Below are positions 1 to 32,000 of a stretch of DNA of 32,000 bases, piece after piece; position 1 is the stretch's first letter, and every line of letters starts with the position of its first letter. The notes under the pieces are model-generated. The model had not been told where the DNA came from. It searched no databases and saw only the letters and a program-made list of their open reading frames with translations. The stretch comes from Pyrobaculum aerophilum str. IM2 (GTDB taxonomy: Archaea > Thermoproteota > Thermoprotei > Thermoproteales > Thermoproteaceae). The stretch is from positions 150,001 through 182,000 of the forward strand of contig NC_003364.1 of NCBI RefSeq assembly GCF_000007225.1. The letters run 5' to 3'. The position numbers were made by a program, and so were the translations under genes.

Positions 1-1
1 A

Positions 2-106
2 GTGTACGGGATGCCGCCTGATATAAAGGCCCTTCTCGCAATTGCGGCGTTCGCCGCTATAACAGTAGGGGTGGCCGTGGTTGAGGCGAGGCTAGAGGCC
101 GATTAA
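2..106 (+). CDS. 3' end of a gene entering from upstream of the window (hydrophobic C-terminal tail), or a 31-aa ORF from ATG 11
   Basis: The frame is open from the window edge to TAA at 104-106. The translation ..VYGMPPDIKALLAIAAFAAITVGVAVVEARLEAD* has one TM-like stretch. No family recognised. Confidence 0.2.
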   Translation: MYGMPPDIKALLAIAAFAAITVGVAVVEARLEAD

Positions 107-133
107 CATAAAAAATCTATTCGAGGTGGGGGC

Positions 134-424
134 GTGAGGATAAAGATAAAAGATCTGGCAGAAAACGCCATAACCCCGCTCCCAGAACTGGGGGCATTTG
201 CCGTAAAGAGGGGCGGAGAGATATACGTCTATAAAGACGAGTGTCCCCACGCCTATTGCAACTTCACTACCTCTGGTCAGTTGGAGGGGGATTACATCAT
301 ATGCACATGCCACTGGTGTAAATTCGATTTGAGGACAGGGGCCTCTCTGACGCCTGAGCTAACAGCCGAGCCGTTAAGGAAAATTAGCTTTAAGGTGGAG
401 GGGGAGGAGTTAGTTTTCACCTGA
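134..424 (+). CDS. Small Rieske-type [2Fe-2S] ferredoxin-like protein
   Basis: 96-aa ORF with a GTG start. It carries both Rieske boxes, C-P-H (ECPHAY) and C-x-x-H (CTCHWCKFDLRTG), with 17 residues between them. The size and the FDLRTG motif are typical of stand-alone Rieske/NirD-like proteins. Confidence 0.7.
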   Translation: MRIKIKDLAENAITPLPELGAFAVKRGGEIYVYKDECPHAYCNFTTSGQLEGDYIICTCHWCKFDLRTGASLTPELTAEPLRKISFKVEGEELVFT

Positions 425-1154
425 CTTTTATCCAATACCTCTCAGCGTCTTTGACAACTGCGCTTTCCTCTCTAGCTCTTTTAAACTCCTCCGGGGTGTA
501 GGGTAACACCTCCACCCACTTCTCCAAGCCCAGCCTTAGCCAGACCTTCGCCGCGAGGTCGAGGCGGTCCAGCCACCGCATTCCGCCGAAATCCGGCGAG
601 ACGATAATTAAATCAACGTCGCTTTCCTCTATCCAATCCCCCCGGGCGTACGAGCCGAAGAGGTACGCCTCAACAACTCTAATCCCGGTCTCCTCAATGC
701 CCCTAATAAACTTATTTACAATTTCTAATATCCTCGAGGGTGTGCCTTCATAGCCCACAGCCCTTAGTAAATTTTCCACGAGCTCCAACACCTCCTCAGC
801 CGTTTTTAAAGAGCGATCAGCGTCGCCCTTAGTCACGACTTCATATGGCTGTCCAGCAGCGGCGTCCGGGTAGCGAGAGACAGAATAAAACTTGTTTAAC
901 TCAGCTATCCTCTCCTCGAGTCCCGGGCTGAATTCAATCCCGGCGCGTTTAATCTCTCTATACAGCTCCGTAAGGACGTGGGTATTGGGTGGCTCTCTGC
1001 GGAGCGCCACGAAATAAAGGCTCTTAAGCGCCTTTTCAACGGCTTGGTGGCCGTAAAAGGCAGATGCGTTCCACCGCCTCGCGCCGTATAACACCTTCGC
1101 TGAACACAAATCCGCCCACGCCTCGCGAATCCAAAAAACCGCCTCGCGCCTCAC
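417..1154 (-). CDS. HEPN domain - minimal nucleotidyltransferase (MNT) fusion protein
   Basis: The N-terminal half has HEPN (PF05168-like) features: WIREAWADL..A...YGHQAVEKALKSL and the C-terminal FYSVSRYPD..P..V motif. The C-terminal half has the minimal NTase signature LFGSYARGD(x9)DVDLIIV (G-S..RG / DxD). Confidence 0.8.
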   Translation of the reverse strand: MRREAVFWIREAWADLCSAKVLYGARRWNASAFYGHQAVEKALKSLYFVALRREPPNTHVLTELYREIKRAGIEFSPGLEERIAELNKFYSVSRYPDAAAGQPYEVVTKGDADRSLKTAEEVLELVENLLRAVGYEGTPSRILEIVNKFIRGIEETGIRVVEAYLFGSYARGDWIEESDVDLIIVSPDFGGMRWLDRLDLAAKVWLRLGLEKWVEVLPYTPEEFKRAREESAVVKDAERYWIKVR

Positions 1155-1220
1155 GCCTATAAACAGATCCGCGTATATATACTTGGAGTATGTTTTAAAT
1201 GGTGATAACGGAGAACTGCC
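1155..1220. promoter_or_regulatory. Divergent promoter region between the HEPN-NTase gene and sod
   Basis: The AT-rich box GTATATATAC (1172-1181) lies ~22 nt from the minus-strand start at 1154. TTTTAAAT (1193-1200) lies ~25 nt upstream of the sod ATG at 1221. Both spacings fit archaeal TATA boxes driving leaderless or near-leaderless transcripts. Confidence 0.45.
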
Positions 1221-1856
1221 ATGGTAACCACAAAAAGATACACACTACCCCCGCTCCCGTATGCCTACAACGCCCTGGAGCCGTACATATCGGCTGAGAT
1301 AATGCAACTACACCACCAAAAACACCACCAGGGATATGTCAACGGGGCCAACGCGGCTTTGGAGAAGCTTGAGAAATTCAGAAAAGGCGAGGCGCAAATT
1401 GACATCCGAGCCGTGCTGAGGGATCTGTCCTTCCACCTCAACGGCCACATACTACACTCCATCTTCTGGCCGAACATGGCGCCGCCAGGCAAAGGCGGCG
1501 GAAAGCCGGGCGGGAAAATAGCTGATTTGATAAATAAGTTCTTCGGCTCCTTCGAGAAGTTCAAAGAGGAGTTCTCGCAGGCGGCTAAAAACGTGGAGGG
1601 AGTCGGCTGGGCCATACTAGTATACGAGCCCCTCGAAGAGCAACTACTCATACTACAAATTGAAAAACACAACTTAATGCACGCCGCCGACGCCCAAGTG
1701 TTGCTGGCGCTGGACGTGTGGGAACACGCCTACTACTTGCAATACAAAAACGACCGCGGCTCTTACGTAGACAACTGGTGGAACGTGGTCAACTGGGACG
1801 ACGTAGAGAGGAGACTGCAAAAAGCCCTAAACGGCCAAATTGCGCTAAAATTATAA
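1221..1856 (+). CDS. sod: Fe/Mn-family superoxide dismutase
   Basis: 211-aa ORF with the canonical motifs YAYNALEPYIS, HHQKHH and DVWEHAYYLQYKN. From memory the sequence matches the characterised Pyrobaculum aerophilum SOD. Confidence 0.97.
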   Translation: MVTTKRYTLPPLPYAYNALEPYISAEIMQLHHQKHHQGYVNGANAALEKLEKFRKGEAQIDIRAVLRDLSFHLNGHILHSIFWPNMAPPGKGGGKPGGKIADLINKFFGSFEKFKEEFSQAAKNVEGVGWAILVYEPLEEQLLILQIEKHNLMHAADAQVLLALDVWEHAYYLQYKNDRGSYVDNWWNVVNWDDVERRLQKALNGQIALKL

Positions 1857-1864
1857 CTTTTTTA
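1857..1864 (+). terminator. Oligo-T tract after sod (possible archaeal terminator)
   Basis: A T6 run at 1858-1863 lies immediately after the sod stop codon at 1854-1856. Archaeal termination commonly uses oligo-T. The tract overlaps the stop of the convergent gene. Confidence 0.35.
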
Positions 1865-2746
1865 GGCGCTAATTAACTCCTCCTCGCTATAAACGTCGGT
1901 TTTAAACGGCCGGTCCACCACCAGCCTCACTCTGTACTTGCCCCTCCCGAGGCCCCACACCTCTTCGCGCCCAATGCCGATTTTTTGCGCCAGGTTGGGC
2001 ATGACCGGCCCGCTGATTATATACACACCAGGCCTCCCCCCGACATCAGCTACTGACTTCGCAACGCCGCCTTCTGACTTCGCCAAGGTCTTTGTCAGAG
2101 ACATTGGGCCCAGCTGGGCGCGGAGCTCCACTCTAGCCGACCTGGCCTTCACGGGCCAGAACTCCACTTCAGCCTCTAGGCGACCCTCTCGCAACACCAC
2201 AGACCCCCTGGCGTAGTCCCCCTCCTCCGTGGAGACGTTCAGGGAAACTCCTCCCCTCCCCAGCGCCCACTTTGGATCTAGGGCAATTATATAGAGCCCG
2301 TTACAACATTTGTCAAGAACTTTATAGGCTGGGGCCCAGATATACAGCTGGTTAAAAGTAGCGGCAACAGCGAACCCCTCGGCGTGGCTCCAATCAAGTC
2401 TTTCGACCGCTCTGGCGCTTCCCCTCGGCTCAAAATTAAAAAGCCAGCGGGAGTGCCTCCCCGCCTCGCGGTAATAAGACTCTACGTAGCCCGGCTCCAC
2501 AAGCAGGAGCCTACTCAACTGGCCGCAGTCCAGCAACTGGACTAGCCTCTCTATCTTCCCGGCCCTCCGCGCCCAGCTGAGTAGGGAAACTGCCGTGGCG
2601 GCGCCGAATACCGCCACCCCAATGAGTAAGTTATAGGGGGCGATGACTACTAATAACGCCAACGCAATTAACAAGGCGCCAAGGTCGTATTCCCACCTCC
2701 TTATCAGCGCCTCTGGACAAGGCCCGTTGTCCATGGCTATAACCAC
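1862..2746 (-). CDS. Hypothetical membrane protein (two N-terminal TM helices plus a soluble domain)
   Basis: 294-aa ORF. The N-terminus LGALLIALALLVVIAPYNLLIGVAVFGAATAVSLL is strongly hydrophobic. Amino-acid composition is protein-like, and the antisense ORF 1938-2216 looks like a shadow. No family recognised. Confidence 0.55.
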   Translation of the reverse strand: MVIAMDNGPCPEALIRRWEYDLGALLIALALLVVIAPYNLLIGVAVFGAATAVSLLSWARRAGKIERLVQLLDCGQLSRLLLVEPGYVESYYREAGRHSRWLFNFEPRGSARAVERLDWSHAEGFAVAATFNQLYIWAPAYKVLDKCCNGLYIIALDPKWALGRGGVSLNVSTEEGDYARGSVVLREGRLEAEVEFWPVKARSARVELRAQLGPMSLTKTLAKSEGGVAKSVADVGGRPGVYIISGPVMPNLAQKIGIGREEVWGLGRGKYRVRLVVDRPFKTDVYSEEELISA

Positions 2747-2781
2747 TTTTACACTTAAAAACTGATGCGGTATTTTACTCC

Positions 2782-3204
2782 ATGGAGCTGCCGGAGCTCG
2801 CAGAGGTAGATTTTGAAAGCGTTTTATTGTCGGCTTCAGGCCCGGCGGAGTACACCGTGTCCTTCGGCAAGCCGTGTAAAATCTCTGCTAACGTCAGAGT
2901 GGACAGCTTGATGTTCTCCTGGCCCCGCGTATTCGCCAAGGCCCTCGTGGCGGTGTATAAATGCGACGAGTTCTGGCCTCACTATGACGTAAAGACAAGG
3001 GCGCTGTCTGTGGGCAAGACTCTGTACGTATTAGTGAACTCAGTGGCCAGACACAGGGCACAAGACTCAGAGCTCGTGCCAGTGGAGAGGGGCTTGTTCT
3101 GGAACTACGTGGGGAAAATAGCGTCGGCCGCGCTGTGTAAAGTCCTCAGCGACGTCTTGCACCTAGAGCTGAAGTGCAAGACTTACGTAGCCGCTGATTT
3201 TTAA
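2782..3204 (+). CDS. Hypothetical protein
   Basis: 140-aa ORF, divergent from 1862-2746 with a 35-bp spacer. Composition is balanced. No motif recognised. Confidence 0.45.
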   Translation: MELPELAEVDFESVLLSASGPAEYTVSFGKPCKISANVRVDSLMFSWPRVFAKALVAVYKCDEFWPHYDVKTRALSVGKTLYVLVNSVARHRAQDSELVPVERGLFWNYVGKIASAALCKVLSDVLHLELKCKTYVAADF

Positions 3205-3584
3205 CGCAACCTCAGAAGGACCATGGCCGCGGCGTTGTCAGTCGGCTGGACAATTACGGCGATTATGTGCCCTCCCGGGGATGCCGCAATCTCATGGCGA
3301 TTAAAAAAGTGAGGCCGAGGAGTGTTGTCCGCGATCCTAGCAACAGGCCCCGATTTCTGGCATGATTTAATTAGGGGGAATTAGCTACAACTCGCAACGG
3401 CTGATCTCGCAGGCGACCTTGCCGTTAGCGGCGTCAATTCCCGGCGCCGTATTTACCCGCCGCTTTTTGCGGTTTCGCAACAGCCTTGAGGCGCCAAGCA
3501 CAGTGCTACAAGGCCTGTAGGCGTCGTTTATAGCTACGGCGAGCTTAGGGGGCGCGTCTCGCGCCGCCAGCTCTGGCGGGCTAC

Positions 3585-5069
3585 CTATTGCGGCCTGCGT
3601 CTCTTTATCAGCTTATCTACTGCGTATATTAAACCCAGTAGAACCGCCATTGTGATTATCTCGGCGTAGTAAACGCCGTCAAATCTCTTAACATAGCGGC
3701 CACCGCCAATGCCCGCGGAGTAGTAGTCTTCGTCTAAGACAAAGACCATGCCGTTGTCCCAGATCTTTACTCTGAACCCCTCGCACTTTGATTCCTCGGA
3801 GTACAAGCCGACGCCGCTTACGCCGGCTTTATTGCAGTATCTAATTAAGTACTCGCCTCCCTTTAACAACGGGACGTCCACTTTAGACCGCGGCGATAGA
3901 TAACTACACTTCGTCGGATAAATCTGGGCGTTAGCTATAGTGTATACAGTGACATATGCGGGTAACTCAGCCGACCTGCCCCAGAAGTCCACTGCATCTA
4001 TGCTGATCCATACGCCATCAAAGGGAATTTCCACATATACATTGGCGCCGTCGGAGACGGCTACTCTTCTGGGAATTGACTTGCCGCATAGTTCTATGTA
4101 TGCCCAATACCAGCCCGAGTGTACTTTCACGGGGCCGTAGAGGAGGCCGCGCGCAGACCCGATTCCCTCAACGCCGACATTCAGCAGGGAGACTCCCTCG
4201 ACCCCTCTGGCTATCACCGTGAGCGTTCCGTTCGGTACGTGGCTGTGCCTCCGCAAGACGGTCTTTGAGGGCATTAGGTACAGATTAAAGCCGTCAGTCC
4301 CCAGGTCATACAGCGCCGCGCCGTATATCTCCTCCTTCACGCCGCCGGGCTTTAAAACCACTATTTTGCCTTGCATTAATAAATAGACCACCCCGCCCCG
4401 CCCAAAACCTCTAGCCAAATAGTGCACCTCTCCCACAGGCCACAGAAGCGCCAATCCGCTACGCGTGACTTTATAAAGGCGCTCCTTTGTGATAAAATAG
4501 ACGCTGCCGTTAATATCCCTAATTAACTTCCCGTACCCCCTCACCTCCTTGACGTAAGCCACTTGCCAATTAGCAATGTAGTAAATTATGCTTTTATCTG
4601 CGTTGCTGCCCACAACAACGACGTCGCATCCCATGGCCTGCATGGAGTTCAAAAATGCCTCACTGGCGTTAAGTTCAAGCAGTCTTAACGCCTTTAAATC
4701 GGGGCTGAAGGCCCTCAGGCAGGCGCGGCTATGATTTCCGCTTAGGCTTATAACCTCGCCACATGCATATACCACGCTGTAAACTCTCTCTCCGGGCAAA
4801 TCCACGCTGCCGATCACCCCGCCGGGGGCCACGGCCAAAATTTGCGATCCGAACGGTATGTACAAGATATCTCCGCGCAACGCACAAGTCTCCTCTGCTG
4901 TCTCCGCGAAACCCTCTAGGTTGATGTAGCTTACTAAGGATAAATTCGCCCTATTGAAAAAAGAGATCTCAACGCCAGTGGTGTAGATAGTGTAGGAAAC
5001 TAAGTACTGATCTCCTACACACAACGCCAAGGCGAAAGCCGCCAAAAAGGAGATGGGCAACAGCCTCAT
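3585..5069 (-). CDS. Secreted, C-terminally membrane-anchored surface protein (beta-rich)
   Basis: 494-aa ORF with an N-terminal signal-like segment (MRLLPISFLAAFALALCVG). The C-terminal TM plus basic tail is AEIITMAVLLGLIYAVDKLIKRRRPQ. It has several N-x-S/T sequons. Its ATG overlaps the upstream gene's stop (ATGA at 5066-5069). Confidence 0.65.
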   Translation of the reverse strand: MRLLPISFLAAFALALCVGDQYLVSYTIYTTGVEISFFNRANLSLVSYINLEGFAETAEETCALRGDILYIPFGSQILAVAPGGVIGSVDLPGERVYSVVYACGEVISLSGNHSRACLRAFSPDLKALRLLELNASEAFLNSMQAMGCDVVVVGSNADKSIIYYIANWQVAYVKEVRGYGKLIRDINGSVYFITKERLYKVTRSGLALLWPVGEVHYLARGFGRGGVVYLLMQGKIVVLKPGGVKEEIYGAALYDLGTDGFNLYLMPSKTVLRRHSHVPNGTLTVIARGVEGVSLLNVGVEGIGSARGLLYGPVKVHSGWYWAYIELCGKSIPRRVAVSDGANVYVEIPFDGVWISIDAVDFWGRSAELPAYVTVYTIANAQIYPTKCSYLSPRSKVDVPLLKGGEYLIRYCNKAGVSGVGLYSEESKCEGFRVKIWDNGMVFVLDEDYYSAGIGGGRYVKRFDGVYYAEIITMAVLLGLIYAVDKLIKRRRPQ

Positions 5070-6367
5070 ACCAGGCCGAGCCTCCTCATTAGTAAAAACG
5101 CCGCAGCGCCGATCATAACCCCGGTCTCCATGTCGGAGAGGACAACTGTGGCATCACCGCCCGGAGGCAAAAATAAAGTTGCCTCAGATCTAATAGTCTC
5201 AAAAATAGCAAACAGCGCGTAGGTGTTCACAACAGTGATGTCATAACGGCCTGGCACCATTCCATCAAAATACAAACACGGCTTTTTTTCATTATATAAT
5301 TCTTGATTATTTATAAATATGTGTAATACTAATGATAATAATGATGTAATAGATAAATAACAGACTGTAAGTCTCGCCGGGCGATAAAGCCCCTTTCTCA
5401 CGACAACTACATATATTGTTTTATAATCTGATACGTCTTTGTACATTAAAATTAAATGCGTATTATTAGTATAAATGTCTACATAATAACGGTTACGTGG
5501 AATTACGTAGAAAGTAAAATTTCCCACCTGTCTCCCCTCGCTGTCTAACAAGAGGAGTTTATTCCGCCCATCGTAAGACATTAAGACGAGTATTGAGCCC
5601 TCCCCGTCTGAGGTGATCCACCATGGGAAGCCTCCTAATTCTACCTCTCTGGTCTTGTTGTCGCTTATAATCACCAGAGTACTTCCATTTAGGATATACA
5701 ATTTATTTTTTAAATAATATATTAATGGTATGCTATATTCTATAAAATGAAAATTGAAATTATAATTTTTTACTGTATTTTCTGTTACAACTGTAATTGT
5801 TGTGCCGTGGGAAATCATGACGCCGCTAGGCGTGGCCTTCACCCACCAAACATTATCTGAAAATCTCGCGGCGTATACTAGCGCCAAGTCGCTAATTCGC
5901 CTTATTTGAAACACAGCCCCATCCCCGTCTCTCCACGCTATATACAAATACCGGCTATCTTTGTCCACATAAATCTCGTTCCTAAAATCTAGATACCAAC
6001 CGCCGATCTTGGGCAAGTCCACGATTTTTTCTATTTTTAAAGTCTTGTTGTAGACATACGCCCTTTCCGCCGTCACGAGCACTAAGCGGTTACCGTCGGC
6101 GGCGCACGCATATACAGTTTCGTTTACAAAAACCTCGCCTAGCCTGTCCCCTACAAATGAGCGCACGTGCACCACCGATGCCAAAGGCGTAATCTCCACG
6201 ACGTACAGCCTAGACCCATCGGTGCAGACGTCTACTAAAATTGAATCCGAAAAAACCGTAATGAATTCAAGCCGCATCTCCACCACGCCGAACCCCCAAA
6301 TAGAAACGCCTAAAAGAGCCGCTAACAGCACGGCACGCCAATTCAACATACAACTGATGTGCAACAT
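5066..6367 (-). CDS. Secreted, C-terminally membrane-anchored surface protein (repeated beta-strand-rich, propeller-like segments)
   Basis: 433-aa ORF with an N-terminal hydrophobic segment (AVLLAALLGVSIWGFGV). Recurrent motifs are DG.RLYVV, DGNRLVLV, RYLYIAW.DGDG and EGSILVL. The C-terminal TM plus basic tail is GVMIGAAAFLLMRRLGLV. The central part of the gene is strikingly AT-rich. Confidence 0.6.
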   Translation of the reverse strand: MLHISCMLNWRAVLLAALLGVSIWGFGVVEMRLEFITVFSDSILVDVCTDGSRLYVVEITPLASVVHVRSFVGDRLGEVFVNETVYACAADGNRLVLVTAERAYVYNKTLKIEKIVDLPKIGGWYLDFRNEIYVDKDSRYLYIAWRDGDGAVFQIRRISDLALVYAARFSDNVWWVKATPSGVMISHGTTITVVTENTVKNYNFNFHFIEYSIPLIYYLKNKLYILNGSTLVIISDNKTREVELGGFPWWITSDGEGSILVLMSYDGRNKLLLLDSEGRQVGNFTFYVIPRNRYYVDIYTNNTHLILMYKDVSDYKTIYVVVVRKGLYRPARLTVCYLSITSLLSLVLHIFINNQELYNEKKPCLYFDGMVPGRYDITVVNTYALFAIFETIRSEATLFLPPGGDATVVLSDMETGVMIGAAAFLLMRRLGLV

Positions 6368-6805
6368 GCTTTAAATGTTATCTGCGACGTTGGCAGCGCT
6401 CCCCGGAATTATCCCAGACGGAATGCCAACGGGGCCTTCGCCCACATGCCACTTGTTTGAAGAGCGGCGACAGCCTCAAAACGCGATTACAGATCACATA
6501 GTCACTCGGCGGATGTGTTTAGCAATTGGCGGAAAGCCCAGATGAGCGGCTAAGGGAGCGCTTTGCCGTTGCCCAGTGACAGCAGTACCTCAGTTGCAGA
6601 GGGAGCGGTTTGAAGCCGCTAACAGGCTGCATTCCGAGCACTGAGCGGCCATGTGCGCATCGGCGTGTAAGACGCGGCAGCAGCTGGCTTGTCGCCTACT
6701 CAAGCTCCATGAGAAGATGAAAACACTGACAACTACATTACCCCGGCGAAAAAGGAACTTGAGCCAGGAGGCACGGCCTCCAGTTTAACATCTGCCGGGA
6801 GGAGT

Positions 6806-7399
6806 TCACGGATTTAAACACCCCAGGTGCGTATTGCGACGGCAGTCACCTCCTCGCCTAGATTGACCGAGTCTCTCCAAAGTGCGGATTGTCTGCAACG
6901 TGGCTACGGCGGATAGATAAGTGAGCAAATACCTAGCCCAGTTTAAAAAAGTCGTGTGGGGGTTATCGCCTATTGCCACCAGCGCCCAATTGGGCAACAA
7001 ATTGGCAAATTCGAGGGGGAGGTAGATCAGGTTTATAGCGTACTGCACCACAAAGGCGGCAATAACGCCTTTAACTCTCCAAAGCCTCCAAGAGGCCCAC
7101 AACAAGCCGAGCCAGGCCCAGCCCAAGACAAATAATATGGAGAGAAACGCCACGAAGAAGTGGGGATAGGCGAAGGACAGCGCCCACAAAACCGCCCCAA
7201 ACGCCAGGGCTGTGTGAAAATAGCGGCGGCACGTCATGAAGAGACACACGGCAGACACAATCGAGAAGGTGTACGCCACACTGGCGCGGATAAGCTGGGC
7301 AGGTCCCAAGGGAGGGAGTGACGCCGAGAAGAGGAAGAGGAGGCCGAGGGAAAAAAGACTACTGGATTTTAAGATAGAACCTCCCAACGCCCAACGCAT
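6806..7399 (-). CDS. Polytopic membrane protein (hypothetical)
   Basis: The ORF is open to 7486, but that extension overlaps the upstream 773-aa gene by 128 nt. I chose the ATG at 7399 (MRWALGG..) as the more plausible start; 7237 is also possible. There are 5-6 hydrophobic segments, e.g. AVLWALSFAYPHFFVAFLSILFVLGWAWLGLLW. Confidence 0.5.
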   Translation of the reverse strand: MRWALGGSILKSSSLFSLGLLFLFSASLPPLGPAQLIRASVAYTFSIVSAVCLFMTCRRYFHTALAFGAVLWALSFAYPHFFVAFLSILFVLGWAWLGLLWASWRLWRVKGVIAAFVVQYAINLIYLPLEFANLLPNWALVAIGDNPHTTFLNWARYLLTYLSAVATLQTIRTLERLGQSRRGGDCRRNTHLGCLNP

Positions 7400-9680
7400 A
7401 GGGCTCCAACGGGCCCGTGAAGTAGTTAGAGGTATCAAACATGGCATAGGAGAGGAAGTCCTCGTATATCCCGCTTCCCGGCGCAATGGTTTTAATACTG
7501 TGATAAAACGAGTGTTGAATTAACATCGAGAGCTTCACCTTAAGCCCTCCGGTGTAGGGCGGCAACTCATTTATACTCATTTTCCAGCCTGCCGCCTTTA
7601 TGTATCCAGTACCTGCGTCGTAGCCGTGAGAAATCCAATCCGACGACGGCGCACAATTTACATCGCCAGACACAGGCACCAGCATTGCAAATATGCCAAG
7701 CCCCCAAACCACATAGCCGAGAGGTCCTAAAAACGAGGGCATTGCCAGCCCGAAGATCTTACTTATCACAGCATAGCCTGTAATAGTGTTTCCAATCGCA
7801 TTAGTTACGGCGGCCACAATAGCGGCAAACGCCTCAAGCCACGGGTTCTGCCCCTCAACACTGACGTGAGTTGTCAATGAACCAACTGCGCCTTTCTTTA
7901 CGCTCTCAAACGCCAAGCACACCTTCTTAAGTTTAAGATACTGATCCAGGGGGATGTACTGTAGTGAAACTCTAGGAACTTCCGGAGTACGTTTGCCAAC
8001 ATCAGAGCCTGCTTGCGTAGCCAACACGGCATAGGCTAGTATGTAAACATCTGTCCATGGAGATATCGTCTCATTCTTTGGATCATACCCCGTAGACCAC
8101 ACTGAAAAGGCCAAATAATCTCTAAATACAATTGCAGGGGCTCTGTTTATATATACATATGTCCCCTGGTAATTTATCCAATTATTGGCGTTATGTCTCC
8201 ATATCTCTGGCCAGCGCTGGCCGTAGGCGAATAGGGATTTAAATGTCACAGCCACGTGGTATGGATAGCTGGCATAGAGGCTGGGGCTGAACTCCATGAT
8301 TAGCGGTATTACTGTGGAGTTGGCGGCGAGTAGAGGCACAATGGCAGATTCTGGTAGCGTCCCATAGATGTCATTGAAATAATAAGTGCCGCATTCAGCT
8401 GACGTGTATTTCTGCCCCGTGGCTGTAATGTAGGCGTTTGGATCCGCTGGCGTGTATATCTTCACAGTGAGGGTAGAGCTGGGGCTGCAGGCGACTACTG
8501 CCAGGCCTCTCAGCGCGACGTTTATGGGCATTTGGGCGCCTGGCGGAACTCTTACAGTAAAGAGGAGTCTAGATACCCTCACGCCGTAGCCGTAATCAGC
8601 TGAAAAGGCGTATCCCGGCTGGCCCACGGAGGAGAGCCAGTTTGCCGTGAGCAACGAATAGACGGAGCCGTCCTGGGGGGCGGGCCTGTTGTACACCACC
8701 GCTATAGAGGCGTTTACAGGGCGATTAGACGGGTTGTAGATCTCTGCGTAGAACCACAAATAGCTGTTGGCGTATGACGTCGCGCTTATGCGCGCCAATA
8801 GGTAGCGGCCGAAACTGGCTGCAGTCAGCGAGTTGCCCACGCAGGGGGGAGAGGTGGGAGACGCAGGGGGAGCGGGGGTGGGCGTGGAGTAGGGGCAGAG
8901 GTAGTAGCGGAAGGAGTTGCTAGATCCCCCTTGGATGGCCAGGTATATGTCAGAAACGCCGTGGCCTAAATACGCCCATGGAGTTGTGCCCATTACGAAG
9001 TCGTTGTCGGCATAGCCAGTGGCGTTAAAAAACCTCACAGGCGTATAGCTAGACGAACCGGCGTTTCTTGCGTTAATTGGCGACGCTGGGTTGAAGACGT
9101 ACCTCGCCCAACTGCTGACCACTGTGCCGCTCTTAGTCTCTGTGTAATACATCGGCTCCGCTTGACCTCCGGACTCGCCGAGTTGGGCGCTACCGCTTGC
9201 TTGGCCCTTAGGCGTTTTAGGCCTTCTGACGTCTAAGGGCTTGCCTTTGTAGTAATACCTCCCGCCCCTCTCCTCTGCATCTAAGTACACGTAGTAAGCC
9301 ACGGCGTTTGGAATCTCTGTGGCGTTTTTGGCGAAAACAACTCTGGCCACTCCCAAGCCCTCTATCTCTATGTCCACCACGTGCCCCTTCACGCCTGGCG
9401 GAAGCGCCGGCGGCCGCGGCGCGAAGTACTTTTTGGGTATGGCGAGGTATACGCCTTGCGGCAAGTACATGGTGGTGTTCAAGGCTCTTTCCTGCATTAT
9501 TACATCTCTTTCCACCATGATGTAGACAATGGGTACCGGCTCAACCGCTGTGGAGTTAATCACGACATAGGGAAAGCTGTCCCCCGGGCTTAACTCTACG
9601 AAGACATAGCTGGAAATATCCGCCGCTCTTAATATGGCTATTAACAACGCCGCCACTACTAGGACTCTTCTAGACAACAT
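7359..9680 (-). CDS. Large secreted protein with a Pro/Thr/Ser linker and hydrophobic C-terminal region (hypothetical, probably glycosylated)
   Basis: 773-aa ORF with an N-terminal signal peptide (MLSRRVLVVAALLIAILRAADIS). It has a PTPAPPASPTSPP linker and many N-x-S/T sequons. TM-like stretches lie near the C-terminus (AFAAIVAAVTNAIG.., YVVWGLGIFAMLVPV). No catalytic motif recognised. Confidence 0.7.
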   Translation of the reverse strand: MLSRRVLVVAALLIAILRAADISSYVFVELSPGDSFPYVVINSTAVEPVPIVYIMVERDVIMQERALNTTMYLPQGVYLAIPKKYFAPRPPALPPGVKGHVVDIEIEGLGVARVVFAKNATEIPNAVAYYVYLDAEERGGRYYYKGKPLDVRRPKTPKGQASGSAQLGESGGQAEPMYYTETKSGTVVSSWARYVFNPASPINARNAGSSSYTPVRFFNATGYADNDFVMGTTPWAYLGHGVSDIYLAIQGGSSNSFRYYLCPYSTPTPAPPASPTSPPCVGNSLTAASFGRYLLARISATSYANSYLWFYAEIYNPSNRPVNASIAVVYNRPAPQDGSVYSLLTANWLSSVGQPGYAFSADYGYGVRVSRLLFTVRVPPGAQMPINVALRGLAVVACSPSSTLTVKIYTPADPNAYITATGQKYTSAECGTYYFNDIYGTLPESAIVPLLAANSTVIPLIMEFSPSLYASYPYHVAVTFKSLFAYGQRWPEIWRHNANNWINYQGTYVYINRAPAIVFRDYLAFSVWSTGYDPKNETISPWTDVYILAYAVLATQAGSDVGKRTPEVPRVSLQYIPLDQYLKLKKVCLAFESVKKGAVGSLTTHVSVEGQNPWLEAFAAIVAAVTNAIGNTITGYAVISKIFGLAMPSFLGPLGYVVWGLGIFAMLVPVSGDVNCAPSSDWISHGYDAGTGYIKAAGWKMSINELPPYTGGLKVKLSMLIQHSFYHSIKTIAPGSGIYEDFLSYAMFDTSNYFTGPLEPYALGVGRFYLKIQ

Positions 9681-9683
9681 GCG

Positions 9684-9917
9684 TCAAAAAAAAACGGATT
9701 TATAAATCTTGAGGCGGGAATAGGCTCTGAGGTAAGGGAGTTGGCGCCAAGGAATGAGGAACCGGTTGCCAGAACTTGGAGCTATCTCAAAGGCGCATGG
9801 GGCCCTCCCGCGTGCTCTCACCGCCACGTAGTTTACAGGTCGCCGGAAGAAGTCAAGGACTTCCGCTATTCTCACACCGCTACCCTTGCCGTAAACATAT
9901 ACCTCAATGACGCTCAT
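9684..9917 (-). CDS. Hypothetical 77-aa ORF (doubtful)
   Basis: The ORF begins MSVIEVYVYGKGSGVRIAEV... Its 3' end runs through the putative TATA box and T9 tract of the next gene. No homology recognised. Confidence 0.25.
   Translation of the reverse strand: MSVIEVYVYGKGSGVRIAEVLDFFRRPVNYVAVRARGRAPCAFEIAPSSGNRFLIPWRQLPYLRAYSRLKIYKSVFF
9686..9707 (-). promoter_or_regulatory. TATA box plus T9 homopolymer directly upstream of the 773-aa gene
   Basis: The minus strand reads ATTTATAAAT-CCG-TTTTTTTTT-GACGC-ATG. The TATA centre is ~22 nt from the ATG at 9680. The T9 run (9686-9694) sits between the TATA box and the start codon. Confidence 0.4.
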
Positions 9918-10079
9918 AGATATAGCTAGTGCCTACTGCGCTGAGTTGTGGGCTATGGCGTAAAGGTATAGATACCGTCCGTTTCTAATGTCGCCACCTC
10001 CGAGGGAGGCGCTTTTCCAGCCCCCTATACATTGCCAATATATCACCGCGCGTATATACGTACATCACATGGCCGCCCA

Positions 10080-10505
10080 TTAGCCCCTGCGCGAGAGGTT
10101 AAACGGCTTTCCCTGTTGCAGAATCTTGTCAGCTATGTCGGGGGCCAGCCGCTTGAGGTCTTCGGCGACTGATTCCAGGAACTGTAGCTCTTCCTTTTCA
10201 TTTCTCAACTCGTCGGGGAGCATCCTCGGAATCTCCTCTATTATGGGGTACCAGCGGCCGCAGTTGGGGCAGTAAATCACCCCCGTCTCAATCTCCCACT
10301 TGTGGCACTCCTCGCACGGTAGGGTGTCCGGCTTGGGGTGCTCCTTTATTTTAAGGTCGCGGTAAGAGCAGTACTCCTCGCAGAAGGGCTTCCTGGGCCA
10401 GGTGTACTGCCTCTCGGGGTGCTCTGTGCGTTTTATCACCACAAGCCTCAGGGGGAAGGTCTTGTCGTAAGGGCAGGCCAAAACGTCCATGAGCCTGTAC
10501 TTCAT
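10080..10505 (-). CDS. Trm112/UPF0434-like zinc-ribbon protein with an inserted Cys-rich segment
   Basis: The N-terminus LMDVLACPYDKTFPL and the C-terminus IYCPNCGRWYPIIEEIPRMLPDEL match the split Trm112-type zinc ribbon (CP..C ... C..C..YPI..GIP.ML). The insertion carries CEEYC and CEEC. Confidence 0.65.
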   Translation of the reverse strand: MKYRLMDVLACPYDKTFPLRLVVIKRTEHPERQYTWPRKPFCEEYCSYRDLKIKEHPKPDTLPCEECHKWEIETGVIYCPNCGRWYPIIEEIPRMLPDELRNEKEELQFLESVAEDLKRLAPDIADKILQQGKPFNLSRRG

Positions 10506-10574
10506 AACACCCAGAATGCGAGTATTAATAAAAATTGTCTATGGGAGCCCTTTAGCCCTAAAGCCCGCCCACGA

Positions 10575-10967
10575 CTAGACGAATTTGCACTCAATCCCCT
10601 CTAGCCTAGCCGCGTTGCAAAGCCTCCCGTCCCCCGTTATTAACGCCGAATTTGTCTGGATGGCGGATACTATTTGAAGGGCATCTGCGATGTATAAGCC
10701 GTGTCTCTCTACGTATTTACTCGCCTCCAAGACTTGGCCTATTGTAAGCGGCAGTAACCTCATGGCGCCTAGCCTTGTCAGCCTCCTCACGTCTCCCAGC
10801 AACCTCTTTTTGAGGAGGGGGTATACCTCAAGCTTGCCGGCTCTCCTAGCGGCTTTGTGAATAGCGGAGAGGGCCTCTCCCACGTTGAATAAGTGTGTGT
10901 ATAACAACGCATCGCCGTTATAGGCGGAGATAAATATTTTCCTCACCTCCTCTAAACCCTTCTCCAT
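10575..10967 (-). CDS. PIN-domain-like (VapC-like) protein, atypical N-terminus
   Basis: The C-terminal two-thirds fit the PIN pattern: GEALSAI.., LYIADALQIVSA, ALITGDGRLCNAARLEGI. The usual first acidic residue in strand 1 is not evident (KIFISAY). A 32-codon ORF (10952-11050, MCRKKAERGQVQLDALRRFKALKDVVDQWRRV) overlaps the start and could be an antitoxin remnant. Confidence 0.45.
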   Translation of the reverse strand: MEKGLEEVRKIFISAYNGDALLYTHLFNVGEALSAIHKAARRAGKLEVYPLLKKRLLGDVRRLTRLGAMRLLPLTIGQVLEASKYVERHGLYIADALQIVSAIQTNSALITGDGRLCNAARLEGIECKFV

Positions 10968-11994
10968 TGATCTACTACATCTTTCAGCGCCTTGAATCGG
11001 CGCAGGGCGTCTAGCTGTACTTGACCCCTCTCCGCCTTCTTCCTACACATAATCCGTCCCCATCATTCTCAGTACTTTCTCCGTTCACTCGTCCTCTGTA
11101 TATACGACGAACTAAATGTCCTTATCACGACCTAGCTTAATGGTATATTACTGGGAGCCCCCTGTCTACGCCAGTTCCGTCTCTCTGTTCAAAAACTACG
11201 GCGACAAGCACTTTTTAAAACACAGCGCTTCTCACGGCTCAACGTCCGTGAAAACCCTGAGTTTAAAAGGAATGGGAAAAACTATAACTCGCTTTTTGTA
11301 GTTTACCGCAAGCGTTGCCAATATTGCAAATAAAGCTAGCAATAAGCCATCTGTCGGTTATCAACACGCCCATTCGTAGACATGCTCTCAGCAACATACA
11401 TTTTGTCGGCTATAGATTCAGTCGTCATCTCTACAGCGGCAAGGAGTTTGTAGCTTATGTCCCAGCGATCTACAACATCTATTCAAATAGTCCTCTCCTC
11501 CGATTTTTCTCGCCGTAAATTAACCTCCAGCCGGCCCACTCTTTAATGTGCAGAAGACGACCAGGTAAATCCCTCAGCGTTGGTACACTCATGCAATATC
11601 GCTACCTCCTTCTCAACAACGCCTCTAGCTTAACCTCAGTAGTTTGTCACTGACATATGTGCTTTTGCGACACATGAAGTTTTGCCTGACGGCTTACAGA
11701 TAGCACAAGCATATCGCTAAGAGCACAAAAGGGATTTTGATATCTGCTAACTCGCCGCTTCTCAGGGGCACTACAATGTCTACCGGGCGTCTCTCTAGCG
11801 CATGTCATGTGGCGTATATCTCCATTACTCTGCGCCAAGTCTGGACATAGGTGTAACCACAGCCAGCTCCACCGTTGGAACACTAAATGTGTAGCGCCAA
11901 AATTGTTAAAACGTCGGGACCCGACTCCTCATCCGCTTCAAGTCATATTAGATAGTTTTTCACATGATGGAGGATAAAAAAGAGCAACGCCTTG

Positions 11995-12159
11995 TTAAAT
12001 GCCTATCCCTATGCCAATAACAATAGAAAGAGTTAATAAAATAAAGAGGAGTAACCTAATAGGGAGCCTAGGGGCATAGAGCTCTTTGTAGACATAAAGA
12101 AGGAGGGCTTGCCATAAGAACAGGGCCCCTGTTGTAAAGACTTGATTAACTAGATCCAT
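11995..12159 (-). CDS. Small hydrophobic peptide (54 aa), last gene of the radical-SAM operon (not in the supplied ORF track)
   Basis: My own translation is MDLVNQVFTTGALFLWQALLLYVYKELYAPRLPIRLLLFILLTLSIVIGIGIGI*. The ATG at 12159 overlaps the 3' end of the rSAM gene by 14 nt. It has two TM-like segments. It lies in AT-rich DNA, where long open frames are less expected by chance. Confidence 0.3.
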   Translation of the reverse strand: MDLVNQVFTTGALFLWQALLLYVYKELYAPRLPIRLLLFILLTLSIVIGIGIGI

Positions 12160-13159
12160 GTGCCTTTGTTGGTAACATACTTTTATCTGTTGACGGCAAT
12201 ATCTCCCTCAACAATTCGTCTTTGATATTTAACAGCTTATCTCTATATTTTGTCCCGGCCAGATAGCAGACTTCACATGGGTGTAACACCTCATCTTCCA
12301 TATTCAGCTTCTTCATCAAGGCGGCTGGCCCCTTTACTCTAAGATACCACGCAAGGATGTGGCGATTTAGTCTCGCAACGATAACTTCTAGCGATTCATT
12401 TTTTATATTGCCTACCACAAAGAGAGGCCTTGCTTCTGTATTTATAGCATGACCGCAACAGAAGGTTATATCGCCGTTTGGGTGTACTACAATCTTAGCT
12501 ACAGCATCGACACAGCCTACACCTTCTTTTGGTCGATTTGTCTGAGATATTGCGCCACGGGGTATTTTAAATCTGGCTCTGCCTAATGGGGCGGGGAAAT
12601 CTTCAGTAACTATGACGTTGGTCAAACCAGCCTCATCCAGCTTTGATCTGATACGGTCATAATCAGGTTGTCCATCATCTACAGCAAGCTTGATCGTTCC
12701 CACCACTACGTCAAGACCTAACTCCACCGCCGCCCTTGCTGCGTTTACCACATTGGTAAACCCGCCAAATCTCTGAAGATGCGGCAAGTGAAATCTATCA
12801 AAACTGATATTCAGCTCCCTTAGGCCCAATGTAGCAAGTTCTTCCAGAAATTTTCTTGCTCTTTCGTAAGTCGAAGCCCACCACGCATTAGTGACAAGTC
12901 TTGTAACAAAGCCTAGATCCGCGGCGAGCTTTATCCCACGCTTAAGATGTTCTGGGAATAAAGTAGGCTCACCGCCGGTAAAAACCACTACTTTAATTGA
13001 GGGAATCCAATAAGCCTCTCTGATGACTTTCTCTAAATAATCCAACTCAAGAACGGTGAACTCACGTGGTGACGACCCTATGCTACAGTGGTCACATTCA
13101 AAATTGCATTTGTAACTATACATGAAGACTAGAGTATCGGGAATTGCGAAAAAAGACAT
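12146..13159 (-). CDS. Radical SAM enzyme with a SPASM/twitch-like C-terminal Cys-rich extension
   Basis: CNFECDHC is the CxxxCxxC cluster motif at residues 18-25, and FTGGEPTL is the GGE motif. The C-terminal part reads GCVDAV..VHPNGDITFCCGH..VVGNIKNESLEVIV..HPCEVCY. It has five Cys and the 'GN-I/L-x-x-x-S-L' pattern typical of peptide/protein-modifying SPASM-family maturases. Confidence 0.85.
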   Translation of the reverse strand: MSFFAIPDTLVFMYSYKCNFECDHCSIGSSPREFTVLELDYLEKVIREAYWIPSIKVVVFTGGEPTLFPEHLKRGIKLAADLGFVTRLVTNAWWASTYERARKFLEELATLGLRELNISFDRFHLPHLQRFGGFTNVVNAARAAVELGLDVVVGTIKLAVDDGQPDYDRIRSKLDEAGLTNVIVTEDFPAPLGRARFKIPRGAISQTNRPKEGVGCVDAVAKIVVHPNGDITFCCGHAINTEARPLFVVGNIKNESLEVIVARLNRHILAWYLRVKGPAALMKKLNMEDEVLHPCEVCYLAGTKYRDKLLNIKDELLREILPSTDKSMLPTKAHGSS

Positions 13160-13416
13160 TATACTCCTTTATAAGTTAACGAAATGTGATATATGGCAGG
13201 CGCCACGACAACCGCATATACCCATACCGCTACTGCGTGCCAGACGGCACCTACCATGTTAACTACGCCGGCTACGTTGAAGAAAACATACAAGTTTAGC
13301 TCAACCCAAGTATTTACAGAAGTAGAGCCATATTCAAGTGGTTTAGCGAACTCGGCGCTATGGTATAGCAATAAGTTTTCTTTTATATCTAAGTCTGCTA
13401 TTAAGTGCAATATCAT
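13159..13416 (-). CDS. 85-aa hydrophobic small protein/peptide (possible rSAM substrate or membrane partner)
   Basis: Its start overlaps the upstream stop (ATGA at 13413-13416) and its stop overlaps the rSAM ATG (TAATG at 13157-13161). It has a polar N-terminal ~40 aa followed by a hydrophobic, Trp/Val/Ala-rich C-terminal half (NVAGVVNMVGAVWHAVAVWVYAVVVAPAIY). It contains no Cys. Confidence 0.5.
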   Translation of the reverse strand: MILHLIADLDIKENLLLYHSAEFAKPLEYGSTSVNTWVELNLYVFFNVAGVVNMVGAVWHAVAVWVYAVVVAPAIYHISLTYKGV

Positions 13417-13982
13417 AGCTCTTCGCCACTCTTATTATCCGGCCCTCTTGTTGCCTCTCCGTAATATACACGCATTATGATATCTACTGTTCTCACAACT
13501 TTTTGCTTTTTCTCTTTTAGCGCCTTGTCTCTAACTTCACTAAGATATTCCTTAGGCGTATGCTTTCTTTCAATTTCACCCATTACGTGTTCTGTATCGT
13601 CACCAATTCCTATGAATCTGGCTTTATCTCCTTCCTCAAACACAGCAACTGAGGGCTGCAATATAGTCTGGTTTGCATGTTTTACAACCCAGGCATGCAA
13701 GACATATGCCTTGCCCTTATAATTGGTCACATGGATTACGGCTTTCGTAACATTTGCTACGTGGCTACGTTTTTCATCAACTTCTTTAATTTCTACACAG
13801 TAACCTTCCCCGGAAAGTTCATTGGCCCTAGGCGCATAGGCTAACGCCATTAATGGATTAAGGCTTATTGCTAACAGGAAGGAAGCGCTTATATTTGCTA
13901 GGAACTCTCTACGCTTGATTAATTCCTCGAAGTTCTTTATCTCCCTTAATTTATTTTGAGTATTTCGTGTAGGCTGGGACAT
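13413..13982 (-). CDS. Tat-signal-bearing exported protein (hypothetical)
   Basis: 189-aa ORF with a twin-arginine motif KRREFLANISASFLLAISLNPLMALAYA, followed by a ~130-aa soluble domain with a single Cys (GEGYCVEIK). It is the first gene of the coupled operon. Confidence 0.65.
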   Translation of the reverse strand: MSQPTRNTQNKLREIKNFEELIKRREFLANISASFLLAISLNPLMALAYAPRANELSGEGYCVEIKEVDEKRSHVANVTKAVIHVTNYKGKAYVLHAWVVKHANQTILQPSVAVFEEGDKARFIGIGDDTEHVMGEIERKHTPKEYLSEVRDKALKEKKQKVVRTVDIIMRVYYGEATRGPDNKSGEEL

Positions 13983-14492
13983 AAGCTTTTTTTTCCTGTA
14001 TTTTTAAGCCTTATGCTGTTAAACATACCGTGTTACTATAAGGGGTTATTGGTCGTAATTTCCGTATATGTTTTGATAGGGCTTATTAACTATATAATTA
14101 TTGCGTCCCCAGCCCCGCTCGTTCTAAAAATCTTTATCATCTCTATATCTTCGGGGGCGTCTCTTCAGATTTTCCTCTGGATTCCGAAAGAGGCATATGT
14201 GAAGGAAGGGGGAGTGCTATTAATGGGACTAGTGCGTAGGAAGTTTATCCCGGGAGAGGTCATGGAGGAGTATACATACGAGGAAGTCAGACGAAGGATC
14301 TCGTTCGTACCTGTTGGGAATAGGGTTATTTTACACTGCTTTTTCTGGGGCCTATACGGGAGCTTTCAGAGACGCAACGGGGAGTGGGTTAGTGTGGACG
14401 TCTATGCCGGGAGAGACTGCAAGGGCAAGTGGCTTTTGCTTAAAAAACGGGGGCAGGAGAAGTACCTCTTAGTCTGTCCCGGCAACACATGA
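13956..14492 (+). CDS. Hypothetical membrane protein (three TM segments plus a ~90-aa soluble C-terminal domain); start uncertain
   Basis: 178-aa ORF. The N-terminal hydrophobic part is encoded in AT-rich DNA and the C-terminal part (from MGLVRRKF.. at 14223) in GC-rich DNA. Alternative starts are 14013 and 14223. Its stop overlaps the CPBP ATG (ATGA at 14489-14492). Confidence 0.45.
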   Translation: MSISCRLGHKLFFPVFLSLMLLNIPCYYKGLLVVISVYVLIGLINYIIIASPAPLVLKIFIISISSGASLQIFLWIPKEAYVKEGGVLLMGLVRRKFIPGEVMEEYTYEEVRRRISFVPVGNRVILHCFFWGLYGSFQRRNGEWVSVDVYAGRDCKGKWLLLKKRGQEKYLLVCPGNT

Positions 14493-15313
14493 TTTTGTTC
14501 TTCCTGACGGCGTTTGGGCTTGGGTGGCTCTTTCAGCTACTCGCCGCGTACAGCCCCTTCTGGCTCGCCGCAACTATGTGGACGCCCGCGCTGGGAGCCT
14601 TGCTTGAGCTGAAGAGGGAGGGTAGGCTTAAGCCCAGGCCGTTCGGCGATGACTGGCGGGGCTTAAAAACACTTTACAAAGCTACAGCCCCGGCGGCGTT
14701 TTGGGTGGCGTTGTCGTGTCTAATGTCGTTTTTCTTCGTGGGCCCCAATCCCTATACTCCCCCGACGGTCCGCGTGTATTTTCTCGTGCCAGTGGAAGCC
14801 CCCGGCTGGGTTGTATACGCCGCGCTCCCCCTAGCTCTGGCGGCCCCTTTCATAAACGCCCTTATTGTCACCTTCGGCGAGGAGTTCGGCTGGCGCGGTT
14901 ATCTCCTCCCAAAGCTGGCTAGGAGAATGGGCTGGATCTGGGCCTCCGCGGTCGTTGGCGTCGTGTGGGGCGTGTTGCACACGCCGGCAATTCTCGTCGT
15001 TGGTCACAATTACGGGCGGCCGTGGTGTTTAGAGTGTCTCAGGGCCTTTGTCCTTTTGACACTACCTATGTCTTTCCTCCACACTTGGGCATATTTGAAA
15101 TACGGCGTTTGGGGAGCCGCCTTTCTCCACGGCGCAGTTAACGGCTGGGCTGGAGCCTACTTCCTCCTCTATTCACACACCTTTGGCAACTTAGTGTGGA
15201 GCATAACAGGGCTATACGGTGCCGCCACTTTGGCGGCCACAGCCGCCGTGTTCTGGCTTCTCGCAAACCCCACGGCACGGGGGAACAAAGCGGTTTTCAA
15301 AAACCAGGTGTAA
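14489..15313 (+). CDS. CPBP-family (CAAX protease / Abi-type) intramembrane glutamic metalloprotease
   Basis: Polytopic membrane protein with the three family motifs in order: EEFGWRGYLLP (EExxxR), VWGVLH (FxxxH-like) and FLHGAVNG (HxxxN). Confidence 0.8.
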   Translation: MILFFLTAFGLGWLFQLLAAYSPFWLAATMWTPALGALLELKREGRLKPRPFGDDWRGLKTLYKATAPAAFWVALSCLMSFFFVGPNPYTPPTVRVYFLVPVEAPGWVVYAALPLALAAPFINALIVTFGEEFGWRGYLLPKLARRMGWIWASAVVGVVWGVLHTPAILVVGHNYGRPWCLECLRAFVLLTLPMSFLHTWAYLKYGVWGAAFLHGAVNGWAGAYFLLYSHTFGNLVWSITGLYGAATLAATAAVFWLLANPTARGNKAVFKNQV

Positions 15314-15479
15314 GGATTTTTATGCAAGAGCTACGTAATAACTAAACAGATGGTTTTTTATAGCTAGTCTTCTCCGCAATTTCTGCCGATAGGCGAACCT
15401 TTTTGTCGTCTATTCCTACAGCTTTCGTAAAGAAGCCACGGCGTTATCTAAGGCAACGACCGCAGTGGTTACGATCGCC

Positions 15480-15678
15480 ATAATTATTGACGCCTTGGCT
15501 TCTGACATACGTAGTATAGGATCCCTCTCTGTAGCCGTAACTTATCAAGCTTTCACCCAGGGCGCTCACAATCGCGACACCACTACTAGCCCGTAGAGGA
15601 TCCTATCTTTCCCCAGCGTTAATAAGAAGCGAGGAGTTGGAGAGGGAGGAGCTGAGGAGTCCTGAGCTGAAAACCAAG
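15480..15678 (-). pseudogene. Decayed 5' remnant of a paREP2b-like gene plus the shared intergenic spacer
   Basis: The reverse complement aligns by eye to the 5' end of the intact gene at 18033. For example, ggctacagagagggatcctatac matches ggcatagagaatggcctatacgc, and atcgcgacaccactac matches gtcgcgaacatccac. The spacer gaggagctgaggagtcctgagctgaaaaccaagta matches gaggagcagaggaggcttgagcttaagagccaggta. There is no intact ORF, and similarity fades below ~15480. Confidence 0.35.
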
Positions 15679-16145
15679 TAACGCACTAAAGGATTGGAAT
15701 GGTAAAGCGTTTTAGATGGCCCGTACTGCCGGGCGAGAAAGACAGCAAAGCGGCTTGACTACACCACAGGATGTGCGATATGACAAAAGCGGCTGTCGCT
15801 GAGTACTGAGAGAAGTACGCCGACCCGTTAATTAGAGAGTACGACTTGAGGAGGATCTTTTGGTGGAACGGAGAGCGGCGCGGAAAGCCGATGTCGTGTT
15901 TTGTAACGGAGAAAAGTCGGTATGCAAGATGGGCAACAAGATGGCCGCATTTACGGATTTGACACACCCCATGACGTGTACCTCAGACCCGAAATCAAGT
16001 TCGTTGACGAGTGGATCAAGGTGGCCCACAGGGGCGATAAGAGGCGACGCGTAGAAAAGTAGCAGCTCATGCAGTATGTGATCACCTTATCCTTCCAAAC
16101 GGAGGCTGTGCAGACAAGTGACGGCATCACTGTAGCCTGAGTCAA
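15679..16145 (+). pseudogene. Decayed copy of the paREP2a-like gene (inverted relative to the intact copy at 17482-17952)
   Basis: Nucleotide and protein similarity to the 156-aa ORF runs along its length. For example, ggaaagccgatgtcgtgttttgtaacggagaaaag matches gggaagccgatgtcgtgtttcgtcacggagaaaaag, and ..FRWPVLPGE.., ..CDMTKAAVAEY*EKYADPLIREYDLRRIFWWNGERRGKPMSCFVTEK.. match the intact protein. The copy is broken by in-frame TGA stops and a 1-nt deletion in an A-run (A5 -> A4) near 15913. The short ORFs 15686-15967, 15832-16029, 15860-16054 and 15951-16145 are fragments or shadows of it. Confidence 0.7.
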
Positions 16146-16201
16146 TCATAGAGGCCTTTGCCAAGGCGTTGGGCGTTCTTCACCAAAGCGGTGGTGTCAA
16201 G

Positions 16202-16417
16202 TTAAAGCCTCATTTCTCTAATTAGGCGGGATGCCGGCAGTCCTAAGTCCACTGGGTCGAAGTCCAGCTCTTCAGCGGCGACTGGGATTTCGCCGAAGTA
16301 CTCCCTTAGTATTCTCTCCAACAACTCCGATACGTCCACTCCCTCCCGGGCCGCCTCTTCTTTAAGCCTTTTCCAAACAGAGGCGTCTATGTAAATACTA
16401 GTGCGGATTTTCTCCAC
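16202..16417 (-). CDS. Ribbon-helix-helix (CopG/antitoxin-like) DNA-binding protein
   Basis: 71-aa ORF. TSIYIDASVWKRLKEEAAREGVDVSELLERILREYF fits the strand-helix-helix RHH pattern. It has an acidic/hydrophobic C-terminal tail like VapB-type antitoxins. It lies 31 bp downstream of the TGT-like gene on the same strand. Confidence 0.7.
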   Translation of the reverse strand: MEKIRTSIYIDASVWKRLKEEAAREGVDVSELLERILREYFGEIPVAAEELDFDPVDLGLPASRLIREMRL

Positions 16418-16448
16418 GGGGGTATATACTCTTTGGCATATATATGTC

Positions 16449-17366
16449 TTAGCGCCGAGCGGCGGCCACTTGGAGGTATAGTTTTCTAAACGCTGGCGCT
16501 CTAGGCGTCTGGGACCAGGACTTCACCACTACCCACGCGTTGACCAAGGCCCTGTATTCAAAACTTGTCCTTATACGCTCGTAAAAGCCGTCCAGCGCCG
16601 GGAAGCCGGTTTCCATAAGAAAGCGGTAGAGCTCTTCTAACTCGCCGTCTTTTGGCTTCGCCTTTCCGAAGCTCACCGCGCGGCTCGTCACGTGCCTCTC
16701 CCCGCCGCCGGGCAGTATCACTTTGCCGTAAGCCGCCTTGAGGCGCCACGTGGCGCTGTCAGTGCTCTGAATTCCCATGGCGTGTAATATAGGCGTCACA
16801 GAGGGGCTTCCCATGCCCAGGACGTGGATTGGGCCTTTAAACTCCCTCCGCGCGATGCTAATTAGCCTCAAGGCCAGCTCCCTCGAGCCGCGGGGGACGC
16901 CCCTGGTAGTTAAGACGTAGGGAACGGCGCCACCAATGGCGAGAGCCGGGGCGTCTGAATACTTCCTTAAGTATTTTAAGAAGAGCCCCTCCTCTCTGTA
17001 TACGTGGAGCACCGGCACAACTATATCGCCTAGCGCCCTCCTCAGCCTCTCCCAGTTTTTATACGACTTTTCAAACTTTTTCTCAGCCACCTCGAGGGGG
17101 TCGCTCGGCGACGGCGGGACGTCTAGGGAGAAGTACAGCTGGGCGTCTACTCTGCGGTATATCTCCGCTATTTTGTCCACGTCCACTGTAAGGCCTTTTT
17201 TCAAAATTTGATAGCCCCCCGAGTCAATCCACAGCTCCCCCTCAAATCCCAACGCAGACCTGGGGTCTCTCTTCACCTCAAGGGCGTTTACCATTACAGC
17301 CGGGACGTGGAAATACAGCCACGGCCTCGGCACTGCGTTGAGAGGCGTGCCCAGCACAACCTTCAC
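16449..17366 (-). CDS. TGT-family (queuine/archaeosine tRNA-ribosyltransferase-like) catalytic-core-only paralog; DpdA-like candidate
   Basis: 305-aa ORF with a GTG start. The motifs, in order, are WIDSGGYQILKKG, YFSLDVPPSP, ALAIGGAVP and PIHVLGMGSPSV..GIQSTDSATWRLKAAYGKVILPGG. These parallel the archaeal TGT motifs DSGSFQ, LDIPTPP, PIGGVVP and HLFGAGHP..DLFDSASY as I recall them. The protein has no cysteine at all, so it cannot form the Zn site. It has no C-terminal PUA or tRNA-binding domains. Confidence 0.8.
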   Translation of the reverse strand: MKVVLGTPLNAVPRPWLYFHVPAVMVNALEVKRDPRSALGFEGELWIDSGGYQILKKGLTVDVDKIAEIYRRVDAQLYFSLDVPPSPSDPLEVAEKKFEKSYKNWERLRRALGDIVVPVLHVYREEGLFLKYLRKYSDAPALAIGGAVPYVLTTRGVPRGSRELALRLISIARREFKGPIHVLGMGSPSVTPILHAMGIQSTDSATWRLKAAYGKVILPGGGERHVTSRAVSFGKAKPKDGELEELYRFLMETGFPALDGFYERIRTSFEYRALVNAWVVVKSWSQTPRAPAFRKLYLQVAAARR

Positions 17367-17384
17367 CTTTATTTTAACTATTGG

Positions 17385-17396
17385 AGTTATAAAACA
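17385..17396 (-). promoter_or_regulatory. Putative TATA box of the TGT-like/RHH operon
   Basis: The minus strand reads ..CTGTTTTATAACTCC.. and is centred ~25 nt upstream of the GTG at 17366, consistent with a leaderless transcript. Confidence 0.35.
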
Positions 17397-17424
17397 GTCC
17401 GTAGACCTCTTTGAAAGTTTTAAT

Positions 17425-17462
17425 CTACCTGCCTGAAGTAATATTTCAATATTATCAGGTAG
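17425..17462. promoter_or_regulatory. 38-bp imperfect palindrome (candidate operator or terminator hairpin)
   Basis: The sequence is CTACCTGcCTGAagTAATATTtcAATATTA-TCAGGTAG. The arms pair over about 16 positions with small bulges. It lies 20 nt downstream of the paREP2a-like stop and ~35 nt upstream of the putative TATA box of the TGT-like/RHH operon. Confidence 0.4.
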
Positions 17463-17481
17463 GGCTAAGTTCTTTCACCGA

Positions 17482-17952
17482 TCAACTCCTGCCGAATTCA
17501 TCACGTATGCCCCACTTCCCCCAGTTATAAACTTGTGGGGCGAAACGGATAATAAGCCAGTCGCCATACCTGCCTTGACTGTCATCGCCCCTGGGGGCCA
17601 CTTTTATCCAGTCGTTCACAAGCTTGATTTCAGGCCTGAGGTATACGCCGTGGGGCGTGTCAAATACGTAAAACGCGGCCATTTTTTCTCCCACCTTGCA
17701 TACGGCCTTTTTCTCCGTGACGAAACACGACATCGGCTTCCCTCTCCATTCTCCCTCCCACCAGAAGGCCCTCCTAAGGGCGTATTCGCTGATTAGCGGT
17801 TCGGCGTATTTCTCCCCGTACTCAGCAATTGCGGTCTTTGCCATTTCGCACATGTCGTAATACAGTTCAAGCATTCTCACTACTTTCCCCTCCTCCCCTG
17901 GCAGGATAGGCCATCTGAAGCATCTGCGGTACCAGTCCTTTAACGCGGCCAT
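17482..17952 (-). CDS. paREP2a-like repeat-family protein (intact copy)
   Basis: 156-aa ORF with balanced composition. A decayed paralogous copy lies at 15679-16145. It is arranged divergently with the 408-aa gene across an 80-bp spacer, as I recall for P. aerophilum paREP2a/2b pairs. The family name is from memory. Confidence 0.6.
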   Translation of the reverse strand: MAALKDWYRRCFRWPILPGEEGKVVRMLELYYDMCEMAKTAIAEYGEKYAEPLISEYALRRAFWWEGEWRGKPMSCFVTEKKAVCKVGEKMAAFYVFDTPHGVYLRPEIKLVNDWIKVAPRGDDSQGRYGDWLIIRFAPQVYNWGKWGIRDEFGRS

Positions 17953-18032
17953 TACCTGGCTCTTAAGCTCAAGCCTCCTCTGCTCCTCCTACGCCGCTCT
18001 AATACGCGGGGCCATTTGTTCAAGCCGCGTGG

Positions 18033-19259
18033 ATGTTCGCGACGGCGTGGGCTGAGCTCTCGCGGCTGTGGAGATTTGGCATAGAGAATGGCCTATACGC
18101 CGATCACATTTTTAATAAGCTTGAGGGCATTAGAAAATACGTGGAGGAGTACGCTAACAGGCTGAGGATTGAGTACACGCTGTACAGCCTCCCCGGCGTT
18201 GACCCGTGGGTAGAGGTGAGGTTTAAGGACGAGAAGGGGAACGAAGTCGCCCATATAAACATTAGATGGGATCGCGAAAAGCTACGAGCCGTATTCGAAG
18301 GCGCCAAAGAAAAGGCGGAAAGACTGGCTTCAATACTGAACGCCTTGGGCGCCAGCGTAAATGCTATGGAGCTTGATGGGAAATGGCGCGTAGATCTGTG
18401 CACAGACTCCATCACCGCAATACGCCGTAAGGAGTGGCTAGATGTGGTTAGGGCTCTGGTGGAGGAGTTGCACAGTAGGGGGGTGATAAATGAGGAGCAG
18501 AGGGATAGATTACTGACTGAAATAAACGCCGGGCCTAATGTGGTTGAGATTGCCGGCGTGGAGTTGAGCGTTCGGCAGATGATAAGCGGTAAATCCAAGG
18601 CATTGATAATTACATACCTGCCGACTTCTCCAGCCGCCTTTGACGCCGCCGTAAAGGCGCTTAGAGACGCGGGCTTTGTTGAGGGGGTGCACTTCACTGC
18701 GAAGAGGCCGGAGGGCGGCGTGCAGGGATACGTATACATTAAGTTGCCGGCCGGCCTTTGGCGTTTAGAGGAGCTGAGGAGGCAGGGCGTTGATTGGGCA
18801 GACAAGGCGTTAAGGCGCCTTGAAGAAATAGCAAAGGCGAGGGGCTTCTCCAACCTACTGGAGGAGTACTTAAGGCCGGCTATGGAGGCGGAGACCGTCG
18901 ATCCGAGGGGGCTGGTGGTCGACGACGCCGAGAGAGGGTTAAAGGCAGTTGTAAGAGGCGTGAGGGTGGAGCGGGAAGGCGGGAGGCCTAGGGTCGTCGT
19001 GGAGTATGAGGTAGGCGGGGATGTGACGTCCTTTTCCTTTATCTGGGGCGTAAGAAAGGGAGGAGGCATTGTAGCAGGCTTAGATCTAAACGACGAAAAG
19101 GCCCTCATGATGACTGCCCTACTCGGCGATAAGGCAATAATGGGGAAGAAGGGGCACATGACGCTTTCCGCTAAACATCTATTCGCCCTAGCGAGACTTA
19201 GGGGCATCGGCTGGGAGCTGTTGAGGTGGTATGCAGAAGTAATGAGAGAACACCGCTAA
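18033..19259 (+). CDS. paREP2b-like repeat-family protein (intact copy)
   Basis: 408-aa ORF with charged, helix-rich composition. The antisense 367-aa ORF 18104-19207 is Ser/Thr/Pro/Ala-rich and is treated as a shadow. The 5' end has a decayed paralog at ~15480-15600. Confidence 0.6.
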   Translation: MFATAWAELSRLWRFGIENGLYADHIFNKLEGIRKYVEEYANRLRIEYTLYSLPGVDPWVEVRFKDEKGNEVAHINIRWDREKLRAVFEGAKEKAERLASILNALGASVNAMELDGKWRVDLCTDSITAIRRKEWLDVVRALVEELHSRGVINEEQRDRLLTEINAGPNVVEIAGVELSVRQMISGKSKALIITYLPTSPAAFDAAVKALRDAGFVEGVHFTAKRPEGGVQGYVYIKLPAGLWRLEELRRQGVDWADKALRRLEEIAKARGFSNLLEEYLRPAMEAETVDPRGLVVDDAERGLKAVVRGVRVEREGGRPRVVVEYEVGGDVTSFSFIWGVRKGGGIVAGLDLNDEKALMMTALLGDKAIMGKKGHMTLSAKHLFALARLRGIGWELLRWYAEVMREHR

Positions 19260-19486
19260 AGGAGCAATTCAACAAAATGTTGAGACAGGTTTAAAGAGCG
19301 TAGGGAGTGGGAAGAAGCTTTAAAAAGACAGAAGATTAGAGAGGAGGTGCTAGGCGCAGCGGCAGAGCGGTATTTTCAATGCTTTAGCGAGCACCTGACG
19401 CTATACTTAAAACGCTTAGGAGTGTGGGCCGGGTGTGAGGGCTTGCGAGACGAGCTATCAGGAGAGTCTCAGGCTTTTTAAACGCC

Positions 19487-19972
19487 GTGTTGTTGATAAT
19501 CGTTAAGACGGACTCGCCGGAGGTTTCGAAAAGGCTTGGGAGAATGCTGGAGGGTCTAGAGCTAGTGCCGGGAGTGTACTTAACGTGGTACCCAAGGGAT
19601 AAAGCGGCTAGGGCTGTAGAGGCGGTGAAGAAAAACGTGGTGAAGCAGTGGGAGGAGCGGGGAAAGGGGCCGGTATTTGAAGCGGCTCTGCTGGAGCTCA
19701 GCGAAGAGCAGTACAAAGAGGTGAGGCCCATGGCGAGGGCGGTGATAGAAGCCGTCGGGGCTACCATGTTGGAAGAAATGGAGCGGCTGTTGGTAAACAT
19801 GCGCTCTGGCAAACAGGGGAAAAATTTACTGGGGTGGTATAGGGACTTGGCGAATAGGTACCAGAAGCTGGTGAACGCCGCCTTGGCCCTCGACATCGAG
19901 CCAACGATCATAGGCAAGTTAAAGGACAAATGGAAAGAGGTATCGCTCGAGGCCGGGAGGCTACGCTCCTAG
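19487..19972 (+). CDS. Hypothetical protein (N-terminal beta-alpha-beta unit plus helical C-terminal half)
   Basis: 161-aa ORF with a GTG start and protein-like composition. The antisense 181-aa ORF 19384-19929 is Ser/Thr/Ala-rich and is treated as a shadow. The N-terminus LLIIVKTDSPEVSKRLGRMLEGLELVPGVYL loosely recalls Cas2/VapD-type ferredoxin folds. This resemblance is weak. Confidence 0.5.
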   Translation: MLLIIVKTDSPEVSKRLGRMLEGLELVPGVYLTWYPRDKAARAVEAVKKNVVKQWEERGKGPVFEAALLELSEEQYKEVRPMARAVIEAVGATMLEEMERLLVNMRSGKQGKNLLGWYRDLANRYQKLVNAALALDIEPTIIGKLKDKWKEVSLEAGRLRS

Positions 19973-20437
19973 AAACACCTCCACGTATTTAAGCAAGAGC
20001 TCCACGTCTCTGGCGGCCTCGTCGTCTGACTTGTATCTGCTCAACACGAGCTCTTTGTCGGGGCCGTTGAACTGGTACTCGTGAAGAGATAGCGCGAGTT
20101 CTGTCGCTAAAAACACCTCTATTCCGTACGCCTCTGCCAACAGCCTAGCAACCTCTCTCAGCCTTGTCGACGGCATATATGCCACATGCCACTCAGCCAT
20201 ACCCACTCTTTTGTTTTTAATACGCTTCACCCACCTGTACACAGAGGACAAATAGCCCAGTTTCTTCGCCGCCAAGACTGCGATTGTTGCCTTCCAAGCT
20301 TGATAAGCCTTGCCGGCGGCGTTGCGCGTCAATCCTTGTCTTAAAAACTCCCGGGCTAGCTCTGCCTCAAACAAGGTCTCTTTCCGCCTGGCCTCTATGT
20401 AGCCGTTTAAGTCAGACCAAGGCTTTGCCAGCTCCAC
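19961..20437 (-). CDS. PaREP1-family protein (HEPN-superfamily-related helical protein)
   Basis: 158-aa ORF. From memory, ..YIEARRKETLFEAELAREFLRQGLTRNAAGKAYQAWKATIAVLAAK.. and ..ALSLHEYQFNGPD.. match the archaeal PaREP1/PaREP8 family signature. Confidence 0.65.
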   Translation of the reverse strand: MELAKPWSDLNGYIEARRKETLFEAELAREFLRQGLTRNAAGKAYQAWKATIAVLAAKKLGYLSSVYRWVKRIKNKRVGMAEWHVAYMPSTRLREVARLLAEAYGIEVFLATELALSLHEYQFNGPDKELVLSRYKSDDEAARDVELLLKYVEVFLGA

Positions 20438-20455
20438 AACACTAGTGGAGATTTT

Positions 20456-21220
20456 TTAAATAACTTTCACCTCCGCGGCGCCGCCCGCCACGTCCACTGT
20501 GAGAGAAAGGACCCCCCTGCCTCTGTTAATTGATTGCGGCACCCGCGCCACTCCTCCCACTACGCTTTTAGAGACAGCCAAGCCTACTTCTTCCGGGAGC
20601 TGTAAATCAATGCTAACAACGCCGCCGGCTGTGGAAATACGCAACTGCGACTCCCCCTCAAAGGGCTTATAGCTGAGCCTCCCCGCGAATACACCGCCGC
20701 TCGCCTCAATAGAGACAGCCCCGCGGAGTAGCTCCAGTTCTGCGTCTACAGCCCCTCCGGCTATATCTGCTATTAATGTCGTAAGTTCTATCCCACTTAC
20801 ATTTACATATCCACCTGCGACATTGAGAATAAGTCTGTGTAAACCCTCGGCGGTTACCTCCACTTCGCACCCCTCTATTGAAAGTCTGCCGGGCGATATT
20901 TCAAAATCGTCGGGATCTCTGCATTTGGCAACGACGTGATTAACTCCCTTTGATAAATGCACCTTGCCGCCCGACACTTCTAACTCAAGCTCCCCGCTGT
21001 GTTGAAACTCCCCGTTGTAAACCTCCACTAGAGGGCCGCGGAGTTTTCTAAACGCCTTTAGCGGGGCTAGATATGTCAACGTCTCTACTCCCAGCTTTAT
21101 TGCTGACATTAAGATCCCGCCGGAGATCACCATGGCGACGTCTCTAATCTTCGGCTCCACATATGCCCTAAGCCTCTCGGGAACCTTTACCACAGCCACG
21201 TCTCTTATCTCCTGGACCAC
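20456..21220 (-). CDS. Beta-helix repeat protein (DUF4097 / putative-adhesin-like); probably the C-terminal part of a disrupted larger gene
   Basis: The 254-aa ORF has seven evenly spaced G-G strand repeats: VSGGKVHL, VAGGYVNV, IAGGAVDA, ASGGVFAG, TAGGVVSI, VVGGVARV and VAGGAAEV. It only has a GTG start, and protein-like coding continues upstream in other frames. Confidence 0.6.
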   Translation of the reverse strand: MVQEIRDVAVVKVPERLRAYVEPKIRDVAMVISGGILMSAIKLGVETLTYLAPLKAFRKLRGPLVEVYNGEFQHSGELELEVSGGKVHLSKGVNHVVAKCRDPDDFEISPGRLSIEGCEVEVTAEGLHRLILNVAGGYVNVSGIELTTLIADIAGGAVDAELELLRGAVSIEASGGVFAGRLSYKPFEGESQLRISTAGGVVSIDLQLPEEVGLAVSKSVVGGVARVPQSINRGRGVLSLTVDVAGGAAEVKVI

Positions 21221-21629
21221 CTCGTAGAGAAGGGATCTACGTCTTTATCCACCTCTACTATCGCTGCGTCGTAAATTCTAATTTTCCTCCCTTCCCTCTT
21301 AGCCAGTTCTAAAAGCGAGTTGTCAATTTTTAAAATAACCCTGTTGTGAAAAGCCAAGTCCCTCTCCTCCGGCGCAGGGCTTGGCTGTGGCGCCTCCTCT
21401 AACTTTGCAAAACTTTCAACGCCCTTTTCCCCAACTCAGTGAGTTCGTAAAACCCCCTCTCGTTCTTCTCCACAAGCCCGGCTAGTTTTTTCAAGTGAAA
21501 CGCCAAAGTGGGGCTGTCCACCCCCAACTCCTCCATCAACTCGCTGTACATCCTTGGCCTCTCCGCCAACAACCGCAGAGCTCTCCTCCCGAGGGGGTGA
21601 GATAGCGCTTCGAAAACCCTATCGGATTC
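21221..21629 (-). pseudogene. Frame-broken upstream portion: ArsR-type winged-HTH segment plus linker segment, apparently once fused to the beta-helix ORF
   Basis: My translation of frame A (21402-21629) is ESDRVFEALSHPLGRRALRLLAERPRMYSELMEELGVDSPTLAFHLKKLAGLVEKNERGFYELTELGKRALKVLQS*. This is a classic ArsR/wHTH, but there is no start codon after the upstream TGA. Frame B continues ..EEAPQPSPAPEERDLAFHNRVILKIDNSLLELAKREGRKIRIYDAAIVEVDKDVDP.. up to the 254-aa ORF in frame C. The frame changes coincide with GGGGAAAAGGG (21421-21432) and a CCC at ~21231-21240. Confidence 0.45.
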
Positions 21630-21765
21630 TCAAGAACAACTCTCAAAATAAATTAATTTGTGAAGTCGAGTTAATAAAAGCCGTTCAATGCGGCGAGGAA
21701 ATGTAAATTCAAATTTACTCACTGCCAGCATTCCTTTACACCGGTTAATACAAACCACATTGCTA

Positions 21766-22128
21766 TTTACAACAAATACAGCTCTGCCTCTTTTAACACT
21801 CCCCTCACTGGGTCGACTTCTAGGCCGAAGATTTCCAACGTCGTAACTCCTATGACAACGGCGTCTTCCGCCTCGCCAAAAATCACCGGGACAGTCCTCC
21901 TCTCGCCCATTAACTCAAGCCCTACTTCGCCTACATCCCGCTCCACATAGCCTCCAAAAGCCTTAGCCCTTTAATCGGCTGAACTACTAAAGCCTCTAGG
22001 ATATCTCTCCTCACTACTGAGTAAATAGCCCCGGCGTCTACAACAGCTTCTGTCTCTACCGTCCTCTCAGGCGCCTTGGGGTTGAATACGCCCACTCTGA
22101 CCTTTAAAATTCCCATGGCAATAGTCAT
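21766..22128 (-). pseudogene. Retropepsin-like (clan AA) aspartyl protease gene interrupted by a single frameshift
   Basis: The 65-aa ORF (21931-22128) gives MTIAMGILKVRVGVFNPKAPERTVETEAVVDAGAIYSVV.., where VDAGA is the D-T/S/A-G-A active-site loop. The remainder, ..FGGYVERDVGEVGLELMGERRTVPVIFGEAEDAVVIGVTTLEIFGLEVDPVRGVLKEAELYLL*, reads on in another frame to the stop at 21766-21768. The switch must lie in 21934-21972, which contains the run AAAA (21955-21958). Confidence 0.65.
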
Positions 22129-22150
22129 ATTTTAGACTTATATCTCTCAC

Positions 22151-23206
22151 GTGAGATTTAAGGCGCGTTACGTGCTCGCGGGAGAGCTGGAGGTTGTGGA
22201 AAACGGTGTGGTCGAGGTGGACGACTCGGGCGTGGTCGTGGGGGTTGGGAAATATACTGGCGGAGTCGCGGCCGATTTGGGAAACGTAGTATTAATGCCC
22301 CAGCTCGTCAACGCGCACGTCCACGTCCTCGACGCCGCAATTATTGACAGAGACGATTTGTATATCGACGACCTAGTGGGGTGGCCTCACGGGGTGAAAT
22401 ACCACGTGGTTAAGGGGTTGGTTAGGAGGGGGAGGCACGTCCCCCTCTTAAAGAAAGTGGCCCAGAGGATGAGGAGCTACGGCGTGGGTTGTGCCGTGAT
22501 ATACGCCGAGTATGCAGCTAGAGACGTGGAGGAGGTCTTTAGGCAGTACGGCATAGAGGCGGTTGTCTTCCAAGAGGCACACGGGGACTTCCCCAATTAT
22601 CCCAACGTACAAGTGGCGTCTCCCTTGGATCACCCCGTTGAATACCTCAAAGAGCTCAGGAGGAGGTATAGGCTAGTGTCGACGCACGTCTCGGAGACTA
22701 GCGACTGTCACGAGGGAGGCGACTTGGAGCTCGCCCTCAAGGCGCTGGATGCAGACGTCTTAGTCCACTTAGTACACGTCACGGAGGAGGAAATAGCCCA
22801 GATACCGCCTCACAAGGCGGTGGTGGTGAACCCGCGGGCCAACGCCTATTTCGTCGGGAGGATCGCGCCGGTGCACAAGTTGCTACACCTCAAGCCGCTT
22901 CTGGGCACTGACAACGTCTTTATGAACGAGCCAGACCCGTGGGCGGAGATGAAGTTCTTACACGCCTATTCCTCCGCCGCGGGGTGGGCGCTGGGAGAGA
23001 GGGAAATACTCTCCATGGCCACAGTGTGGGCTTGGGAAAAACTCAGATGTTCGCCCCCAATAGAGCCGGGAAAACCGCTGAGGGGGCTGGCGGTGGCGGC
23101 TCCGTATACGGGCAATAAAGTATTAAAGTTCTTAGTCAAGAGGACCTCCCACCGAGACGTCATAGCCTTCATCGAGGGCGGGAGGCTACTCCAAGCATGG
23201 CACTGA
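22151..23206 (+). CDS. Amidohydrolase-superfamily metallohydrolase (chlorohydrolase/deaminase-like)
   Basis: The 351-aa ORF has the metal ligand pattern LVNAHVHVLDA (HxH), then STHVSE, VHLVH and LLGTDN (Asp). The order is typical of Amidohydro_1 enzymes. It is shorter than typical MTA/SAH or guanine deaminases. Confidence 0.7.
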   Translation: MRFKARYVLAGELEVVENGVVEVDDSGVVVGVGKYTGGVAADLGNVVLMPQLVNAHVHVLDAAIIDRDDLYIDDLVGWPHGVKYHVVKGLVRRGRHVPLLKKVAQRMRSYGVGCAVIYAEYAARDVEEVFRQYGIEAVVFQEAHGDFPNYPNVQVASPLDHPVEYLKELRRRYRLVSTHVSETSDCHEGGDLELALKALDADVLVHLVHVTEEEIAQIPPHKAVVVNPRANAYFVGRIAPVHKLLHLKPLLGTDNVFMNEPDPWAEMKFLHAYSSAAGWALGEREILSMATVWAWEKLRCSPPIEPGKPLRGLAVAAPYTGNKVLKFLVKRTSHRDVIAFIEGGRLLQAWH

Positions 23207-23485
23207 ATATGCCGGCGTACACCTTTTATTAGGATACGCCGTTCTTATTGTCAAACAGTCGGGCTTTTTCAAAACTACAACTGTTATGGTGGCTTTAAAT
23301 ACGCCGCACTTCACCTCTACACACCCCACGTATCTATCTGGGCGAGGCCGAGTTGAAATACCGCGCGGGCGACGTCTCGTGAGAAAACTTTTCTTAGTAA
23401 AGCCTCTGAGACGTCTGGGATCAGGAGTAGCTCTATCTGGAAGTAATTCTTTAGGTGCTCAAGATGCCCCCGCTCTTTATCCCCA

Positions 23486-23884
23486 TCAACGCTGAAGTTG
23501 CATTCTAATTCCATGAGTCCATACGACGTTTACACAAGGCGCGCCGTCGACGTCAGAAGATGTTTCAGAAGCATAAACTCTTATTTCTATGTAAACTTCC
23601 AAACGAAGCGACTCTAATTCTACGCTTAGGTACCCATAATTAGTATTGATAAATTCTACAGGCACCATCTGAGTATTGGGCGAGCATAAATACGCCTTGT
23701 AAAGCCGCCTTTCAGGCTCTACCTCCACCTTGCCCGCCACGTCCACTCTGTACCCGTGACCCACTTCATATACTGTAACGTCCATGGGCACCACTTTCGC
23801 CGTCACTTTTCCAAAATTCGCCAACTTAAACTCAACCACTGTAGGCCGCGTCTCTCTCACTACACTGTTTAATTTTTTTACCAT
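23486..23884 (-). CDS. Hypothetical protein (132 aa)
   Basis: The ORF is coupled to the upstream 97-aa ORF by a 7-nt overlap. Its composition is beta-rich. An A7 run lies in codons 2-5 (ATGGTAAAAAAATTA). No family recognised. Confidence 0.45.
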   Translation of the reverse strand: MVKKLNSVVRETRPTVVEFKLANFGKVTAKVVPMDVTVYEVGHGYRVDVAGKVEVEPERRLYKAYLCSPNTQMVPVEFINTNYGYLSVELESLRLEVYIEIRVYASETSSDVDGAPCVNVVWTHGIRMQLQR

Positions 23885-24171
23885 GTAGCCCTTGATAATA
23901 TCCTCCTCGCCACTTCCCTCTCTAAGAAATAGTAATCTAGAAATTCTATTTCCACATTTTGAATCCTACCGCTTGGGTCCATGCCAATGACAACCTCAGC
24001 TATTCCCGTTACGATCTCCTCATAGGGACCCTCAGCCTTCCGGATTATCAACATGTCGTCAAAAGCCTTAACTTGCACTGCGGCTGGGACAGGCAAGGAC
24101 GCAACCGGGGCATAGTTGCTAGTCACGTGATAAAGAGATTCTGCAGACCTCGAAATTGAGGATGAGCTCAA
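23878..24171 (-). CDS. Hypothetical protein (97 aa), weakly DUF2283-like
   Basis: The segment DDMLIIRKAEGPYEEIV..VVIGMDPSGRIQNVEIEF resembles the DUF2283 pattern (D.L.I......E....v..D.d..G.i.giEI). This is a low-confidence family call. Confidence 0.4.
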   Translation of the reverse strand: MSSSSISRSAESLYHVTSNYAPVASLPVPAAVQVKAFDDMLIIRKAEGPYEEIVTGIAEVVIGMDPSGRIQNVEIEFLDYYFLEREVARRILSRATW

Positions 24172-24244
24172 TCGCCATGGGCAGATATGGACCTCTCTTA
24201 AATAATTTTAGGGCGTTCTGCTGATCCCGTCTCTACCGCTCTTG

Positions 24245-24427
24245 TTATGAGAATTTTTTAAGCAGTAGGGGGGCCGTTGCCCCTACTACTACTGCGGCTG
24301 AGGAGACGGCGAGATCTCTGGCGAATATCACGGGGTCTGTTGACGGCGATGATAAGGCGCTTATTAACGTCAACGCCCCGAGAATTAAAGACACGGCGCT
24401 TAATACATATACAATGGCCCTTTTCAT
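24245..24427 (-). CDS. Small membrane protein (60 aa, two hydrophobic segments)
   Basis: The translation is MKRAIVYVLSAVSLILGALTLISALS...VSSAAVVVGATAPLLLKKFS. There is no homology evidence. Confidence 0.35.
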   Translation of the reverse strand: MKRAIVYVLSAVSLILGALTLISALSSPSTDPVIFARDLAVSSAAVVVGATAPLLLKKFS

Positions 24428-24483
24428 ATGTGTCTCCTATTCCTCATATTTAAGTGTTTCCCCGCTGGGGCGGTTAATACATC

Positions 24484-25128
24484 TCATTGAGTAGCTTGTG
24501 CCTTGTCTGCCCCGCATTGATTGGAGAGGTATAAGCGTTCTAGCGATTTCTCAGCTCTATCGCTGGCGAAGTACAGCAGTATGAGAAAAACTATTCCCAA
24601 GATCCCGCTCACAAGAGGCCAGAAGGATAGAAATGCTGACAGCACCCCCACCCAAGCCACTCCTGCGAAAAGGCTTTCGCCTGAGTCCTCTTCAAGTGCG
24701 CTCCACACTTTGTACCAAAAGACGGCATATACCAATCCCAGCAGCCAGCCCACAAATGTCAGCAGTAATTGCAGAGCCGGGTCTCCTCCAGGCGGCGGCG
24801 CCGCTGTCTGAGACGCTATTAACGAGAGGATGTAGACGGCGGCTCCTGTCATGACAATAGGAACTGCAACCATTCCGAAAAAGAGGAGGTACGTGGCGTA
24901 TTTATACTCAGAGTGTTGGAAATTTCTGTGGATTATTTTAAAGGACCGCCAGATCAAGTACTGTGGGTATACAGTGGCAAGCCCGAGGGCGGCGAGCCAT
25001 ACTGCGAAGCCCACAGGGGAAAATATAGCCCCCATCCCGAACAACACCCCCAGTATCAACACCAAAAAGCCAAACACAACCCCCTTTTTCATCAGCTCAT
25101 AAGCGTCGGCTAGCTCTAGGCGGTTCAC
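24484..25128 (-). CDS. Polytopic membrane protein (hypothetical)
   Basis: 214-aa ORF with 5-6 hydrophobic helices. The four overlapping plus-strand ORFs (24521-25113) are compositionally biased shadows. Confidence 0.6.
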   Translation of the reverse strand: MNRLELADAYELMKKGVVFGFLVLILGVLFGMGAIFSPVGFAVWLAALGLATVYPQYLIWRSFKIIHRNFQHSEYKYATYLLFFGMVAVPIVMTGAAVYILSLIASQTAAPPPGGDPALQLLLTFVGWLLGLVYAVFWYKVWSALEEDSGESLFAGVAWVGVLSAFLSFWPLVSGILGIVFLILLYFASDRAEKSLERLYLSNQCGADKAQATQ

Positions 25129-25596
25129 AGAAGTTGAGTCGACAACGCCTTTAAAACATTACTACCGCGACGTCTCGTCAACCGCTCAACACGGCGTTCC
25201 TAAACCCCCTTGCCGCGCCCCATATCCAGAGGAGTAGGGGCAAAGAACTGTAAATACGGTGCGAATGGCAGTATCACTGCCACTTCTCAAGGGCAATCAG
25301 TCTTCACCTCTCACTTTTTGCTATTATTAAGGCAAGGGGAGTGTAGTATGACTTAGCGCGTATTGAAAAATAGTCCCCCAGCCTTACGACATTAACACGT
25401 ATACGGCGGCGGGGCTCTTATCAACCACGTTACGCCGGACATGCCTGCGCCCTCACTTTAGGCGCTCTGAGTATTATAATTAGCACAAGTAAGACGGCGA
25501 GGGCCGTTGACCAAAGCAGTTTGATTGTGCCCAGCGCTGAGTAGGGGTTTATAAGTATCGAAAAGCTTATTATCCCTTATCGAGTTTTTAATAAGC

Positions 25597-26487
25597 GTGA
25601 TTGTTTGTGAAATGTTGGGTAGGCGCTATGGGGACTTTTGGGCGTTAAAAGGCGTGTCTTTTGAAGTGGGGCGAGGGATTGTATTGGGCGTGCTGGGGCC
25701 TAACGGCGCGGGCAAGACTACTTTAGTGAAGATCCTCACCACGGAGCTTATGCCGTCGGAGGGCCGCGCCGTGGTGGCCGGCTTTGACGTTGTGTCTGAG
25801 GCGGAGAGGGTGAGGCGAGTCATCGCCGCTGTGCCGCAGGAGAGCAGGCCCATTGACTTCTTAACGCCTTATGAATTCGTGCTGAGCTACCTCCTCCTCC
25901 GCGGCTACTCCCTGCGTGAGGCTAAGAGGAGGACTTTAGAGGTTTTGAAAGAATTTGGGCTGTGGGAAGTTAGGAGTAGGGAGGTAGACGCCTTATCCGG
26001 GGGGATGAAAAGGCGGGTTTTAATAGCGTCTATACTTGCGGCAGATGCCGACGTTGTTTTCCTCGACGAGCCCACCACAGGTCTTGACGTTTACTCACGG
26101 AGGCTTGTCTGGAACGCCGTCTCTGAGCTGAAGAAAAGGGGCGTCACCGTGTTGCTCACTACTCACTACGTGGAGGAGGTCGCCGCTCTAAGCGACGTGA
26201 TTTTAGTCCTCAACAGGGGGAGGGTTGTGGACTTCGCCCCTCCCGAGAGGCTTGTGGAAAAAGTGCCGGGCAAATACGTGGTGGAGGTCTACGGCGCCGA
26301 CGGAGTCAAAGTCCAAGGCGTCTCCTCTTTGGAAATCGGCGACAGAAGGCTTTATTATGTCAATGAAGCGCCAAAAGTGGCTGAAATTTCAAGAGACGGG
26401 AGTAAAGTGGTGGTGAGGCAGAAATCCCTTGAAGACTACGTGCTTCTCACAATAGGGCGTTTAGGGGAGGAATATGAAGATAATTAG
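25597..26487 (+). CDS. ABC transporter ATP-binding protein (ABC-2/drug-exporter type)
   Basis: It has Walker A GPNGAGKTT, the ABC signature LSGGMKRR, Walker B VVFLDEPTTGLD and the H-loop TTHY. The GTG start at 25597 is plausible. Confidence 0.9.
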   Translation: MIVCEMLGRRYGDFWALKGVSFEVGRGIVLGVLGPNGAGKTTLVKILTTELMPSEGRAVVAGFDVVSEAERVRRVIAAVPQESRPIDFLTPYEFVLSYLLLRGYSLREAKRRTLEVLKEFGLWEVRSREVDALSGGMKRRVLIASILAADADVVFLDEPTTGLDVYSRRLVWNAVSELKKRGVTVLLTTHYVEEVAALSDVILVLNRGRVVDFAPPERLVEKVPGKYVVEVYGADGVKVQGVSSLEIGDRRLYYVNEAPKVAEISRDGSKVVVRQKSLEDYVLLTIGRLGEEYEDN

Positions 26488-27199
26488 AGACGCCTTAATT
26501 ATCGCTTGGATAAACGGGTGGATTGCCGCCACGCGCGGGTGGATTTGGGTTGTGGCTAGCTCAGTGAGCCCAGTCTCTTTCTTAATAATTCTCGCAATTT
26601 ACGGCGGCCTGGATGGGCTTAAATGGGGCCTTGTCGGGGGTTTTATCTGGACAATAGCCTCTAACGGCATTTCCTTAATAGGCGACGCCACTTATTACCG
26701 CCTGGGGATTAAGTATCAAAGCATGTTGACCGCGGCGCCGGTAAGCCCAGCGGGATACGCCCTCGGGCTAGCCCTGAGCTCTTTCATATTCGCCCTGCCC
26801 ACTCTCGGGGTTTATCTGGCCATATTGCTATGGGTAGGAGTTCAATTCTTAACGCCGCTAACGCTGTATGCGCTAAGCGCCTTGTGGCTGGCCTCGGCGG
26901 GTATAGGGTTCACCCTATCCAGTTTTATAAAACATATGCGCTACGCCTGGGCCCTGCCGCAGATACTCTCCGCTGTGTTTACAGTGGGGGCCCCCGTCTA
27001 CTACCCGGCAACTGCCTTCCCCACCCCCTACTTAGGCGTTTTACTGCCCACAGGGGCCTCCGCCGTGTTGATACAACACTCCACGGGCCTCCACCCCTAC
27101 CCCCAGACGTTGTTAATATCAGCCGCGGCGGCTTTAGCCCTACAGAGCGTCGCCGGGCTTTACTTCCTCTTTAAACTCGCCAGGTGGAGACATCCCTAG
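26474..27199 (+). CDS. ABC-2 type transporter permease
   Basis: 241-aa protein with six hydrophobic segments. It overlaps the ATPase gene by 14 nt, the typical arrangement of ABC-2 exporter pairs. Confidence 0.75.
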   Translation: MKIIRDALIIAWINGWIAATRGWIWVVASSVSPVSFLIILAIYGGLDGLKWGLVGGFIWTIASNGISLIGDATYYRLGIKYQSMLTAAPVSPAGYALGLALSSFIFALPTLGVYLAILLWVGVQFLTPLTLYALSALWLASAGIGFTLSSFIKHMRYAWALPQILSAVFTVGAPVYYPATAFPTPYLGVLLPTGASAVLIQHSTGLHPYPQTLLISAAAALALQSVAGLYFLFKLARWRHP

Positions 27200-27306
27200 A
27201 CGCCGGCTTTCCCGCGGCTTCAAGGCGAACTCGCCGAGGGTATTGCCGACATCTCGGGCAACCCTCTAGAGCCTTTGGCGGCTCAAAACCTCGGGCGGCA
27301 AGCGTA

Positions 27307-27636
27307 TTAAATGTAGAGGGGCTGGACGCCGCCTGACTCTGCCACTACCTCCACTTCAACGCCGATGTAATAAGATTTAACAGTTACTTTGACGTAAGGG
27401 GGATTGACTGCCGCCTTAATTTTCTCCATAATGTCCACGGCTAGTTCTTCGTGTAGTATCTCCCTGCCCCGGTAGCTATCCACTATTTTCTTAAACTCCT
27501 CAATGGCGAGCGCGGCGCCGCGGGGGATGTACTCCACGGTCACTTCAAAACTGTCAACTGTTTTACTAATGGGGCACACCGACTCGCCCCTGGTCTTCAG
27601 CCTTACGAGCTGGGGGTTTTTAGACAGTTTGAGCAT
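27307..27636 (-). CDS. queF-L: QueF-like T-fold protein (crenarchaeal archaeosine-pathway QueF-L / preQ0-acting enzyme family)
   Basis: The segment GESVCPISKTVDSFEVTVEYIPRGAALAIEEFKKIVDSYRGREILHEELAVDI parallels the unimodular QueF pattern ..CP.TGQPD...i.Y.P....ES.K.Y..SFR.....HE... The ~110-aa size fits the QueF-like proteins described for Pyrobaculum. The ORF track starts at GTG 27648, but that codon abuts the TATA box, so ATG 27636 (MLKLSKNPQ..) is preferred. Confidence 0.8.
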   Translation of the reverse strand: MLKLSKNPQLVRLKTRGESVCPISKTVDSFEVTVEYIPRGAALAIEEFKKIVDSYRGREILHEELAVDIMEKIKAAVNPPYVKVTVKSYYIGVEVEVVAESGGVQPLYI

Positions 27637-27649
27637 GGCCGCCCCCACC

Positions 27650-27662
27650 TATATTTATTTAA
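27650..27662. promoter_or_regulatory. Shared bidirectional TATA element between QueF-like and the GH13 gene
   Basis: TATATTTATTTAA is centred ~20 nt from ATG 27636 on the minus strand and ~21 nt from GTG 27677 on the plus strand. It is the only AT-rich element in the 40-bp spacer. Confidence 0.5.
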
Positions 27663-27676
27663 GAGTTCTATCCACA

Positions 27677-29293
27677 GTGGCCTGCCGCCTTGAGAGGTGG
27701 AGGGAGGATCCCTACTACGGGAAAGTCGCCGTGGTACATGCGGGAAACGGCTATGTCGTGGGGGATTTCACAGGTTGGCTCCCCGGCGCCTTCAAGGGCC
27801 GCGTCGACTTGCCGCCTGGGCTTTATTACATTTCGGATAAAAACGAGGCGTGTGCGGTGGAGCCCCCGGAATACCCGTGGCACTTCCCCGTGCCCTATAT
27901 GGCGGCGGATTGGGGCGACGTGGTGGAGTTGCGGATATACGCGCCCGAGCCGCCTGAGGTAGCCGGAGGGGATGTGGTGGAGTTGCTCAGAGGCGATATC
28001 TACAATATCTACCTCGGGGTTTCTAAAAGGCGTAGGTACCAAATTCGCTGTTGTGGCAGAGTTTTGCAATTCAAGTCGCCGCCGCGCCCCAGGGGGCCTG
28101 GCATATTCGCCATGTACGAAGTGCTCCCTGACCGAGCCGCCGACAGAACTCGTTGCAAAGACTTAAAGCGCGATTTTTGCGGAGGGACTTTAAAAGACGC
28201 GGCGCAATTGGCAATAGACGCCTCTAGCTTCGCAGATGCGTTGTACTTACACCCGATTTACCCCGCGATGAGTTATCACAGATACGACGTTGTGGACCAC
28301 TTTCAAGTGGACGAAAGACTCGGCGGGTGGGACTCATTCCGCGCGCTGAGAGAGGCGTTGAAAAATAGTGGGATGGGGCTGATCCTAGACGTAGTGTTGT
28401 ACCACGTCGGCTTGCGCAACTCCATATTCCCCGACGGCCCTTTTATTATCAGAGATCTTGAGTTTGCAAAGCTTATTAAAGCCCTATCGGAGAGACTCCC
28501 CAAATACGCCTTGTCGCAACTCCTCGCCGGCGAGCCGCCTTATGAGACTTTCCTCAAGGCGTGGCTAATGCCGAGACTTGACTACGGCAATAAAGCGGCT
28601 GTCGAATACGCCAGGAGAGTAATAGAGCACTGGACTCCTCACGTCGACGGGTTTAGACTGGACGTAGCCCATGGAATTCCGCCTGAGGTGTGGGCGGAAG
28701 TTCTCGCCCCCGCCTCCGCTCTTTACGTCTTGGGCGAACACGTTGGCAACCCAGCGCCTTTTTACAAAGCCATTAAGGGCTTTACGGCATATATCCTCTA
28801 CCGAGAGTTGATCCAGCGGCTCGCGGGAGACGTTGAGAATTTAGTAAGGGGGGTGAACAAATATATTGCGCTGACTCCGCCCCACGCGCTGCCTTACATG
28901 AACACTTTTTTAGAAAACCACGATACAGATAGGGCCGCCACGTTGCTAGGCGGCTTAGAGCCCCTCTTTAAAGGCTATGCGCTTCTCTACTCACTCCCGG
29001 GCGTGCCCTCTATTTACGCCGGAGGGGAGTGCGGAGAGCCCGGCAAGTCGGCGGATCACACAAACCGCAAGCCCTACCGGCCATGCCCCGGCCATCCCAT
29101 CGCCCGGGCTCTCACACAGTTATACAGGGCCAGAAGGCTGTACGGCCTCTGGAGGGGGCCCGCATGGGCTGTCGCCAAAAGGGGAGAGGTAGTGGTAATG
29201 GGCAGAGGCGTCAAGGCGGAGATAGGCGCAAAGAGGGCAGTTATAAGTGATACTGAAAAAACCACTGAAATTATTTTTATGAGCTCTTTGTAA
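27677..29293 (+). CDS. Glycoside hydrolase family 13 (alpha-amylase superfamily) enzyme with an N-terminal E-set/CBM48-like domain
   Basis: The four GH13 regions are present: LILDVVLYHVG (I), GFRLDVAHGIP (II, nucleophile Asp), VLGEHVG (III, Glu) and FLENHDTDR (IV). The N-terminal VVGDFTGW resembles the GDFN.W of branching/debranching enzymes. The ORF track's start at 27503 would overlap QueF-like by 146 nt and run through the TATA box, so GTG 27677 is preferred. Confidence 0.85.
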   Translation: MACRLERWREDPYYGKVAVVHAGNGYVVGDFTGWLPGAFKGRVDLPPGLYYISDKNEACAVEPPEYPWHFPVPYMAADWGDVVELRIYAPEPPEVAGGDVVELLRGDIYNIYLGVSKRRRYQIRCCGRVLQFKSPPRPRGPGIFAMYEVLPDRAADRTRCKDLKRDFCGGTLKDAAQLAIDASSFADALYLHPIYPAMSYHRYDVVDHFQVDERLGGWDSFRALREALKNSGMGLILDVVLYHVGLRNSIFPDGPFIIRDLEFAKLIKALSERLPKYALSQLLAGEPPYETFLKAWLMPRLDYGNKAAVEYARRVIEHWTPHVDGFRLDVAHGIPPEVWAEVLAPASALYVLGEHVGNPAPFYKAIKGFTAYILYRELIQRLAGDVENLVRGVNKYIALTPPHALPYMNTFLENHDTDRAATLLGGLEPLFKGYALLYSLPGVPSIYAGGECGEPGKSADHTNRKPYRPCPGHPIARALTQLYRARRLYGLWRGPAWAVAKRGEVVVMGRGVKAEIGAKRAVISDTEKTTEIIFMSSL

Positions 29294-29298
29294 TTGTC

Positions 29299-30441
29299 AT
29301 GCTTCTTGATTTTAAAGGCGTGACTGCTATATACGGCCGCCCCGGCGCGGGGAAGACCAGCCTCGCCATGAGAATTGCCCACGAGAGAATTAAGGCGGGC
29401 GAGAGGGTTTTGTGGATTTCTCTGTATGAGGATAAAGAGACGCTCCTCAAAAACGCGGAGTCTCTCGGCTACGACCTATCTAAGGCCGAGGTTTGGGATA
29501 TGATCTTCGTAAAAACCGATGCGATTTTAAACCAAGTGGTCTCCGCCGTGTCGCAGAGCGACTATAAGCTTGTAGTCGTGGACTCCATTTCCTCTGTTGT
29601 GGAGGGGGGCCAGTCGAGGGAATATTTAATCAACGCAGTGTACCGCGTGTTTAAGCCTGCCGGCATTGACTTCATAGGCATAGCTGAGGAGGAGGCAGTG
29701 ACTCCTCTGGATTACATTGCCGACAACCTCATACGCCTTGAATTCAACCTTGTAAACGGCGTTGCCGAGAGGAGGATGTATGTGGTAAAAGCCAGGGGGA
29801 GGAGGGCCGGCTATTTTTTAGAATTCGATATTTTAAGCGGTAAGGGCGTGGTGTTTCTCGACGATCTCCCCAGGCCCCAGCCCAAGGGCGTATGGGAGAG
29901 GCGGGTTGACGCGCTGTCGGGAGGGATCGGCGCAATAAGAGGGGGGAATATATACTTAGTGGTGGGGAGGGGGGCTACTCCCCTTTTAGCCAGGGCCGCC
30001 GCAGAGCTGTCAAGAGAGGGGCTGAGGGTGTTGTACAGAGTCTTCTCCCGCGACGCCACGGCCGTTTCGGCCATGGTGGAGAAATTCGGGGGGCGTGCCG
30101 TAGTGCAACGGGTTGAGCCCCAGCCCCACAGCTATATTACTCACATAAAGGGTTTTTACGACAACCTCGCCGAGATTAACCCCGATGTGGTTATCTCTGA
30201 GGGCGTGGACGTTGAGTTCTTAATGTACGGTTCGAAGGCCCGCGACATAAACCTATACGAGCTGGGAGAGCTGAGAAGACTTGGAATCGCCGCGTTTATA
30301 AACGTGGACAGAGACTGGGGTCTGAGGCATTTGTCAGACGTCGTTATTCTACCGAGGCGCGGAGAGGCTGTTATTTATTCCCCCAACGGGAGGAGGACTT
30401 GTAGATATGAACAAGATCCAGCGCCCCGTTTGATGTGTTAA
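29299..30441 (+). CDS. KaiC/RecA-superfamily ATPase homolog (two-lobed; second lobe degenerate)
   Basis: The N-terminal lobe has Walker A YGRPGAGKTS and Walker B-like LVVVDSIS, and its organisation is typical of archaeal KaiC-like proteins. The second half (GNIYLVVGRGATPLL..) lacks an intact P-loop. Confidence 0.65.
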   Translation: MLLDFKGVTAIYGRPGAGKTSLAMRIAHERIKAGERVLWISLYEDKETLLKNAESLGYDLSKAEVWDMIFVKTDAILNQVVSAVSQSDYKLVVVDSISSVVEGGQSREYLINAVYRVFKPAGIDFIGIAEEEAVTPLDYIADNLIRLEFNLVNGVAERRMYVVKARGRRAGYFLEFDILSGKGVVFLDDLPRPQPKGVWERRVDALSGGIGAIRGGNIYLVVGRGATPLLARAAAELSREGLRVLYRVFSRDATAVSAMVEKFGGRAVVQRVEPQPHSYITHIKGFYDNLAEINPDVVISEGVDVEFLMYGSKARDINLYELGELRRLGIAAFINVDRDWGLRHLSDVVILPRRGEAVIYSPNGRRTCRYEQDPAPRLMC

Positions 30442-31586
30442 AGGAATGTATTAAAATAGAGGGGAGGGCCTTTCTGGGCGGGAAGGTAACCAGAGTGAAG
30501 CTTGGGTCAGGCGAGTGTAAAACTTTGCAACTCTCCAACAAATACCTCATTCTCCCCGGCATGGTGGACATACACGTACACTTCAGAGACTGGGGCCTTT
30601 CCCACAAGGAGACTCTCAGAGGCGGGGCCGCGGCGGCTCTTGCCGGCGGCGTGGTGGCCGTTGGCGATATGCCTAACACAAAGCCCCACATAAGGACGGC
30701 GGATCTTTATAAAAAACGGCTTGAAGAGGGCTCTGCCCTGCCCATTATATACAAAGTGCACATGGGGATCCCCCAGGACTTGGAAGAGCTACGCGCCGCG
30801 AGGCCGCCCACAATTAAAATTTACCCGGAAGACGTGGAGGCCTTCGGCTGGGGGCATATAGAGAAAGCGGCTGAGGCGTGCGCCTCTCTGGGCTGCCGCC
30901 TTGTGTTACACTGCGAGGATCCGGCGTATTTTAAAGAGGGGGAGAGGCCTCCAATTGCCGAGTTGGCATGCGTGGAGAGGACGAGGCAGATGGCGTTTAA
31001 AACCGGCGTGAAAATCCACTTAACTCACATAACGCTATCCCAAACGGCCGAGGCGGCGCGGGGATGGGCCACAGTGGACGCCACCCCCCACCACTTACTT
31101 TTAGACGTTGAGAACTGTAAGGACAGTGGGCTTTGCCACGTCAACCCCCGCCTGAGAACCCCCGAGATGCGTAAAAGACTGCTGGCTGCCTTCGCCTCGG
31201 GGCTGGTGGATATATACGCCACAGACCACGCCCCGCACACCCTAGAGGAGAAGAGGTCAGGGGCCCCTCCCCCGGGAATATGTAGCCTCGACGTGGCTTT
31301 GAGCCTTTTGTTAACGTTGTGGAAAAGGGGTGTGGTAACTCTCAGCGACGTGGTGAGGCTTTATTCCCACAGGCCAGCCCGTTTTTTCGACTTGCAAATC
31401 GACGTGAAAAAGGGCTACTTCACTGTTGTACGCCTAGAGGAATTCACAGTGCGAGGCGAGGAATTCGCCGGTACTTGTAAACACACGCCGTTTGAAGGAT
31501 TCAAAGCCTTCGGCCGAGTCTTCGCCACGTCAGTCGGCGGCAGGATCTATTTTAAAGACGGCGATGTTTATATGATAAATATCTAA
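30435..31586 (+). CDS. pyrC: Dihydroorotase
   Basis: PGMVDIHVHFRDWG..KETL..GGAAAALAGGVVAVGDMPNTKP gives the HxH metal site and the MPNT motif. It also has LHCED, HLTHIT and ATDHAPH. The GTG start overlaps the preceding gene by 7 nt. Confidence 0.85.
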   Translation: MLKECIKIEGRAFLGGKVTRVKLGSGECKTLQLSNKYLILPGMVDIHVHFRDWGLSHKETLRGGAAAALAGGVVAVGDMPNTKPHIRTADLYKKRLEEGSALPIIYKVHMGIPQDLEELRAARPPTIKIYPEDVEAFGWGHIEKAAEACASLGCRLVLHCEDPAYFKEGERPPIAELACVERTRQMAFKTGVKIHLTHITLSQTAEAARGWATVDATPHHLLLDVENCKDSGLCHVNPRLRTPEMRKRLLAAFASGLVDIYATDHAPHTLEEKRSGAPPPGICSLDVALSLLLTLWKRGVVTLSDVVRLYSHRPARFFDLQIDVKKGYFTVVRLEEFTVRGEEFAGTCKHTPFEGFKAFGRVFATSVGGRIYFKDGDVYMINI

Positions 31587-31626
31587 CCCTTGCTTCAATT
31601 TTATATTTGCGTCAGCGACTTAATGC

Positions 31627-32000
31627 CTATAGAGGCACTAGGGATAAGGCGGCGTAGACGGCGAGAGCGGCAATATACGCCAGCGCTAGATTAACCACAA
31701 CGCTTAACGCCGTCAGTTTTAGGCCCACTGTTCTGTACAACACAGAAAGCGTGGCTATACACGCCGAATAAAAGGCGGTAAACACGAGAAACGCCATTAT
31801 GCTGGAAAGAGGCAACGTGGAAATTATTTGCAACCCGCCTGTGGCCTCTAATAGTCCCAACACCACTTCTTTAAAAATCCACCCGCCAACAAGGGGCATA
31901 ACTACTTGCCAGGGCAGTCCCATTGGCTCAAACAACGGCTCTAAGGCGTTTCCAATGGCTGCTAGATATGATTGAGAGATATCCTCTACATATCCGCCTG
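31627..32000 (-). CDS. feoB: 3' end of a ferrous iron transporter FeoB-like gene (continues beyond the window)
   Basis: The frame stays open upstream of the listed TTG to the window edge. The translation ..GGYVEDISQSYLAAIGNALEPLFEPMGLPWQVVMPLVGGWIFKEVVLGLL..FLVFTAFYSACIATLSVLYRTVG.. matches the FeoB C-terminal gate/permease pattern (..iG..leP.F.PlG..W......l.G..AKE.vv..l.....FLvF.l.Y.PC.at......E.g). Confidence 0.7.
   Translation of the reverse strand, partial: GGYVEDISQSYLAAIGNALEPLFEPMGLPWQVVMPLVGGWIFKEVVLGLLEATGGLQIISTLPLSSIMAFLVFTAFYSACIATLSVLYRTVGLKLTALSVVVNLALAYIAALAVYAALSLVPL

Follow-up and report, generated by a model that had tools for sequence, protein, structure and literature searches.

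In the epeXEPAB (yydFGHIJ) locus of Bacillus subtilis, the small peptide EpeX (YydF) is paired with the radical-SAM enzyme EpeE (YydG; PDB 8AI1-8AI6), in which Cys223 is the hydrogen-atom donor for epimerization, and epipeptide-type radical-SAM epimerase systems are described as confined to Bacillota (PMC13012085). In polytheonamide, a long, hydrophobic, Val/Ala-rich core is epimerized at multiple positions by a radical-SAM enzyme and forms a membrane-spanning beta-helix channel (PMC8326336). A part in the self-immunity of bacteriocin producers has been attributed to Abi/CPBP proteins (Kjos 2010, PMC2849437, cited in PMC8692603). Here, we describe a locus of Pyrobaculum aerophilum, found in a window of 32,000 nucleotides (the whole stretch of DNA analyzed), in which positions 11995-15313 constitute a self-contained six-gene cassette, probably of the RiPP type, the product of which would be a modified peptide. 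Most likely, this product is a very hydrophobic, membrane-active peptide modified via an EpeE-related enzyme. No description of the cassette was found in the literature, searched by accession, organism, and topic, or among curated family models.

Organization and Distribution of the Cassette

Four genes on the minus strand, all annotated in P. aerophilum IM2 (AAL62685 to AAL62688), encode, in the direction of transcription, a 189-aa Tat-signal protein (13413-13982; AAL62688), recognized by its ORF and family conservation; an 85-aa candidate precursor (13159-13416; AAL62687), recognized by its ORF, coupling, and the recurrence of small ORFs at this place; a 337-aa radical-SAM enzyme (12146-13159; AAL62686), identified through Pfam, TIGR04078, PDB, and Foldseek searches; and a 54-aa small hydrophobic membrane protein with two segments (11995-12159; AAL62685), supported by its ORF and homologs. 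The initial annotation had presented these four ORFs as a chained operon, and the junctions read from the sequence bear this out: the 85-aa gene is translationally coupled on both sides, through ATGA at 13413-13416 and TAATG at 13157-13161, and a stretch of 14 nt (12146-12159) is shared by the enzyme gene, at its end, and the 54-aa gene, at its start. Comparison with a strain of ~79% DNA identity yielded dN/dS values of 0.19, 0.27, 0.09, and 0.22 for the 189-, 85-, 337-, and 54-aa proteins, respectively, showing that purifying selection acts on all four (0.09-0.27); the four ORFs, annotated in IM2 and conserved in this relative, are not chance occurrences. Although the four coupled ORFs are real, the conserved unit is larger than first proposed. 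Synteny with the same strain covers positions 12062-15280, that is, exactly six genes, including a divergent pair on the plus strand that encodes a 159-aa membrane protein (14013-14492; delineated by synteny and dN/dS) and a 274-aa CPBP/Rce1-like (Abi) intramembrane glutamic protease (14489-15313; AAL62690; PF02517). The dN/dS values of this pair are 0.07 and 0.14, respectively, and the range across all six genes is 0.07-0.27.

The divergent intergenic region is 30 nt long and A/T-rich. It contains TTAAAAATA (14007-13999); because the distance from this element to the ATG is at odds with a simple leaderless model, no promoter is claimed. At the other end, six consecutive T on the minus strand (11976-11981), located 14-19 nt past the stop of the 54-aa gene, may serve as an oligo-T terminator of the archaeal type and mark where the operon ends. 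A search for mobile-element signatures returned no tRNA, no Rfam families, and no direct or inverted repeats of at least 16 nt flanking the cassette. A viral or defense origin was rejected: viral loci close to the cassette were absent, and the matches in PHROG and PADLOC were confined to the generic radical-SAM core.

Loci with the same order of Tat-signal protein, small peptide, and radical-SAM enzyme number 45 and belong to Thermoproteales and thermophilic Bacillota, with hosts including Pyrobaculum and Thermoproteaceae as well as Desulfothermobacter, Desulfotomaculum, and Ammonifex. In these 45 loci the Tat-protein gene lies upstream of the enzyme gene, and an ORF of 65-103 aa with the same architecture sits between the two in the related loci, except for one rearranged locus (L074). 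The initial annotation had staked its reading on the small ORFs being conserved beside homologs of the enzyme, as is the case for the three-gene core; the 54-aa ORF recurs in its own subclade. A contig scan with the single enzyme sequence recovered only relatives of ~30% identity, from Thorarchaeota, Bathyarchaeia, and Anaerolineae, and marks the boundary of the subfamily; no Tat-protein or peptide partners were present beside these relatives. Whichever of the two gene orders is present, membrane proteins of the CPBP/Abi and PH-domain types are found with the cassette, and a dedicated ABC exporter is found in its bacterial versions only. NCBIfam contains no model for the accessory proteins of any subfamily of the cassette.

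A Radical-SAM Enzyme Related to EpeE

The assignment of the 337-aa protein to the radical-SAM/SPASM enzymes in the initial annotation is corroborated by Pfam, with both domains scoring above their cutoffs (Radical_SAM, PF04055, 8e-17; SPASM, 7e-6). The motifs named there are all in place, within YKCNFECDHC, TGGEPT, and VVGNIKNESL, as are the five C-terminal cysteines (C216, C234, C235, C295, and C298). The three cysteines of the CxxxCxxC cluster motif (C18, C22, and C25; 13085-13108, minus strand) are nearly invariant in an alignment of 35 family sequences, and the five C-terminal ones are invariant in the 35 members. The closest NCBIfam model was TIGR04078 (YydG), which matched nearly the full length of the protein with an E value of 7e-30 and a score of 104.5 bits, well below the curated equivalog cutoff of 300. 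In a profile search against the PDB, EpeE was retrieved with an E value of 2e-37, compared with 4e-9 for the runner-up, and when the single enzyme sequence was used, EpeE was the sole match (8e-22), at an identity of ~22%. The AF2 model of the enzyme (pLDDT 89) gave the same result in Foldseek, with the best nine matches all being EpeE (8AI1-8AI6; 1e-18; TM 0.72-0.80 over the whole length), followed by the next match at 1e-9; anSME was matched at 2e-8, against 1e-18 for EpeE. Judged by these comparisons, the family is a sister of EpeE/YydG rather than an equivalog.

An affiliation with cofactor-biosynthesis enzymes, which the initial annotation had named as fatal to its claim, is not borne out. 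MoaA, NirJ, and PqqE match the N-terminal core alone, at 1e-7 to 1e-10, and their family cutoffs are missed by a wide margin over that same core (38 bits against 284 for MoaA, 33 against 381 for PqqE, and 20 against 515 for NirJ). On this sequence evidence, the enzyme is not a cofactor-biosynthesis radical-SAM enzyme, although GenBank labels it "metallo cofactor biosynthesis protein, conjectural."

C216, C234, C295, and C298 align with cysteines of EpeE in the profile alignment and are predicted to bind an auxiliary [4Fe-4S] cluster, housed in a domain of the extended twitch type (T-SPASM). In both profile and pairwise alignments, the Cys234-Cys235 pair (12455-12460, minus strand) is aligned, CC to CC, with Cys222-Cys223 of EpeE. 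Asp210 of EpeE, which was mutated by the crystallographers (8AI6), aligns with Lys222, in a column that is variable in the family.

The Candidate Precursor and the Tat-Signal Protein

The 85-aa protein had been described as a polar, leader-like half joined to a hydrophobic half devoid of Cys, which agrees with the translation and the computed composition. Its N-terminal half is acidic and polar, and its C-terminal core of ~42 residues consists of 52% Val, Ala, and Ile together, 2% Leu, and 17% Trp, Tyr, and Phe, without Cys. With no Cys to serve as a thioether donor, this is not a sactipeptide or ranthipeptide system, and many of the family peptides are similarly free of Cys. Across 41 distinct peptides, the leaders are acidic and the cores contain 25% Val, 19% Ala, 9% Ile, and 6.6% Leu, compared with 14% Leu and 8% Val in the neighboring CPBP membrane protein. 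Richness in Val, Ala, and Ile is the only feature universal across the cores; some cores are nearly devoid of aromatic residues (2% in L048).

The leader and the core evolve differently. In the MNLDNFLL subfamily, enzymes are 90-96% identical, leaders 82-100%, and Tat-proteins 74-99%, against 23-59% for the cores. Among the closest relatives of the peptide from the window, the core is conserved rather than variable, and the argument from core hypervariability is therefore borrowed from this sister subfamily. The leader in the window lacks significant similarity to those of the other subfamilies, and an HMM built from the latter misses it (E value of 0.2); the full-length match to these subfamilies (1e-6) is driven by core composition. 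No shared leader-cleavage motif was seen in the peptide alignments. The Val/Ile pattern of period 2 that would be expected for alternating D- and L-residues was not found in the cores. Only the aromatic residues are overrepresented at i,i+2 (z = 3.7), and they are scarce at spacings 1 and 3, by a statistic that ignores the kinship of the sequences; an excess of Val and Ala at spacings 4, 6, and 7, computed likewise without regard to phylogeny, amounts to a weak and ambiguous periodicity. The initial annotation had considered the Tat-protein and both small peptides as candidate substrates. Only the 85-aa protein carries the precursor signature of a leader and a hypervariable core, and the best reading of the sequences is that it, rather than the 189-aa or 54-aa protein, behaves as a RiPP precursor. 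In L025, the peptide is present in a second copy without a second Tat-protein.

The 189-aa protein begins with the twin-arginine signal described in the initial annotation, IKRREFLANISASFLLAISLNPLMALAYA, comprising KRREFL (R24 and R25), an uncharged h-region, and ALAYA at approximately residues 46-50 with an AxA-type site. Most of the family (33 of 39 unique members) conforms to the pattern RR-x-[FLA]-[LI]. The RR pair is wholly lost only in bacterial-type loci (L025, L049, L068, and L096), three of which (L025, L049, and L068) carry a gene for an ABC exporter of 576-590 aa, with none detected in L096; the single archaeal-type exception is an R-to-S change in L074 (KRSELL). The three to four bacterial Tat-proteins without RR still keep the N-terminal region. 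Some P. aerophilum sequences of this family start at ACG. The mature domain of ~140 aa is predicted to form a six-stranded sheet followed by two C-terminal helices (AF2 model, pLDDT 72), for which no fold match was found in the PDB, and the protein has no match in Pfam, NCBIfam, PHROG, or PADLOC. Members of this family are few: an exhaustive search recovered 49 representative clusters among 1.84 billion, and a word-index search found 3 homologs, or 15 with a profile. Only P43, P110, E131, and R164 (full-length numbering) are invariant or nearly so, and no target motif, whether based on Cys, Ser, or anything else, is conserved in the family, consistent with the earlier remark that the candidate substrates have neither C/S-x-P-x-R nor a Cys-rich core. 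Because there are no recognizable fold relatives, any role assigned to this protein is a guess.

Accessory Membrane Proteins

Homologs of the 54-aa protein (49-54 aa) occupy the same position in the subclade that lacks a downstream PH-like protein. The notion that the 54-aa protein is a relic of the 177-225-aa protein encoded downstream in other loci was rejected, with hhalign finding no relation and tblastn no remnant within 10500-12200. That downstream family is itself related to bPH_5 (92% probability). The divergent protein measures 159 aa, or 178 aa with the TTG at 13956 taken as the start; transmembrane segments at its N terminus precede a C-terminal domain. The latter may be PH-like (bPH_5-like), given a weak hhalign match to bPH_5-positive neighbors in other loci (40% probability, E value of 3e-4); Pfam, including bPH_5 (PF10882), yielded no match. 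The 274-aa protease is a firm member of its family (PF02517, 4.9e-15, 56 bits against a cutoff of 22.4) and is named CPBP family intramembrane glutamic endopeptidase by RefSeq. The opposite-strand genes of the module likely serve immunity or processing, with immunity or membrane protection the likely role of the 159-aa protein.

Proposed Function and Alternative Explanations

The initial annotation envisaged a SPASM-type enzyme that modifies a co-encoded peptide or Tat substrate within a RiPP-like or maturation module, and the distribution and homology of the genes support this. More specifically, we infer a new, epipeptide-like RiPP system with epimerization as its chemistry, a reading whose probability we put at roughly 60%. 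The precursor would be the 85-aa protein, with an acidic N-terminal leader followed by a ~40-residue core in which Val, Ala, Ile, Trp, and Tyr abound. The enzyme would bind SAM at the C18/C22/C25 cluster and take the C-alpha hydrogen from core residues, likely Val, Ile, and Ala, after which, by analogy with EpeE, Cys235 would return a hydrogen from the opposite face, converting L- to D-residues and producing a very hydrophobic, membrane-active peptide. The leading guess for the 189-aa protein is that of a dedicated partner, coupled to the precursor, that would escort or export the peptide through Tat or act extracellularly, and the CPBP protease, the divergent membrane protein, and the 54-aa membrane protein may process the peptide, protect the producer, or both. 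A bolder version of this reading, which we consider unlikely, is a new ribosomal peptide class of hyperthermophilic Crenarchaeota and thermophilic Bacillota, in which a Val/Ala/Trp core of ~40 residues is epimerized at many sites, forms a beta-helical channel, and leaves the cell as a Tat "hitchhiker." The channel so proposed would be gramicidin- or polytheonamide-like. Hitchhiker export on a Tat-signal escort protein is not known for RiPPs.

Radical-SAM homologs frequently catalyze different reactions, and the same cassette and precursor could support another radical reaction, either a C-C or C-O cross-link at Trp or Tyr or a modification of Val side chains. The low identity to EpeE, the score below the TIGR04078 cutoff, the lack of conservation of Asp210, and the i,i+2 spacing of aromatic residues all point in this direction, as does the diversity of reactions catalyzed by SPASM/twitch radical-SAM enzymes (PMC8326336). 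The hydrogen-donor Cys-Cys pair is nevertheless invariant, and the sequence and fold searches alike place EpeE about nine orders of magnitude ahead of every cross-linking enzyme. Cross-linking in particular sits poorly with a core such as that of L048, with cores that lack Cys, and with Val/Ala/Ile richness as the sole universal feature, and the spacing statistic takes no account of sequence relatedness; we regard a different chemistry as unlikely. The epimerization reading also competes with one in which the substrate is the Tat-protein itself, matured before export as in anSME/sulfatase or QhpD/QhpC systems, with the 85-aa and 54-aa proteins as membrane accessories. Tat substrates are folded or modified before export, the Tat signal is conserved, and the cassette never lacks the 189-aa gene. 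However, no Cys, Ser, or other motif that could serve as a target is conserved in the family, the closest relative of the enzyme works on a small peptide, the leader and hypervariable-core pattern resides in the small ORF while the Tat-proteins remain 74-99% identical, and the duplication in L025 involves the peptide without the Tat-protein, all of which makes this scenario decidedly unlikely.

Finally, the locus might make no natural product at all but rather encode a membrane module for envelope stress or transport, with structural small proteins and an enzyme that acts on an unrelated substrate, for example, a lipid or cofactor. Most of the products are indeed membrane proteins, a plain transmembrane hairpin could account for the hydrophobic half of the 85-aa protein, the Val/Ala periodicity, weak as it is, would fit, and the GenBank label of the enzyme invokes a cofactor. 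Yet the cofactor and lipid radical-SAM families match the N-terminal core only (1e-5 to 1e-10), divergence to 23-59% identity beside partners above 90% would be unusual for structural subunits, the core is poor in Leu compared with adjacent transmembrane proteins, and the bacterial versions include a dedicated ABC exporter. We consider such a module highly improbable and retain the modified-peptide cassette as the preferred reading.

A conserved, mobile EpeE-like cassette shared by Pyrobaculum and thermophilic Bacillota would extend epimerase enzymology across domains. The RiPPs known from Archaea are few. The cassette defines three uncatalogued protein families, namely, the precursor, the Tat-signal partner, and the 54-aa protein, and, if epimerization is true, offers heat-stable enzymes for the introduction of D-amino acids. 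The hypervariability of the hydrophobic cores suggests that strains in hot environments are engaged in an arms race, with the peptides as archaeocins, and the strictly conserved Tat-signal partner raises the question of how a highly hydrophobic, modified peptide leaves the cell without a dedicated ABC exporter.

Comparison with Known Systems

Among characterized loci, epeXEPAB has the closest enzyme, in both sequence and predicted fold. EpeE and the 337-aa enzyme share a radical-SAM cluster and one auxiliary cluster in a twitch/SPASM-type domain (predicted in the case of the latter), the Cys-Cys pair that holds the donor Cys223 is conserved, and the enzyme gene adjoins a gene for a small precursor with Val and Ile in its core; the product of epeXEPAB is membrane-active, as proposed here. 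The differences are nevertheless considerable, starting with the ~22% identity, the score below the TIGR04078 cutoff, and the lack of conservation of D210. The precursors of the new family have 65-103 aa and a Val/Ala core of ~40 residues, compared with 49 aa and 17 residues in EpeX, and the window contains no EpeX-like 49-aa precursor. The archaeal cassettes lack both the EpeP-type protease and the EpeAB transporter but contain conserved genes with no place in epeXEPAB, for the Tat-signal protein, the CPBP protease, PH-like membrane proteins, and the 54-aa protein. Furthermore, the host here, a hyperthermophilic crenarchaeon, lies outside the Bacillota, to which epipeptides are said to be limited (PMC13012085).

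Other systems resemble the cassette in single respects. As in anSME/sulfatase and QhpD/QhpC loci, the gene for a SPASM-type radical-SAM enzyme adjoins that for a twin-arginine-signal protein, but the latter has no C/S-x-P-x-R or Cys-rich motif here, and the enzyme is distant from anSME. Class II bacteriocin loci likewise place a CPBP (Rce1-like) protease gene beside one for a hydrophobic secreted peptide; those peptides are unmodified and rely on double-glycine leaders and ABC transporters, in contrast to the radical-SAM maturase and the archaeal cassettes without an ABC exporter described here. Unlike proteusins, exemplified by polytheonamide (PoyA, with the epimerase PoyD), the precursors have no nitrile-hydratase-like leader and are not accompanied by methyltransferases or other tailoring enzymes, but the Val/Ala core of polytheonamide provides the best functional analogy for the ~40-residue core of the cassette.

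A conserved six-gene cassette

The four chained minus-strand ORFs proposed in the initial annotation were all recovered from the sequence with their sizes and coordinates: a 189-aa twin-arginine (Tat)-signal protein (13413-13982), an 85-aa peptide (13159-13416), a 337-aa radical-SAM enzyme (12146-13159) and a 54-aa protein (11995-12159). The junctions likewise agree, namely ATGA (13416-13413), TAATG (13161-13157) and a 14-nt overlap (12146-12159), and a run of six T (11976-11981) lies 14-19 nt past the stop codon of the 54-aa gene. All four ORFs are annotated in P. aerophilum IM2 (AAL62685 to AAL62688), the enzyme as 'metallo cofactor biosynthesis protein, conjectural' and the remaining three as hypothetical proteins. 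Divergently, on the plus strand, are encoded a 159-aa membrane protein (14013-14492; 178 aa when the ORF is counted from a TTG at 13956) and a 274-aa CPBP/Rce1-like protease (14489-15313; Pfam 4.9e-15).

BLASTN comparison with the related locus L024 aligned only window positions 12062-15280 and nothing beyond (DNA identity about 79%; enzyme 85% identical). The conserved unit is six genes, the four ORFs and the divergently transcribed pair. The dN/dS ratios computed for each gene against L024 indicate purifying selection on all six (Tat-signal protein, 0.19; peptide, 0.27; enzyme, 0.09; 54-aa protein, 0.22; divergent membrane protein, 0.07; CPBP protease, 0.14), and therefore both small ORFs are real genes. 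The cassette lies in a low-GC stretch (0.41-0.46 vs about 0.53), and no tRNA, Rfam family or flanking repeats were found at its borders.

Just outside the cassette are genes for a PIN-domain protein (10575-10967; Pfam 1e-11) and a Trm112-like zinc-ribbon protein (10080-10505); given the counterpart region of L024 (337-985), toxin-antitoxin genes flank the cassette in both genomes, and the flanks are otherwise unrelated. The approximately 1-kb region separating the PIN and 54-aa genes (10968-11994), where the longest ORF is at most 78 aa and neither a tRNA nor an Rfam match was detected, is 99.6% conserved in the metagenome contig L029 and missing from L024. Elsewhere in the window, an inverted repeat of about 280 nt (15771-16050/17572-17853), whose two segments span 145 nt (79% complementary) and 101 nt (80%), encloses a 71-aa ribbon-helix-helix-like ORF (16202-16417) together with a tRNA-ribosyltransferase-like gene (16449-17366); of its arms, one falls within a 156-aa ORF (17482-17952), and the other resembles a decayed copy of the C-terminal part of that ORF. 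A second low-GC stretch (0.40-0.46; 4500-6500) contains a 433-aa ORF (5066-6367) and the end of a 494-aa ORF (3585-5069). The 773-aa ORF at 7359-9680, with a signal-like N-terminal segment and a hydrophobic C-terminal region, possibly encodes a large surface protein.

The enzyme is related to the peptide epimerase EpeE

The enzyme matched the Pfam families Radical_SAM (8e-17) and SPASM (7e-6). Its best NCBIfam match, by twenty orders of magnitude, was TIGR04078, the YydG family of radical-SAM peptide epimerases (E = 7e-30; residues 9-291 vs model positions 2-272 of 309), with a score of 104.5 bits that is far under the 300-bit equivalog cut-off. The MoaA, PqqE, NirJ, anSME and AlbA models covered only the N-terminal core (1e-4 to 1e-10). 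The enzyme does not group with cofactor-biosynthesis radical-SAM proteins such as MoaA, PqqE and NirJ, and the initial proposal of a RiPP-like or protein-maturation module stands. When searched against the PDB, the profile of the 35-member family matched the Bacillus epimerase EpeE/YydG (8AI1) over its whole length (2.3e-37; runner-up, 3.6e-9), and EpeE was the sole match of the single sequence (8e-22). A fold search with the AlphaFold model (pLDDT 89) placed nine EpeE chains on top (E = 1e-18 to 3e-17, TM 0.72-0.80, ~330 aligned columns), followed by BlsE and SkfB at 1e-9.

Five cysteines, C216, C234, C235, C295 and C298, are invariant across the 35-member alignment, with C234-C235 aligned to C222-C223 of EpeE in both profile and single-sequence comparisons. 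In EpeE, Cys223 acts on the side opposite SAM to quench the C-alpha radical, and a single auxiliary cluster is located in the extended twitch domain (PMC13012085). D210 of EpeE, the residue mutated in 8AI6, corresponds to Lys222, at a variable position. Because of this mismatch, we place the enzyme in a family sister to EpeE that probably, but not certainly, shares its chemistry.

Recurrence and variation of the cassette

Searches detected 106 homologs of the enzyme. Those at 40-52% identity include examples from Pyrobaculum, Thermoproteaceae, Desulfotomaculum, Desulfothermobacter acidiphilus, Ammonifex degensii and unclassified Bacillota, and those of Bathyarchaeota are about 33% identical; next to relatives at ~30% identity (Thorarchaeota, Bathyarchaeia and others), the Tat-signal protein and peptide partners are absent. 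Contig look-ups and a metagenome scan yielded 85 further loci, and typing of their ORFs with iterated HMMs revealed two gene orders. In the window type, the CPBP and membrane protein genes diverge from those for the Tat-signal protein, peptide, enzyme and a 49-54-aa protein; in the co-linear type, the Tat-signal protein, peptide and enzyme are followed by a 177-225-aa membrane protein with a PH-like domain and then by CPBP. The bacterial versions additionally contain one or two inserted bPH_5 proteins (Pfam 2.5e-19) and a 576-590-aa ABC exporter. The 177-225-aa family is akin to bPH_5 (hhalign 92%, E = 6e-7), whereas the 159-aa divergent protein of the window is at most weakly akin to the bPH_5-positive neighbors at other loci (hhalign 40%, 3e-4); hhalign found no relation of the 54-aa family to either.

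In the metagenome contig L073 (86-5005), three tandem pairs of enzyme and downstream protein precede one CPBP gene, and in L074 the Tat-signal protein gene is directly continuous with the downstream protein; these arrangements represent either recombination inside the cassette or assembly artefacts. In L087 (4541-7816) and L088 (4508-7815), enzyme relatives at ~35% identity adjoin a 148-160-aa protein, followed by a 588-aa ABC exporter. By eye, the middle part of this neighbor (ENPEKALEVAGL...) resembles leaders of Nif11/nitrile hydratase-type RiPPs, so EpeE-like enzymes may act on precursors of several families.

The 85-aa peptide as the candidate precursor

At loci missed by the HMMs, every translated 200-300-nt gap between the Tat-signal protein gene and the enzyme gene contained a small ORF; L069, missed by the Tat-signal protein HMM too, encodes both a protein with the KRREFL motif and a peptide of 72 aa. 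All 41 distinct peptides, 65-103 aa in length, are built alike, with an acidic N-terminal part (net charge 0 to -5) and a core of ~40 residues in which V accounts for 25% of positions, A for 19%, I for 8.6% and L for 6.6%, compared with 13.9% L and 8.3% V in the adjoining CPBP protein and 17.8% L in the 54-aa family. Most leaders share a start motif, for example, MREFELDHDVDPVEV, IDRFLLPQTIDVLKL, LDKFLTNRDVDLL or LDNFLLTPEE; the leader of the window peptide (MILHLIADLDIKEN...) has no significant similarity to those of other subfamilies, and the core of this peptide is conserved in both of its close relatives. No leader-cleavage motif was found in the peptide alignments. In Desulfothermobacter acidiphilus (L025 9362-9601), a second, uncalled 79-aa copy of the precursor, which matches the first at 1.4e-15 (phmmer), is flanked by the ABC exporter gene and a bPH_5 gene.

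RiPP precursors classically show a conserved leader followed by a hypervariable core. In pairwise comparisons among six loci of the MNLDNFLL subfamily, the enzyme is 90-96% identical, the Tat-signal protein 74-99%, peptide residues 1-22 82-100% and the last 45 peptide residues 23-59%, a pattern that fits poorly with a structural membrane subunit. As for the substrate, the Tat-signal protein, another candidate put forward initially, appears unlikely because it lacks a conserved target motif. Among the possible modifications of the peptide, thioether chemistry is excluded in the window because the peptide has no Cys. Aromatic residues in the cores of the 41 loci (13159-13290 in the window, and equivalents) are enriched at i,i+2 (z = 3.7), as in WSW, WVWVW and YTYTYT, and depleted at spacings 1 and 3, and Val/Ala are in excess at spacings 4, 6 and 7, by statistics that ignore sequence relatedness; certain cores are nearly free of aromatics, and aromatic cross-linking is therefore not the family-wide function. 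We estimate a probability of about 0.8 that this is a RiPP-type cassette with the 85-aa peptide as the substrate, whatever the chemistry, and consider the full reading, with epimerization as the modification of this substrate, reasonably likely.

The Tat-signal protein and accessory genes

The Tat-signal protein gene, present in 45 loci, is always upstream of the peptide gene, which it overlaps by ATGA in the window. The window sequence (IKRREFLANISASFLLAISLNPLMALAYA) conforms to the twin-arginine pattern, and in 33 of the 39 distinct family members RR-x-[FLA]-[LI] precedes an uncharged segment and a site resembling A-x-A. The remaining six come from L074, where one R is replaced by S (KRSELL), and from the bacterial-type L025, L049, L068 (two copies) and L096. 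An ABC exporter is encoded in L025, L049 and L068, was not detected in L096 and is found in no archaeal-type locus; this weak correlation suggests that the signal matters where the exporter is absent. The family comprises 49 representative clusters out of 1.84 billion and has no match in Pfam, NCBIfam, PHROG or PADLOC. The AlphaFold model (pLDDT 72) combines a long helix at the N terminus with six strands and, at the C terminus, two confidently predicted helices, and matched no fold in the PDB (best E = 0.33). Only P43, P110, E131 and R164 are (nearly) invariant (full-length numbering; the alignment, without Met1, runs one lower). At window position 13981 (L029 position 438), the start codon is ATG in the window vs ACG in L029, which is 99.6% identical; hence, some P. 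aerophilum records list a signal-less 145-aa protein starting at Met45. The ACG may serve as a non-canonical start or mark a naturally occurring knock-down variant. The leading, albeit tentative, idea casts this protein as an export escort, a stoichiometric partner that would prevent the hydrophobic peptide from becoming insoluble and accompany it along the Tat pathway, or else process or sequester it extracellularly.

The PH-domain membrane proteins YdbS and YdbT guard Bacillus against a bacteriocin-like compound. CPBP/Abi proteins have been linked to the self-immunity of bacteriocin producers (Kjos et al. 2010, PMC2849437, as cited in PMC8692603). The constant presence of CPBP and PH-domain proteins in both gene orders would fit a membrane-active product, with these proteins having putative roles in immunity and/or processing, and we infer that CPBP is the sole candidate leader protease within the cassette.

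Comparison with known systems

No description of the cassette was found among curated models or in the searchable literature. Among known systems, the epipeptide locus epeXEPAB comes closest; it has the enzyme fold, clusters and donor cysteine in common with the cassette but differs in the precursor family, accessory genes, curated-model score and host domain. For the long Val/Ala-rich core, a functionally closer likeness is offered by the proteusins and polytheonamide, whose epimerases are unrelated to EpeE (PMC8326336).

Follow-up and report, generated by a model that had tools for sequence, protein, structure and literature searches.

A 32-kb stretch of the Pyrobaculum aerophilum chromosome (hereafter the window, the whole 32,000 nucleotides analyzed) codes for a 305-residue protein with the fold and the catalytic residues of the TGT enzymes. 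It belongs to a clade of such proteins, its gene is syntenic across Pyrobaculum and Thermoproteus, and a separate tgtA gene is present in one genome with a member of the clade. We favor, at a probability of roughly 0.55, the interpretation that the protein is a working base-exchange enzyme on the DpdA-like branch of the TGT superfamily, encoded by a vertically inherited gene, and that it places preQ0 into a nucleic acid, probably DNA, where the base is then converted to archaeosine.

Structural core and predicted active site

Positions 16202-17366 of the window comprise two ORFs, coding for the 305-residue protein and a 71-residue RHH protein, with an intergenic gap of 31 bp (16418-16448; Table 1). 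As the initial annotation had noted, the larger protein features the TGT motifs (WIDSGGYQ, SLDVPPSP, AIGGAVP, HVLGMGSP and STDSATW) and retains three aspartates. These residues, D48, D82 and D203, correspond in alignments to D95, D130 and D249 of the Pyrococcus horikoshii ArcTGT (1iq8) and are invariant in a 38-member alignment of the family and in 98 sequences of a wider family; S49, G50 and H121 are likewise invariant or nearly so in both sets. We predict D48 and D203 to be the catalytic residues, with D82 and H121 as the probable base-binding ones. H121 (in PVLHVY) aligns with Gln169 of ArcTGT, and this position is His in the DpdA proteins of STSV2, SIRV10, Seurat and Ssp-JY38 but Gln in all tRNA TGTs aligned. 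The corresponding PxxH motif, with the base-recognition His, is found in 108 of the 109 family members, and the His recurs in the wider family, in phage DpdA1 and in the STSV/SIRV proteins. The base is contacted by His181 in the bacterial DpdA (PMC10164549).

The protein has no cysteine and thus no CxCxxC zinc site, in line with the earlier reading; this motif is absent from all 109 family members, 44 of which lack cysteine altogether, and 101 of the 141 wider-family members keep it. The AlphaFold (AF2) model (pLDDT 94.2) consists of one TIM-barrel domain that ends in a short helical C-terminal part, and neither this model nor a Pfam search revealed a domain beyond the TGT barrel, which agrees with the initial claim that tRNA-binding and PUA domains are missing. 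The structural comparison that the initial annotation had proposed recovered the barrel fold, with ArcTGT and TGT as the top Foldseek matches in the PDB (1iq8, E = 8e-13); against BFVD, the top matches were proteins of viruses annotated as 'queuine tRNA-ribosyltransferase', one of them from a rudivirus of Sulfolobales (E = 1e-18). The homology to TGTs is far above chance (phrog_887, E = 1e-26; TIGR00432, E = 3.7e-12; 1iq8, E = 8e-13). A TATA-like box (TTTTATAA) upstream of the start codon would fit a separate, leaderless transcript for this gene.

Table 1. Features of the window discussed in the text
Feature	Coordinates	Strand	Remarks
Trm112-like zinc-ribbon protein	10080..10505	-	Conserved same-strand downstream neighbor in Pyrobaculum and Thermoproteus
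Degenerate PaREP2a fragment	15771..16050	+	Matches part of the PaREP2a gene 17482-17952 in inverted orientation
RHH (CopG/RHH_1) protein, 71 aa	16202..16417	-	Pfam RHH_1 E = 5e-9; own ATATATAT box ~25 nt upstream
Putative DpdA-like 7-deazaguanine transglycosylase, zinc-free and PUA-less, 305 aa	16449..17366	-	GTG start; assigned by homology and predicted structure
TATA-like box TTTTATAA	17387..17394	-	21-28 nt 5' of the GTG start of the 305-aa gene; read from sequence
Intact PaREP2a gene	17482..17952	-	Pfam E = 9e-61; between the 305-aa gene and its ancestral divergent neighbor
PaREP2b gene	18033..19259	+	Part of the same insertion as PaREP2a 17482-17952
161-aa protein, function unassigned (orf161)	19487..19972	+	Conserved divergent upstream neighbor in Pyrobaculum
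Amidohydrolase (chlorohydrolase/TRZ-ATZ type)	22151..23206	+	Conserved upstream neighbor in Pyrobaculum
QueF-like archaeosine synthase	27307..27648	-	Pfam QueF 4.7e-8; 93% identical to P. aerophilum protein

Affinities with viral and phage DpdA

The phrog_887 model detects the P. aerophilum protein with 95 bits (E = 1e-26) and also takes in Seurat DpdA1 (323 bits), SIRV10 gp43 and STSV2_15; an ArcTGT core gave no match to it. The closest relatives outside the protein's own clade are the DpdA of the virus STSV2 and rudivirus proteins, with a tblastn alignment to STSV2_15 showing 37.5% identity over 93% of the length (E = 1e-37). These crenarchaeal virus proteins (STSV2_15/STSV1 ORF18 and the rudivirus SIRV ORF310-type 'tRNA-ribosyltransferase') are likewise single barrels of ~290-310 aa without the CxCxxC zinc site or a PUA domain. 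They carry the same set of motifs as the P. aerophilum protein (here WVDSGGYQ, SLDIP, PVIHAY, HVLGxGSP and, near the C-terminus, VNAW), and they match the family with an HH score of 278 (E = 2e-40). In STSV2, the next gene codes for a DUF5591/ArcS-C1 protein (STSV2_16), as in distant cellular members of the family. The P. aerophilum gene differs from these viral genes in being chromosomal, syntenic across cellular genomes and vertically inherited; moreover, the neighbor in Thermoproteus is QueF-like rather than ArcS-C1, and in the window no amidinotransferase gene adjoins it. STSV2_15 has been named DpdA and STSV2 DNA carries dCDG (PMC10516641).

Phage DpdA1 (Enterobacteria phage 9g gp03, Seuratvirus/CAjan type) is again a zinc-free, PUA-less protein of ~300 aa. 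It resembles the P. aerophilum protein in its three Asp, in having His where ArcTGT has Gln, in the C-terminal helices and in a W/AAxG motif that follows the nucleophile; the two fall in the same PHROG, yet with only 25-28% identity. As BLASTP queries, the DpdA1 proteins of 9g (gp03), Seurat, Ssp-JY38, BA3 and RHEph05 each matched 77-105 of the 109 family members (best 5e-16) but none of the ArcTGT cores, with Ssp-JY38 DpdA1 reaching the P. aerophilum protein itself at 1.8e-12. Profile comparisons with hhalign, using the family alignment after column trimming, gave scores of 134 against DpdA1 (E = 1e-18, with the alignment running through the C-terminus) and 116 against ArcTGT, which place the family about as far from the one as from the other; DpdA1 against ArcTGT was not significant. 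Since the latter two are not detectably alike directly and both match this clade, it may be seen as a bridge between them. A neighbor-joining tree built from all groups proved saturated, with NaN distances and a ladder topology, and we set it aside. Unlike the gene studied here, the phage genes are part of FolE-QueD-QueE-QueC clusters next to replication genes, and 7-deazaguanine DNA modification has been demonstrated in phages with DpdA1 (PMC6884629). A scan of IMG/VR viral contigs with the family motifs found no copy. Taken as a whole, these comparisons support the view that the protein is DpdA-like, to be grouped with DpdA-type enzymes and not with the tRNA ArcTGT.

Relationship to ArcTGT, bacterial DpdA and ArcS

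ArcTGT (TgtA, 1iq8) is the best match of solved structure, with the same TIM barrel and the equivalent aspartates, and preQ0 is the likely incoming base in both. However, the zinc site and the C1, C2 and PUA domains of ArcTGT are missing in our protein, the alignment ends at about residue 224, and the ArcTGT model TIGR00432 detects it with 45.4 bits (E = 3.7e-12), far short of the family cut-off of 350 bits. In Thermoproteus tenax, the copy of the family (about 1724088-1725065) lies 42 kb from a separate canonical tgtA (TTX_1934, 507 aa, arCOG00989, 1680673-1682196, from the supplementary table of the genome paper). This single member genome supports the initial view that the protein is a second TGT paralog and not the housekeeping tRNA ArcTGT. 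For Pyrobaculum, the one basis for a canonical tgtA is a line in a supplementary table that lists an ortholog in P. arsenaticum; a protein database search with a fragment of the P. horikoshii ArcTGT, which apparently returned only proteins of similar length, yielded only short partial TgtA proteins.

The initial proposal of a DpdA-like enzyme stands with respect to the phage and virus DpdA (phrog_887, STSV2, the BLASTP matches and the His) but does not extend to the DpdA of bacterial dpd islands. The bacterial DpdA models (NF041059 and PADLOC) gave no match to the protein at E <= 1, the family profile against 7ui4 was not significant (E = 1.7), and none of the dpd genes (dpdB-K) occurs in the window. 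The DpdA of S. Montevideo (7ui4, NF041059) does share the logic of a DNA transglycosylase with the TGT fold and a base-reading His; in contrast to our protein, it is 436 aa long, with additional insertions, and has a supplementary domain that bears a zinc motif (PMC5699537). It also relies on the partner ATPase DpdB, to which the HerA-like neighbor of the family could be an analog. The ArcS model NF040592 matched neither the P. aerophilum protein (E <= 1) nor three other members (E <= 0.01). We considered and rejected the possibility of a split ArcTGT or a split ArcS, given the missed TIGR00432 cut-off, the want of an ArcS match and the invariant catalytic Asp.

Phyletic patterns and contextual associations

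The family is found in Thermoproteales, Pyrodictiaceae and Ignisphaera and follows organismal taxonomy; we take the gene to be an old part of the chromosome, passed on vertically in Thermoproteales and their relatives, and not a mobile cassette. Its members are presently annotated only as 'tRNA-ribosyltransferase' or 'hypothetical'. A QueF-like gene lies 5-54 bp downstream of the family gene in seven Thermoproteus loci. In the window, the QueF-like gene, correctly recognized at 27.3 kb by the initial annotation, is displaced relative to Thermoproteus to a distance of ~10 kb; it is the sole link to 7-deazaguanine here and also serves tRNA. A database search for QueF-like reached Pyrobaculum, Thermoproteus and close Thermoproteaceae relatives only. 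Elsewhere, a HerA-like DUF87 ATPase adjoins the family gene in about 21 loci, and in five distant loci a DUF5591-only gene (ArcS C1 without PUA) is directly downstream, an arrangement like that of STSV2 DpdA-ArcS2; one locus (L083) combines QueF-like, HerA-like ATPase and DUF5591. NurA and FolE are further linked genes. The wider family occurs in an island with a restriction nuclease, a DNA methyltransferase and Abi (L098), in a virus-like cluster with a full preQ0 pathway (L099) and with NurA and HerA (L101). As candidates for QueE, we assessed the radical SAM genes located close to family members in Pyrodictiaceae and T. tenax, and rejected them because their scores were only those of generic radical SAM proteins.

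In other Pyrobaculum genomes, the homolog occupies a syntenic slot with orf351 and orf161 upstream (the latter at a distance of 129-731 bp) and the Trm112-like gene downstream. The P. aerophilum gene keeps this order and orientation and has therefore not moved, though the Trm112-like gene is now 5.9 kb away, displaced by insertions. The sequence comparisons show that the PaREP2 copies and the RHH gene were inserted in this lineage, around a gene that was already there. The window contains neither tRNA nor Rfam elements, and no restriction partner or HerA-like gene was found in it.

Alternative explanations

The initial annotation had viewed the locus as an accessory, repeat-bracketed mobile cassette of a transglycosylase and an RHH regulator or partner. 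Its observations hold: the RHH gene follows on the same strand after 31 bp, and inverted PaREP2a copies of ~280 nt (15771-16050 and 17572-17853, 79-80% complementarity) flank the pair. The interpretation itself is very improbable, as the RHH gene adjoins the homolog in just one of 88 loci with a copy, that of the window, and the slot it takes here is held by a HEPN-MNT pair in P. oguniense and is empty in P. islandicum. The conserved gene order, the separate TATA-like box of each gene and the taxonomic pattern of the family also speak against it, and the PaREP2 copies are better read as later insertions. No toxin ORF was seen adjoining the RHH gene, which is probably an incidental, non-conserved neighbor of the orphan antitoxin or repressor type. 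Also improbable is that the protein carries out no base exchange on a polymer, serving instead as a preQ0- or G+-binding scaffold for QueF-like, after the fashion of the TGT-like N-terminal domain of ArcS, or as a 7-deazaguanine nucleoside hydrolase or salvage enzyme. Its pairing with G+-forming enzymes, QueF-like or DUF5591 (ArcS C1), does recur across lineages, and ArcS consists of a TGT-like N-terminal domain and C1 that are sometimes separately encoded (PMC10516641). Yet the nucleophile, the acid/base Asp and the full barrel are invariant across deep divergence, the protein matches the ArcTGT and phrog_887 models but not that of ArcS, and the DpdA2 and ArcS pair of phage nt-1 places preQ0 in DNA to give dG+ (PMC10516641).

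A third alternative, which we consider rather unlikely, is an RNA transglycosylase: a second, PUA-less enzyme that inserts preQ0 into tRNA at a position besides or instead of G15, or into another RNA, with QueF-like making archaeosine from the preQ0 and viruses having recruited the enzyme. QueF-like, the known tRNA archaeosine synthase, acts in vitro on preQ0-tRNA (PMC5485725) and is directly downstream in Thermoproteus. The best cellular model match and the best PDB match are both to ArcTGT, and a core, vertical gene without restriction partners resembles those of housekeeping RNA enzymes. Trm112 proteins are partners of RNA and protein methyltransferases, and the conservation of a Trm112-like neighbor in Pyrobaculum, taken with the known role of QueF-like, means that the Pyrobaculum and Thermoproteus context fits a role in RNA equally well; and an enzyme that has lost its PUA domain could, on that count, still act on tRNA. 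What weighs against such an enzyme is the canonical tgtA already present in T. tenax, the one genome looked at, the DpdA-type His at the position of the Gln of tRNA TGTs, and the match of the validated DNA-acting phage DpdA1 to this family and not to ArcTGT. Further, other lineages pair the family with HerA-like ATPase, NurA and PUA-less ArcS-C1, the wider family occurs in restriction-modification and viral preQ0 clusters, and we know of no second 7-deazaguanosine site in the RNA of Thermoproteales.

For the preferred DpdA-like transglycosylase, we infer that it is catalytically active, takes preQ0 as its incoming base, acts on DNA and is coupled to QueF-like. D203 would attack C1' of the target guanosine, with D48 as general acid/base, and guanine would be swapped for preQ0, a compound that the cell produces in any case for the archaeosine of its tRNA. 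Most likely DNA would be the substrate, and QueF-like would then turn the inserted preQ0 into the archaeosine base, a step that may fall to the ArcS-C1/DUF5591 protein in other lineages. By analogy with DpdB and bacterial DpdA, the HerA-like ATPase may open the DNA.

Implications

7-Deazaguanine is an established DNA modification of phages, of archaeal viruses and of bacteria that have dpd islands; the literature searched contained no report of a cellular crenarchaeal system. Because the nearest characterized relatives of the family are DNA-modifying DpdA proteins of viruses, the hyperthermophilic archaea that possess it may carry 7-deazaguanine in their own DNA. More tentatively, and at somewhat less than even odds, we propose that Thermoproteales, Pyrodictiaceae and related hyperthermophiles constitutively carry dPreQ0 or deoxyarchaeosine in chromosomal DNA without a restriction partner, by means of the DpdA-like enzyme, an amidinotransferase (QueF-like or ArcS-C1) and the HerA-like ATPase, and that this clade was the source of the STSV/SIRV enzyme and ultimately of phage DpdA1. 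If the substrate is indeed DNA, this would constitute a core-genome, non-island form of 7-deazaguanine chemistry in hyperthermophilic archaea, with a bearing on self/non-self marking, on virus-host mimicry (including the unexplained dCDG of STSV2) and possibly on DNA stability near 100 °C, and phage DpdA1 would gain a cellular sister group bridging to ArcTGT. If the substrate is instead RNA, the family would reveal a second, so far unrecognized site of 7-deazaguanine.

Fold, active site and separation from the tRNA enzymes

The features initially read from the sequence were each recovered in our analysis: the five motifs of the 305-aa transglycosylase (WIDSGGYQ, SLDVPPSP, AIGGAVP, HVLGMGSP and STDSATW), its zero cysteines, a single domain with nothing further detected beyond the barrel, the neighboring 71-aa RHH gene, the inverted repeats and the QueF-like gene. 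As an observation, the initial annotation is therefore confirmed throughout. The AlphaFold model (38 homologs as input; pLDDT 94.2) displays a single (beta/alpha) barrel with a helical C-terminus. Its closest solved structures are those of the archaeal tRNA transglycosylase (ArcTGT) of P. horikoshii (1iq8/1j2b; E about 1e-12, 20% identity), followed by bacterial and human TGT. In the alignment, D48, D82 and D203 pair with ArcTGT D95, D130 and D249, and none of the three varies in the family (38-member alignment) or in 98 more distant relatives. The protein falls far under the curated thresholds for tRNA enzymes, with 20.5 bits against 26.3 for Pfam TGT and 45 bits against 350 for TIGR00432.

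It had also been proposed that this is neither the sole TGT homolog nor the housekeeping tRNA enzyme, and this holds at least in T. tenax. According to the gene table that supplements its genome paper, T. tenax has a separate 507-aa tgtA (TTX_1934, 1680673-1682196, arCOG00989), 42 kb from the family member at about 1724088-1725065, which makes the family a second paralog. We infer from relatives that a tgtA is also present in the P. aerophilum genome.

Features of the window
Feature	Position	Strand	Remarks
ORF, 433 aa	5066-6367		no Pfam match
ORF, 773 aa	7359-9680		no Pfam match
PIN gene	10575-10967
Radical SAM/SPASM gene	12146-13159		top match YydG peptide-epimerase family, E=7e-30
Degenerate PaREP2a fragment, inverted-repeat arm	15771-16050		pairs with 17572-17853
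RHH_1 protein, 71 aa	16202-16417	-	Pfam E=5e-9; 31 bp downstream of transglycosylase
Transglycosylase, 305 aa	16449-17366	-
PaREP2a, intact gene	17482-17952		Pfam E=9e-61
Inverted-repeat arm inside intact PaREP2a gene	17572-17853		pairs with 15771-16050
PaREP1	19961-20437
QueF-like gene	27307-27648
Alpha-amylase ORF, 596 aa	27503-29293		on the strand opposite QueF-like

Affinity to viral and phage DpdA

DpdA families (bDpdA and DpdA1-4) have been described from bacteria, phages and archaeal viruses. The top profile match of the transglycosylase is PHROG 887 (E=1e-26, 95 bits), with no cellular model scoring stronger; its members are Seuratvirus DpdA1 (323 bits), SIRV10 gp43 (227) and STSV2_15 (191), and a canonical ArcTGT core does not match it. 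Tblastn against phage records recovered STSV2/STSV1 (37.5% identity across 93% of the length, E=1e-37), rudivirus proteins (about 26%) and, more weakly, Synechococcus-phage and Seuratvirus DpdA. STSV2_15 has been named DpdA, its neighbor STSV2_16 is ArcS2, and dCDG is present in STSV2 DNA (Hutinet et al. 2023, PMC10516641). In BLASTP, the DpdA1 queries 9g gp03, Seurat, Ssp-JY38, BA3 and RHEph05 each matched 77-105 of the 109 family members (best 5e-16 over about 250 aa) and none of 120 ArcTGT cores. HH scores of the family were 493 against the wider family (more distant TGT-like proteins), 278 against crenarchaeal virus proteins, 134 against DpdA1 and 116 against ArcTGT; the wider family scored 301 against ArcTGT, and DpdA1 a non-significant 17.8. 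Bacterial DpdA was not detectably related to the transglycosylase at this level of comparison.

The alignment further revealed three shared derived characters: a His (H121) at the position of ArcTGT Gln169, a W/AAxG motif following the nucleophile and an insertion ahead of the C-terminal helices. The equivalent His181 of bacterial DpdA hydrogen-bonds the base (PMC10164549). An exhaustive representative search yielded 1453 clusters (E<=1e-3) of 250-480-aa proteins of the transglycosylase type. CxCxxC...H is kept in 101 of 141 wider-family members and in none of the 109 family members, which indicates that this clade, like the viral and phage DpdA1 proteins, has lost the zinc site.

A conserved chromosomal gene

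The 109 homologs recovered by the protein search share 35-94% identity and belong to Pyrobaculum, Thermoproteus, Vulcanisaeta, Caldivirga, Pyrofollis and Hyperthermus; a genome scan extended the family to Pyrodictium, Ignisphaera, Acidilobaceae and Njordarchaeota MAGs. The window, P. islandicum and P. oguniense share the same gene neighbors: upstream, on the opposite strand, are a 161-aa ORF and an amidohydrolase, and downstream, in the orientation of the transglycosylase, is a Trm112-like gene. This order and orientation are preserved in the window, with PaREP2a and PaREP2b inserted upstream and 5.9 kb downstream (RHH gene, PaREP2a fragment, CAAX protease, low-GC segment with the radical SAM/SPASM gene, PIN gene). 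Inverted copies of about 280 nt (79-80% complementary) bracket the transglycosylase and RHH genes. Only the window, 1 of 88 loci with a copy, has the RHH gene beside the transglycosylase; its slot holds a HEPN-MNT pair in P. oguniense (L008 10934-11667) and is empty in P. islandicum. Both genes have a TATA-like box of their own, 21-29 nt upstream of the start. The idea of an accessory cassette, bracketed by repeats and with the RHH gene as partner, is therefore not supported: the transglycosylase is a conserved chromosomal gene.

Toxin-antitoxin-type genes accumulate between the transglycosylase and Trm112-like genes, in the window the PIN gene and the orphan RHH. The low-GC segment (11000-14000; 0.41-0.46 versus about 0.53 elsewhere) may represent a RiPP-type locus gained by horizontal transfer. 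Within 5001-9680, GC dips to 0.40 at 5-6 kb. Repeat-family genes cluster at 17482-20437 (PaREP2a, PaREP2b, PaREP1), and a 367-aa antisense ORF within PaREP2b is probably spurious. The alpha-amylase ORF and the 5' part of the QueF-like gene overlap by about 146 nt; the true start of the ORF is probably further downstream, since the P. oguniense ortholog has 532 aa. One Pyrobaculum MAG has three copies on three contigs, 65-68% identical to the window protein, and a divergent 293-aa subgroup also occurs in Pyrobaculum (L016, L017, L018; P0069-P0072); this could reflect paralogy or mixed binning.

Genomic partners

A QueF-like gene lies 5-54 bp downstream of the transglycosylase in all 7 Thermoproteus loci, followed by an ABC transporter pair and, in 6 of 7, by a Trm112-like gene about 2 kb downstream. 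The five Pyrobaculum genomes in which the QueF-like gene falls inside the fetched stretch have it at a distance of 3-10 kb; the window copy is 93% identical to a P. aerophilum protein, and the top transglycosylase match is at 94%. A HerA-like DUF87 ATPase, a paralog well under the HerA equivalog cut-offs, adjoins the transglycosylase in about 21 loci (Vulcanisaeta, Caldivirga, some Thermoproteaceae MAGs, Desulfurococcales MAGs), and this pairing, with NurA, is repeated in a wider-family member only about 28% identical. The gene that follows the transglycosylase in Njordarchaeota, in a Nitrososphaerota MAG and in a Thermoprotei MAG codes for a DUF5591-only protein (the ArcS catalytic C1 domain, no PUA), an arrangement shared with STSV2; one locus (L083) combines HerA-like, transglycosylase and DUF5591 genes. 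That the transglycosylase is paired repeatedly with one or other of two non-homologous preQ0-to-archaeosine enzymes, QueF-like or ArcS-C1, speaks for this enzyme acting on the transglycosylase product.

In Pyrodictiaceae, FolE is 3.4 kb away. L006 (4522-5307) and about 14 Pyrodictiaceae loci also have a conserved 255-261-aa radical SAM protein (CX3CX2C) about 700 bp upstream, found in T. tenax 5 kb away (L002 12111-12878); considered as QueE, it gave only generic radical-SAM scores and was rejected as such.

Three settings are seen for wider-family members: an island that combines restriction nuclease, DNA methyltransferase and Abi genes with tandem TGT paralogs; a virus-like FolE-QueD-QueE-QueC cluster; and a position beside genes for a DNA methyltransferase and a YhhQ-type (Vut_1) transporter. 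In the island (MAG contig L098, 4765-7179), paralogs of 389 and 392 aa lie between genes for an NgoFVII/PLD-type restriction nuclease, an N6/N4 DNA methyltransferase and AIPR abortive infection; the locus resembles a 7-deazaguanine-based defense island of a type unmatched by bacterial DpdA models. The virus-like contig (L099 2575-8599) codes for TGT-like, QueD, radical SAM (QueE-like), FolE and QueC proteins, then a nucleoside 2-deoxyribosyltransferase and an ERCC4 nuclease. In rudiviruses SIRV10 and SIRV2 (L089 1808-3903; L097 1-1773), a roughly 400-aa 'amino acid permease' directly precedes the DpdA-like gene, recalling the QueT transporter ahead of DpdA in phage Dp-1 (L095); it may import 7-deazaguanine bases. 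Mycobacterium phage CRB2 (L096 1-1619) has a ParB-like gene immediately upstream of DpdA, echoing the ParB-like ATPase DpdB that DpdA requires in bacterial Dpd.

Predicted reaction and substrate

The analysis establishes the fold, the catalytic residues, the clade, the synteny and a second tgtA. The reaction proposed is a replacement of guanine with preQ0 through the double displacement used by TGT and DpdA, with D203 as the likely nucleophile, D48 as acid/base, and the base bound by D82 and H121 and stacked on by Y52; QueF-like would then produce the archaeosine base. We favor DNA as the substrate, at a probability of roughly 0.55, because the nearest characterized relatives act on DNA, the His is DpdA-like, the partners lack PUA, and HerA/NurA and restriction-modification contexts recur. 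That RNA is modified instead seems rather unlikely; what weight this reading has comes from the association of QueF-like and Trm112-like with RNA and from the core-gene behavior of the transglycosylase. In the literature searched, no cellular crenarchaeal clade was found that is zinc-free, vertically inherited and associated with QueF-like, ArcS-C1 and a HerA-like ATPase.
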